DNA of 64,000 bases from Spirochaetia bacterium (GCA_965225855.1 CBDDCK010000005.1:1056001-1120000), one strand, 5' to 3'. Positions 1 to 64,000 are shown, counted from the first letter of the stretch. The notes: generated by a model from the letters alone, not told the origin. Numbers and translations: made by a program.

Positions 1-1
1 A

Positions 2-3000
2 TTGGCATTCAGGTTTCTCTTCTGTATCTTCAGGGAATGTTGCAGCCGATAAAGATTGCAACCGCTTTTGCAATTGGCCTAAAAAATTTAGATTCTCCAG
101 ATTCTTACCAGAGCTAACCAAATTTTTATTGGAACGCAGGCTAAAATTTTGGGGATGTTGCTCGATCAATTTTTCTACAGCTGCGCCTAAGTCTATAGTG
201 AGATCGTCTGCTGCTTGCTTTCCGTATAGACTTTCTCCCAATAGTTTAAAGTATGGGAGCTTTTTTTTACAACTTGCATGAAGAGGCAGGTAAATTTTGC
301 AAGAAGCTCGCGTCATTGCCACGTAAAATAATCGCTGCAATTCTTGATATTCTTCTTGAGCCGCAAATTGTTTGACTTGCGAATTTCCACTTAAATAGGC
401 TGTTTGCTGATAGCAAATTGTTTGGCCTTGGTTTTCATTACTTGTTACATTTGTTTCTAAAATAATCATATCATTTTGGCTTTCATTCATACCAATGCTT
501 AAAAATACCAATGGAAATTCTAAGCCTTTAGAGGCGTGAATGGTCATAATGTTTACAGCATTTTGACTACTATTTTGTTGCTCAAATTCGCTCAATTCTA
601 TAGAACCTTTCATAGCTTGCTGAATTTCTGTTGCCATAAAACAGCTTAGCTCGCGGCAACTCATATTTTGCCGAATTTGTTGTTCTGCCAATATTTCGAG
701 TAAATGGCGCAAATTGTTATACGATTCGCAGTTGTTTTGCCTCTCCCTTTCTCCTAAATGGGCTGCAGTTAAATCATTGGGAAAATTATTTTGTGTTTGC
801 TGGTATTGTGGCTGGCTGAGAATCCGTTGGTAAACTTCTTGCTGTAATTCTTCCCGAAGCAATTCTGTTTTTCCATCAATTTTATAAATTGTTTGTAAGG
901 CTTGATAAATTTTTTTGCCATAAGTAAAAAGCTCTTGCAACACATTGAGCAATTGCCCATTGGAGCCATGTTTTTTCCCTTGATCAATTTGTTCTTGCCA
1001 AAAAGATAATTGCTGAATAAATGTTAGAATAAATTGGCCATAACTTTTGTTTGAGCTATCTATATTAAACTGGGTTTCATTTGGTTTTGGAAGTTCCAGT
1101 AACAGCCTAGCTTCTGTAATGTTTAAGGCAAACAGAGGTGAAAGCAGCAACCGTAGGCTGTGGCTTAATTCATGAGGCTCACACAAAGCTTGAAAAAAAT
1201 AATGTAGAGCTTGGGCATAGTGGTTTCCAAAAATGCTGCGCTTTTCACTGTACGAAGTAGGAATGCCAAAATTTTGCAGCCGTTGTTGCATGTTAGCACA
1301 ATCTTTTTTGCGTTCTAGCAAAATAGCAATATCTTTGGGCCTTACAGCTTGGCTGGCAATTCGGTAATTTTGGCTCAATAGGCGCAGCACCTGCTCTTCG
1401 ATGGCATTCAGTGTAGTTTGCTGTAGCTCTGTTTTTGTCAAAGGTTGGGCAGTTTCAATCTCACTACGGCAGTCCAAAAAACATAATTCGCTACTTTGTT
1501 CTCCTCTACCATATTCATCATCTTTTGGGTTTTGCGATGGAATCACCAGCAGAGGCCGAGTACCTTCTTTTTCGCCTACGCTTACAGGAACAAAAATTTC
1601 CCCCCACATATTTGAGAAAAATTGGTTACAAGCACTAACCACCAAAGAATTGGAACGGTAGTTTGCACCTAAGCGAAAACAATAATCGCAGCCTTGCTGC
1701 ACAAAATAATACAGCTGGGGGCTCACCCCGCGAAAACGGTAGATACTTTGTTTTGGGTCGCCAACAATAATATAGTTGTGGCTCCGTTGTATTGGGTCAG
1801 CAGATTCTATTTGGCCTTGCCCAAAGATACAAAACAAAATCTGCCATTGAATTGGGTCGGTATCTTGAAATTCGTCAATTAAAGCGCAGCGGTATTGTTG
1901 GCGCAAATAGCGTAGCAAAGTAGGTGCATCGCCGTATTGCTTTAATACCAATACCCGATATAAACCCTCCACCATATCTGAAAAGCTGCGAATACCGTTG
2001 AGCATTGGGCTCATTTGTAATTGTGGTGCAATTCTTTGGCGTAGAAGCAGCAAAAACTTCGCTGCAAATAAGTTTTGCAGTGAGTGGGCATCTGCTTGAA
2101 AGCAAGAAGAAAAGGCTGTAAAAAATTGTTGGACCATCAAGGCTTTTTGGTAGTAGGGCCATTCTTCTATGCTACCATTGGCCTCTATAAACTTATCATT
2201 ATTTTGTTCCAAATATTCAGGGCGTAGGCAGCACAATAGCTCTATATAAGGTGCCAGAAATTCTCCCATTTTTTGGGGATGAGAGGGTTTTTCTAACAAT
2301 AACTTTAATATATTTTCCAATGCTAATGGTTTTTTGGTCAATTTTTGTGTTTTGAACCAATTTTTCAACTTGCCAAAAAACTGCAAAGCAATATTCCCAT
2401 CGTAGCTTTGCGGTAAATTTTTCAATTTTGTTATACTACTGCGGTTTGCAAAAATTTCTTTTGTCCAATCAAACAGGGCCAGCTCCAATAAAATTTGATA
2501 AACGGTTCCTTGCTGTTGCTTAAACTCATTACTAATCCGCTCTAATTGATTTAGTTCTGCTTTCCCAGGACAAAGGCGAAAATCGGGATGCTCGCGCCAA
2601 AAATTCTCCAAATTGGGGTTTTCACAAATATCTAGTAATTTTTGTAATTGAAACTGTTCATTCTTGCTTTTTTGGACTAGGCCAGCCAAATGCAATATTT
2701 TTCTGTCCTCTTGACTAAAATCAGATTTTTGTAATTCTTCCAGCAACAAATCTTGGATAAAACAAGTATGGCCCCCAATATCATCAGCTATACCGCTATG
2801 CGTGGTCTCTAATGTAAACTGCTCCAAACAACGGCGAAAAAAGCTGTGGATAGTGGAAATATTGGCTTCATTAAAATGATTCAGAGCCTGCAAAATATTA
2901 TGCTTTAAAGCCTGCTCTTCAATTTCTTTGAGCCTCAAGCTAAGACGATTCTGTATGCGTTGGCGCAACTCTGAAGCCGCTTTTTCGGTATAAGTAACCA

Positions 3001-3148
3001 GCAAAATATGCTGGATAGACAAACCATAATTTTCAATTAAACGGCAAACTATTCGTTCTAAAGTATAAGTTTTGCCTGTTCCTGCCGAGGCTTCAATATT
3101 TAAATTAGCCCGCAGTGGAGCTCTATCGAGAGAAAAATTGTTTGCCAT
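2..3148 (-). CDS. recB: RecB-like helicase/nuclease (exodeoxyribonuclease V beta), 3' end runs off the left edge
   Basis: ATG at 3148. Motifs IEASAGTGKT, LIDEFQDTDPIQ (~1876), GDPKQSIYRFRG (~1759) and MTIHASKGLEFP (~547) all lie in one frame. Absent from the ORF track, consistent with no stop before the window edge. Confidence 0.85.
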   Translation of the reverse strand, partial: MANNFSLDRAPLRANLNIEASAGTGKTYTLERIVCRLIENYGLSIQHILLVTYTEKAASELRQRIQNRLSLRLKEIEEQALKHNILQALNHFNEANISTIHSFFRRCLEQFTLETTHSGIADDIGGHTCFIQDLLLEELQKSDFSQEDRKILHLAGLVQKSKNEQFQLQKLLDICENPNLENFWREHPDFRLCPGKAELNQLERISNEFKQQQGTVYQILLELALFDWTKEIFANRSSITKLKNLPQSYDGNIALQFFGKLKNWFKTQKLTKKPLALENILKLLLEKPSHPQKMGEFLAPYIELLCCLRPEYLEQNNDKFIEANGSIEEWPYYQKALMVQQFFTAFSSCFQADAHSLQNLFAAKFLLLLRQRIAPQLQMSPMLNGIRSFSDMVEGLYRVLVLKQYGDAPTLLRYLRQQYRCALIDEFQDTDPIQWQILFCIFGQGQIESADPIQRSHNYIIVGDPKQSIYRFRGVSPQLYYFVQQGCDYCFRLGANYRSNSLVVSACNQFFSNMWGEIFVPVSVGEKEGTRPLLVIPSQNPKDDEYGRGEQSSELCFLDCRSEIETAQPLTKTELQQTTLNAIEEQVLRLLSQNYRIASQAVRPKDIAILLERKKDCANMQQRLQNFGIPTSYSEKRSIFGNHYAQALHYFFQALCEPHELSHSLRLLLSPLFALNITEARLLLELPKPNETQFNIDSSNKSYGQFILTFIQQLSFWQEQIDQGKKHGSNGQLLNVLQELFTYGKKIYQALQTIYKIDGKTELLREELQQEVYQRILSQPQYQQTQNNFPNDLTAAHLGERERQNNCESYNNLRHLLEILAEQQIRQNMSCRELSCFMATEIQQAMKGSIELSEFEQQNSSQNAVNIMTIHASKGLEFPLVFLSIGMNESQNDMIILETNVTSNENQGQTICYQQTAYLSGNSQVKQFAAQEEYQELQRLFYVAMTRASCKIYLPLHASCKKKLPYFKLLGESLYGKQAADDLTIDLGAAVEKLIEQHPQNFSLRSNKNLVSSGKNLENLNFLGQLQKRLQSLSAATFPEDTEEKPECQ

Positions 3149-3429
3149 TACACCTTACTATTTTAGAATCTAAATTGGAGAGACTCACTATACAAGTTTT
3201 GTAATTTAAAGCAAAAATATACTTACCTAAATTTTAGAAAGATTGAATATAAGGATTTTTGGCATAGTTATTACAGCTTTAATAGTTTATATCATCAATT
3301 ATCGATCATAATCAAATAATTTTTTTCTTTTTGTTACAGTTTAATGAAACGCTTGCCGAAAAAATAAAAGCTGTTAAATCAGTCAAAAGCTTTTTGCTAC
3401 AAAAAATTGTATATTTGGAGGTGTAGCTC

Positions 3430-4020
3430 ATGGAGTTACGATTTCGTAGATCGATATTATTTTTAGGATTATTTGGCATATTTGCTAGTGCTAATTTATT
3501 TAGTCAAGAAGATGGAAGTAGTGTTGCTAAACAAGATTCTAACGAACATGTTACGTTAGTTCGTACATATAATATTCGTAAAATTTATTCTCACCGCTTA
3601 GGTTATCGCATAGATATTTTTGATTATCAAGGCAAAGTTCGTACGATTTATGCTAAAGCTTCTTGGTTTACCAATCCTGAACAGCGCAATTCTGATTTAG
3701 ATACTTTTGAATTAGCTGCCAGCATGAAGTATTTGCCAGCTTTTTTGAGGGCTAATCTGCCGCCTAATTATCTCACTTTAAGATATGAAGGTGGTAAATT
3801 AGTTTCTATGGTTATTTATGTAGATGAGGCTAATTATTCAGATAGTAGTCTTTGGGCTCGTATGCCAGTCGATAAAAATCTGGATAGTAAGTTTGATGTT
3901 AAAACGGTTGTCTTCTCCGATCGTCCTGGCCCTCCTACTGCTGGAGCTATCCCAGAAAAGAAAGAGTCGCAAGCTGAAACGAAATCTGAGAAAGACTCTG
4001 AAGAGCCTAATGGAGCCTAA
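3430..4020 (+). CDS. Hypothetical exported protein
   Basis: 196-aa ORF, GGAGG RBS, N-terminal signal-peptide-like segment. Confidence 0.7.
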   Translation: MELRFRRSILFLGLFGIFASANLFSQEDGSSVAKQDSNEHVTLVRTYNIRKIYSHRLGYRIDIFDYQGKVRTIYAKASWFTNPEQRNSDLDTFELAASMKYLPAFLRANLPPNYLTLRYEGGKLVSMVIYVDEANYSDSSLWARMPVDKNLDSKFDVKTVVFSDRPGPPTAGAIPEKKESQAETKSEKDSEEPNGA

Positions 4021-4140
4021 GTTTTTTTCTTTTAAAAATGTATGAAGAGAGACAGGTATATAAAGAAATTGGTCCTATTTTTTCGTTTATGCCTGTTTTT
4101 TCATTTATTAGGCTTGTATTTTTGAGATTTAAATCTCAAT

Positions 4141-5313
4141 TTGTTTACCTTACCTATGGTAATAGAACGACCTAACGAATCTATCAATGGTTTGAAAAAA
4201 ATACCTTTTTGTGTTTTGGAAGCATTTTACCACTACGAACACTTTATTATTCTTGGGCATCAAAAACCTGATGCTGATTGCCTAACATCGCAATTGGCAC
4301 TTTGTCTGGCTCTTAGAAATTTAGGTAAAAGTGTTCAGCTCGTTTCTGCCGGGCCGTTTCTCCGTCCAGAAATTCAAAGCTTAGTCCATGAGTTCGATTC
4401 CGAGTTGGATCAAAGTGAGATTGCCAAATTTAGTTTGTCTAAAACTTTAGCTGTGGTTTTAGATTGTAGTACTGTAGAGCGTACCGGATTTAACAAAGAG
4501 AAAGATTTAGCCGGTTTGTCTACTTTAGTTATCGATCATCATTCTTCTGGCAAGATTGATGGCGATTTCCAATATTTTGATCCAGCTTCGCCTTCTACCA
4601 GTATTTTAATACAAAATATTTTACAACAGTTATCGTTATTTTTATTTCAGATTGAGCCCCAACATTATTCTTATTTTCTAGAGAATAAAAAGTTAATAAA
4701 TCAAAAAATTATGAATCTGTTATTTCTTGGTTTTGCCACGGACACAGGTTTCTTTCGATTTTTAAAACCTGAAAACGGTGGTGATATGTTGCGTTTAGTT
4801 TCAACTTTAGTCGATAGTGGGATTAATTTGCAAGATATTTACCAGCAAATGACAGGTAGCCATTTGGTGCCTACTCGGCGGCTGCTAGGTTTGCTATTAT
4901 TGCGAGCTGGTTTTCTACTTAACGCTAAGCTTTGTATCAGCTATAGTTTACTCGAAGATAAAGCATTTTGGCATGCAGAAAGCAACGATAGCGATAGTTT
5001 TTATGCTTTATCTTTAGCTACGCAAAATTGTGAAGTGATTGCCTTGTTAGATGAAGCAGAAGAAGGACGCTGGAATATAGGTTTGCGTTCTTTAACACAG
5101 CATAATGTTGGTACCATTGCCAGTAAATTGGGCGGTGGTGGGCATCAAAATGCTGCTGGTTTTAGGCTGGAAAACTGTAGCTTAAATGACGCTTTACACC
5201 AGATACTCAAAGAACTTACGAAACTCTGGGAGTCAGAAATAAAATCAAATGATCTCGTAGAAATCAACGAATATATCGAATCTGTGCCAAAGTATTTGAT
5301 AAAAAAGCAATAA
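4141..5313 (+). CDS. nrnA: DHH/DHHA1 phosphoesterase (NrnA-like oligoribonuclease/pAp phosphatase)
   Basis: HQKPDAD, IDHH, TDTG and GGGGHQNAAG motifs. Confidence 0.85.
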   Translation: MFTLPMVIERPNESINGLKKIPFCVLEAFYHYEHFIILGHQKPDADCLTSQLALCLALRNLGKSVQLVSAGPFLRPEIQSLVHEFDSELDQSEIAKFSLSKTLAVVLDCSTVERTGFNKEKDLAGLSTLVIDHHSSGKIDGDFQYFDPASPSTSILIQNILQQLSLFLFQIEPQHYSYFLENKKLINQKIMNLLFLGFATDTGFFRFLKPENGGDMLRLVSTLVDSGINLQDIYQQMTGSHLVPTRRLLGLLLLRAGFLLNAKLCISYSLLEDKAFWHAESNDSDSFYALSLATQNCEVIALLDEAEEGRWNIGLRSLTQHNVGTIASKLGGGGHQNAAGFRLENCSLNDALHQILKELTKLWESEIKSNDLVEINEYIESVPKYLIKKQ

Positions 5314-5326
5314 AGATATTAAACAA

Positions 5327-6094
5327 TTAGTCTGAAATCGAAGTTCTAAGCTTCCAAGTTAGTTTGACCGAACCAATTACATAATAAATTGCATATCCGA
5401 TGGAAAGTAGCATAAACCACCTTGGCAAAGGTTCATAATCAAAAAAAGTAGCCAGTAAAGCCAATAACCAAACACCTGTGATGATAATATTTGCTTTTTT
5501 CCACATCCTAGTGCGAGTCGGATAGATACATTTTATCGGCATAAAAGATAAAACAGCAAAAATAGTCAGTATCACTGTATTAAAAACTTTACCTGTACTG
5601 CCAAAAACTAAGAAATAGATCAGCAATATCCAAGCAGAAGGAAAACCACGAAAAAAATAATCTTGATCTGAAGACCCTAAAAACCCTTTTTTTGCACTAT
5701 CAATATTGGATTTCGCATCGCTGCGACAGAATTGATAAGTTGAAGCAATACAGATTAGACTGATAACCGCAATACCATAAATATTATGTGGTACCAATTG
5801 AGCCTCCCATACGATAAATGCGGGAATGATAGACCAAACTAAAAAATCAATAATATTATCGAGCAAACTGCCATCAATTTCGGAGAGCACTTTTTTGACC
5901 TGAACCCACCGAGCTAAGAGGCCATCAAATGCATCGACAAGGACGGCTATAACTAACAACAAATAAGCTTTATACCAGTTGTGCTCTGCAATGTATGTAA
6001 GAGAAAAAACGGCAAAGACAGCACCACTAGCAGTAAATAGGTGAACGATATAGGCAAGAGTTTTTTGTAGAGCAGAATAAGATATCAAAGCCAA
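5327..6094 (-). CDS. pcs: Phosphatidylcholine synthase (CDP-alcohol phosphatidyltransferase)
   Basis: VHLFTASG, DAFDGLLAR...DGSLLDNIIDF, FRGFPSAW; multi-pass membrane protein. Confidence 0.85.
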   Translation of the reverse strand: MALISYSALQKTLAYIVHLFTASGAVFAVFSLTYIAEHNWYKAYLLLVIAVLVDAFDGLLARWVQVKKVLSEIDGSLLDNIIDFLVWSIIPAFIVWEAQLVPHNIYGIAVISLICIASTYQFCRSDAKSNIDSAKKGFLGSSDQDYFFRGFPSAWILLIYFLVFGSTGKVFNTVILTIFAVLSFMPIKCIYPTRTRMWKKANIIITGVWLLALLATFFDYEPLPRWFMLLSIGYAIYYVIGSVKLTWKLRTSISD

Positions 6095-6100
6095 ATCTCC

Positions 6101-6841
6101 TTAATTTGTTGATGTCGGATTTTTTTTGATATATTGAAACAATACACGGCCCCGAATTTGTTCAATACCTATCGCACCCCAGTAGGAAGAGTCATTGCCG
6201 ATATTTCGATTATCGGACAATACAAAATATTCACCCTGACGCAATGTAACTTTTTCGGTATTACCCAGTAATGGCAAATTCTTAGGCCAGTTCCGAGTAT
6301 TTTGCCCACCAGAAAGTATGATATAATTGTTATCAATCAGCTCAAATTCGGAAGTAAAGTATTGCATATTATTGTCACTAGGTTGAATCTGTGCAATATG
6401 GTTGGCCATGTAAATTGTATCACCGGGTATACCAATTACTCTGCGTACCATATATGGATTTTTGCCTAAATGCTTCATTTGGTTTAAATCGGCAATATTT
6501 AAAGTGATAAAGCGGTATAGTGTATTGAGCCAATGCATTGCTATAGACAAAGGCTTATGGTAGGGTGCCGCCAATACTACAATTGTTCCGCGCGGGATTT
6601 TGCGATGAAAAGGGAGTACACTATTGGGCATACCAATAGAACTATAAAATAGATAACTATTTTGATTAATATTGGGCTCCATAGAAATACTTCGGACTTT
6701 TAGGGGCACAAGAATACTATAAAAAAACAGATGTAGCATGTAGATACTAAAAATCACAATCACCAGCGGAATTTTGCGGTTGTTGTGGTTGAGAAAATTA
6801 TTTTTGTTGTTTTTAGTAGACATCGGCAAATCTTGCATCAA
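6101..6841 (-). CDS. lepB: Signal peptidase I family protein (catalytic Lys position appears to be Arg)
   Basis: SISMEP, VRRVIGIPGD, SDNR..GNDSSYWG. Confidence 0.75.
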   Translation of the reverse strand: MMQDLPMSTKNNKNNFLNHNNRKIPLVIVIFSIYMLHLFFYSILVPLKVRSISMEPNINQNSYLFYSSIGMPNSVLPFHRKIPRGTIVVLAAPYHKPLSIAMHWLNTLYRFITLNIADLNQMKHLGKNPYMVRRVIGIPGDTIYMANHIAQIQPSDNNMQYFTSEFELIDNNYIILSGGQNTRNWPKNLPLLGNTEKVTLRQGEYFVLSDNRNIGNDSSYWGAIGIEQIRGRVLFQYIKKNPTSTN

Positions 6842-6850
6842 AATAATTCA

Positions 6851-7906
6851 TTATTGAATCGTTTTTTTATCGTGGCGCGCCACGAAGTTTTGTGGTTCTA
6901 AACTACGAAAGCGGCTAAAAGGGGCCACAATATAGGTCAATCGGCCTTGTAAATCATCTTTATTGAGTATGCCAAACCACCTGCCATCATGCGAATGATC
7001 GCGATTGTCTCCAAATGGCTCAAAGTAAGCTGCTGGAATTGCATCACCTAAGCGGTCTGCGATAAAGCGGCTGCGAATCGCAACATCGTGGGGGCTACTT
7101 AAATATGCATTGCGCACACGCTGCTCGTAAGAGCGATCCATGTTATAATAGTTGGTCTGATTAAATAATTTCATATTGCGTTGGGTTTCATAATGTAAGC
7201 TCAATTCTTTTTTTATGAATTTTTCACTGGAAAATTTTTTAGTTCCTGCCAAACGTATTTCTGGATAACCAGAAACGAAGCGCACCCTGTCTCCGCCAAC
7301 GGCAATAACACGCTTAACCAGCAACGGAGGTTGATAATTGTTGAAAGTGTATTGGTAATTTGGTTGTGAACTGGGGGCATAAAGCATTGGCTGGGAAGCT
7401 AGCCTCACCGGAGGCTTAGGACTGTTTTCGTATGCTTTTAGGTCTAAATCCAACTTAGCAAATGTCAATAAAAAAACAACACGCTGGGCAATTAAAAACA
7501 GAGTATTAGGCCTACGATATTCAGGGGATATAAAGGGAATCACTGTCCCGCGCACTACCTTTTTTTGCGAAAAAAATTTACGAGCAAAAGGGTAGGGTTC
7601 TAAACCATAAGCCAATTTGTTGACAATAACGCGATCTTGTACTAACAAAGTGGGAACCATAGAACTTGAAGGAATCACGAATAATTGAAGCAAATATTGG
7701 TTGATAAGCAATACCGAAAGCAAAACCACCAACAAGACTTCAATCCAATCGCGCAATGCTGATATGCGTTGCTGGCGCAATTTTTGCCGGTATGTTTGGT
7801 AGCGGACAAAATTAATTAGTGCTTCTGTACTGCGCACCAAATATTTAGAAATAGAACTCATGTTCATGAAACAAAGTAATATAGCAAATTGGCTTTGTTT
7901 AGACAA
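6851..7906 (-). CDS. lepB: Signal peptidase I
   Basis: IPSSSMVPTL, LVKRVIAVGGD, GDNRDHSHDGRWFG. Confidence 0.85.
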   Translation of the reverse strand: MSKQSQFAILLCFMNMSSISKYLVRSTEALINFVRYQTYRQKLRQQRISALRDWIEVLLVVLLSVLLINQYLLQLFVIPSSSMVPTLLVQDRVIVNKLAYGLEPYPFARKFFSQKKVVRGTVIPFISPEYRRPNTLFLIAQRVVFLLTFAKLDLDLKAYENSPKPPVRLASQPMLYAPSSQPNYQYTFNNYQPPLLVKRVIAVGGDRVRFVSGYPEIRLAGTKKFSSEKFIKKELSLHYETQRNMKLFNQTNYYNMDRSYEQRVRNAYLSSPHDVAIRSRFIADRLGDAIPAAYFEPFGDNRDHSHDGRWFGILNKDDLQGRLTYIVAPFSRFRSLEPQNFVARHDKKTIQ

Positions 7907-8041
7907 TAAAATAAGCTCTACTATTGGAAAGCTTATTTCAGTAGACTTACACTAATAGGCTTGTAATAACTGGTTAACAATATTATTGTGCTTATATAAC
8001 CGGCCTAAATTTTTTGAAAATCGATATTTAAGGAATCTTTC

Positions 8042-8857
8042 ATGAACATGGCAATCGATCTGATAAATGGGCAAAGTCGCCATTTAATTTCCTGGAATGT
8101 CAATGGTATCCGAGCTATCCATAATAAGGGCTTACTCTCTCCATTGTTTGCAGGATCGTGGGATATTATTGCTCTGCAAGAGACAAAGGCCCAAGAATTG
8201 GATGAGGAATTGGCCCAGCAGCCCGGGTATCAATCTTTTTGGTCTAGTGCCAAGCGCAAAGGTTATAGTGGCACGGCTCTGTTTATTAAAGATGACTTAA
8301 AACCGAACCGCATTTTGTGTATGGAAAATATTATTGGCAAAAATGAATTTGATAGTGAAGGCCGAACCTTGATTGCCGATTTTGGCCATTTTGTTTTGCT
8401 GAATTGTTATTTTCCCAACTCACAGGAAAAGGGTAAACGGCTGGATTATAAAATGGCTTTTAACCATGCGATACATTGCTGCTGTAATGAATTGAGCGAA
8501 AACCATAAGCGTCCGGTATTGCTTTGTGGTGATTATAATGTTGCAGTGCGCGAAATTGATTTAGCTCGGCCCGATGAGAATCATGATTCACCGGGCTTTT
8601 TGCCACAGGAGCGCGAATGGATGGAATATTTTTTAGCTAGCGGTTATAGTGATAGCTTTCGTCATTTTTATCCTGAACAAACAGGGGCTTATAGCTGGTG
8701 GTCCTACCGCACGCGAGCACGCGAGCGCAATGTGGGCTGGCGGATTGATTATTTTTGCATCAATCAGCCATTTTTGCATTGCCTTAAAGACGCGGCTGTT
8801 CTTGACCAAGCGATGGGTAGTGACCATTGCCCGGTTTGCATTACTGCCGAGCTGTAA
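8042..8857 (+). CDS. xth: Exodeoxyribonuclease III / AP endonuclease
   Basis: SWNVNGIRA, LQETK, GYSG, GDYN, WRIDYF, SDHCPV. Confidence 0.95.
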   Translation: MNMAIDLINGQSRHLISWNVNGIRAIHNKGLLSPLFAGSWDIIALQETKAQELDEELAQQPGYQSFWSSAKRKGYSGTALFIKDDLKPNRILCMENIIGKNEFDSEGRTLIADFGHFVLLNCYFPNSQEKGKRLDYKMAFNHAIHCCCNELSENHKRPVLLCGDYNVAVREIDLARPDENHDSPGFLPQEREWMEYFLASGYSDSFRHFYPEQTGAYSWWSYRTRARERNVGWRIDYFCINQPFLHCLKDAAVLDQAMGSDHCPVCITAEL

Positions 8858-8885
8858 AAATCCAAGTTAAAAATTATGGTGAAAA

Positions 8886-9985
8886 GTGGCGAGAATATTT
8901 TGGGTAAAACTATTTAAAAAAGCTGCTTTGGCCCATTTGGATTCTACTGTTTTTTCTTATACAAATATTTATTTCCAAACTATTTATGCTCAGAGTGTCC
9001 CTATTTGAAAAAATATACTATTACCAAAATTTATTTTAAGGGCGGAGCAGGATTAAATCGCTATTATATATTTTCTTTTTTAGGGTTTGAAGAAGGTAAT
9101 ACTTTTATCCCAAGTTACCCCAAGCGAGCTAAACCAAAAACTCAAAGATAGTCGCTGGCTTTTGCGTAGCCAATGGTATTGGTATTTTCGGTATTTTCAA
9201 GCAGATTTTGAAACGCGTTAGTATCCTGAAGGCCGAGTAGAAATTTTTGTGCTACTAGAGTCTAGCTCTAAACGTTTCGGTTCTAAGTCCGATGAACATT
9301 CGTTTCTCTGGTTTCACCGGCAGACGCAATCCCTTGCAGTGCATTTCGCTTCCAAGTGGGCAAAATTACCAGGCCTATCTTGGTATTTTCCGCGCATTGA
9401 TAATAGCTTTTTTGGTACAAATATTGTGATAGTGGAAGTCCAAACCCAAAAATTTTTAGAACGTTTCAACTTAGATGAGTTGGGGCTTACGGTATTTTGG
9501 CTGCGTGGTGGTGCCGAAGAATTTATCCAAACAAGCCCAGTGGTTAAGTTGGGCCTTTCCCAAAAATATTGGTTGATTTTGGACTTAGATGGTTTTGGTT
9601 TGATTTTTGATTTTATTATTGGGGCTTTTGTCGATTTAGATGGATTGTATTTATTGAAGAGCCGACTTTGGGCTATGAAATTTGGGTTGCAATTTGATGT
9701 TGGGGTTATTGCTGGTTTATTTTTGTTACAAAGCAAATATAGGCTGTTACTGCGCCCCAGCCCTTGGTTGGAACTCTCTTTATTGAGCAACATTATAAGT
9801 AGCTTAAATATTGGAAGTCTTAACTCTGAAATATCTAGTATAAACTTAGAGGATAATGATGTAGATTTTTATGCCTTAGGCCGTTTTAGAACCACTTCTC
9901 AACTTTCGCAAAACGATTATGACAACCGCACCGAATTTAATGTTGGGTTGGAAGGTAAATTGGGCCTTTCTGCTGGTTTGTTCAA
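8886..9985 (+). pseudogene. Degraded outer-membrane/POTRA-like protein gene, truncated at the CRISPR locus boundary
   Basis: Coding-like segments in shifting frames with stops at 8886-9250 (YTITKIYFKG...FEEG). The ORF 9249..10034 has beta-strand-like alternation and runs into the antisense of the Cas effector 3' end. Confidence 0.45.
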
Positions 9986-12900
9986 TAATTCAAGTTTATC
10001 TTTGAGTTTCTCCGCTTTTTTAGCAACATTGTAAGCAGCGACTTTATCAGGGTCATTGATTTCATCGCTGATTTGTTCTTTATGTATATCTAAAATATTT
10101 TCGGTGTCAAAACCACAAGATTTATCATGTTTGCCACAAATATATTGATGCTTTGTAAACTTTAAATGGTTTTTTTCTTCTTCTCGATAAACCCATTCAT
10201 TTTCACAATAAGGACAGTTATCACTGGTTTGTTTTTCACTGGTAAAAATAATGGCTCCGTATTGATCTATATGTTTTATAATAATATCACTTTTTTTTGA
10301 TTTATACTCTTTATTCTTATCTCCCCAACCTTTATCTTTCTTCAATTGCTCTAATTGCTCTAAAGCAAGTTCCCTTTCTCTTACCTTAAGTTCCCTAATC
10401 TCAATCAAATCCTTAATATGCGGTGGGACAAAGCCTTTGGTTTGAAATTTTTGGAATAAAGCATACTCTAATCGCCGTGAAATATTGATATACAAATCTT
10501 GAAAATGCTTATCAATCATGTCTCTACTCAAGTCTTCTAAGACGATAAACCCGGGATATTTATCTTGTACGGAATATTTATCTTGTAGAAAAGAGATAAC
10601 CCCAATCATATTCGCTACCAAAGCATCTCGAAGATGATTGATTTTATTAGCACTTGGTTTATGCTCACTTCTATCGGTTGCTTGAAGTTCTTGCAAAAAC
10701 TCTTCAAAGCGTTGTTTAATATCTTCTTTGGTATAGGTGTAGTCTTTTAATTCTAAGCCCTCATATTCTTTTTCCCAATAATAAAAAGGTTTACCATCTA
10801 TTTTGAGATGAACGCCTTTATCATCTTCCCAATCGCTTATGCAAGAATTTTCATTGTAGTTTTCAAAAATGATTTTTTTAGCAGCTTCTTTTTTGAGTTT
10901 TAAGTAAGTGAAAACATCACCATTTAAAATGATTTTATCTTTGATCACTTTAGCTTTTGTAAGATCAATGAAGGCAAGATTTTTTTGCTCAAACAAATCA
11001 TCTCTATCTATTCTATCTATGAAATAAGAAAGATTATTAAAAATTCTTCTTTCTTTTATATTATCAAAATTGACCATTTTATGGCTTGGTTTTTCTTTGG
11101 TATTATAAAAATCTTTTCTCAGTTCATAGCATTTGATATCTTGCTCTTCAATTGGAAAAGTTGGTTTTAATATTTCTTGTTTTTCTTTTTTATTTTTATC
11201 ATAAAGATATTTATTGTCTTGATTAAACTTAGCAATGCACAAAGTTGCTAATTCGATATTCCCTCTATCTATGCCATATTTGTAAAAAGTATCCCAGTTT
11301 TGGTTGTTAAAATCTCTATTAAAATCTTTGATTTTCTCTTCTATTTCTTCTGCTTTGGCAAAGGCTAAATCTGTATGTAGGGAGTTTGGATTCAGTGTAA
11401 AAGTAGTAGTAAGAGTGAATTGGTCACGACATTTTCTATTATCTGAATAATTATTAGTTGATAAATAGTTATGCTCTGTATGATCTTTTCTCCTAAAATT
11501 AATTTTCATTTCAGGGTTTAATCTGATTGTATCGTTATTGGTAGTATTCCAAAAATCAAGCCACATTTTAGTATGTCTTCTGTTTTGGCTCTTTGGTGTT
11601 TGGTATTCATTTTGATTTCTTTTTTCTAAGTCATAAGAAGTGATCTTAAAAACGACAATATCAAATTTTTTCATCAAATCATCTCTTGTTTTTTGATTTA
11701 AGCCAAACGCTTTCATTTTATAAAGCGAATTCATCTCTTTTTCAAATGTTTCATTATCTTTTGCATTTAATACTTTGCTCAAATCAAAGTCAGATAAGTC
11801 TAAAATAGACTGTGCATAAGCTGTTTCTAAAATGCCTTGCATAAATTCCAATTCATATTCGGCTTTTGATTTATCACAAGGTTTTTTATTTTTATGATTA
11901 TTTTTTCTATTTTGTAACTCATTCTTATCATTGGTGGCTTCTTTGCTATCAGAATGAATTTTCAATAATTTGTGCAATGCCCTTTTGGTAAGAGTATCCC
12001 GCACATATTCATACATATCTTTAAGCCCCTTAATAAAAGTACTCTCTTCGGCAAAGCATAGTTTGTGCAATGCCCTTTTGGTAAGAGATGAGATAAAATG
12101 TAATTGATAGTCTTCATTAGTTTGTGAGCTGGTTAATTTTTCTAATTCTTTTCTCAACGCTTGCATCTTTTCTTTTGGTATCAGCCATAAGAAATCTTCA
12201 TTTTTATTTTTATTTTTGCCAATTCCTATCCAATATCTATTTTGTTCTGCTTCTAATTGTTGTTTTTCTAAATTTTTACTACTTGCTTTTATCTTGCCAT
12301 ACTGCATAGCAATAGTTTTGTAGCTATCTATAAATTCTACCCAATTTTTAAAATAATCATTAAAAACTTTCTTGTTTTGTTTTCTATCAAACCAAGACCT
12401 TTTAATTAGATAATCTCCTCGTTTTTGTTTGGGGGTTTTCTCTTGATTGCTTTTATCACCTTTGTTTTTGTTTTTATCAATTTGTTTTGTTAATAGGATA
12501 CATTTTTCTATAAAGCCTAAGCCTTTATCTTGAAAAAAGTAATACTTATTTTCCAGATTATCAGTTTGTTTTTGGCAATCTTCAAAGAACTGGCTTTTCA
12601 TTTTAGCTTTCAAATCTTGCATCAAAAATTTTATTTCTTCAATTGTGAAACTAATTTTATTCTCTGGAGATTGTTTAATCAGATTGTATTCATCTAAAAA
12701 ACTTGATTCTTCTTTGGATTTAAAGCAAATTTCTTTATCCTTATTATCTTTCTTAAAAATTGGTATCGTTAAAGTTTTTTTATCTTTATCATAACAAGCT
12801 ATTTTCTCATCTTGTCGATCTTCTAATTTTTTAATCTCACCATCAAAATACTCTTTAGATTTTTTATTCACGGTGTAGTAGTTCATACTACCACCTGCTA

Positions 12901-13525
12901 AACAAATCCCTGCAGTTTGAAAAGGTAAATAATTTTCTTGTAAAGCGAGCCATTCTTTTTCAAGTTCCTTAATCTTTTTATAAAGCCTGTTTATCTCTTC
13001 ACTTTTATGTTTATGATTTAAGTTCTGTAAAAAGTCTCTAATCAAGAATAAATATTTTTTTGAACAAAACTCATTGATTAGAAAAGCAATTTCACTGTTT
13101 CGCTCTTTTTCATTTTGATTTTTTGAAAGTAATTCTTTGATTTTATTTAAAAGTTTTTCTATGATTAAAAGTTCTCCTGATTTATTACCATTATTATTAA
13201 TGAATAATTCAAATAATTTATCTTTTAAATACGATACTTTTTCAACAAAATATTCTTTCTTTTTATGCTGTGCATAAAAGTCATTCTTAAAATAATTTTT
13301 CAAAAAATCTTTCTTTATAATCAAAAGAGAATTTATTTTTATTTTTTTCTCATCTTCATAAAAAAATAATTCTTTTAAAGATTTGAAAAATTTTTCTGTT
13401 TCAATAATCAATTCTTTCTCATTTATCTCTTTTATTTTTGGGAGGCTTAAATCTCCTTGAATCTTTTCTAATTTAAATCGTGTTGATTTTGTGTAAGTAT
13501 ATTTGTATTTGTTAAAGTCTTTCAT
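9917..13525 (-). CDS. cas12a3: Cas12a2-related type V effector, Smithella/Cms1 clade (Cas12a3-like RNA-triggered nuclease)
   Basis: RuvC-I YGIDRGNIELATL, RuvC-II IVLEDL, RuvC-III NDPDKVAAYNVAK and Zn ribbon CPYC...C...CGF. Clade motifs NYYTVNKK, IRLNPE, NLSYF, IDLTKAKVI..IILNGD, VANMIGVI and LEYALFQKFQ..GFVPP resemble SmCms1 as recalled. No Cas12a Nuc domain. Confidence 0.8.
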   Translation of the reverse strand: MKDFNKYKYTYTKSTRFKLEKIQGDLSLPKIKEINEKELIIETEKFFKSLKELFFYEDEKKIKINSLLIIKKDFLKNYFKNDFYAQHKKKEYFVEKVSYLKDKLFELFINNNGNKSGELLIIEKLLNKIKELLSKNQNEKERNSEIAFLINEFCSKKYLFLIRDFLQNLNHKHKSEEINRLYKKIKELEKEWLALQENYLPFQTAGICLAGGSMNYYTVNKKSKEYFDGEIKKLEDRQDEKIACYDKDKKTLTIPIFKKDNKDKEICFKSKEESSFLDEYNLIKQSPENKISFTIEEIKFLMQDLKAKMKSQFFEDCQKQTDNLENKYYFFQDKGLGFIEKCILLTKQIDKNKNKGDKSNQEKTPKQKRGDYLIKRSWFDRKQNKKVFNDYFKNWVEFIDSYKTIAMQYGKIKASSKNLEKQQLEAEQNRYWIGIGKNKNKNEDFLWLIPKEKMQALRKELEKLTSSQTNEDYQLHFISSLTKRALHKLCFAEESTFIKGLKDMYEYVRDTLTKRALHKLLKIHSDSKEATNDKNELQNRKNNHKNKKPCDKSKAEYELEFMQGILETAYAQSILDLSDFDLSKVLNAKDNETFEKEMNSLYKMKAFGLNQKTRDDLMKKFDIVVFKITSYDLEKRNQNEYQTPKSQNRRHTKMWLDFWNTTNNDTIRLNPEMKINFRRKDHTEHNYLSTNNYSDNRKCRDQFTLTTTFTLNPNSLHTDLAFAKAEEIEEKIKDFNRDFNNQNWDTFYKYGIDRGNIELATLCIAKFNQDNKYLYDKNKKEKQEILKPTFPIEEQDIKCYELRKDFYNTKEKPSHKMVNFDNIKERRIFNNLSYFIDRIDRDDLFEQKNLAFIDLTKAKVIKDKIILNGDVFTYLKLKKEAAKKIIFENYNENSCISDWEDDKGVHLKIDGKPFYYWEKEYEGLELKDYTYTKEDIKQRFEEFLQELQATDRSEHKPSANKINHLRDALVANMIGVISFLQDKYSVQDKYPGFIVLEDLSRDMIDKHFQDLYINISRRLEYALFQKFQTKGFVPPHIKDLIEIRELKVRERELALEQLEQLKKDKGWGDKNKEYKSKKSDIIIKHIDQYGAIIFTSEKQTSDNCPYCENEWVYREEEKNHLKFTKHQYICGKHDKSCGFDTENILDIHKEQISDEINDPDKVAAYNVAKKAEKLKDKLELLNKPAERPNLPSNPTLNSVRLS

Positions 13526-13565
13526 TTTTATTCCTTTTAATTTTTATTTTAAAGTTTTATCAAGA

Positions 13566-16500
13566 TCAAGATTTATTTTCAATAGTTAACCACTTATCTT
13601 TTTGCTTTTTCACCAATTCTTCTTGTTGTGCAAAAGATTGCCAATCTGTTTTGAATACATCAATTCTCAATTTACCATCTTCTTTTTTATCTTCTGTGAT
13701 ATTTTGCAAGATGATAATCCCTTTTCTGGCAATATTATATGCACCATTAGCATCAGAATCTTGAGGAAGAAGAGCATCTTTAGAAGCATAATCTTTAAGT
13801 TTTCTACTATCGTAAAAAGGTTCAACAGGAGAAACAATAAAATCACTCTCTGCGTTATGGGTGTAAATTGTGTGAATGACTTTCCCTACATCATTTTTAA
13901 TTTCTTGTTTTTCAGCTTTGCTATTATCCGTTACTCGCATATCTAAAAGGCGATTAAAATGAGCTATAATTTTTGCAAGTAGTTTATTTTCTTTATAGTC
14001 TTCTGCTTTTGATTTTTTACAAATTATTTCTTTAATATCCAAATCTTTTGTAAGTGTAATTTCCTGTTCATTAAAAAGTTTTTTCAATTCTTCATTGGTA
14101 TCTACTAGTTTATGTGTGTTTTTGTCGTAAGTAGAGCGTTCTATACGGCTGTGAATTGTCCAAATTTTATCCAGTTTGGTTTCATCAAATTCTTTTTCGT
14201 CTTCATAATTTCCTGTCTTACCTTTGAAATTTTTCAGGTTATACGAAAACTCAAAATGCTCTCCATTAAAAATGATGCTTTCAAACTTGCCAAAAAATTC
14301 TTGTGCCTGTTCTACATCTTTATATTTAGGATACAACGAACGCATATAGCCCGTAATTGGGTCGGTTTTTGAAGTATAACCAGCCGCGGTATAAAACAAA
14401 ATTCCAGATTGTTTTCCTAATTTTTGAAAACTCTCAAATTTATTAGAAAGTTGTAATGGCTTTAGGTAATGACCTGCCTTGTTTGAGTCTGTTTCTTTTT
14501 TGAATATTAAATAATTTAGTTTATCAATTAGGGCTTTCTCAAATTTTTGGTAAATCTGTTTTTCTACCTTAAATCTTCCTCGTTTAAAACCAGAATTTAA
14601 ATCCTCCAGAACAACAATAGCATTATGTTTTACAATCAATTGACTCAATTGATGCACTACTTGGGAAAGATACCCTGCTTTTAATTCTTTAATGTTTTCA
14701 ATAGTTTCCCAGTTTTCTCTTGCACCTGCGCGTTCTTTTTCTTTGGTGTCAAGTTTTGCATGATAGTCAATTTCTTTGGTAAATTTTGTACCTTCTTTTT
14801 CATATTCATTTTTAATAATATTCCAACTGCCTTGCTCTAAAATATCACCATCTTGATTGATAACCGAGTAATACAGTAAATTTCGCTCACCCCTATCAAT
14901 ACCAATAATCTTGACATCTTTGTTGTCTTTCAAAAATTCATTTACTTCTTGATTTAAGTAACTGCTACCTTGTGCTTTGAAATTACAAGTAATAGGACAA
15001 TGAAATAAAATTTTATCCTCACTATATCTTTTGTCTTTAGTAATTTCTTGATTTTTATTAGTAATAATTTTGCCGATAATCGTATCCTTATATTGTACCA
15101 GCTTATATTTTGTATGTTCACACTCCTTATAAGTAATATTATCTTTGCCCTTCAGGTCATCTTCAATATTTTGTTCAGTTATAGGTAACCCTAACTCTTT
15201 CCATTCTTTAGCATATTGCTTGTGTTTTAGAATAGTACCTACTTTATGGACAAAAAGATTCTTTATATTTATAGATGCTTTTCTAAAAAATAATTCTGCT
15301 TGACCGTTTAATTTATAAACGACATCTTTTAAGTTCTCTTCCTCAAAAAGTGCTTTCCAAAAGATAGTATGAAGATTATCAGTTCCTTTCTTTGTTTTCT
15401 CTTTAGAAAAATCTTTGTTGTATATTTCAAAAAGGTAGAGTTTTTCTTCTCCTACACATTGATCGATATAATTTTCACTGATATTAGTAAAAGATATTTT
15501 ATAAATACAGTGAGATAATTTATTATAAAATTTATCTAAAGATTCATATTCTTTTTCAAATAAGTTCTTGTAATCATATTCAGCTTCTGCTGTGCTAGCA
15601 TAACTTTCTAAAAATGATTTACAAAATTTAATCCAAGTATTCAATGCTTCTTGATACTCTTTTTTGTAACGTGTCATCTCATTTTCAATTTTAGTAATAG
15701 TTTCTTTATGTTCTAAAAATTTATTTAAATCCGTTTTTGATATTGCTGGATTCTCTATTTTTGATTCAGTCTCAAGTTTAAATTTAATCTCATTTTCTCT
15801 TATCTGCAAATATTCTTTTTGAAACTTTTTGGGTCTTGTATCTTCTGATTTTCTAGGCACAAATTCTTTTTTTGATTTATCATATACAGTGTTGTTGAGT
15901 TCAAAAACTTGTTTTGTGATTTCCAAGTTTGATGAAAATTTTCCCTCGCTTGATTCTTTTTCAATAAGAAATGAAGTGTCGTTTTTATCAAAATGCTTTT
16001 TTACTTCTGAACGTTGAGTGGAACACTTAGGAATCATTGTAGTTCCATCTTTAAAAAATTTATAAACTACTTTTTTATATTGCTGACCTTCTTTTTTAAT
16101 AAGTTTCAAGTTGGATAATTCTTTTTCCAAATTCAATAACTTATCGCTCTCTTGTTTATGTCCTTTTGTTCCTTGTTTTTTATTCGCTAATTTCTCCTTT
16201 TGTTTTTGAATCTCTTTACATTTGTTTTCAATAGCTACTTTATTTTCATCATCACCGCTATTTTTAAAGATCGTACTATGCGCTTTATCCATTACAGCCA
16301 GATAATATTTATTATCCTTTAATAATAGGGCACAGGTATTATCAGTTTCTTTATTTTTATCCCACCCATCAGCAAGGGTTGCATTTTCAAAATTGAGTTT
16401 AAATTTTTCTACACTATATGGTTTTTGTGTGAGGTAGTTTCTGACTTGGTCATAGAGTGTGTTTATTTGTGATAAGTTGTCGTAAATTTTATCAAATTCA

Positions 16501-18272
16501 CTATAAAAAGCATTATCTTTTTCAAATAAATTTTGTTTTTTCTCATCGCTCTTTTTGATTTTTACGACCAATGGCTTTAAGAAAAATTGCAATTGTTTGA
16601 TACTGTCTAAATAGTTTTTAATTTTTAAAACATCTTCTTTATTGTTTTTTAATTCTTGCTCTTCATTATTGTATTTTTCTAAAATACAATTAATTTTGGA
16701 ATTTGATTTAATATTTTCTAAAATGTCAATTGTTCGATGATTTTCTTTATCTGTAATTTTAAGACTTTCAAAATATGTAATCAAAGGCTTATTTATAGTT
16801 TTATTTTTGAGCTCATCTGTAATCTCATCACTTTCATAGTTTTTAGTATAAAACTCCAAAGCATTGTGAATCTTTTCAAGAGAAAAATAATCTTTTTTGA
16901 GTTCTTTTTCTCTTTGTTTTTCTGTAAATCTTTTCGGGTTGTTGTTTTTATCTTTGCCTAATAACTCATTTTTAAAATAATACACTAAAGCACTTTTATG
17001 ATATTGCCCAAAAATTTCTTGTGAAATATCGGTAATAGCTTTATCATTTTTGATATAAACTTTGGATAAATCTGCCTGCTCTTTTAATATAGTAAAGATA
17101 TTTTTATCGCAAGTAGATTTTAATCTCTCTGTGATGTTAAAATGTTCTTCCCCATTATAATAAAATAAATTGTCATTTTCAAAAGTAAAGCGTTGTAAAT
17201 CCTCACATAATTCAGCATCTGATTTGATACCCTCTAAACGAAATGAGCTACCTTCTCTATCGCTTAAAATCTGTTTGAAAAGCTCTTGCATTTTGCAGGA
17301 ATAAGTATCTTTTTTCTTTTCTTGCTCTTTTTTATCATTTTCTTCTAAGCCTTTCTTTTGTGACAAAACAGGGAACAAAAGATGCTCAGCTTTTTTATCA
17401 TCTCCCTCTAAGCCTTTCTTTTGTGAGACTAATCGCTGACCTGCTAAATTGATAATCTCGTTGAAGCCTTTGATTTTTGTATTTTTATCAATAGTTTTTC
17501 CACCAATAACTTGGTTATATTTATCAATTCCACTTTGAGTTAAACATTGATTAAAGTATTCTAACTTGAAAACACTGTCTAAACTTTCAATTTTTAAATC
17601 ATCTAAATTTTCTTTTAATTTAGAAAAATCAATATTGAGTTTCTTTGCGTTCTCATAGCATTCTAAATTCTCTAAAAACTTGGGTAAATTTTCGTGAATG
17701 AGTCTATAACCAATCGCCGTAGAGTGTTCTTTTTCTGTGTAAATATTCTTTCTGTTCTCTTCAAAACCTCCAAAGTAAGTTGTCCAGCCTTTGAACTTTG
17801 TGATAATCTCTATTTTATGTTTATGGTCTAAATCTTGACCATTTTGGTATCGCTTTTTTAACCACGAGATAAGGATACTTTCAATAAACTCTTTTCCAAA
17901 TGGCTCTTTATCAGTTTTAAAAATTTCACCTTTGGCATTGGAAAGTTTTTTGCGTAATTGACCTTGTATTGATTCTAAACTCTTTTGAAGTGTTTTATTT
18001 TTCTTATCGCTTTTAAGTTTTGAATAGATCTCTTTAAAATTTTTTAATTCTTTAACATCAAAAGCAAAATTTTTCAAACCCTCATTGATAAACCATTTAT
18101 GATATTCATCAATGATTTTTTTGGCTTCTTTATAGTCTTTTGCTCGTTGCTCATCTTTGCTAATGAGACCTTTATTGTTGATATGCTCAAGTGTTTTTCC
18201 AATAGGTTTTAACTCAAATCGTAGGGTTTTATCTACAGAATATTTATTTGTAAATTTTTCAAACATCTCCAT
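13566..18272 (-). CDS. cas12a: Type V-A CRISPR effector Cas12a (Cpf1), enlarged by insertions
   Basis: FTNKYSVDKTLRFELKP, GWDKNKE, MIPKCSTQ, YKLNGQAELF, IIGIDRGERNL, VVLEDLN, DSDANGAYNIARKG; RuvC D-E-D triad intact. Confidence 0.97.
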   Translation of the reverse strand: MEMFEKFTNKYSVDKTLRFELKPIGKTLEHINNKGLISKDEQRAKDYKEAKKIIDEYHKWFINEGLKNFAFDVKELKNFKEIYSKLKSDKKNKTLQKSLESIQGQLRKKLSNAKGEIFKTDKEPFGKEFIESILISWLKKRYQNGQDLDHKHKIEIITKFKGWTTYFGGFEENRKNIYTEKEHSTAIGYRLIHENLPKFLENLECYENAKKLNIDFSKLKENLDDLKIESLDSVFKLEYFNQCLTQSGIDKYNQVIGGKTIDKNTKIKGFNEIINLAGQRLVSQKKGLEGDDKKAEHLLFPVLSQKKGLEENDKKEQEKKKDTYSCKMQELFKQILSDREGSSFRLEGIKSDAELCEDLQRFTFENDNLFYYNGEEHFNITERLKSTCDKNIFTILKEQADLSKVYIKNDKAITDISQEIFGQYHKSALVYYFKNELLGKDKNNNPKRFTEKQREKELKKDYFSLEKIHNALEFYTKNYESDEITDELKNKTINKPLITYFESLKITDKENHRTIDILENIKSNSKINCILEKYNNEEQELKNNKEDVLKIKNYLDSIKQLQFFLKPLVVKIKKSDEKKQNLFEKDNAFYSEFDKIYDNLSQINTLYDQVRNYLTQKPYSVEKFKLNFENATLADGWDKNKETDNTCALLLKDNKYYLAVMDKAHSTIFKNSGDDENKVAIENKCKEIQKQKEKLANKKQGTKGHKQESDKLLNLEKELSNLKLIKKEGQQYKKVVYKFFKDGTTMIPKCSTQRSEVKKHFDKNDTSFLIEKESSEGKFSSNLEITKQVFELNNTVYDKSKKEFVPRKSEDTRPKKFQKEYLQIRENEIKFKLETESKIENPAISKTDLNKFLEHKETITKIENEMTRYKKEYQEALNTWIKFCKSFLESYASTAEAEYDYKNLFEKEYESLDKFYNKLSHCIYKISFTNISENYIDQCVGEEKLYLFEIYNKDFSKEKTKKGTDNLHTIFWKALFEEENLKDVVYKLNGQAELFFRKASINIKNLFVHKVGTILKHKQYAKEWKELGLPITEQNIEDDLKGKDNITYKECEHTKYKLVQYKDTIIGKIITNKNQEITKDKRYSEDKILFHCPITCNFKAQGSSYLNQEVNEFLKDNKDVKIIGIDRGERNLLYYSVINQDGDILEQGSWNIIKNEYEKEGTKFTKEIDYHAKLDTKEKERAGARENWETIENIKELKAGYLSQVVHQLSQLIVKHNAIVVLEDLNSGFKRGRFKVEKQIYQKFEKALIDKLNYLIFKKETDSNKAGHYLKPLQLSNKFESFQKLGKQSGILFYTAAGYTSKTDPITGYMRSLYPKYKDVEQAQEFFGKFESIIFNGEHFEFSYNLKNFKGKTGNYEDEKEFDETKLDKIWTIHSRIERSTYDKNTHKLVDTNEELKKLFNEQEITLTKDLDIKEIICKKSKAEDYKENKLLAKIIAHFNRLLDMRVTDNSKAEKQEIKNDVGKVIHTIYTHNAESDFIVSPVEPFYDSRKLKDYASKDALLPQDSDANGAYNIARKGIIILQNITEDKKEDGKLRIDVFKTDWQSFAQQEELVKKQKDKWLTIENKS

Positions 18273-18277
18273 ATAAA

Positions 18278-18318
18278 CTCCTGCACGCTAGTATAGTTAT
18301 TTCATTTGTCAAGCTCAA
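18278..18318 (-). promoter_or_regulatory. Putative sigma70 promoter and RBS for cas12a
   Basis: Minus strand TTGAGC (18318-18313), 17 nt, TATACT (18295-18290); AGGAG at 18282-18278, 5 nt before the ATG. Confidence 0.55.
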
Positions 18319-18339
18319 TAACTTTAACATAATTATTTA

Positions 18340-21300
18340 ATCTACAACAGTAGAAATTAAATAGTGTCCTTAGACTCTTCTTCTCTGCTGTATATTTTTT
18401 TGTAAAATCTACAACAGTAGAAATTAAATAGTGTCCTTAGACCAAACCACCCAAACATTCAACCCTTCAATCTACAACAGTAGAAATTAAATAGTGTCCT
18501 TAGACTTACTCAACATCCTAGTCTGCTACAATCTACAACAGTAGAAATTAAATAGTGTCCTTAGACTCTTCTTCTCTGCTGTATATTTTTTTGTAAAATC
18601 TACAACAGTAGAAATTAAATAGTGTCCTTAGACCAAACCACCCAAACATTCAACCCTTCAATCTACAACAGTAGAAATTAAATAGTGTCCTTAGACTTAC
18701 TCAACATCCTAGTCTGCTACAATCTACAACAGTAGAAATTAAATAGTGTCCTTAGACTCTTCTTCTCTGCTGTATATTTTTTTGTAAAATCTACAACAGT
18801 AGAAATTAAATAGTGTCCTTAGACCAACGAAGCCCTAGCCGAAGCCAACGATCTACAACAGTAGAAATTAAATAGTGTCCTTAGACTATGATATGGACAG
18901 AAGAAGATGATGATATCTACAACAGTAGAAATTAAATAGTGTCCTTAGACGAATAACAACGGCGAGATCGCCGTAATCTACAACAGTAGAAATTAAATAG
19001 TGTCCTTAGACGAAAATAGCTAAGGGAATAGCTATAGAGATCTACAACAGTAGAAATTAAATAGTGTCCTTAGACAGCCCTATGGTGATTGCTACAGGCC
19101 TATCTACAACAGTAGAAATTAAATAGTGTCCTTAGACAGCCCTATGGTGATTGCTACAGGCCTATCTACAACAGTAGAAATTAAATAGTGTCCTTAGACA
19201 AAATAGCAAACGATGCCGTGGTCGCAATCTACAACAGTAGAAATTAAATAGTGTCCTTAGACACGTTAATTTGCCCGATTATTGTAAAAATCTACAACAG
19301 TAGAAATTAAATAGTGTCCTTAGACACCGTATAATGCAATTGCATGATTGATTATCTACAACAGTAGAAATTAAATAGTGTCCTTAGACACCGTATAATG
19401 CAATTGCATGATTGATTATCTACAACAGTAGAAATTAAATAGTGTCCTTAGACCATATTGCCACTCAAAAACAATTTTAACTATCTACAACAGTAGAAAT
19501 TAAATAGTGTCCTTAGACAGTCTATTGTTCGTCTGTCTTGGAGGGAATCTACAACAGTAGAAATTAAATAGTGTCCTTAGACCACTCCTCCAGCACACAC
19601 ACTCCTCCAGATCTACAACAGTAGAAATTAAATAGTGTCCTTAGACGGATTCATAGTCAGCCTCAAAATGGGATCTACAACAGTAGAAATTAAATAGTGT
19701 CCTTAGACAATGAAATCTTCCCATTGATCCCATAAATCTACAACAGTAGAAATTAAATAGTGTCCTTAGACGCCAACAGCAATAAAATAGCAATGTTCAT
19801 CTACAACAGTAGAAATTAAATAGTGTCCTTAGACCCTGTGTATCTTGGTGAAGATTATTCATCTACAACAGTAGAAATTAAATAGTGTCCTTAGACGCGT
19901 TTTATCCGTGTAGGAATCTACAATCTACAACAGTAGAAATTAAATAGTGTCCTTAGACAACTCATCCCAGCGACCCTGATAGCCATCTACAACAGTAGAA
20001 ATTAAATAGTGTCCTTAGACAATACTCATTATAAATAAGGTTATACGCTATCTACAACAGTAGAAATTAAATAGTGTCCTTAGACTGTATCTGTATAGAC
20101 AATCTAAGGTCAATCTACAACAGTAGAAATTAAATAGTGTCCTTAGACTCTATATTCATCCCAACGTCCTTGATAACATCTACAACAGTAGAAATTAAAT
20201 AGTGTCCTTAGACATGTCAATTACCATAATCCCTTTAGTATCTACAACAGTAGAAATTAAATAGTGTCCTTAGACCAAATGCAGTGCTCTTTTTTTTTTA
20301 ATCTACAACAGTAGAAATTAAATAGTGTCCTTAGACTCTGGATGAACACATACGAACTAGTTATCTACAACAGTAGAAATTAAATAGTGTCCTTAGACAC
20401 TGTTGCACAAGGCCTCCCAATTTTATCTACAACAGTAGAAATTAAATAGTGTCCTTAGACATGTCTAATGAAATAAAACAATACAATATCTACAACAGTA
20501 GAAATTAAATAGTGTCCTTAGACCGGTTGTATAGCTTTGCATTGGGCAGCCATCTACAACAGTAGAAATTAAATAGTGTCCTTAGACCCCTAAGCATAAG
20601 AGCACTATTCAATACTATCTACAACAGTAGAAATTAAATAGTGTCCTTAGACTTACGCCATTACATTGGGCCGCGCGCAAATCTACAACAGTAGAAATTA
20701 AATAGTGTCCTTAGACATTATCTTAATATATCCAAGGGGCTATAATCTACAACAGTAGAAATTAAATAGTGTCCTTAGACACAGCCCCATCTAGGAAATC
20801 CATTTAATCTACAACAGTAGAAATTAAATAGTGTCCTTAGACAACAGATTCAAAAATCCCTTTTTATCTATCTACAACAGTAGAAATTAAATAGTGTCCT
20901 TAGACATCGGGCACGCCGTTTATTACCAATTATCTACAACAGTAGAAATTAAATAGTGTCCTTAGACGGAAAATGAATAAGTTTGCTTGTACTTAATCTA
21001 CAACAGTAGAAATTAAATAGTGTCCTTAGACGGAAAATGAATAAGTTTGCTTGTACTTAATCTACAACAGTAGAAATTAAATAGTGTCCTTAGACATGGC
21101 AGGCGCAGAAGGAGACGCCCGTATCTACAACAGTAGAAATTAAATAGTGTCCTTAGACATTTTTATCCTATACCCGCAGCAGTAACAATCTACAACAGTA
21201 GAAATTAAATAGTGTCCTTAGACCTTCAATCTGTTCTTCCATATACCACCTATCTACAACAGTAGAAATTAAATAGTGTCCTTAGACTGTCGTGATATTT

Positions 21301-24300
21301 ACTACCAGATACCATCTACAACAGTAGAAATTAAATAGTGTCCTTAGACACAACATTTATTCTATAAATACAACCTAATCTACAACAGTAGAAATTAAAT
21401 AGTGTCCTTAGACAAATACAGCCGATAATATGAATATATAATCTACAACAGTAGAAATTAAATAGTGTCCTTAGACGAGATATCGTTGTTGCCACGAGAA
21501 CGATCTACAACAGTAGAAATTAAATAGTGTCCTTAGACAATTCGGTTACTGGAAACTTGGACACATCTACAACAGTAGAAATTAAATAGTGTCCTTAGAC
21601 CGTAAAACTGGAAACTTAGAAATTCAGGACATCTACAACAGTAGAAATTAAATAGTGTCCTTAGACAGAACAAGAATTAAACCTAGTGCGCAATCTACAA
21701 CAGTAGAAATTAAATAGTGTCCTTAGACCAATAGTGAACAATTCAAGCCACCTATTATCTACAACAGTAGAAATTAAATAGTGTCCTTAGACTTTACAAG
21801 TTTGCAAGCAGCACCACAAATCTACAACAGTAGAAATTAAATAGTGTCCTTAGACCCCACGATAGGGTAAAATAGCTACCAATCTACAACAGTAGAAATT
21901 AAATAGTGTCCTTAGACATTGATGTTGTAAGATAGAACTATTGCCATATCTACAACAGTAGAAATTAAATAGTGTCCTTAGACTTTAAAAGAAAACAATT
22001 GAATTGATCCTATCTACAACAGTAGAAATTAAATAGTGTCCTTAGACAATGTTTAGTTTGTCAATTTCGTTGTGATCTACAACAGTAGAAATTAAATAGT
22101 GTCCTTAGACCTTTTGATAAGGCCGAGGTGGCCCTATATCTACAACAGTAGAAATTAAATAGTGTCCTTAGACCATAAAATCGGGGGCTTAAAACCAATA
22201 ATCTACAACAGTAGAAATTAAATAGTGTCCTTAGACCTTCATATGCTGCGCAGTGCAAGGGTGATCTACAACAGTAGAAATTAAATAGTGTCCTTAGACC
22301 TTCATATGCTGCGCAGTGCAAGGGTGATCTACAACAGTAGAAATTAAATAGTGTCCTTAGACCTTCATATGCTGCGCAGTGCAAGGGTGATCTACAACAG
22401 TAGAAATTAAATAGTGTCCTTAGACCTGCTAATAGCAGCTGGGGCCGATCCATCTACAACAGTAGAAATTAAATAGTGTCCTTAGACCTGCTAATAGCAG
22501 CTGGGGCCGATCCATCTACAACAGTAGAAATTAAATAGTGTCCTTAGACCCCTTGCACTGGGCAGCCGATGAAGAATCTACAACAGTAGAAATTAAATAG
22601 TGTCCTTAGACCTTAGCCTCATATGGAGGCCATAAAATCTACAACAGTAGAAATTAAATAGTGTCCTTAGACATAAAATCGGGGACTTAAAACCAATAAT
22701 CTACAACAGTAGAAATTAAATAGTGTCCTTAGACACATCCTTGCTAAAGCTACTGACCATAAATCTACAACAGTAGAAATTAAATAGTGTCCTTAGACCA
22801 TGAATGGTATGTTTTATAATTGTTAATCTACAACAGTAGAAATTAAATAGTGTCCTTAGACTTTTGTTGCTGTTAATCCTGACTCCTATCTACAACAGTA
22901 GAAATTAAATAGTGTCCTTAGACCTTGGCCTTTACATCGGCCAATTACATCTACAACAGTAGAAATTAAATAGTGTCCTTAGACAAAATATACAGGTTTA
23001 TATCGTATCCATCTACAACAGTAGAAATTAAATAGTGTCCTTAGACCTTGGCCTTTACATCGGCCAATTACATCTACAACAGTAGAAATTAAATAGTGTC
23101 CTTAGACGACGCAATATCCTGCATCTAGCAGCGAATCTACAACAGTAGAAATTAAATAGTGTCCTTAGACAGGGCTAAAGGTGTGGCCGAAGCTAAATCT
23201 ACAACAGTAGAAATTAAATAGTGTCCTTAGACCAACGCCAATCCCTAGCAATCCACCCACATCTACAACAGTAGAAATTAAATAGTGTCCTTAGACTACA
23301 AAGGAATAGAATACGCTTCGTATCTACAACAGTAGAAATTAAATAGTGTCCTTAGACGCCATAACTAAAAGAAAAAAAGTACAAATCTACAACAGTAGAA
23401 ATTAAATAGTGTCCTTAGACCAAATCATTTTTAACTTTAACCTCCATATCTACAACAGTAGAAATTAAATAGTGTCCTTAGACGTACGGTCAATAAACAA
23501 ACCCCTAATTGATCTACAACAGTAGAAATTAAATAGTGTCCTTAGACCAGCAAACCAGCACCGAGCGTAATAAAAATCTACAACAGTAGAAATTAAATAG
23601 TGTCCTTAGACTCCACAACAGTTTTTTCTTCCACTTCGGATCTACAACAGTAGAAATTAAATAGTGTCCTTAGACTTATGAAAAATATAAAGGAAAGCTT
23701 GAAAATCTACAACAGTAGAAATTAAATAGTGTCCTTAGACCCTATAAGGGTATGCTACCGTGTAATAAATCTACAACAGTAGAAATTAAATAGTGTCCTT
23801 AGACCTTGCTAAGGCAGTCTGCAACCCCCGTATCTACAACAGTAGAAATTAAATAGTGTCCTTAGACCAAATATGGTAACATAAATAATATCTGATCTAC
23901 AACAGTAGAAATTAAATAGTGTCCTTAGACTTAGCAGAAGATCAAGAATTGCGTGAAATCTACAACAGTAGAAATTAAATAGTGTCCTTAGACTTCTGTT
24001 CAGCGTAGGGTTACTGATCTATCTACAACAGTAGAAATTAAATAGTGTCCTTAGACCTTGTTTATAACTCATTCCTATTTCGTTATCTACAACAGTAGAA
24101 ATTAAATAGTGTCCTTAGACCGTTGGTGGCTAAGTCTAGCCGTTTTAATCTACAACAGTAGAAATTAAATAGTGTCCTTAGACCACTGTTGCAAAGTGCC
24201 TCCCAATTTTATCTACAACAGTAGAAATTAAATAGTGTCCTTAGACAGTTTATCGTAAGGTTTTCTTATTTTATATCTACAACAGTAGAAATTAAATAGT

Positions 24301-27300
24301 GTCCTTAGACAGCAGCAGGATCGCGGATTATTTAAATCATCTACAACAGTAGAAATTAAATAGTGTCCTTAGACTTATCTATAGCCTTATCCAAAGATAC
24401 AATCTACAACAGTAGAAATTAAATAGTGTCCTTAGACAGGCAAACCATATCTTTTACCTATATCATCTACAACAGTAGAAATTAAATAGTGTCCTTAGAC
24501 AGCACCAATTAACGCTCCAATACCTGCATCTACAACAGTAGAAATTAAATAGTGTCCTTAGACAAAACAAAATGATGATTTTAACTTTGAATCTACAACA
24601 GTAGAAATTAAATAGTGTCCTTAGACTTTGCATCCTTCAAAATCAAGGTCTCATCTACAACAGTAGAAATTAAATAGTGTCCTTAGACGTTGGATCGCCT
24701 AAATATTGGGCTGCATCTACAACAGTAGAAATTAAATAGTGTCCTTAGACTTTGCATCCTTCAAAATCAAGGTCTCATCTACAACAGTAGAAATTAAATA
24801 GTGTCCTTAGACGTTGGATCGCCTAAATATTGGGCTGCATCTACAACAGTAGAAATTAAATAGTGTCCTTAGACGATGCAATAACAGAAGCCAAAGCATT
24901 ATCTACAACAGTAGAAATTAAATAGTGTCCTTAGACGTGGCAGATTTTATGAAGTTCTTACAATCTACAACAGTAGAAATTAAATAGTGTCCTTAGACCT
25001 ACTATGATACACCAACAACCGAAACAATCTACAACAGTAGAAATTAAATAGTGTCCTTAGACCCCAATTCACCAGCAAAACACAAACATCTACAACAGTA
25101 GAAATTAAATAGTGTCCTTAGACGCCCATGATCTTTTATTGATTAAGAATAATCTACAACAGTAGAAATTAAATAGTGTCCTTAGACTATAAGCATAAGC
25201 AGCAGACGCTGCCAATCTACAACAGTAGAAATTAAATAGTGTCCTTAGACTTCTGGGGAACCAGTAATCCAATTTGTATCTACAACAGTAGAAATTAAAT
25301 AGTGTCCTTAGACGCACCTTAGTAAAACCACGTTTGTTGTTATCTACAACAGTAGAAATTAAATAGTGTCCTTAGACTAAAAAAGACTGTACACCTTTGC
25401 ACTATCTACAACAGTAGAAATTAAATAGTGTCCTTAGACTTTATTCCTCCTTCTTGTTTCGCATCAATCTACAACAGTAGAAATTAAATAGTGTCCTTAG
25501 ACTTGCACGCAACAAAAACAGGGCAAAGCTATCTACAACAGTAGAAATTAAATAGTGTCCTTAGACATTTACAGCGATAAAGTAAAGTTACATGATCTAC
25601 AACAGTAGAAATTAAATAGTGTCCTTAGACAACAAAGTGAAACAAGCCATAAAAAAGTATCTACAACAGTAGAAATTAAATAGTGTCCTTAGACATGGAT
25701 GATATTATTCTTCTTTCTATATCTACAACAGTAGAAATTAAATAGTGTCCTTAGACATGGATGATATTATTCTTCTTTCTATATCTACAACAGTAGAAAT
25801 TAAATAGTGTCCTTAGACGTGCTTATATCAACGGCGCAGATTATATCTACAACAGTAGAAATTAAATAGTGTCCTTAGACTCGAAAGCGCACGAAAAAGC
25901 CAAGAAATCTACAACAGTAGAAATTAAATAGTGTCCTTAGACACGCTCTACAGGTTATCAATGCTTTTGAATCTACAACAGTAGAAATTAAATAGTGTCC
26001 TTAGACTACCTCACTATAAAACCACGGAATACATCTACAACAGTAGAAATTAAATAGTGTCCTTAGACATTTACAGCGATAAAGTAAAGTTACATGATCT
26101 ACAACAGTAGAAATTAAATAGTGTCCTTAGACACGCTCTACAGGTTATCAATGCTTTTGAATCTACAACAGTAGAAATTAAATAGTGTCCTTAGACCTGC
26201 AAAATCCCATAATTTAGATCATAATCTACAACAGTAGAAATTAAATAGTGTCCTTAGACAGTCGAGAAATCCGGTTTCAGACTGATCTACAACAGTAGAA
26301 ATTAAATAGTGTCCTTAGACTTAATCTAAATAACCAAAAGAAACCGAATCTACAACAGTAGAAATTAAATAGTGTCCTTAGACGTACCTATTAGTACAAA
26401 TACTTATATAATCTACAACAGTAGAAATTAAATAGTGTCCTTAGACTTTTGTTATTTTTTATTTAAGTTTTAAATCTACAACAGTAGAAATTAAATAGTG
26501 TCCTTAGACCTTTGCTATTTCTTCGCCTTGAGGTTGAATCTACAACAGTAGAAATTAAATAGTGTCCTTAGACTTTAACTGTAGAAGAAATAATAGAAGA
26601 AATCTACAACAGTAGAAATTAAATAGTGTCCTTAGACGAACAAATTAAAAAAGTTTTTAAGGAATCTACAACAGTAGAAATTAAATAGTGTCCTTAGACT
26701 TCCCACTTAGTAAAAAAACAAGTAAATCTACAACAGTAGAAATTAAATAGTGTCCTTAGACCGTCTGATCCTTTAATTGATGCATTTTATCTACAACAGT
26801 AGAAATTAAATAGTGTCCTTAGACTTTTCTTTATCAAGATTAAATAAATCGATCTACAACAGTAGAAATTAAATAGTGTCCTTAGACAAGCTAAGCACGC
26901 ACAGCTCAATAAACATCTACAACAGTAGAAATTAAATAGTGTCCTTAGACTTTACCATATAAACCTAGCGATGTCATAATCTACAACAGTAGAAATTAAA
27001 TAGTGTCCTTAGACAAACATTGTTCCAAGGCCAAAGCCAAATCTACAACAGTAGAAATTAAATAGTGTCCTTAGACAAACTTGGTATTGATTCCGGTCTT
27101 TTATCTACAACAGTAGAAATTAAATAGTGTCCTTAGACGATTTGCGGATTGGCGAAAAAGGCTTTATCTACAACAGTAGAAATTAAATAGTGTCCTTAGA
27201 CTTTGTGGGTCTGGTGTAGAAATTAATTATCTACAACAGTAGAAATTAAATAGTGTCCTTAGACGTCGAGGCAGCTGGGTACCTTATCGAATCTACAACA

Positions 27301-30300
27301 GTAGAAATTAAATAGTGTCCTTAGACCACTTAAATATAAAGTGGCCCGCAGAATCTACAACAGTAGAAATTAAATAGTGTCCTTAGACGCCAAAAACCTA
27401 CCTTACATAGCAAAAATCTACAACAGTAGAAATTAAATAGTGTCCTTAGACCGCAATAGCCGTATTTTTTTATGATGCATCTACAACAGTAGAAATTAAA
27501 TAGTGTCCTTAGACATGGGTTTGTTCGTTGTGGGGTTTTTCATCTACAACAGTAGAAATTAAATAGTGTCCTTAGACAAATCTCTTGGTGTTAGTCATTC
27601 CAAATCTACAACAGTAGAAATTAAATAGTGTCCTTAGACAAACAACAGATTTAACACCACAAGAAATCTACAACAGTAGAAATTAAATAGTGTCCTTAGA
27701 CAAAAGCAGCAGAAATCTCTGTAGAAAATCTACAACAGTAGAAATTAAATAGTGTCCTTAGACTTGTGCGCCTGTTTCGCTGGGATTTGATCTACAACAG
27801 TAGAAATTAAATAGTGTCCTTAGACCCAAAACAGCAGCGTGGAGCGTTGCTGATCTACAACAGTAGAAATTAAATAGTGTCCTTAGACCAAGTTAAGAAA
27901 TTATTGATGCAAGGAATCTACAACAGTAGAAATTAAATAGTGTCCTTAGACTTAATCAGTCTAGTTGAAAAATCTATATCTACAACAGTAGAAATTAAAT
28001 AGTGTCCTTAGACTTAATCAGTCTAGTTGAAAAATCTATATCTACAACAGTAGAAATTAAATAGTGTCCTTAGACCGCTAATTGCCCTGTAAGCTGGGCG
28101 TTGATCTACAACAGTAGAAATTAAATAGTGTCCTTAGACAGTTTATGTTAAATCTGCCGATAATTATCTACAACAGTAGAAATTAAATAGTGTCCTTAGA
28201 CCCGTTTATTAATTCTTTATCAGAAGATATCTACAACAGTAGAAATTAAATAGTGTCCTTAGACCCGTTTATTAATTCTTTATCAGAAGATATCTACAAC
28301 AGTAGAAATTAAATAGTGTCCTTAGACAGTTTATGTTAAATCTGCCGATAATTATCTACAACAGTAGAAATTAAATAGTGTCCTTAGACAAAACAGGGAA
28401 AAGCTGAAACCCCTAATCTACAACAGTAGAAATTAAATAGTGTCCTTAGACATTGACGCCTTTAGTTTCAAAATCCTATCTACAACAGTAGAAATTAAAT
28501 AGTGTCCTTAGACAAACTATGAAAGAAATCCACTTTTAATCTACAACAGTAGAAATTAAATAGTGTCCTTAGACAGTGGTTTAAAGTTTGCATTTGAACG
28601 ATCTACAACAGTAGAAATTAAATAGTGTCCTTAGACCGAAACAAGACTGAAACAAAAACTGAAAATCTACAACAGTAGAAATTAAATAGTGTCCTTAGAC
28701 CGCAGCAACCAATAGATTGGTCGCACAATCTACAACAGTAGAAATTAAATAGTGTCCTTAGACCACTTGGCAAAAACACCAAGAGCATTAATCTACAACA
28801 GTAGAAATTAAATAGTGTCCTTAGACCTTGATGGCAATAATGCTGAGCGACAGCATCTACAACAGTAGAAATTAAATAGTGTCCTTAGACCTTGATGGCA
28901 ATAATGCTGAGCGACAGCATCTACAACAGTAGAAATTAAATAGTGTCCTTAGACCAACCTTGTGGTCAAGATCGATCATGTATCTACAACAGTAGAAATT
29001 AAATAGTGTCCTTAGACGCGTAAAATTTCATCTGATCAGACTTAATCTACAACAGTAGAAATTAAATAGTGTCCTTAGACTTATTTTCGTTTAGCAAAAA
29101 AAAGGAATCTACAACAGTAGAAATTAAATAGTGTCCTTAGACCTTTGCCTGAAGCCCAAGAACATTTTATCTACAACAGTAGAAATTAAATAGTGTCCTT
29201 AGACTTCGTATTTTACGGCAATCATAGTAAGATCTACAACAGTAGAAATTAAATAGTGTCCTTAGACTTCTAAGATCATTAGGTTTGAGCACAAATCTAC
29301 AACAGTAGAAATTAAATAGTGTCCTTAGACAAAAAAAAGGGAAGCACCGCCTCCCAATCTACAACAGTAGAAATTAAATAGTGTCCTTAGACTGCTGGGT
29401 CTCGCTATACAGAGTTCCTATCTACAACAGTAGAAATTAAATAGTGTCCTTAGACTATAAAGGATATAAAGAATAGATATAAATCTACAACAGTAGAAAT
29501 TAAATAGTGTCCTTAGACTATAAAGGATATAAAGAATAGATATAAATCTACAACAGTAGAAATTAAATAGTGTCCTTAGACTATAAAGGATATAAAGAAT
29601 AGATATAAATCTACAACAGTAGAAATTAAATAGTGTCCTTAGACAGAGCTTTTGTCAATTGAATTATCAAATCTACAACAGTAGAAATTAAATAGTGTCC
29701 TTAGACATTTTCAAGCCCGATATGGCTTAGAATCTACAACAGTAGAAATTAAATAGTGTCCTTAGACATAGTTGGTACCACAAATAAAGCAATATCTACA
29801 ACAGTAGAAATTAAATAGTGTCCTTAGACCGAGACGCCCTTGCACAGGGCAGAGCGCAACGGCATCTACAACAGTAGAAATTAAATAGTGTCCTTAGACT
29901 TACAAAGGGAAAATACAAAAAACAGAAATCTACAACAGTAGAAATTAAATAGTGTCCTTAGACAGAGAAAGATGGGAGTCTGACAAACTAAATCTACAAC
30001 AGTAGAAATTAAATAGTGTCCTTAGACTCCAGCTGCTAGAGGCAGCTGGGGCTTAATCTACAACAGTAGAAATTAAATAGTGTCCTTAGACCACTGTGCT
30101 GCCCATAAAGGTTATACTATCTACAACAGTAGAAATTAAATAGTGTCCTTAGACTTCCTTGTTTACTCGTTATACAGATTATATCTACAACAGTAGAAAT
30201 TAAATAGTGTCCTTAGACCTACAATGCAAGCATTGTAATCGGTATGATCTACAACAGTAGAAATTAAATAGTGTCCTTAGACCTACAATGCAAGCATTGT

Positions 30301-33300
30301 AATCGGTATGATCTACAACAGTAGAAATTAAATAGTGTCCTTAGACTGCAAAACCACAAAAGCCATTGTTGACATCTACAACAGTAGAAATTAAATAGTG
30401 TCCTTAGACGCTCTACTGTTAAATTAAACGAAATAGATCTACAACAGTAGAAATTAAATAGTGTCCTTAGACAGATCAGAAGTCAAAGAAACAGGATCAA
30501 TCTACAACAGTAGAAATTAAATAGTGTCCTTAGACACGGTTTAGAACCAGTTACGGAAATATCTACAACAGTAGAAATTAAATAGTGTCCTTAGACAAAA
30601 ATCGAGCCGACATCACCGAACAAATCTACAACAGTAGAAATTAAATAGTGTCCTTAGACTCCAAGACTGATTGAACCCACTGAATATCTACAACAGTAGA
30701 AATTAAATAGTGTCCTTAGACAGGAGTCTATTATGGACAAACTATTCATCTACAACAGTAGAAATTAAATAGTGTCCTTAGACAAACCGCCATGGTCCAG
30801 CTGCTCTTGATCTACAACAGTAGAAATTAAATAGTGTCCTTAGACAGAAAGATCAACGGAAAAATTCTCAGATCTACAACAGTAGAAATTAAATAGTGTC
30901 CTTAGACCCAATAATGCTAGATGACAGGTTCTTGCTATCTACAACAGTAGAAATTAAATAGTGTCCTTAGACCCAATAATGCTAGATGACAGGTTCTTGC
31001 TATCTACAACAGTAGAAATTAAATAGTGTCCTTAGACTCAATATCTAAATAATGCCGCAAAAGCGATCTACAACAGTAGAAATTAAATAGTGTCCTTAGA
31101 CCAGTAAAATTGCCAAGACGACCGCCAGATCTACAACAGTAGAAATTAAATAGTGTCCTTAGACTTTTTTGGTATTCCAATACCTGAAACTATCTACAAC
31201 AGTAGAAATTAAATAGTGTCCTTAGACACGAATTGGCAGCGGCAAGCAGATCGTCATCTACAACAGTAGAAATTAAATAGTGTCCTTAGACTTTGGTTTT
31301 ACCCCGTGGCTGGTCTTATATCTACAACAGTAGAAATTAAATAGTGTCCTTAGACTTCTCTGTGATTCTAACTGTTATTTATCTACAACAGTAGAAATTA
31401 AATAGTGTCCTTAGACTTAAAGATATAGAAGTTTTAGATCGACTAATCTACAACAGTAGAAATTAAATAGTGTCCTTAGACCACAATCAAACGCTTAAAC
31501 AAAATAATCTACAACAGTAGAAATTAAATAGTGTCCTTAGACCTCAGTACCTCTCATAAGACCAGTAACAATCTACAACAGTAGAAATTAAATAGTGTCC
31601 TTAGACACGATTGCCTTTGGTATCGGCACATCTTATCTACAACAGTAGAAATTAAATAGTGTCCTTAGACCACAATCAAACGCTTAAACAAAATAATCTA
31701 CAACAGTAGAAATTAAATAGTGTCCTTAGACATTAGGGTAGTTGAGTAGGTAGAAAAGATCTACAACAGTAGAAATTAAATAGTGTCCTTAGACATTAGG
31801 GTAGTTGAGTAGGTAGAAAAGATCTACAACAGTAGAAATTAAATAGTGTCCTTAGACATCTTTCGCAAAATCCAAGTAATCCAATCTACAACAGTAGAAA
31901 TTAAATAGTGTCCTTAGACATTGGGCTGCCTATAAAGGGCATACGATCTACAACAGTAGAAATTAAATAGTGTCCTTAGACCAAGAAAATCTTTCTTCAG
32001 TCGGAGTAATCTACAACAGTAGAAATTAAATAGTGTCCTTAGACCTATTACTTCCCCATACACTCAACCTCATCTACAACAGTAGAAATTAAATAGTGTC
32101 CTTAGACGCCATAAGTAACAGAAAGACCAGACCTAATCTACAACAGTAGAAATTAAATAGTGTCCTTAGACTTTTTGGTATTCCAAATACCTGAAACTAT
32201 CTACAACAGTAGAAATTAAATAGTGTCCTTAGACAACCAGATACAAATTAATCTAAACAAAATCTACAACAGTAGAAATTAAATAGTGTCCTTAGACAAA
32301 AAATCTAAATATGGGAATTTTAAAAATCTACAACAGTAGAAATTAAATAGTGTCCTTAGACCTGCAAACATTAGCCATTTTTGACCAAAATCTACAACAG
32401 TAGAAATTAAATAGTGTCCTTAGACTATCCTTTTTTCAATATCTTTTATACATCTACAACAGTAGAAATTAAATAGTGTCCTTAGACAGCCAGCGCAAAA
32501 TGCAAATTTTTATATCTACAACAGTAGAAATTAAATAGTGTCCTTAGACGAGTACATTACCTCGGAAAAGCACAGCGATCTACAACAGTAGAAATTAAAT
32601 AGTGTCCTTAGACTTTCTATATTTTTGCCTTAGCATTAATCTACAACAGTAGAAATTAAATAGTGTCCTTAGACGAGTACATTACCTCGGAAAAGCACAG
32701 CGATCTACAACAGTAGAAATTAAATAGTGTCCTTAGACTTAAATAAGTGAGCAATTTTTCATCCGAATCTACAACAGTAGAAATTAAATAGTGTCCTTAG
32801 ACTTTGTAGATGAAGCGCACCGAGGTAAATCTACAACAGTAGAAATTAAATAGTGTCCTTAGACTGCAAAAATATCTAAAAAAAGAACTCATATCTACAA
32901 CAGTAGAAATTAAATAGTGTCCTTAGACTGCTTCTGCTTCTGTCGTTGTATTTTTATCTACAACAGTAGAAATTAAATAGTGTCCTTAGACTAACACGAC
33001 TACCTTTAAAAGTAATAATCTACAACAGTAGAAATTAAATAGTGTCCTTAGACGATAAAGATTAGATATTTATCCCATATATCTACAACAGTAGAAATTA
33101 AATAGTGTCCTTAGACTGCAAAAATATCTAAAAAAAGAACTCATATCTACAACAGTAGAAATTAAATAGTGTCCTTAGACATAATTCTTTTATTTTCCAC
33201 CCCTAAATCTACAACAGTAGAAATTAAATAGTGTCCTTAGACTTGTAACGGGTAAAGTTTTAAAGCACAAATCTACAACAGTAGAAATTAAATAGTGTCC

Positions 33301-36300
33301 TTAGACGGTATATTAGTACCTTGCACTACCAGATCTACAACAGTAGAAATTAAATAGTGTCCTTAGACTTTGTTAGCTGCACGCAATTCACCTGATCTAC
33401 AACAGTAGAAATTAAATAGTGTCCTTAGACTCTCTTTGAGCATCCATTTTTTATTTGGATCTACAACAGTAGAAATTAAATAGTGTCCTTAGACTCTCTT
33501 TGAGCATCCATTTTTTATTTGGATCTACAACAGTAGAAATTAAATAGTGTCCTTAGACTCTCTTTGAGCATCCATTTTTTATTTGGATCTACAACAGTAG
33601 AAATTAAATAGTGTCCTTAGACAGCAAGTTTCTCCGCTTGGGCTCTCAATCTACAACAGTAGAAATTAAATAGTGTCCTTAGACGTCTATCCACCACGCG
33701 GATTGATTGAACTCTTTGAGCATCCATTTTTTATTTGGATCTACAACAGTAGAAATTAAATAGTGTCCTTAGACAGCAAGTTTCTCCGCTTGGGCTCTCA
33801 ATCTACAACAGTAGAAATTAAATAGTGTCCTTAGACGAAATATATTGATATGTAACCACGACTATCTACAACAGTAGAAATTAAATAGTGTCCTTAGACT
33901 AGACCTAAATTAATTGCATAATACAAGATCTACAACAGTAGAAATTAAATAGTGTCCTTAGACCCAGCTGCTAGAGGCAGCTGGGGCTTAATCTACAACA
34001 GTAGAAATTAAATAGTGTCCTTAGACTAGACCTAAATTAATTGCATAATACAAGATCTACAACAGTAGAAATTAAATAGTGTCCTTAGACATAAGGCTAG
34101 ATGACACCTTCTTTACTATCTACAACAGTAGAAATTAAATAGTGTCCTTAGACGAACAAGGATTAAATCCATTCAACAGGATCTACAACAGTAGAAATTA
34201 AATAGTGTCCTTAGACCCCGATATGGCTTAGATACAAAAGCTAGATCTACAACAGTAGAAATTAAATAGTGTCCTTAGACTACTTGACGAACCAACAGAA
34301 AAATAAATCTACAACAGTAGAAATTAAATAGTGTCCTTAGACTTCAAATAGCAGCAGATAAGCAAATTGCATCTACAACAGTAGAAATTAAATAGTGTCC
34401 TTAGACCTACAATGCAAGCATTGTAATCGGTATGATCTACAACAGTAGAAATTAAATAGTGTCCTTAGACTGTTAGGTGGAAAAGGAAGAGAGAAGGATC
34501 TACAACAGTAGAAATTAAATAGTGTCCTTAGACACCTCGAATATACAGACCCAAGCCCAATCTACAACAGTAGAAATTAAATAGTGTCCTTAGACAATCG
34601 ACAATAAAGAAAAAAGGTAAAATCTACAACAGTAGAAATTAAATAGTGTCCTTAGACGTTAGCCGAATTGCAAAACGACTGAATATCTACAACAGTAGAA
34701 ATTAAATAGTGTCCTTAGACATTGCAAGACGATGCTGTAAGTCAAAAATCTACAACAGTAGAAATTAAATAGTGTCCTTAGACATTGTTCAGCTTTATGA
34801 AGAAATTTTGAATCTACAACAGTAGAAATTAAATAGTGTCCTTAGACGCGAAAAGCCATAACCACGGGCAATTATCTACAACAGTAGAAATTAAATAGTG
34901 TCCTTAGACTTCTATCATTATTGCGCCCTTGATGGATCTACAACAGTAGAAATTAAATAGTGTCCTTAGACCTTCTATTCAGAGGCGTGTTGCTGACCTA
35001 TCTACAACAGTAGAAATTAAATAGTGTCCTTAGACTGTCGCTCTATGGAAGTACCCTTCAATCTACAACAGTAGAAATTAAATAGTGTCCTTAGACACTG
35101 GAACTTAACAAAGACGGACTTGATCTACAACAGTAGAAATTAAATAGTGTCCTTAGACAGCAATCTTAGAAAAAATGGATAGGGAATCTACAACAGTAGA
35201 AATTAAATAGTGTCCTTAGACACCAAGCCTATTAAATCTATTGGTTGGATCTACAACAGTAGAAATTAAATAGTGTCCTTAGACAACGGTACACACTCTA
35301 ATTCACGAGTGATCTACAACAGTAGAAATTAAATAGTGTCCTTAGACGTTAGATTTTGTGGACATAACTTTTTATCTACAACAGTAGAAATTAAATAGTG
35401 TCCTTAGACCCCAGCTTTACTGCCAAGGATATTTTATCTACAACAGTAGAAATTAAATAGTGTCCTTAGACCCCAGCTTTACTGCCAAGGATATTTTATC
35501 TACAACAGTAGAAATTAAATAGTGTCCTTAGACCCCAGCTTTACTGCCAAGGATATTTTATCTACAACAGTAGAAATTAAATAGTGTCCTTAGACTGGCT
35601 ATAACACTATCCCCCACAAGAAAATCTACAACAGTAGAAATTAAATAGTGTCCTTAGACATTCTATCATGTTTTTAAGCGAAAATATCTACAACAGTAGA
35701 AATTAAATAGTGTCCTTAGACTTAACCGTACAAGGTACTGACTTAAATCTACAACAGTAGAAATTAAATAGTGTCCTTAGACTATTACTTCTCCCTACAC
35801 CCAACCTCTATCTACAACAGTAGAAATTAAATAGTGTCCTTAGACTAACTGTCTGCTCAATTTGTCTCCTACATCTACAACAGTAGAAATTAAATAGTGT
35901 CCTTAGACAAGGTCGGTATCGAGACGATCGTGAAATCTACAACAGTAGAAATTAAATAGTGTCCTTAGACTTTCAGAGGTCTTACAGACTTCTGGTACAT
36001 CTACAACAGTAGAAATTAAATAGTGTCCTTAGACTAATGTAAATGGTAATATAGATTATGAATCTACAACAGTAGAAATTAAATAGTGTCCTTAGACCTA
36101 GCGAAGAAACAATCAAAGCTAGTCAATCTACAACAGTAGAAATTAAATAGTGTCCTTAGACCTAGCGAAGAAACAATCAAAGCTAGTCAATCTACAACAG
36201 TAGAAATTAAATAGTGTCCTTAGACTAGTAATATAACTTGCGGCGCTATCGAATCTACAACAGTAGAAATTAAATAGTGTCCTTAGACCCTGAATAAAAT

Positions 36301-38684
36301 AGCTAGTAACGCCGAATCTACAACAGTAGAAATTAAATAGTGTCCTTAGACCGTCCAACGATAACGGATATAACGAAACATCTACAACAGTAGAAATTAA
36401 ATAGTGTCCTTAGACATCATATCAATAATTTATATTCTTTAATCTACAACAGTAGAAATTAAATAGTGTCCTTAGACATTGAACGGCAAGCAGGCCTAAA
36501 TAGTATCTACAACAGTAGAAATTAAATAGTGTCCTTAGACATTAAAAGATGTTACTTTTGGCCAAAGTATCTACAACAGTAGAAATTAAATAGTGTCCTT
36601 AGACCTAGCACTAGCACTAGCACACAAACAATCTACAACAGTAGAAATTAAATAGTGTCCTTAGACTATACTACGAGGGCAGTCCTTTGTTCCCATCTAC
36701 AACAGTAGAAATTAAATAGTGTCCTTAGACTCCGTCACACAAGGAAAAAACGATAGATCTACAACAGTAGAAATTAAATAGTGTCCTTAGACCTCCGAAA
36801 CCTTAACACCAGCAGACTTGATCTACAACAGTAGAAATTAAATAGTGTCCTTAGACAACCTTCACACCCATTCTCTACAATCATCTACAACAGTAGAAAT
36901 TAAATAGTGTCCTTAGACTATTGCCATAAATGCCGATACTATAAATCTACAACAGTAGAAATTAAATAGTGTCCTTAGACTTCTGTAGCCTTGGATAAGG
37001 CTGCTTTATCTACAACAGTAGAAATTAAATAGTGTCCTTAGACCCTTTTAGGGTGCTTGGGGGACTGGTATAATCTACAACAGTAGAAATTAAATAGTGT
37101 CCTTAGACATAAATTGGAATTATAACATGCTATCTATCTACAACAGTAGAAATTAAATAGTGTCCTTAGACCAACCTGCCATCCTCACACAGCCCTAATC
37201 TACAACAGTAGAAATTAAATAGTGTCCTTAGACTCATAATCCTTATTAAATCTCTCTTTCTAATCTACAACAGTAGAAATTAAATAGTGTCCTTAGACTA
37301 TATGGTTGCTATGAATAAACATACATATCTACAACAGTAGAAATTAAATAGTGTCCTTAGACCGAAAAGTTAAGTATGGAAGAACTAAAAATCTACAACA
37401 GTAGAAATTAAATAGTGTCCTTAGACTTCTCGCCACCTGCAAGCAATTCAATATCTACAACAGTAGAAATTAAATAGTGTCCTTAGACATTCCCCGCAGT
37501 CTTATAAGCACTGCCATCTACAACAGTAGAAATTAAATAGTGTCCTTAGACATACCAATATAAAACCTAAAAACAACCATCTACAACAGTAGAAATTAAA
37601 TAGTGTCCTTAGACGACCCAATGGGTGCTGGTGCTAGTATGCTATCTACAACAGTAGAAATTAAATAGTGTCCTTAGACAATGCACAATCTGCAGGAAAG
37701 ATTTATCTACAACAGTAGAAATTAAATAGTGTCCTTAGACAGGCTCAATATAAGAATCGTGTTCTGATCTACAACAGTAGAAATTAAATAGTGTCCTTAG
37801 ACCTGAAATTCCAGCAAGTGCCCGCAAGAGGATCTACAACAGTAGAAATTAAATAGTGTCCTTAGACTTGGCACCAGCTAAACTACTGGAAATATATCTA
37901 CAACAGTAGAAATTAAATAGTGTCCTTAGACTAGAAAATATTGCTACTTCCGAGAGAATCTACAACAGTAGAAATTAAATAGTGTCCTTAGACATATCGG
38001 CTTTAGATGTTGGCTTTGGATCTACAACAGTAGAAATTAAATAGTGTCCTTAGACTTTAATAATTTATGTAAAATAAAATTATATCTACAACAGTAGAAA
38101 TTAAATAGTGTCCTTAGACAAAAAACAAACACCCGAACAGCTTGCATCTACAACAGTAGAAATTAAATAGTGTCCTTAGACAACCTAAGGAAACAAGGAA
38201 ACCTAAGATCTACAACAGTAGAAATTAAATAGTGTCCTTAGACACTAACACAAGCAAGCATAAACAGGATCTACAACAGTAGAAATTAAATAGTGTCCTT
38301 AGACAAGAAATTGAAAATATTCTAATCTTAAATCTACAACAGTAGAAATTAAATAGTGTCCTTAGACATATCGACAACTTAAGAAAACACTTAAGATCTA
38401 CAACAGTAGAAATTAAATAGTGTCCTTAGACAGATAATTCGCTTTTGGATTCATCTATATCTACAACAGTAGAAATTAAATAGTGTCCTTAGACAAGTCT
38501 AAATAATAATTTGCCAGATTTAATCTACAACAGTAGAAATTAAATAGTGTCCTTAGACAGTTTTTTGAAGACCTTTCTGGTACGATCTACAACAGTAGAA
38601 ATTAAATAGTGTCCTTAGACTTGAAGGAATTGAGGAGGGATGATAATAATCTACAACAGTAGAAATTAAATAGTGTCCTTAGAC
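18340..38684 (-). CRISPR. Type V-A CRISPR array, ~320-325 repeats, spacers mostly 25-29 nt
   Basis: Repeat GTCTAAGGACACTATTTAATTTCTACTGTTGTAGAT (36 bp) with the canonical Cas12a 3' handle AATTTCTACTGTTGTAGAT; no variants noticed by eye. Count estimated from a period of ~62-63 bp. Leader end is at 38684. Confidence 0.99.
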
Positions 38685-38704
38685 TGTTCAATTTCACTCT
38701 CTTT

Positions 38705-38962
38705 TTATCGATTTTTACTATCGTAGCGGTCGATTTTTCCGCATAGCCCATATTTTTCAGAATACGCAAAAATAGACTGGAACATCGATTTTGCTGTGCT
38801 GTATTTTTGCTTATCAATATTTATGTGAGCAGCCAGTCCTCTGCGCTGGGGCTCTTCATGATAGAAGTAGGTTGAGGTCTGTCCGTACAGTTGGTGAAAA
38901 TAGAGCGACCTAGGGCAAAACATAAAATCATTTAGATATGAAATGGGAATATAACTTTCCAA
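38705..38962 (-). pseudogene. cas4: Truncated type V-A Cas4 (N-terminal 85 aa)
   Basis: MESYIPISYLNDFMFCPRSLYFHQLY...GKID. It stops before the nuclease E-x-K motif and the C-terminal cysteines, 20 bp from the first repeat. Confidence 0.85.
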
Positions 38963-39059
38963 AATAAAATTACCTTAGAATTTTTTAAAAAATATACTGT
39001 GAAACTATTTTAGAAAAGCAACCAACCTGCGCTAAATTATCAAAGAACTTTTTATGTAC

Positions 39060-39575
39060 TCATACGAATAGAAAGAAAAGCAAACCGATTTTATGAATAA
39101 GAGAAAGGAGACGGCTTAAAGATTCTAACTGCTGCTCATATACATATTGCTTTATCATTTCCAATCCTCCCAAATCCATTATATAAGATGAAAATCCTGA
39201 AGATTTTGCCGTTAATTGTTTTAGATGTTCTTCAAACTTTTCCCATTCATTGTTCATTCTACCAGTATTTTGTTGCTCAAGTCCATAAGTTTTTAAAGCA
39301 TGATAAGATAAAGCAATGGTTTCGATATGAACAAAAAGGCAAAGAGGTAAGCTGTCTATTTTCTTATTATCAAAGTAATGCAACTCCCTTAGTAAGGGAT
39401 ATGTTCCTTTTCCAGCTGCAATTTTCTTTTTTTGCCTTTCTGCTAACTTCTTGTAGAGTTTATATAATTGTTTGTGGTCTAATGCTACAACCACACCACA
39501 AACAAAAGATTTAAGCTTTTTATCAAAAAGGTCAAATTTACCAGTTTCATCAAGGCCTACATACCATGTTGTCAT
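39060..39575 (-). CDS. Hypothetical protein with RNase H-like (DUF3800-like) N-terminus, possibly truncated
   Basis: WYVGLDETG...FVCGVVV...ELHY pattern; low GC like the cas genes. Confidence 0.45.
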   Translation of the reverse strand: MTTWYVGLDETGKFDLFDKKLKSFVCGVVVALDHKQLYKLYKKLAERQKKKIAAGKGTYPLLRELHYFDNKKIDSLPLCLFVHIETIALSYHALKTYGLEQQNTGRMNNEWEKFEEHLKQLTAKSSGFSSYIMDLGGLEMIKQYVYEQQLESLSRLLSLIHKIGLLFFLFV

Positions 39576-39731
39576 TACAAAACCTGCCTAATTTTTTTAA
39601 TATTGTAAAAAGTTAACCAAAATACTGATTTTTGATTTTTTGGCAACTTAGGTGATTATTGACCATATAAGTCTTATCATATCCAAATGATATAAAAACC
39701 CAACAAAGTAGAAATAAAATATTGTCCTAAA

Positions 39732-41021
39732 TTAGGATTCAAAACGTTTGATTAACGAACAGCAGTTAATGCCACCGAAACCAAAAGAATTTTTGAGCAT
39801 CAAATTGATATGATGCTCTACGACTTTATTGGCACAAAGCTCTAATCCTTCAATTTCAGGGTCGGGATCATCAAGGTTGATAGTCGGGTGCAGCTTGCCG
39901 TATTGCATGGACTTCAAAGCCCCAACAGTTTCCACCAAGGGGGAAGCCCAACAAGTATGCCCTAACATGGACTTAGGCGCATTGAGCTTAATGTTGGCAA
40001 TATGTGGGCCAAACACATTTTTCAAAGCCAAGATTTCCTGTAAATCCCCCTCATAAGTACTGGTAGCATGGCAGTTGATATAATCAATTTGTTCGGGATC
40101 AACGCCGGCCATAGCCAAAGCTTTTTTTATTACATGTTCTTGATGTTTAGCACCGGGGAGCGGCAAATGATTGGCATTGGCGTTGGCAGCAACCCCCAGC
40201 AATTCACCATAAATTTTGGCATTGCGTCTTTCAGCCCGCTCTAAAGTTTCCAAAACCAAAGTGGCCCCACCATGGGAATATAAAAAACCACAGCGGCCTT
40301 TATCAAACGGACGCGATGCCCTAGCGGGTTGATTTTGATATTCAGGTTTTATCACCACCGCACTCAAAACAATGGAAGCTTGAATATCGGCTGGAGAAAC
40401 ATCAAAAGGAGGGCCTACCACTAAAGCTGTATCGCATTCGCCAGACATAATGTCGATATAGCCTTGACGCAAGGCCAAGTTACCACTGGCACAAGCACCA
40501 CCTAAAGTAAACGAGGGCCCGTGCAAACCTAAAGTTTCTGAAATAATAGCAGGTAAATTGGGGTCAATCGCGTCAATACTGGAAAGCGGCTCAATAAAAT
40601 CAGGGTCTTTCATAAAATTGCGATAATTTTCAAAAATGTAGTTTGAATTAAAATTGTGCCCAGCCACAGGTAAACTGACATTGCGCAAATCAAAAGGCGG
40701 TGTTTCAAAAAGTTTTGCATCTTCCCAAGCTTGCATGGTAGCAATCAAAGCCATTTTTGCCGAAAATGTAGTACCGCGGAACAGCTTGCGTACAGCCTTG
40801 AGTTTCTGGTCTTCAAAATATTGCCAAAATGGTTGCATCGCAGTAGCAGTATCAAAATAACCCATATCGCCACCAATTTGGCATTCGAGCGCGCTCATAT
40901 CCAAACTTTGCCAGCGGTTTATACCGGATTTTCCCATCAAGAGATTTTGGTAAAATTCTTCTGAATTGGCACCCAAAGGGTTTACCGTGCCGATGCCTGT
41001 AATCACAATTCGATTTTTCAT
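39732..41021 (-). CDS. fabF: Beta-ketoacyl-ACP synthase (FabF/KAS II family)
   Basis: RIVITGIG, GACASG, SRPFDKGR, NCHATST, KSMLGH, NSFGFGG. Confidence 0.9.
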   Translation of the reverse strand: MKNRIVITGIGTVNPLGANSEEFYQNLLMGKSGINRWQSLDMSALECQIGGDMGYFDTATAMQPFWQYFEDQKLKAVRKLFRGTTFSAKMALIATMQAWEDAKLFETPPFDLRNVSLPVAGHNFNSNYIFENYRNFMKDPDFIEPLSSIDAIDPNLPAIISETLGLHGPSFTLGGACASGNLALRQGYIDIMSGECDTALVVGPPFDVSPADIQASIVLSAVVIKPEYQNQPARASRPFDKGRCGFLYSHGGATLVLETLERAERRNAKIYGELLGVAANANANHLPLPGAKHQEHVIKKALAMAGVDPEQIDYINCHATSTYEGDLQEILALKNVFGPHIANIKLNAPKSMLGHTCWASPLVETVGALKSMQYGKLHPTINLDDPDPEIEGLELCANKVVEHHINLMLKNSFGFGGINCCSLIKRFES

Positions 41022-41113
41022 ATTGTACTCCGCTTAGCTTCGTGTTTCGTTTCCGTTTTAATTTAGTTTTGCAGCGTTCACAAAATTTGTAGTGGACTTG
41101 CCAAACCAAATAT

Positions 41114-42055
41114 TTATTTTGTAAAGGCTTTTATCTGTGTCAAAGTGCCCAAAGGTATACAAGGTTCTTTTCGCAGGAACTGCTTCCACAAACCACTGAG
41201 CACCGCACCTGGACCAATTTCCAATGCTTGGCCACAGCCATCGGCTTTTAAGGCTTTTTCAATATCGAGCCACCGCACCAGACTATAAATTTGCTGTAAT
41301 TCCATTTCTAGTAAATTGCTATCCGGTTCAACTTTCTGGCCACTGACATTGGAATATAGGCTCAATTGGGGGGCATTCAATTGTATTTTGCTGCGCAAAA
41401 AGGGGCCAAATTCTTTAGCCGCTTGCTCCATCAATGGTGTGTGAAACGGCCCGCTAACTTTTAAAATTACATATTTCATGGCACCCGCTACATCAAGAAT
41501 GGCTTGCGCTTCGGCAATAGCAGTATTGCTGCCTGCAATGACAATTTGTTTTGCAGCGTTGTGATTGGCAATATAAATGGGCTTGCCGTTATCCTGCATA
41601 GGTAGCAGAGCTTTGGCTACTTCGTCATAATCCAAGCCTAGCACAGCAGCCATGCCACCACCGCCTATTTCTGTGTTAATTTGTTGAGTGCATTTATCCA
41701 TCAGCTTACTGCGTTCAACCACAGCGCGAAATATGTCCTCGGTAGATAATACTCCCGCATACCACAATGCTGAATATTCCCCCAAGCTATGACCTGCTGT
41801 GGCAACCGCTTTAAGACCTTTTTCGCGCAATACTGTAGCTACACTCAAATTAACCAAAGTAATTCCGGGCTGGGCAATATTGGTTTGCTTTAGTTGATCT
41901 TCACCACCTTCAAATAGAATTTTTTTAAAATCCAATAAAGCTATATCGCTAGCACACTCGAACAATCCCCGAACATTGGCAAAACTATCATAAAAATCTT
42001 GCCCCATACCCGGATACTGGGCCCCTTGACCGGGAAATAAGAATATATAGCTCAT
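41114..42055 (-). CDS. fabD: Malonyl-CoA:ACP transacylase
   Basis: FPGQGAQ, GHSLGEY, VSGPFHTPLM, EIGPG. Confidence 0.95.
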   Translation of the reverse strand: MSYIFLFPGQGAQYPGMGQDFYDSFANVRGLFECASDIALLDFKKILFEGGEDQLKQTNIAQPGITLVNLSVATVLREKGLKAVATAGHSLGEYSALWYAGVLSTEDIFRAVVERSKLMDKCTQQINTEIGGGGMAAVLGLDYDEVAKALLPMQDNGKPIYIANHNAAKQIVIAGSNTAIAEAQAILDVAGAMKYVILKVSGPFHTPLMEQAAKEFGPFLRSKIQLNAPQLSLYSNVSGQKVEPDSNLLEMELQQIYSLVRWLDIEKALKADGCGQALEIGPGAVLSGLWKQFLRKEPCIPLGTLTQIKAFTK

Positions 42056-42109
42056 TACATTTTCCTTTAATACTAGCTTCTACTTAAATTGCAAAAGCAA
42101 TCTTATTGG

Positions 42110-43279
42110 TTAAACTATTTTTCGGAAAGTCTTATAGTTGCGGTAACACCAAAAGTTCATGTTATCCAGCATTTTCAGCAATTTGTCGTTGTCTTCGGTG
42201 ATAAATGACATATCGGCATGCAAATAACCCATTTCGACTCCTGTGGTGTAGGCTTCACACAACATTATGGCTTCTATGCCTCTTTTCTGAAATTTTTCTC
42301 GCACACCCAAAATTGCTAACCGCAACCATTTACCCCCTTTGCGAACTTTGAGTAAACGCCCAATTAAGGCTGGGCTCAAATGCCCACTGGAATGAATTAA
42401 AGCCTCATTGACATTGGGCAAAGGAATCACAAAGCCGGCAGGCTCTCCTTTAATAAAAGCGATTTTAGCTAGTTTGGTGTTGGCAATCATTTTTAAGTTT
42501 TTGGCCATAAAGCAAAATTCATCTTTAGGCCAAGGCACAAATTCACGGTGATCGAGCCACGCTTCATTCCATATTTGGCGGATATACTCTACATCTGTCC
42601 AAAAATTTTGCATATTGATAGGGCGAATCTCTAAATCTTTATTGTGCTCTTTGGCAAGTTTTGCCACGCGGAAAGCTCGTTCAGAGGGTTTATGCACATC
42701 GCGATCAATACGATAAGCATAAAATTCCATTTCTTTTTCCCAACCATCGGTACTTTGGAAAAAATTTAGGTAATACTCGGGGTTGTATGGAGTTTGCACT
42801 ACTGGAGGCTCGATAAAATGGTTGCATAAGAAACCAATAATATGGTTAGGGCTGGGGCTAATTGGGCCAATCATTTCTTTTAAGCCATGTTCACAGCACC
42901 AATGGAGAGCAGCTTGGCTCAAGGCTTTGGCAACCTTGGCATCGTTAATACACTCAAAAAAACCAAAATAACCTGCTAAGCGTTGCCGTGTTTGAATATA
43001 CATATCATCTTTGATCGCAGCAATGCGCCCGAGAACTTGGCCATTGCGCCAAGCCAAAAAAGGTTGAATGATAGAATGTTTGTGTATTGGATGTTTTTTG
43101 GGGTTCATCAGTTCAAATTCATCTAACCACATCGGTGGTACCCAGTAAGGGTCTTTTAGCCCACCGGCATAACCAGAATACAGATTGCCACGATATAATT
43201 TTTTGGGGAAATAAATAAATAGCTTTAGGTGCTTGCGGTCCTTTAAAGCCACAGTTTGGATTTGGATATTGTCAGACAA
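42110..43279 (-). CDS. YghO-like GNAT N-acyltransferase (family of bacterial ceramide synthase)
   Basis: FIYFP..LY..DPYWVPP, GRIAA, GYFGFFEC, PYNPEYY, LGVREKFQKRG. Confidence 0.7.
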   Translation of the reverse strand: MSDNIQIQTVALKDRKHLKLFIYFPKKLYRGNLYSGYAGGLKDPYWVPPMWLDEFELMNPKKHPIHKHSIIQPFLAWRNGQVLGRIAAIKDDMYIQTRQRLAGYFGFFECINDAKVAKALSQAALHWCCEHGLKEMIGPISPSPNHIIGFLCNHFIEPPVVQTPYNPEYYLNFFQSTDGWEKEMEFYAYRIDRDVHKPSERAFRVAKLAKEHNKDLEIRPINMQNFWTDVEYIRQIWNEAWLDHREFVPWPKDEFCFMAKNLKMIANTKLAKIAFIKGEPAGFVIPLPNVNEALIHSSGHLSPALIGRLLKVRKGGKWLRLAILGVREKFQKRGIEAIMLCEAYTTGVEMGYLHADMSFITEDNDKLLKMLDNMNFWCYRNYKTFRKIV

Positions 43280-43289
43280 AATGATTCCT

Positions 43290-43924
43290 CATAGTTTCGG
43301 ATTTGTAAATGGACTGCACACGCCCAAACGATAAATATTGGCACTTTATACGAAAAAGCAATATTTAAAAAGTAAAGGTCAAATCAAAACCGAGGCCAAC
43401 ATGCATAAATAACAACAAACCACCAGTAAGCTCGCACTAAGACTTAAAAAATCACTATGGCCAAATAACTGGGAACGTTACCCTGAATAGCCAGCCCTTG
43501 AGCAATATAACTGGCTAGTATACAATGTAAAACCTAGCATACCACCAATACTAGCAAAACTGTTATTGTCAATAGCAGCGGGTTTGCCCAATTCTGAAGG
43601 ATAAAATGATATTCCCATTCCATGCAGAGAAAACCTTGGGCCAAGTTGACCAAACTGGTGCAGGGTGTTGGGATAATCTATTGGATTGGTTTACCAATCA
43701 AAACTTTGGCTATTGGGGACTAAACCGTAATTAGTATTCTTGCCAAAATCAGAACCATAATCTGTACCAAAAACAGGAAGCTCATCTGGATTTTGCTGTT
43801 GTTGAGCTGCTAAATCGGCCAAACTAATCAAGAGAAAGGCACAGCACAGTAAAAATCTTAGAAGTCGATACCAACTGTATTTTAAGTAAAAATCTAGCAT
43901 AAAAAACTCCATAAAGTATTGCAA
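43290..43924 (-). pseudogene. Disrupted exported hypothetical protein
   Basis: Signal-peptide-like ORF 43924..43691 ends in TAA; the same frame stays open for ~60 further codons, then coding-like sequence shifts frame. Confidence 0.4.
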
Positions 43925-44076
43925 GCAGTTTTCAGAAATTTCAAGTAAATTCTAAAAATTTTTTAACTATTAGTACAGCCCCCATACAATATAACCATTG
44001 CGACCTAGACTATTATTGCTGTATAATGCCTTGTATTTTGTGATTTGAATAAAATCTGTATTGTAGGCCATAGATA

Positions 44077-46083
44077 ATGAGTTTTCCTTTAAATCCAGAG
44101 CAGTTGCAAGCGGTACACAATAGCCAAGGGCCCCTGTTAATCATTGCTGGGGCTGGCAGTGGTAAGACCCGTGTCGTTACCGAACGCATTATTTACCTAC
44201 AAAAGTCGGGTATTGATATGCGCAATATTTTAGCCTTAACCTTTACCAACAAAGCTGCACGGGAAATGCGTGAACGCATCAGTGAAAAAATGGATAAGAA
44301 AGAAGCCAAGCAGCTAACCTTGCTAACCTTCCATTCTTTTGGCATGCAAGTTTTGCAGCACCATGCCAAACTTTTGGGTTACGGTACCAATTTCAGTATT
44401 TACGACACGATCGATGCAATGAGTTGCTTAAAAGAAGCTGCTACACAATTGAAATGGACTGCCGATTACACTTTGCTTAAACAAGCCCAAGATACTATCA
44501 GCCGCATAAAAATGCAGCGAGGGCAATGGGATAGTGATAGTTTAGCGTTTAAAGAGGTATACCAAGAATATCACCGCCATTTAAAAGCCTATAATGCTTT
44601 TGATTTTGATGACTTAATCTGTAAGCCTTTCCAGCTTTGGAGCGAACACCCCGAAGTTTTAGAACGCTACCGAAACCGCTACCGCTATGTTATGGTAGAT
44701 GAATTTCAAGATACTTCCATTTTGCAATACCGCTTGCTGCGCCAACTGGTGGCCGTTCATCGCAACATTTGCTGTGTGGGCGATGACGATCAATCCATTT
44801 ATTCTTGGCGTGGAGCCAATTACCAAAATATTTTACTGTTTGAACAAGACTTTCCCGAACGCCAAGAAATTCGTTTAGAACGCAACTATCGTTCGACAAA
44901 GACTATCCTCGATGCGGCCAATGCGGTAATCGGGCACAACCCAAACCGCAAGGAAAAAAACTTGCGCCCCGAAACCGAAAAAAAAGAAAACCTGATTGTC
45001 TGCAGTTTTCCTGAAACCGATGAACATGAAGCCCGTTTTGTTTGCGATACGATCCGCACATTGCGCTCTCTCAACCAACTCAAGTATGAAGAAATTGGCA
45101 TATTGGTACGCACCAATAGCCTAATGCGCACTTTGGAATCCCATTTGTTGGAAGCACGCATGCCCTATGTGGTTTCGGGCGGGCAAAGCTTTTTCCAAAG
45201 GGCAGAAATCAAGGACTTAATTGCCTACTTGCGGGTGCTACAAAACCCCGATGACGATGTAAGTTTGCTACGCATTGTCAATAAACCCAGCCGCCGCATT
45301 GGCCCCAAATCGGTAGAAAAGCTGCGTAGTCTTGCCCAAGCCCAAAGCTGGAGCATTTATGAAGTTATGCGCGACATTGTCCTTAGCGGGGATTCCCGCT
45401 ATTCAGAATTGCTAGAGAGTTGTGCCGACTTTGTGATGCTGATCGAAGAGCTTAGGCCCCAGTTTATGCAGGCTCCCAATCCTGAAATTAGCTTGGCGAA
45501 TTTGTGCCAAACCCTAATTGAAGAGATTGACTACTGGGGCTTTCTGTTACAACAATTTAGCGAGAGGCCCGCTGCAGCTAAACGGCGTTTTGAGTCTATG
45601 CAAAGTTTTTGCGAAATGCTCAAGCGTTGGGAAGGCTATGAAGGCGGGGTAGAGCGCAGCCTAAAGTCGTGGCTCAACCGCATTAGCCTCATTACCCGCG
45701 ATGAGTTGGGAGACGAAGGCGATGGCAAAATTTGCCTTTCTACCATTCATGCAGCCAAGGGCTTGGAGTTTGACTTAGTGTTCCTTTGTGGGGTGGAAGA
45801 AGGCATTTTGCCTCATGTGCGCTCTTTAGAAGAACATGCTTACGATAAGGAAGAAGAGCGTAGGTTGTTTTATGTTGCATTAACTCGGGCCAAACGCTGG
45901 CTCTACCTTACTGCCTGCCAAAGCCGCTTGAAAAACGGCAAGCAAGAACAGTGCCAAGCCTCATCTTTTTTAGATGAAATTCCCCAACAGCTTACCAGTG
46001 CCGAACATGAGCTAACCGAAGAAGAATCGGAAAAAATGCTGGAACAGGCAATGGCCAATTTGCCCTGGCTGCGCCAATCATAG
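44077..46083 (+). CDS. UvrD/Rep/PcrA family DNA helicase
   Basis: AGAGSGKT, VDEFQDT, GDDDQSIYSWRGA, NYRS, TIHAAKGLEF, EERRLFYVALTRA. Confidence 0.95.
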   Translation: MSFPLNPEQLQAVHNSQGPLLIIAGAGSGKTRVVTERIIYLQKSGIDMRNILALTFTNKAAREMRERISEKMDKKEAKQLTLLTFHSFGMQVLQHHAKLLGYGTNFSIYDTIDAMSCLKEAATQLKWTADYTLLKQAQDTISRIKMQRGQWDSDSLAFKEVYQEYHRHLKAYNAFDFDDLICKPFQLWSEHPEVLERYRNRYRYVMVDEFQDTSILQYRLLRQLVAVHRNICCVGDDDQSIYSWRGANYQNILLFEQDFPERQEIRLERNYRSTKTILDAANAVIGHNPNRKEKNLRPETEKKENLIVCSFPETDEHEARFVCDTIRTLRSLNQLKYEEIGILVRTNSLMRTLESHLLEARMPYVVSGGQSFFQRAEIKDLIAYLRVLQNPDDDVSLLRIVNKPSRRIGPKSVEKLRSLAQAQSWSIYEVMRDIVLSGDSRYSELLESCADFVMLIEELRPQFMQAPNPEISLANLCQTLIEEIDYWGFLLQQFSERPAAAKRRFESMQSFCEMLKRWEGYEGGVERSLKSWLNRISLITRDELGDEGDGKICLSTIHAAKGLEFDLVFLCGVEEGILPHVRSLEEHAYDKEEERRLFYVALTRAKRWLYLTACQSRLKNGKQEQCQASSFLDEIPQQLTSAEHELTEEESEKMLEQAMANLPWLRQS

Positions 46084-46164
46084 GCTGGTTGCGCTAATCA
46101 TAAGCATTGTATCCAATATTCAATACAAACAACATAAAGTACAGTTTGGGCCAGAAATTTTCAG

Positions 46165-46740
46165 GTGCTGGAAAACCCATGCAAAAATGTAGAACCAAAA
46201 TCTCCCAAACTATTTAATAAAGGAAAGAACACTGTTATGAATCATGAACAAGCCTTACAACATTTGGCCGCCGCTATTGCCTATTTGCGCAATTGTAGCC
46301 AAACCGAAGCCCAGCCCAGCGCCAAGCGTTGTTTTCAATTGATGAGCTACTGGCTCCAAGGGCCCACAGAGCCGCCGCGCCTAAGCTTATTTGATGCCAA
46401 AGGCTATTGCGGCACAATCCAAGAGTCTGGCCAGGTGTATGGCCTATGCCCCCATCACTTAATGCCTTATCACGGCAGCTATCAACTAAACTTTCAACCG
46501 GGTAGTACTATTGTTGGCCTTTCTTCTATTAGCCGTGCTGTGCATCATTTTTGCCGTAGGGCCCTGCTACAGGAAAGCTTAACTCAAGAGCTAGGGCAAT
46601 TCTTTTACCAACAATTGCAGCCCCAATCGTTAGAGTTTCGGATTAGTGCACGGCATTTTTGTAAAGAGATGCAACCCATAAACCACAGCCGCAGCACCCA
46701 AGATTTTGTAACCTGCTGGAAATCCCCAAATTGCCAATAG
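46165..46740 (+). CDS. folE: GTP cyclohydrolase I (FolE)-like protein, divergent; true start may be ATG 46237
   Basis: LCPHHLMPY, VGLSS, LQESLT and ARHFC retain the Zn ligands. Confidence 0.65.
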   Translation: MLENPCKNVEPKSPKLFNKGKNTVMNHEQALQHLAAAIAYLRNCSQTEAQPSAKRCFQLMSYWLQGPTEPPRLSLFDAKGYCGTIQESGQVYGLCPHHLMPYHGSYQLNFQPGSTIVGLSSISRAVHHFCRRALLQESLTQELGQFFYQQLQPQSLEFRISARHFCKEMQPINHSRSTQDFVTCWKSPNCQ

Positions 46741-46770
46741 CAAAGCAAAAGCTATTGCAGGAGATAGAGC

Positions 46771-46813
46771 CAAATTATGGCGGAAAACTTACTCGCTTGG
46801 CCGCCATAATTTG
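46771..46813. terminator. Inverted repeat between convergent genes
   Basis: CAAATTATGGCGG, 17-nt loop, CCGCCATAATTTG (13-bp perfect stem). Confidence 0.6.
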
Positions 46814-46825
46814 CAAGTTTGTAAT

Positions 46826-47551
46826 TTATTGAGATTCGGCTACATTGGGCAAAACAGCTTGCACCAATTGATTATCGCTGTACTGGCGCACAATTACGCT
46901 CACCTGGCCTTGCACGTCAGCCGGTACGGTACAGTGAATTTGATCGTGCTTGTAGAGTGAATAAATGCTTGCTCGCTGTTCACTATCGTCTGCCAATTTG
47001 AAAAATACCCCGCAATTAGTTGCCAGTGTGCGCAATTCTTTGGGTGGGTTAAAGTGTGCCCCGTAGATGCCAAAAGTATTGGACGGGCTGTACTGGCCTT
47101 TTTCTTGGGTTTTAAAGTCTAGCACATGGGTAATTTGTGGCTTGGCTTTGTCCGTATTCAATTTGATAAACGGCTGCTTTTGTTGTAGCAACATATTCAA
47201 TAGCAAGCGTGCAAAAGGTGCTTTTGAGTTGACATTGAGATGTAAGTCAATGTCTTCACTGCGCAAAACATAGTTTGGGTCGGTAATTTTAATGCCTTTT
47301 TTCAGGCGGCAAGAAACATTAAAACCCAAAAAATCTTGCAGTAACGTATTGCGCCCACTGGCTAAAATCCGGGCGATCTGCACGGGGAAACCCAATAGCA
47401 GACCCTTGACATCGATCACGCTAAAGCTACTTTCCTCACTAATGGCTAGGGCTAGTTCATCTTCGCTTGCGCTACCTTGGGGGTGGATATGGATAAAATA
47501 TTCATCGTCATCGGTTAAATAGTTATAGTCTACTGTGTAATAAATGGGCAT
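46826..47551 (-). CDS. HU-like DNA-binding domain plus Ig-like (DUF4469-type) protein
   Basis: MPIYYTVDYNYLTDD..., HU-like N-terminus, C-terminal GVFF...CTVP beta-sandwich. Confidence 0.6.
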   Translation of the reverse strand: MPIYYTVDYNYLTDDDEYFIHIHPQGSASEDELALAISEESSFSVIDVKGLLLGFPVQIARILASGRNTLLQDFLGFNVSCRLKKGIKITDPNYVLRSEDIDLHLNVNSKAPFARLLLNMLLQQKQPFIKLNTDKAKPQITHVLDFKTQEKGQYSPSNTFGIYGAHFNPPKELRTLATNCGVFFKLADDSEQRASIYSLYKHDQIHCTVPADVQGQVSVIVRQYSDNQLVQAVLPNVAESQ

Positions 47552-48009
47552 AGCGTCCTACTTTGTGCATTGGATATTGGCTAAATTGTGGTAACAAAGC
47601 CGTTGCTATTTATTATAAGCAAAATAGCAGTAATGGTCTATAGTTTTACAAGCTAAAGCAGACGGTGATAGCCTGCTTAGCAAGGCTGTATTTGCTTGTT
47701 TGCTAGTGGGTTTTGGCCCTGATAGCCTTGCTATTGAATAAATACCAAGGCTGTAAAAAAATTTATTAAGGCTACAAATTTTTTTGTCAAGGCTGTAAAT
47801 TTTTTTAGCAAGGCTGCAAAAAGATTTTGCAAGGCTGTATTTTCGCAAATACCAAGGCTCTAATTCTGAATTGCATACTTGGCTATTACTTTTTGCCTTA
47901 TGGTAGATTACTAGATATTCACCAGCCAATATTTGGGTTACTAGCTACAAAAAAAGGGTCTAAGACCCCAAAAAAACAGAAAAAATTGCAAATAATATTT
48001 GCAAAGCAC

Positions 48010-48037
48010 TTGACCATCTTGCCTCCCCAAATATAAT
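48010..48037 (+). promoter_or_regulatory. Putative sigma70 promoter of lipoprotein gene (related copies at 50099-50126 and 63526-63553)
   Basis: TTGACC-N16-TATAAT preceded by GCAAAGCAC; GGAGG RBS downstream. Confidence 0.6.
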
Positions 48038-48102
48038 AGGTCCGCAATAGTGCAGCCCGTATGGGTTTGCAAACCTTTATTCTCTTTTTAGGAGGTAGTT
48101 TT

Positions 48103-48756
48103 ATGCACAAGCATAATATATTCTTTTTGCCGATAGCCTTGCTATTGAGTTTTTTAGTGTTGTTTTCTTGCAACCTAGACACGGAAGAAATAAAAGACCA
48201 ATTGGAAGACCAATCGAAAGACCAATTGCCAGACACAGGAAAAATAAAAGACCAATTGGAAGACCAATCGAAAAACCAATTGCCAGACACGGGAAAAATA
48301 AAAGACCAATTGGAAGACCAATCGAAAAACCAATTGCCAGACACGGGAAAAATAAAAGACCAATTGGAAGACCAATCGAAAAACCAATTGCCAGACACGG
48401 GAAAAATAAAAGACCAATTGGAAGACAAAGCCCAATTGAGCCCCCCAAGCTGGATATATGGAACTTGGCAACATACAGTTGACGGTTCTGTTACACTTAG
48501 TTTTGAATTTACAGCTGACGATATGATAATAGAAGCAAGTGGTGTCACCTCTTCTTTCAAAGATTTACCCGCCGCTGTAGTAAAGGAACAAACCAACACC
48601 AACACTGTTTATACAGTTAAGATAACAAAAAGTTCAACTAAAACAGATGTCTCAGATGGCACTTACAAATTTGAGAAAAAAACCGCATCAACACTGGATT
48701 ATACTTTTAATGATACTTTTACTGAGGGCAAGCCAATAACTTTTAGCAAGCAATAA
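48103..48756 (+). CDS. Lipoprotein with 18-aa tandem repeats
   Basis: ATG after GGAGG; lipobox LFSC; ~4.6 copies of DTGKIKDQLEDQSKNQLP (54 bp). Confidence 0.8.
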   Translation: MHKHNIFFLPIALLLSFLVLFSCNLDTEEIKDQLEDQSKDQLPDTGKIKDQLEDQSKNQLPDTGKIKDQLEDQSKNQLPDTGKIKDQLEDQSKNQLPDTGKIKDQLEDKAQLSPPSWIYGTWQHTVDGSVTLSFEFTADDMIIEASGVTSSFKDLPAAVVKEQTNTNTVYTVKITKSSTKTDVSDGTYKFEKKTASTLDYTFNDTFTEGKPITFSKQ

Positions 48757-48792
48757 CTTTTAACAAGCATAGATTCAATATTGTTTGTTTAC

Positions 48793-48819
48793 AGCCGCCT
48801 CTAACGAGGTGGCTTTTTT
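48793..48819 (+). terminator. Rho-independent terminator (identical copy at ~50656-50682)
   Basis: AGCCGCCTC-taac-GAGGTGGCT followed by a T run. Confidence 0.75.
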
Positions 48820-48887
48820 GTTGCCAAACTATAGGATAGGGCGCATAGATACTTGGCTAAACTTACAAAACCCACTATAGTAGCCCC

Positions 48888-49679
48888 ATGGAAATATTAC
48901 AAAAATCCGCTAGCGATACCGCCATAATCCAAGAAATTGTGGAAAGCCTGTTAAAAGACACGCTAGCCCAAGAAGTGCAACGCCAGCTTAAAAACCAACT
49001 GGCCGAACAACTGTCATTGCAAGCAAGCACGCAAACACAGGAAAAACCTAAATCTTTTAGCGATAGCTATGAGCACCAACTTTTTGAGCGCATGGTGCAG
49101 GTGGAAGAACAGCTCAAAAAGAACCAAGAATTACTCAAAGCCTTTATGCAGCAAGTGGATAAACGCTTTGAACAGATGGATAAGCGTTTTGAGCAAGTGG
49201 ACAAACGCTTTGAATCTATGCAGCAAAGCATGGACAAGCGTTTTGAACAAATGGATAAGCGTTTTGAGCAAGTGGACAAACGCTTTGAAGCTATGCAGCA
49301 AAGCATGGATAAGCGTTTTGAAGCTATGCAGCAAAGCATGGACAAACGCTTTGAATCTATGCAGCAAAGCATGGACAAACGCTTTGAGCAAATGCAACAA
49401 AGTATCGATAAACGCCTTGAATCTATGCAGCAAAACATGGACAAACGCTTTGAGCAAATGCAACAAAGTATCGATAAACGCCTTGAATCTATGCAGCAAA
49501 ACATGGACAAGCGTTTTGAAACTATGCAGCAAAACATGGATAAACGCTTTGAGCAATTGGATAAACGCCTTGAGACTATGCAGCAGAATATGGATAAACG
49601 CTTTTTGATGCTGCAATGGTTCATGGGTATTGGCATGGGCTTAATTATTGGCATCTTGGGCTTGCTGAAACTTTCATAA
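48888..49679 (+). CDS. Bdr/DUF1640-like coiled-coil repeat protein with C-terminal membrane anchor
   Basis: 7- and 11-aa MDKRFE(Q/AMQQS) repeats; C-terminal WFMGIG...GLLKLS. Confidence 0.8.
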   Translation: MEILQKSASDTAIIQEIVESLLKDTLAQEVQRQLKNQLAEQLSLQASTQTQEKPKSFSDSYEHQLFERMVQVEEQLKKNQELLKAFMQQVDKRFEQMDKRFEQVDKRFESMQQSMDKRFEQMDKRFEQVDKRFEAMQQSMDKRFEAMQQSMDKRFESMQQSMDKRFEQMQQSIDKRLESMQQNMDKRFEQMQQSIDKRLESMQQNMDKRFETMQQNMDKRFEQLDKRLETMQQNMDKRFLMLQWFMGIGMGLIIGILGLLKLS

Positions 49680-50191
49680 CTCAATTGCCATTTTGCTATG
49701 CTTTTAGGTTAGTACCTACATAGCTAAATTGTGCTTGCCTACTTTGCATCGGCCCATATACAAAGCACAAAGCTGCATTTAGCCCAAAACCCACTAGCAA
49801 ACAAGCAAATACAGCCTTGCTATTGAATAAATACCAAGGCTGTAAAAAAATTTATTAAGGCTACAAATTTTTTTGTCAAGGCTGTAAATTTTTTTAGCAA
49901 GGCTGCAAAAAGATTTTGCAAGGCTGTATTTTCGCAAATACCAAGGCTCTAATTCTGAATTGCATACTTGGCTATTACTTTTTGCCTTATGGTAGATTGC
50001 TAGATATTCACCAGCCAATATTTGGGTTGCTAGCTACAAAAAAAGGGTCTAAGACCCCAAAAAAACAGAAAAAATTGCAAATAATATTTGCAAAGCACTT
50101 GACCATCTTACCCCCAAAAATATAATAGGTTCGCAATAGTGCAGCCCGTATGGGTTTGCAAACTTTTATTCTCTTTTTAGGAGGTAGTTTT

Positions 50192-50635
50192 ATGCACAAG
50201 CATAATATATTCTTTTTGCCGATAGCCTTGCTATTGAGTTTTCTAGTGTTGTTTTCTTGCAAACTAGACACGGGAAAAATAAAAGACCAATTGGAAGACC
50301 AAGAAGACCAATTGGAAGACAAAGCCCAATTGAGCCCCCCAAGCTGGATACGTGGAACTTGGCAACAGACAGTTAACGGTTCTGTTACACTTAGTTTTGA
50401 ATTTACAGCTGACAATATGACACAAACAGCAAGTGGTCAATCCACTTCTTTCAAGGAATTACCCGCTTCAGCAGTAGAGGAACAAACCAATAACAGCACT
50501 GTTTATGCAGTTAAGCTAACAGCAAAGTCAATAGTGTCCACCTACAAATTTGAGAAAAAAACCGCATCAACACTGGGTTATACTATTACTGCGAAAGGGT
50601 CAACAGTTGGTCCTTTGACTCTTACCAAGCAATAG
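50192..50635 (+). CDS. Lipoprotein, paralog of 48103..48756 with the repeat collapsed
   Basis: Identical signal peptide/lipobox, LSPPSWI motif, divergent C-terminal domain. Confidence 0.8.
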   Translation: MHKHNIFFLPIALLLSFLVLFSCKLDTGKIKDQLEDQEDQLEDKAQLSPPSWIRGTWQQTVNGSVTLSFEFTADNMTQTASGQSTSFKELPASAVEEQTNNSTVYAVKLTAKSIVSTYKFEKKTASTLGYTITAKGSTVGPLTLTKQ

Positions 50636-50750
50636 ATTTAATATTGTTTGTTTACAGCCGCCTCTAACGAGGTGGCTTTTTTGTTGCCAAACTATAGGAT
50701 AGGGCGCATAGATGCTTGGCTAAACTTACAAAACCCACTATAGTAGCCCC

Positions 50751-51194
50751 ATGGAAATATTACAAAAATCCGCTAGCGATACCGCCATAATCCAAGAAAT
50801 TGTGGAAAGCCTGTTAAAAGACACGCTAGCCCAAGAAGTGCAACGCCAGCTTAAAAACCAACTGGCCGAACAACTGTCATTGCAAGCAAGCACGCAAACA
50901 CAGGAAAAACCTAAATCTTTTAGCGATAGCTATGAGCGCCAACTGTTTGAGCGCATGGTGCGAGTGGAAGAAGAGCTAAAAAACAACCAAGAATTACTCA
51001 AAGCCTTTATGCAGCAAGTGGATAAACGCTTTGAAGCTATGCAGCAAAGCATGGACAAACGCTTTGAAGCTATGCAGCAAAACATGGATAAACGCTTTGA
51101 GCAAGTAGATAAACGTTTTATGACGTTGCAATGGTTTATGGGAATTGGCTTTGGCTTGATTATGAGTACCTTGGGCTTGCTGAAACTTTCATAA
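50751..51194 (+). CDS. Bdr/DUF1640-like repeat protein (short allele)
   Basis: N-terminus nearly identical to 48888, fewer repeats. Confidence 0.8.
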   Translation: MEILQKSASDTAIIQEIVESLLKDTLAQEVQRQLKNQLAEQLSLQASTQTQEKPKSFSDSYERQLFERMVRVEEELKNNQELLKAFMQQVDKRFEAMQQSMDKRFEAMQQNMDKRFEQVDKRFMTLQWFMGIGFGLIMSTLGLLKLS

Positions 51195-51723
51195 CTCAAT
51201 TGCCAGCTTGCTATGATGTTTAGGCTAATTCTAGCATAGCTAAATTGTGCTTGCCTACTTTGCATCGGCCCATATACAAAGCACAAAGCTGCATTTAGCC
51301 CAAAACCCACTAGCAAACAAGCAAATACAGCCTTACTATTGGCCAAATACCAAGGCTGTAAATTTTTTTATTAACTTGCTAAAAAAATTTATTAAGGCTG
51401 TAAAATTTTTTATCAAGTTGGCTTTTTCTTAGTAGCAATGCTGAAGGCGGTCAAATTCAAGTAGAGAATTGGCCAATTCCCATAAGAAAGTTGGCTAATG
51501 CCAAGGCTTGGCTGCCAATATATACCCTAGACAACTGCCTTTTTACAATAAAGGTTTTACCCTGTTCCTAGCTTGCAACAACTGTTCACAAAATTTTCAC
51601 AAGCTAGTTATAAAATCTGTTCTAAAGTATCTCAATAAGGGTTTGCTTACTTGTATCTAAAGTTTTAATTTTTTAAAATGGGCTAGCGCACATAGTGCAA
51701 TACAACAAATAAAGGAGTTCTAA

Positions 51724-52830
51724 ATGAACAAAATTTTATACAAAAGCGGGGTTCTACTGTGTACCTTGGCTATTTTCATGGGCTGTATGACTACAGCCAA
51801 AGATTCTAGCTCGGAAAGCAAGAAAGAAGGTGCGTCTGAAGAAGAGATGATGATGCAGAAAATGCGAGAATACTACTCTGCAAAACCGTTTTACCACGAC
51901 AATCCAGAAGATGTGCAAGTGGTTTGGCAAGATGTCGATGCCTTTTGGGCTGCGGTAGATGCTGCCAAACAAGCCGATGGCAGCATTGATGAGGATATTT
52001 TTAATACTACGTACCGTGAAAAAAAGACGGGCATATTGGACAAACATTCAGAGTTCTTTTTTGGTTCCAAAGATACCATTTACCAGAATTATCCTTTCAT
52101 TGAATTTTATAGTACCTTTCGCGATTCTTTGACTGACAAGAGCATTTTAACGAGAGAAGCCTATATTTCTTACATGAAAAAGCTGCAAGAGTATTACCCA
52201 GAGGCAAAATTCCCCAATGCCTATTTTGCCATTGGCCGTATGAACCAAGGAGGTACAGCAACTCCGTTGGGTATATTCCTGTTTCCGGCACAGTTCCACA
52301 AGAATACAACTGCCGATATATCTAAACTAGGGGACTTAAAACCGAAAGAGTATCTGGAATATCTGGCAAAACAAAGTGCGAAAGATATGGCACTGGTAGC
52401 TATGCATGAGACAATACACTTCCAGCAAGTGTTAGTCGGCAAAGAAATTTTCTATAGAAAATTGCTAAATGTTGCTTTGATTGAAGGTACAGCAGAGTTT
52501 TTAAGCACACTAATTATGGGAAAATCATTGATTCTCAAAAATGAAATGATAGCTTCTTATGGCGAAGCCAATGAAGCCAAACTTTGGCAGCAATTTAAGA
52601 GAGATATGAAAACCAATAACATGAAGGCTTGGCTTTACAATGCCAATAATAACGATTTAGGCGATGTTCCTCCCGACTTGGGCTATTGGGTTGGCTTCCG
52701 CATAGCCAAAAGTTACTGGGACAACATGGCAGATAAGCAGCAAGCCTTCCGCGACATTTTGCTTTGGGGCGATGGCAATGAATTCTTAGAAAAATCGGGT
52801 TACGATGCGCTGCATTCTAAAAACAAGTAA
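51724..52830 (+). CDS. Lipoprotein, DUF2268/GldB-like putative Zn metalloprotease
   Basis: Lipobox FMGC; HETIH (HExxH), EGTAEF, DLGYWVG. Confidence 0.75.
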   Translation: MNKILYKSGVLLCTLAIFMGCMTTAKDSSSESKKEGASEEEMMMQKMREYYSAKPFYHDNPEDVQVVWQDVDAFWAAVDAAKQADGSIDEDIFNTTYREKKTGILDKHSEFFFGSKDTIYQNYPFIEFYSTFRDSLTDKSILTREAYISYMKKLQEYYPEAKFPNAYFAIGRMNQGGTATPLGIFLFPAQFHKNTTADISKLGDLKPKEYLEYLAKQSAKDMALVAMHETIHFQQVLVGKEIFYRKLLNVALIEGTAEFLSTLIMGKSLILKNEMIASYGEANEAKLWQQFKRDMKTNNMKAWLYNANNNDLGDVPPDLGYWVGFRIAKSYWDNMADKQQAFRDILLWGDGNEFLEKSGYDALHSKNK

Positions 52831-53242
52831 TGGATTGAGCCCAAGCCCTACAGGAAATGTCCCATAACTAAGCGGGCAAGCAGCCCCAATAAACTAGCTA
52901 TTTTATAAATGCAGCCTTGGTATTTTGAGAATACCAAGGCTGCAAATTTTTTTATTAACTTGCTAAAAAAATTTATTAAGGCTGTAAAATTTTTTAGCAA
53001 GGCTGCATTTACTGGGTAGCAATGGGGTAGCTGGAAAATTCAATAAAGGTTTGGCCAATTCCCATAAGAAAATTGGCTAATGCCAAGGCTTGGCTGCCAA
53101 TATATAGCCTAGGTAATTGCTTTTTTACAATAAAGGTTTGGCCCAGTGGCTAGTATGCCACAACCTTAGATAAATTTGGTAGAGGCATTATAAAAGAGAT
53201 AGATTTTTTATTTTTAGATACTTGGCTATAATTCGGGATTTT

Positions 53243-53614
53243 TTATATTTTTTTCACTAAATCATCAACTTGTACACCATCAAACGAAATAGCATTTTCC
53301 TCAATATTTCGATTACCATAAACATCATAAGGATAAATAGACAACAAAGATTTTAAATTTTTATGATTATCTTTTCGTATCTTAAACCCAAAACTTTCAA
53401 GAGTGGCGATTTTATCCTGAATATGATAAGGCCTTGCCATACCTTTTTTTATTTCTAAAGTACCTAAGTCTTCATTTGTATCAGGGTCAATAATTCTTTC
53501 GCCTTCGTCAAAAATTAAAAATCTATCGGAAGATTCTATACCTTGCTTAGAGCCAGCATTGATAACCACTCTTCTACCATTATCTAGCACTTTCAGGACT
53601 TTAAAACATTCCAT
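53243..53614 (-). CDS. Hypothetical protein, FlgT C-terminal-like beta-barrel
   Basis: VVINAGSKQGI...IIDPDTNEDLG motif; low GC. Confidence 0.6.
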   Translation of the reverse strand: MECFKVLKVLDNGRRVVINAGSKQGIESSDRFLIFDEGERIIDPDTNEDLGTLEIKKGMARPYHIQDKIATLESFGFKIRKDNHKNLKSLLSIYPYDVYGNRNIEENAISFDGVQVDDLVKKI

Positions 53615-53616
53615 AC

Positions 53617-54174
53617 CTAATCTCCTTCTTCTTTTATAACTTTATATATCTCATGAGGAATACTGGGCTTTAATATTATTCTATTTTTGTTTCTCTTTAA
53701 ATCTTCTTCTGTAATTCCATCTTTTAGGCCTAAGATAGAAATTTGTAGTTTATTTTTTTGTGTGATTATTTCAACATAACCATAGCCTATAAATTCTTCT
53801 ATCTCTTCAACAAGATATAAGGAAACTAAGGTATCGTAAGAAAATAAATCAGAATTATCAAATATTAATCTTTCAGATTGAATTGCTTTTAATTTAGGAA
53901 GTAAAACTTTTCTATCTATCTTTACCATAATAATAATATTTTGTAATAGAAAAAGAATCGTGAACATCATTGGGAATAACCAAATAAAAAACGTGGTAAC
54001 ATTGATTGTGTCATCTTTTTCAAAATACCAAAAAGCAAAGCTAATGCCTAAGACTGTTATCAAAGCATAAAAAAACTCAAATATCTTTTTCATCATACAC
54101 AAGCAATACCTTGGCCTAATAACTCGAAAATGGCCATCTTTATATAATATTTGTTTGCCATTGTCTATAAGCAA
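53617..54174 (-). CDS. Hypothetical two-TM membrane protein (true start may be ~54095)
   Basis: Two hydrophobic segments then a soluble beta-rich domain; ends 2 bp before the next gene; low GC. Confidence 0.6.
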   Translation of the reverse strand: MLIDNGKQILYKDGHFRVIRPRYCLCMMKKIFEFFYALITVLGISFAFWYFEKDDTINVTTFFIWLFPMMFTILFLLQNIIIMVKIDRKVLLPKLKAIQSERLIFDNSDLFSYDTLVSLYLVEEIEEFIGYGYVEIITQKNKLQISILGLKDGITEEDLKRNKNRIILKPSIPHEIYKVIKEEGD

Positions 54175-54562
54175 TAATGTAATTTTTCTATTAAGAGCGA
54201 GAACTATGCAACATAGCCTTGCATTTAGTCAATTTTCTATTTAGCTTTGCTCCCTTTCAGCCTTGGTATTTTGAAAATGCCAAGGCTGGAAATTTTTTTA
54301 TTAAGGCTACAATAAAATTTATTAAGGCTGTAAAATTTTTTATCAAGTTGGCTTTTTCTGGGTTGCAATGGGGTAGCTGGAAAATTCAATAAGTGTTTTA
54401 CCCTGTTCCTAGCTTGCAACAACTGTTCACAAAATTTTCACAAGCTAGTTATAAAATCTATTATAAAGTATCTAAACAAGGGTTTGCTTACTTGTATCTA
54501 AGGTTTTAATCCTTTAAAATGGGCTAGCGCACATAGCGTAATACAACAAATAGGAGTTCTAT

Positions 54563-55669
54563 ATGAACAAAATTTTATACAAAAGCGGGGTACTGCTGTG
54601 TACCTTGGCTATTTTCATGGGCTGTATGACTACAGCCAAAAGTTCTAGCTCGGAGAGCAAGAAAGAAGGTGATGTGTCTGAAGCACAGATGGCGCAGAAA
54701 ATTAAAGATTTCTATTCTGCAAAACCTGTTTACCACGACAATCCAGAAGATGTGCAGGTGATATGGCATGATTTTGATGCTTTTTGGGCTGCGGTAGATG
54801 CAGCCAAACAAGCCGATGGCAGCTATAACGAGCAAATTTTCTATGATAGTTATTTGGCCAATAAAAGCGGGGATTTAGATTCATATTCCGAAATTTTTTA
54901 CGGTAGCAAGGACGGAATGTACCAAAACTATCCTTTAATACCATTTTATCAAAGTTTTCGCTCCGCCCTTGGCGATAAGTCTATTTTTGATAAGCAAGTA
55001 TACATTGCCCATTTAAACAAGCTGAAAGAATATTACCCAGAGGCAAAATTCCCCAATGTTCACTTTCATATTGGCCATATGAAACAAGGAGGAACTGCTG
55101 TTCCGTTAGGCCTAATCTTAGGTCCCGAGGTGTTCCAAAAAGATACCAGTGCCGATTATTCTAAACTCGATGGCAAATTGGCAAAAATAGGCCCTGATTA
55201 TTTTGGCACTAGGCCCCGTACAAATCTGGAGCTTCTTACTATCCACGAATTAATGCACTTTCAGCAGCAATTGGTCAAGGATATGACTGTAAGTTATTTT
55301 AATCGAGATTTGTTATATACCAGCTTAATAGAAGGTACAGCAGAGTTTTTAAGTTACGTTATCACAGGGGAAGCATCTATGATTCAGATGACACAAGCGT
55401 ATGGCGAAGCCAATGAAACCGAGTTATGGCACAAGTTTAAGGAAGACCGCAAGGCTGGCAACCGAGTCGCTTGGCTTTACAATGCAACTAAAGATAGAGG
55501 CGGTGTTCCTGCCGATATGGGCTATTGGGTTGGCTTCCGCATAGCCAAAAGTTACTGGGACAATATGGCAGATAAGCAGCAAGCCTTCCGCGACATTTTG
55601 CTTTGGGACGATGCCGATGAGTTCTTAGAAAAATCGGGTTACGATGCGCTGCATTCTAAAAACAAGTAA
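54563..55669 (+). CDS. Lipoprotein, DUF2268/GldB-like putative Zn metalloprotease (paralog of 51724)
   Basis: Lipobox FMGC; HELMH, EGTAEF, DMGYWVG. Confidence 0.75.
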   Translation: MNKILYKSGVLLCTLAIFMGCMTTAKSSSSESKKEGDVSEAQMAQKIKDFYSAKPVYHDNPEDVQVIWHDFDAFWAAVDAAKQADGSYNEQIFYDSYLANKSGDLDSYSEIFYGSKDGMYQNYPLIPFYQSFRSALGDKSIFDKQVYIAHLNKLKEYYPEAKFPNVHFHIGHMKQGGTAVPLGLILGPEVFQKDTSADYSKLDGKLAKIGPDYFGTRPRTNLELLTIHELMHFQQQLVKDMTVSYFNRDLLYTSLIEGTAEFLSYVITGEASMIQMTQAYGEANETELWHKFKEDRKAGNRVAWLYNATKDRGGVPADMGYWVGFRIAKSYWDNMADKQQAFRDILLWDDADEFLEKSGYDALHSKNK

Positions 55670-55983
55670 TGGATTGAGCCCAAGCCCTACAGGAAATGTC
55701 CCATAACTAAGCGGGCAAACAGCCCCAATAAACTAGCTATTTTATAATTCCAGCCTTGGTATTTTGAGAATGCCAAGGCTGTAAATTTTTTTATTAAGGC
55801 TGTAAAAAAATTTATTAAGGCTGTAAAATTTTTTATCAAGGCTGCTTTTACTTAGTAGCAATGGGGCAGAGCAAAAATTAAGTAGGGAATGGGCTTGAAT
55901 AAAGCGATACATAGCTTTATATATTGGCAAAAATTTTGCATTAGATACTTGCCGAAAATTATAAAAACTATTATGCTAGACCA

Positions 55984-56676
55984 ATGGAACCATTAGAAAA
56001 ATCTTCTAGCGATGTAGTGGTAATCAAAGACATAGTAGAAAGCCTTTTAAAACAAACGCTAGCCAAGGAAATCCAATACCATCTTCGCAATCAATTGGCC
56101 GAGCAACAGGCCTTGCAAGCCAGCAGAAAAATACAAGAAAAGCCCGAATCGTTGAATAATATCTATGACCACCAGCTTTTTGAGCGTATGGTGCGGGTAG
56201 AAGAAGAGCTAAAACAAAACCAAGTAATACTGAAAGCGTTTATGCAGCAAATGGACAAACGCTTTGAAACTGTGCAGCAAAGCTTTGAAACAATGCAGCA
56301 AAACATAGACAAGCGTCTTGATATAATGCAGCAAAACATGGATAAACGCTTTGAGCAAGTGGATAAACGCTTTGAAACAATGCAGCAAAACATAGACAAG
56401 CGTCTTGATATAATGCAGCAAAATATGGATAAACGCTTTGAGCAAGTGGATAAACGCTTTGAAACAATGCAGCAAAACATGGATAAACGCCTTGAACAAG
56501 TGGATAAGCGTTTTGAACAAGTGGACAAACGCTTTGAAACAATGCAGCAAAGTATGGATAAACGCTTTGAAACAATGCAGCAAAACATAGACAAGCGCTT
56601 TTTGATGCTGCAATGGTTTATGGGTATTGGCTTTGGCCTAATTATTGGCATCTTGGGCTTGCTGAAACTTTCATAA
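55984..56676 (+). CDS. Bdr/DUF1640-like repeat protein
   Basis: DKRFE repeats and C-terminal TM segment. Confidence 0.8.
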   Translation: MEPLEKSSSDVVVIKDIVESLLKQTLAKEIQYHLRNQLAEQQALQASRKIQEKPESLNNIYDHQLFERMVRVEEELKQNQVILKAFMQQMDKRFETVQQSFETMQQNIDKRLDIMQQNMDKRFEQVDKRFETMQQNIDKRLDIMQQNMDKRFEQVDKRFETMQQNMDKRLEQVDKRFEQVDKRFETMQQSMDKRFETMQQNIDKRFLMLQWFMGIGFGLIIGILGLLKLS

Positions 56677-57067
56677 CTCAATAATCATTTTGCTATGTTA
56701 TTTAGGTGTATCTGTATAGTGAAGTTCTGTTTGTCTACTTAGTATAGGTAATATATAAATATGGATTGGGCATAAGCCCGCCAGGTAATTCCCCATAATA
56801 TAAGCGGGCAAATAAACTAGCTATTTGGTAAATACAGCCTTGGTATTTTGAGAATACCAAGGCTGCAAATTTTTTTATTAACTTGCTAAAAAAATTTATT
56901 AAGGCTGTAAAATTTTTTATCAAGTTGGCTTTTACTTAGTAGCAATGGGGCAGAGCAAAAATTAAGTAGGGAATGGGCTTGAATAAAGCGATACATAGCT
57001 TTATATATTGGCAAAAATTTTGCATTAGATACTTGCCGAAAATTATAAAAACTATTATGCTAGACCA

Positions 57068-57673
57068 ATGGAACCATTAGAAAAATCTTCTAGCGATGTA
57101 GTGGTAATCAAAGACATAGTAGAAAGCCTTTTAAAACAAACGCTAGCCAAGGAAATCCAATACCATCTTCGCAATCAATTGGCCGAGCAACAGGCCTTGC
57201 AAGCCAGCAGAAAAATACAAGAAAAGCCCGAATCGTCTAACAATATCTATGACCACCAGCTTTTTGAGCGTATGGTGCGGGTAGAAGAAGAGCTAAAACA
57301 AAACCAAGTAATACTGAAAGCGTTTATGCAGCAAATGGACAAACGCTTTGAAATTGTGCAGCAAAGCTTTGAAACAATGCAGCAAAACATAGACAAGCGT
57401 CTTGATATAATGCAGCAAAACATGGATAAACGCTTTGAGCAAATGGATAAACGCTTTGAAACAATGCAGCAAAACATGGATAAACGCCTTGAACAAGTGG
57501 ATAAGCGTTTTGAACAAGTGGACAAACGCTTTGAAACAATGCAGCAAAGTATGGATAAACGCTTTGAAACAATGCAGCAAAACATAGACAAGCGCTTTTT
57601 GATGCTGCAATGGTTTATAGGTATTGGCTTTGGCCTAATTATTGGCATCTTGGGCTTGCTGAAACTTTCATAA
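57068..57673 (+). CDS. Bdr/DUF1640-like repeat protein (tandem duplicate of 55984, 29 aa shorter)
   Basis: Near-identical flanks, 1084-bp start-to-start period. Confidence 0.8.
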   Translation: MEPLEKSSSDVVVIKDIVESLLKQTLAKEIQYHLRNQLAEQQALQASRKIQEKPESSNNIYDHQLFERMVRVEEELKQNQVILKAFMQQMDKRFEIVQQSFETMQQNIDKRLDIMQQNMDKRFEQMDKRFETMQQNMDKRLEQVDKRFEQVDKRFETMQQSMDKRFETMQQNIDKRFLMLQWFIGIGFGLIIGILGLLKLS

Positions 57674-58158
57674 CTCAATAATCATTTTGCTATGTTATTT
57701 AGGTGTATCTGTATAGTGAAGTTCTGTTTGTCTACTTAGTATAGGTAATATATAAATATGGATTGGGCATAAGCCCGCCAGGTAATTCCCCATAATATAA
57801 GCGGGCAAATAAACTAGCTATTTGGTAAATACAGCCTTGGTATTTTGAGAATACCAAGGCTGCAAATTTTTTTATTAACTTGCTAAAAAAATTTATTAAG
57901 GCTGTAAAATTTTTTATCAAGTTGGCTTTTACTTAGTAGCAATGGGGCAGAGCAAAAATTAAGTAGGGCAGTGCCTTTGGGCAACAAAGTTGATTATAGC
58001 TGGCTGGTTGGCAACAACTTTGGTAAGGCTAGCTAAAAAGTAATATAGTGCTAGGTTTTAAAATATTAATTTACGAGCAAATGCTATTGCCTATAATCTT
58101 TGTATAGGTATACTCGATTGCAAATGAAATTGGCACATGGTAGTTAGGAGATTGGCAA

Positions 58159-59421
58159 TTGATGGCTGACGATTCTAGTGGCTCTAGCAAGATATGGCCT
58201 GTGGCTGGTGGCCATATTTGCAGCCCCAAAGGTTTTTTTGCCGATGGTGTTGCTGCTGGTTTGCGCCCAGCTACGCCAGAAAGGTTGGACTTAGCGGTGT
58301 TGTATTCACAGCAGCTAGCTAATGCTGCCGGTGTGTTTACTCAAAATTTGTTCTGTGCTGCGCCTGTAATTGTTAGCCGCAATGCTCTACACAAACAGGG
58401 AAAGTTGCAGGCGTTGCTGTGCAACAGTGGCCAGGCCAATGCGGGTACGGGTGAACAGGGCCTAGAGCTATCGTATTGGAAACAACAGATTTTGCAGCAA
58501 AGGCTGCAGCTTGCCGAGCCTCATCATGCTGCGGTGATGTCCACAGGGGTGATTGGCGAGATTCCCGACCAGCAAAAAATTGCCCAGGGCCTAGAAAAAA
58601 TCCAGCTAGCTAGCGATGCTGCGGCAGCCCAACGGTTTAGCCAAGCTATTTTGACCACGGATACTTGCACGAAGAACAGCTGCTACCGTTTGCAAATAGA
58701 TGGGCAAATGGTAACTTTGGCGGGCAGTGCCAAGGGTTCGGGCATGATTCATCCGAATATGGCAACCATGCTAGCGTTTATTTGCACCGATGCTGTGGTT
58801 GAGCCGGTGTTTTTGCAAAAATTATTGCGCTCTAGCGTAGAGCGTTCGTTCAACCGCATTAGTGTCGATGGCGATACTTCAACCAATGATACCGTATTGA
58901 TTTTTGCCAATGGTTTAGCGGGCAACCAATTGCTAGAGCAAAGCCACCCTCAATGGCAGGTTTTTCAACAAGCGCTAGAGCATTTGTGTTGCGATTTGGC
59001 CAAGGCTATTGTCCGCGATGGTGAGGGTGCTAGCAAATTTATTGAAGTGGAAGTAGTGGGTGCTCCAACCGAACAAGATGCGGCGTTGTGTGCTCGGCAT
59101 GTGGTTTCATCAAACTTATTTAAAGTGGCGATGTTTGGTGAAGATATGAATTGGGGGCGGATTGCTTGCGCTGTAGGTAACAGCGGGGCCAATATCTCCA
59201 CCGAAAAGCTTAGCATTAGCGTTGGTAAAGCCACCGATACAATTTGTGTGTTGGCTTGTAACCGCCCACAGAACTTTAGTGAACAATGGGCTAGCCGGTT
59301 GTTAGCGCAGGCAGAAATTTATATTTGCATTGATTTGCACCAAGGGTTAAGTACGGCAACGGCTTGGGGCAGCGATTTATCCTTGGATTATGTGCGTATC
59401 AATGCCGACAAGCGTTCTTAA
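58159..59421 (+). CDS. argJ: Ornithine acetyltransferase / glutamate N-acetyltransferase
   Basis: AAGVFTQN, AILTTDT, KGSGMIHPNMATML, DGDTSTND, DGEGASK. Confidence 0.95.
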   Translation: MMADDSSGSSKIWPVAGGHICSPKGFFADGVAAGLRPATPERLDLAVLYSQQLANAAGVFTQNLFCAAPVIVSRNALHKQGKLQALLCNSGQANAGTGEQGLELSYWKQQILQQRLQLAEPHHAAVMSTGVIGEIPDQQKIAQGLEKIQLASDAAAAQRFSQAILTTDTCTKNSCYRLQIDGQMVTLAGSAKGSGMIHPNMATMLAFICTDAVVEPVFLQKLLRSSVERSFNRISVDGDTSTNDTVLIFANGLAGNQLLEQSHPQWQVFQQALEHLCCDLAKAIVRDGEGASKFIEVEVVGAPTEQDAALCARHVVSSNLFKVAMFGEDMNWGRIACAVGNSGANISTEKLSISVGKATDTICVLACNRPQNFSEQWASRLLAQAEIYICIDLHQGLSTATAWGSDLSLDYVRINADKRS

Positions 59422-59452
59422 AAAATATAATTCAAGCTATAAGAGATGATAG

Positions 59453-59689
59453 ATGAAAACAATAACTTGTAAAAGTCTTGGTGGGGCTTGTGATAAAGAG
59501 TTTACGGTAAACACGTTTGACGAGCTGGTAGAACAGCTAAAAGCCCACGGTATGGAAATGTTTATGGCCCAGGAACCAGCCCATATGGGCCTGGCCCAAC
59601 AGATAATCGAGCTGATGCAAGACCCGCTAAAAATGCAGCAATTTTATGAAGAAAAGCGAAAGTTGTTCGAGCAGCTACCTTCTAACTAA
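59453..59689 (+). CDS. DUF1059-like small metal-binding protein
   Basis: MKTITCKSLGGACD...H pattern. Confidence 0.7.
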   Translation: MKTITCKSLGGACDKEFTVNTFDELVEQLKAHGMEMFMAQEPAHMGLAQQIIELMQDPLKMQQFYEEKRKLFEQLPSN

Positions 59690-59693
59690 GCAA

Positions 59694-61289
59694 TTACAAA
59701 CCGCAAGCCCGAAAGAAACGCTGCCAAGTTTCCAAGTTACCGAGTGTGGCGCAGTGGCGCAAACCTTCTACAAATACGTGTGCGATTTGTTGTTGTAAAA
59801 AGCCTTGGAGCCCGGTTTTTTGGTTGGTTTGTAATTGCTTGGGCAGCTTACTTTGCAGGCGATAAAGCCAAGGTAGATGTTGTTGCAATGCAAGCTCATC
59901 GTCTTGGGCTTGCCCTTGTAAATAAGCGGCCATCAGTTGCATTTCTTGTTTTAGTCGGCCTGGCAAAATGGCTAAACCCATTACTTCAATTAAACCGATG
60001 TTTTCTTTTTTTATGTGGTGTATTTCTGCGTGCGGGTGGAAAATGCCGAAAGGGTGGTTTTCATTACAGCGATTGTTGCGCAGCACTAAGAAAAATTCAT
60101 AGACTCTGCCTGTCCAGCGCACGATAGGGGTAATGGTATTATGTGGTATTGGGTTGCCACCATCAGGGCTATCACTTTGGGCCAATATTTGAATACTTTG
60201 ATCTGAATATCTGCGCCAAGATTCGAGGATTTGGCAAGCCAAATCTAGTAACGGTTCTGTATTATTGGCCCCACAGCTAAGCTTAATGCAAGACATGGGC
60301 CATTGTAAAATTTCAATTTTCATCTTGGCTTTTAGTTGTTTTGTGCTTGCTATCATTTCTTCCATAGAAAATAATACAGCAGCGCGAAACATAGGGAATT
60401 GGTAACAGCCGGCTTGAAAATGGTGGTGGCTTAGTATCGAACCCCCAACAATCGGCAAGTCGGCATTCGAGCCAACCATGTAATGGGGAAACTGGCGTAT
60501 AAAATCAAACAATTCGGCAAAGGCTTCTCGGTTGATTTGCATGGGCTTATGTTCTTTGGAAAGCAATATACTGTGTTCTGGATAGTAGAGATACGGTGAA
60601 TATTGCAGAGCAAAATCTTTGCCATTGAGTTGCAATTCTACCACTCGGTGGTTGAAACGCGGCGGCCAAGACAAATGCCCTGGGTAGCCTTCGTTTTCAA
60701 TGCACAAAACACACTGGGGGTAACCACTGTTTTTGTTTTGGCTAGCCGCTACAATAGCCTTAGGGTCTTTTTCCGGCTTGGATAAATTGATGGTAATCTC
60801 TAACTCAATGCCATCGCAGTTGCTATGCCAAGATAGATTTTGAGCTAGACGATCATTGCGAATATAAGCTGCATGCTGTGATATTTGGTAGAAAAAATCT
60901 GTAGCATTCTTAGACCCCTGCTTATTGTATAATTGCCAAAAATGCTGCTCTAACGTACTAGCCAATGGCATGAGTTGGCCCAATAAATTCCCCAAAAACA
61001 AATCCATTTCGCTAACGCTGTTAGCGTCATATAAGCGCTGCAGCGCAGCCCAATCGAGCAATGGCTGTACTAAACTGTAAATATCTGTGTTATCATCTTC
61101 ATAAGCTATTGGCTTATTTTGTCCATCACTACCTGCTAATTGTAAAAATAAATAAAGGCGCCCACGCGCTACCAAACGGTCGCGAGAATGTAAAAGTAAA
61201 TGTTTTTGGGCAAAGTCCAACAAAGCCTCAATATTTTGGTAAATATCTGGCATCGTATTCTCAACATTCATGCAATTCCCGAACACCAT
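59694..61289 (-). CDS. galT: Galactose-1-phosphate uridylyltransferase (class II)
   Basis: ITINLSKPEKDPK, CVLCIENEGY, NADLPIVGGSILSHHHFQ, HIKKENIGLIEVMG. Confidence 0.93.
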   Translation of the reverse strand: MVFGNCMNVENTMPDIYQNIEALLDFAQKHLLLHSRDRLVARGRLYLFLQLAGSDGQNKPIAYEDDNTDIYSLVQPLLDWAALQRLYDANSVSEMDLFLGNLLGQLMPLASTLEQHFWQLYNKQGSKNATDFFYQISQHAAYIRNDRLAQNLSWHSNCDGIELEITINLSKPEKDPKAIVAASQNKNSGYPQCVLCIENEGYPGHLSWPPRFNHRVVELQLNGKDFALQYSPYLYYPEHSILLSKEHKPMQINREAFAELFDFIRQFPHYMVGSNADLPIVGGSILSHHHFQAGCYQFPMFRAAVLFSMEEMIASTKQLKAKMKIEILQWPMSCIKLSCGANNTEPLLDLACQILESWRRYSDQSIQILAQSDSPDGGNPIPHNTITPIVRWTGRVYEFFLVLRNNRCNENHPFGIFHPHAEIHHIKKENIGLIEVMGLAILPGRLKQEMQLMAAYLQGQAQDDELALQQHLPWLYRLQSKLPKQLQTNQKTGLQGFLQQQIAHVFVEGLRHCATLGNLETWQRFFRACGL

Positions 61290-62499
61290 CTACAGCATCG
61301 GAAAGATAAAATTCAGGCTTCCAGCCAAATTGTTGGCAATAGACATTGGCGATGCGCTGTTGCAACTGCTCGAATACACAGCTATCACTTTTTTTAATAA
61401 GGGCAATCGCACAACCACCAAAACCAGCCCCCGTCATGCGAGCACCCAATACCAAGCTTTCTTGTTCTAACAAGGCAACCAAACTATCCAGATGAGGGCC
61501 GCTAACTTGATAATCATCGCGCAATGAAGCATGGGAAGCGCTAAGTAAATTACCTAATTGAACCCAATCTTTAGCCTTCATGGCAGCTGCTGCAGCATGG
61601 GTACGGTGGTTTTCTCTAACGACATGGCAAACCCGTTTTTGCAAAGTTTTCTCTCCTTGCAACAATTCCAGTGCAAGCTCGAATTCCCCTTTGGGACTAG
61701 ATTCACTTATGCTGCACAAGTTTTGTTTTTGCGCAAAAGCTGAATTTTGTTGCAGCATTTGCAGTGCCGCCTCACATTCTCTGCGGCGTTCATTATACTT
61801 GGACTCTTGCAATTTACGTGGCAATTTGGTATTGGCGATCAACAATGCATGTTCACCCAGCTCTAAAGGAATTTGCTGATATTCCAAAGTGGCACAATCT
61901 AATAAGCAAGCTTGTTGGGCCTTTGCTACAGCAATAATAAATTGATCCATGATGCCACAATTCATGCCGCAAAATTCATTTTCTGCTTGTTGGGCCAATA
62001 CCGCTAGCTGCTCTCGACTAAGCATAACATTATGGTAACTTTGCAATATGTAGCACATTAAAACTTCTATCGAAGCCGAAGACGAAAGACCAGAACCCCC
62101 TGTTGGCAAATTGCCAAAAAAAACAATATCAAGCCCCTGCGATAATCCATTAAACTCTTTGGGCCAGCTTTGTTGTTGTAATATAGAAAGTACACCTAAA
62201 GGATAATTGCACCAATTTTGTTGTGCCTGGTAACCAAAGTCTAACATATTGTACGTTTGAGGCTCGCACTTTGAAAAGTTATGTGAATATAGACGCAGAT
62301 TGTGGTCTTGGCGTTGGCCTACCGCAGCTACAGTGCCCAAACTAATCGCACAAGGAAATACTAAACCACCGTTATAATCAATGTGCTCGCCAATAATATT
62401 GATGCGCCCGGGAGCAAAAAAAACCTTATCATTTGGATAGCCATATAGTTGTTCAAATTGTTCACAGCAAATGCTTACCAATGTTGTATAAGATTTCAT
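61261..62499 (-). CDS. galK: Galactokinase
   Basis: APGRINIIGEHIDYNGG, GLSSSAS, CGIMDQ, GARMTGAGFGG. Confidence 0.96.
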   Translation of the reverse strand: MKSYTTLVSICCEQFEQLYGYPNDKVFFAPGRINIIGEHIDYNGGLVFPCAISLGTVAAVGQRQDHNLRLYSHNFSKCEPQTYNMLDFGYQAQQNWCNYPLGVLSILQQQSWPKEFNGLSQGLDIVFFGNLPTGGSGLSSSASIEVLMCYILQSYHNVMLSREQLAVLAQQAENEFCGMNCGIMDQFIIAVAKAQQACLLDCATLEYQQIPLELGEHALLIANTKLPRKLQESKYNERRRECEAALQMLQQNSAFAQKQNLCSISESSPKGEFELALELLQGEKTLQKRVCHVVRENHRTHAAAAAMKAKDWVQLGNLLSASHASLRDDYQVSGPHLDSLVALLEQESLVLGARMTGAGFGGCAIALIKKSDSCVFEQLQQRIANVYCQQFGWKPEFYLSDAVDGVRELHEC

Positions 62500-62541
62500 G
62501 TTATATAAGATTTCATAGCGAAAACCAATCTCTATCCTATA

Positions 62542-63036
62542 TTATAATGGGCTCACAGACCAAAGTTCTGAATACTTTACACAGTGAATGGCAACACTTT
62601 TGTACTTTGTTAAGTCTACATTGGCAGGCACCTTCAAAGTGATAGGCCCTTTCAATTTGCCCCAGAAAGCTTTGCGCTTCAATCTACCAATTTTGATAGC
62701 CCCTTTCATGGCATTTTTGTCATTTAAGCTGCTGGCCTTTTGAGGCGAAAAAATAACATATAAATCCGGGCCGTTGGTGGTAGAAAAATCCTGCCCCAAT
62801 TGAAACTGAATTTGCTGTTGCAATGGATTTTGAATAAGGGCCCATTGGCCTTGGGTGGCAAAATGTACTTTGGTCCAACTGCCTTGTTTAATGATTTGGG
62901 TTTGCGAATCTTGAGCAAACAACGCAAATGAGTTTAATAAAATTTGCATGAAAGCAAGCAACAAAACAGCTCCCCGCTTGGAAAAGGCAAGGCAACGAAA
63001 AAATGGCCATAAACCAAAGAATAAGTATTTCAACAT
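62542..63036 (-). CDS. DM13 domain exported protein
   Basis: GPDLYV...DLTKYKSVAIHC motif; signal peptide. Confidence 0.8.
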   Translation of the reverse strand: MLKYLFFGLWPFFRCLAFSKRGAVLLLAFMQILLNSFALFAQDSQTQIIKQGSWTKVHFATQGQWALIQNPLQQQIQFQLGQDFSTTNGPDLYVIFSPQKASSLNDKNAMKGAIKIGRLKRKAFWGKLKGPITLKVPANVDLTKYKSVAIHCVKYSELWSVSPL

Positions 63037-63625
63037 CAGAGATTTCCTTTCAGTAAGTTTTTAAAGTAACATGCAACATACAGTAAGAGCCACGACATTG
63101 TCAAGTATTTTTTGATAAACAGTAGGATTGGCCCCACAATATTGTTGCTTATTTCCTTATTTGGTGTATTTAGCCTACAACAAATAAAGCAGTTGCCTCC
63201 CTGCTTTGCTGCTTTTTTACTGCTTGGCTCTAGCGGCTCACAAACCATAATTTACTACCAAAACTTTAGAATTAAAATGATTTCATACAATAGTTTGGCC
63301 TAAACAAGCTTAGAGCCAAAGTTATTTGCGCCTTGGCTAAATACTACGCAAAGAGCTCGGGGAATATACGGGAATAACTTTGGCGATATACCCAAGTGCA
63401 TATCCAGCAACCAAAGCCCCGCCATTGGGCCCTAATACCAGCTGTTTGATCCTAATAAAGTGGGGGTTTTGGCGGGGCTTTAATTCTTGGCAGCCAACAA
63501 AAAACCAAAAAAATCGGCAAAGTACTTGACACTATTCCCCCTTCAAACATAATGGGCAGAGCAATTATAGCCCATAGGGGTTTGTAAATCTACATTTGAA
63601 AAGGTGAATTCAGTGATGAATAAAG

Positions 63626-64000
63626 ATGAATAAAGATAAATACCACGGAGTAGCCGCTGTATTCAGCCTAGTATTATTGGCACTAATGGCCTGTAGCCCG
63701 ATAGAACAGAGTGGTAAAGGCGATACCGTAAAGTTAAAAAAGTACCGCATCAAGTACATCCAAGAGAGAGATGAGCCCAAGTATAAACTTAGCGAGTGGA
63801 ACGGCAATGTTTTGATATACTATAAATCGGATGGTTCTGCTTTTGGTAAATACTGCTTTGAAGGCGCAGGCAATGGCATTATTCCCTATGATAGTTTGTT
63901 TGAGGTTGGCTTAAAAGATGATAAAGAGAAGCTAGTTTATGAGCGGAAAGACGATGTTTTAAAGGGATACAGTACTTCAGGAGTTCTTACCATTACCTTT
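63626..64000 (+). CDS. Lipoprotein (partial, runs off the right edge)
   Basis: MNKDKYHGVAAVFSLVLLALMAC lipobox; frame open to the window end. Confidence 0.65.
   Translation, partial: MNKDKYHGVAAVFSLVLLALMACSPIEQSGKGDTVKLKKYRIKYIQERDEPKYKLSEWNGNVLIYYKSDGSAFGKYCFEGAGNGIIPYDSLFEVGLKDDKEKLVYERKDDVLKGYSTSGVLTITF

Follow-up and report, generated by a model that had tools for sequence, protein, structure and literature searches.

Five spacers in a CRISPR array of a Spirochaetia bacterium read, in reverse complement, as motifs of VP1, the major capsid protein of the microviruses, and raise the question of whether a spirochaete lineage was infected by these ssDNA phages and, if so, by which of them. 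We consider it probable that the five record a burst of infection in which this spirochaete lineage met two or more related microviruses, members of the Sukshmavirinae radiation.

Five spacers of a type V-A array carry VP1 motifs

The array is of type V-A and occupies positions 18340..38684 of the window, the whole 64,000-nucleotide stretch of DNA analyzed here, with its crRNA on the minus strand. It comprises 323 identical 36-nt repeats, whose 3′ end is the Cas12a hairpin handle, and 322 spacers (286 distinct), mostly 26–28 nt in length, and it adjoins cas12a. Within it, the five stretches correspond to spacers S22 and S26 to S29, all on the minus strand and all in the sense of VP1. S22 (19709..19735) reads LWDQWEDFI, a peptide that P0117 holds exactly, and S26 (19959..19984) reads GYQGRWDE, held exactly by the prophage VP1 P0001. 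S27 (20021..20049) reads AYNLIYNEY and is matched exactly over 24 nt by the VP1 of MH572299; S28 (20086..20112), the weakest of the five, reads DLRLSIQI; and S29 (20149..20177) reads YQGRWDEYR and lies 3 mismatches from the integrated microvirus of genome G095, described below. The peptides given in the initial annotation hold for S22, S26 and S27, but the last Gln that it assigned to S28 and the first Gly that it assigned to S29 each correspond to only two bases of a codon. S26 and S29 overlap at one site, where 6 of 25 bases differ, so that at least two virus variants are recorded, which bears out the earlier proposal of two or more related microviruses.

Three other spacers, S21, S275 and S276 (19647-19672, 35660-35685 and 35722-35746), match the host's own genome exactly, at sites without TTTV. 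The S21 self-match lies close to C1:55069, among protein-coding genes whose products look TldD/PmbA-like, and S276, together with spacer T129 of the genome's type II-C array, matches a repeat family of dozens of copies. Elsewhere in the window (51724-57673) there are paralogous pairs of 368-aa and coiled-coil ORFs, whose family matches are weak or absent. An Rfam search gave no match.

The resemblance to VP1 exceeds chance

Because peptides of 8–10 residues might resemble VP1 by chance, we compared 455 distinct spacers (285 from the V-A array and 170 from the II-C array) with shuffled controls; the 54-nt spacer S244 (33685-33738), which consists of S240 joined directly to another sequence, with no repeat in between, was dropped. 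When scored ungapped with BLOSUM62 against 129 VP1 proteins, S22, S29, S26 and S27 reached 58, 57, 51 and 50, and the maximum of 1365 shuffles was 40; nine of the 455 spacers, these four among them, scored 42 or more, as did 0 of the 1365 shuffles. S28, with a score of 32, is borderline in this test, at about the 99th percentile of the null, and to that extent speaks for chance. In a second test, against profiles of VP1, VP2, VP4, VP3-like and VP5-like proteins, all five spacers (21.0–33.5 bits, with S28 at 21.0) lie above the highest of 3452 shuffles (20.7 bits), which upholds the initial identification of the five as microvirus VP1 motifs, in a test that is not fully independent since the source clade of the profiles was partly picked by spacer fit. 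At the DNA level, 6 of the 455 spacers and 0 of 910 shuffles come within 4 mismatches of a set of 90 microvirus sequences (403 kb), and S22, S27 and S29 are each 3 mismatches from the closest of these.

The matches are also clustered, with five of the nine microvirus matches of the V-A array falling within 8 consecutive spacers (P = 5e-5). When all spacer sets from this genome and its relatives are pooled, some of the relatives' arrays being sampled in part, 56 of 863 spacers pass a profile threshold set at the 99.9th percentile of the null, where about 0.9 would be expected. Chance resemblance is thus refuted by the BLOSUM62, DNA-level and profile tests, and we regard its probability as negligible.

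Protospacers and PAM

Searches of IMG/VR, which the initial annotation had proposed as a check, and of a metagenome returned microvirus VP1 sequences but no exact target. Across INPHARED, the IMG/VR pattern searches and the scan of one metagenome, no protospacer is exact and the best matches have 2–3 mismatches. The closest DNA match to S22 is L376, at 2 mismatches. In IMG/VR the S22 pattern has 10 matches, all encoding VP1 and none exact; the S26/S29 pattern has one (L007), again not exact; and the S28 pattern has none. The metagenome holds 21 matches to the S26/S29 pattern, of which 18 are not VP1 and three are, none of them exact, and a search of IMG/VR with the prophage VP1 likewise gave no exact protospacer. 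As neither an exact protospacer nor a genome of a targeted virus was found, the evidence on PAM, gene order and virus identity is indirect.

For the PAM we scored, spacer by spacer, whether the best 40 homologues could encode TTTV at the edge of the spacer, a measure of homologue context and not of exact targets. TTTV is encodable for S26 and S29 in 38 of 40 homologues each, and for S264, S90 and S176, three further microvirus spacers, in 13, 12 and 11 (backgrounds for these five, 1–8%). S22 reaches 11 of 40, against a background of 13%, and S28 reaches 5, whereas S27 and S280 stay at 0 of 40. Among spacers of G402, a genome of the same genus, L350.63, which has the same start register as S29, reaches 40 of 40, and five others reach 0–4 of 38–40. 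The earlier suggestion that a Phe codon before GYQ would supply a TTTV PAM therefore fits the edges of S26 and S29 but is not general, the signal being weak for S22 and S28 and absent for S27. On this homologue context, a T-rich PAM is probable for the V-A spacers.

Microvirus spacers recur in this genome and its genus

The signal is wider than first claimed, the initial annotation having overlooked four antisense V-A spacers, 18 spacers of the II-C array and a Cas12a3-like partner of Cas12a. The four V-A spacers, all on the minus strand, are S90 (23994..24020), antisense to the VP2 motif SVQRRVTD and found by profile; S176 (29393..29419), antisense to VP1 at AGSRYTEF and found by BLOSUM62 and profile; S264 (34972..34999), antisense to VP2 at SIQRRVAD, which is the site of S90 in another variant; and S280 (35971..35998), antisense to VP1 at SEVLQTSG, the last two being matched by both DNA and profile. 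At the profile threshold, microvirus proteins are matched by 9 of 285 V-A spacers and 18 of 170 II-C spacers. The II-C array (L242; G000:C5 662644-675944) is a separate locus with 202 repeats, 30-nt spacers and intact cas1 and cas2, and the spacers spread along it point to the same virus group. With the array oriented by its repeat start, 17 of its 18 microvirus spacers are antisense to viral genes (p = 1.4e-4). We considered and rejected the idea that Cas9 spacers are biased to antisense in general, the corresponding count in the same-genus genome G401 being 11 of 18 (p = 0.48).

The two relatives of the same genus carry such spacers too, in 3/19, 12/57 and 6/86 spacers of the G401 sets and 6/129 and 1/7 of the G402 sets, or 28 of 298 together. 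There are thus 55 microvirus spacers in three genomes of one genus, drawn from three or more CRISPR repeat types, and none of the V-A spacers is common to this genome and G402. The matches cover VP1, VP2, VP4 and the VP5-like gene, and since they make up as much as about a fifth of an array's spacers (12/57 in G401), microviruses appear to be a major predator in the genus. Beyond it, one of 19 spacers of G308, a member of another family, matches a microvirus Rep motif (L352 spacer 8, 20.6 bits), and at the profile threshold there are no microvirus matches in G403 (0/54), G145 (0/23) or G404 (0/14). A spacer-motif scan of 401 genomes of the phylum found matches only in this genome, in G095 and, as a single candidate, in G301.

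These recurrences bear on the possibility that the spacers derive from microvirus DNA whose entry into the cell led to no productive infection. No prophage or isolate links the virus to this genus, as such entry would lead one to expect, but the same sites were taken up repeatedly from different variants (S26/S29, S90/S264, T7/T133 and T156/T193), and sense guides with PAM-compatible edges would imply a double-stranded intermediate. We therefore judge non-productive entry highly unlikely and retain infection as the preferred explanation.

The targets are likely Sukshmavirinae

Using reference labels from Kirchberger 2022 Table S1, we built an IQ-TREE phylogeny of 31 rows, leaving out two near-duplicate references and 38 unlabelled rows. 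A single clade with 100/100 support holds 21 rows, among them all eight Sukshmavirinae references, the three spirochaete-associated VP1s and the best-fitting capsids, apart from Gokushovirinae, and FastTree on 71 rows gave the same split between the Sukshmavirinae clade and Gokushovirinae. Over the 43 residues of the five peptides, P0016 and L255 agree at 37 each and the G095 prophage at 36, and six Gokushovirinae references agree at 17–30; inside the clade, the fit is poor for the G181 prophage (18/43) and for MG945859 (14/43), whose predicted host is Brachyspira.

Taken singly, the motifs point in more than one direction, and the spacers might instead target several microvirus subfamilies, Gokushovirinae or a side clade, rather than Sukshmavirinae specifically. 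Nine of the 10 matches to the S22 pattern fall closest to a side clade that is not part of the Sukshmavirinae group; S27 finds its best DNA match in a Gokushovirinae A genome; and L007, which carries the S29 peptide exactly, groups with Gokushovirinae. The joint fit, however, places capsids of the Sukshmavirinae clade first and the Gokushovirinae references low, in a sum whose II-C peptides were picked against the clade, and the motif has its Q-G-R form throughout the Sukshmavirinae clade but in none of the six Gokushovirinae references. We find a mixture of subfamilies unlikely. As single motifs are not diagnostic of lineage, we call the targets likely Sukshmavirinae, the true target being placed by motif fit.

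Integrated microviruses and the host

Members of the VP1 family PF02305 occur in 3 of 401 genomes of the phylum, in 2 of the 35 of G095's order and in 2 of the 10 of G095's genus. In two of these genomes, G095 and G181, which belong to one other spirochaete genus (one is labelled Brevinema), whole microvirus elements sit among host genes (L233 4943-9975 and L234 5363-10346, respectively), with the gene set VP1, ORF, VP2 and VP4 and with 18-bp and 29-bp terminal direct repeats at their ends. Similar sites are present in two of three non-lysogen genomes of G095's genus; the repeats are putatively dif-like. The G095 VP1 holds the S26 and S27 peptides exactly. In the third genome, G249, the virus again has VP1, ORF, VP2 and VP4 and makes up a whole 5.7-kb contig, for which reason its binning is unproven. 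All three elements have the extra ORF after VP1 that is a Sukshmavirinae trait (PMC5759034).

The present genome and its five nearest relatives gave no VP1 prophage, and 14 controls were silent too, though the same family search did give matches when run over the phylum; nor was a clear dif-like site found in the present genome. It has three FlaA hits and belongs to the same phylum as the genome with the Brevinema-labelled protein, which makes the host a spirochaete, as first proposed. With a housekeeping gene as query, the best hits were 36–43% identical and came mostly from Alphaproteobacteria.

The cas genes and the origin of the array

The cas12a gene (13566..18272, minus strand) encodes a protein of 1568 aa that matches TIGR04330 at 1025.6 bits and has three RuvC motifs, at residues 1119, 1216 and 1503. 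The protein is 1330 aa in G402 and 1302 aa in G145. The next gene (9917..13525, minus strand) encodes a 1202-aa Cas12a3-like protein, a predicted RNA-sensing nuclease, whose two PDB matches are both Cas12a3 (E 8e-53 and 1e-52) and in which the RuvC motifs and zinc ribbon are present. It is 32% identical to the product of the gene after cas12a in G402, where the pair of cas12a and cas12a3-like genes is thus conserved. About 60 unaligned residues lie between aligned blocks in its insertion region, versus 140 in the solved Cas12a3, and no auxiliary gene was found adjoining the gene.

The V-A locus lacks its own cas4-cas1-cas2 module. A truncated type V cas4 (38708..38974, minus strand; TIGR04328, 86.7 bits over model positions 1-79 of 178) sits immediately ahead of the first repeat, abutting the array at its 5′ end, and cas1 and cas2 are missing; no V-A cas1 was found in the genome, which is 94% complete, its sole cas1 being that of the II-C locus. 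In G402 the order is cas12a, cas12a3-like, cas4, cas1, cas2 and array, unlike the arrangement here, in which the array lies upstream of cas12a. Filling of the V-A array by the II-C Cas1-Cas2 was rejected on spacer length, mostly 26–28 nt in the former versus 30 nt in the II-C array. It would appear that the V-A array has lost the means to add spacers by itself.

The rearranged locus, with its lost cas1 and cas2, and the ability of CRISPR arrays to pass between species would suit a V-A cassette that arrived ready-loaded from a non-spirochaete donor, in which case the spacers would be real but silent on this host. Such an origin leaves out of account the 18 microvirus spacers of the unlinked II-C array on the same chromosome and the 28 more in the G401 and G402 arrays, with at least three repeat types among them, and it sits poorly with the occurrence of the same cas12a and cas12a3-like pair in G402 and of prophages of the clade in spirochaete chromosomes. 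We consider it very unlikely and favor acquisition within the spirochaete lineage.

In the favored scenario, a V-A Cas4-Cas1-Cas2 module, deleted here and intact in G402, would have acquired the spacers out of the double-stranded replicative form, in most cases next to a T-rich PAM. The five-spacer cluster lies 294–301 spacers from the leader-side end, with orientation set by the G402 order, and would therefore be old. The annotated microvirus genes all lie on one strand, and the gene-sense strand of a microvirus is the packaged strand. The five guides would accordingly share their sense with the VP1 mRNA and the packaged strand and pair with the minus strand only, so that protection would need Cas12a to cut the double-stranded replicative form. 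The trigger of Cas12a3 is a complementary RNA (Dmytrenko et al. 2026, PMC12851939), and the five sense guides should thus be unable to trigger the adjacent Cas12a3-like nuclease, which the antisense spacers S90, S176, S264 and S280 could trigger. The array that the two share is a natural setting in which to see how guide strand might split the work between a DNA-cutting Cas12a and a predicted RNA-sensing Cas12a3-like protein against an ssDNA phage.

Solitary Cas12a repeat handles in phages

Among the 15 INPHARED matches to the V-A repeat, three are microviruses with an intergenic solitary handle (L001 2204-2225, L002 3004-3024 and L236 2275-2294), which are candidate RNA anti-CRISPRs. One of the three, MK496734 of the Sukshmavirinae, has a 22-nt exact match to the 3′ end of the repeat between genes, in a unit that places the handle inside an 11-bp stem followed by a terminator-like hairpin (z -4.84). 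The handle also occurs in three Leptospira phage records. In the II-C array, spacers T66/67 and T200 (L242 4666-4695 and 13514-13543) carry the Cas12a handle with flanks that differ from the host repeat, and the best match of T66 among 50,697 phage records is the MK496734 unit (E 0.004); T66 and T200 are nevertheless not assignable to microviruses, since this 24-nt pattern also occurs, without mismatch, in three larger contigs of IMG/VR. Such handles are common in larger phages, with at least 120 loci, of which 40 have short flanks only and none among the matches listed matched VP1. We rejected the idea that the repeat mimic characterizes the whole clade, since it is present in one of 10 Sukshmavirinae references, 0 of 74 IMG/VR loci and neither of the two prophages.

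With regard to host range by itself, we lean toward the view that Sukshmavirinae are the ssDNA phages of spirochaetes across the phylum. The fuller proposal, in which these phylum-wide phages include temperate members at a dif-like site and some that turn a Cas12a repeat-mimic RNA anti-CRISPR against the Cas12a/Cas12a3 pair, we hold to be doubtful. If true, it would mean that the pressure on hosts is enough that some Sukshmavirinae carry a Cas12a repeat mimic (MK496734, with an echo in T66/67 and T200).

Comparison with known viruses and systems

The proposal of the subfamily goes back to termite guts (PMC5759034), and in the available text of Kirchberger 2022 (PMC9239249) it is described from assembled genomes only. 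The main text of that survey treats spirochaete links as error-prone, resting on single contigs in fragmented MAGs, while its Table S4 records "CRISPR predicts Spirochaetes" for Sukshmavirinae and its Table S1 lists eight Brachyspira predictions and two Family 9 links to Treponema (PMC9239249). One Sukshmavirinae genome in Table S1 (PMC9239249) sits in an Enterococcus MAG, which counts against the reading favored here. For lemur microviruses, iPHoP is reported to predict Treponema hosts (PMC11281440), and the part consulted of a salmon catalogue lists 56 Brevinema prophage sequences whose representatives are Caudoviricetes, Imitervirales or unclassified (PMC12341145). The link that the initial annotation called rarely documented is therefore partly on record, through the Brachyspira and Treponema predictions, but it is one that the main survey doubts. 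In a search of the openly accessible literature, we found no paper that describes microvirus prophages of Brevinema or mimics of Cas12a repeats in microviruses. The 55 spacers, together with two integrated prophages in another genus, make the assignment of these viruses to spirochaete hosts much firmer, and the G095 and G181 prophages offer a concrete route to a first Sukshmavirinae isolate.

Several known systems invite comparison. Like the RNA anti-CRISPRs RacrVA1-3 (PMC10651486), MK496734 has a solitary repeat unit in a mobile element, although it is a candidate only; its carrier differs in being an ssDNA microvirus, and ssDNA is not mentioned in the accessible text of that paper (PMC10651486). 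The Cas12a3-like protein shares RuvC motifs and a zinc ribbon with the published Cas12a3 locus, as far as the latter is described in the text available (PMC12851939), but here a shorter stretch replaces the tRNA-loading insertion, the locus has lost its acquisition genes and its array is placed upstream of cas12a. A short, putatively dif-like site is duplicated at the ends of the G095 and G181 prophages, which invites comparison with the dif-integrating Enterogokushovirus EC6098 (NC_048874, "dif-motif" feature); they differ from it in belonging to the Sukshmavirinae clade and having a spirochaete host.

A methodological precedent is the study of Legionella pneumophila and Gokushovirinae (bioRxiv 10.1101/2021.03.08.434514), in which, as here, a host link was drawn without an isolate from recurrent spacers against VP1, VP2 and VP4, numbering 35 in the portion of the study available. 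That work concerns another phylum and subfamily, and its top targets combine a canonical PAM with no more than 5 mismatches, whereas the PAM here is inferred. The closest counterpart in virus and host is the Sukshmavirinae link of Kirchberger 2022 (PMC9239249), which involves the same capsid clade, the same host phylum and the same spacer type of evidence. As far as the accessible tables show, that link is an automatic prediction for eight genomes and one genus, whereas the present one concerns a different lineage and draws on 55 spacers in three genomes.
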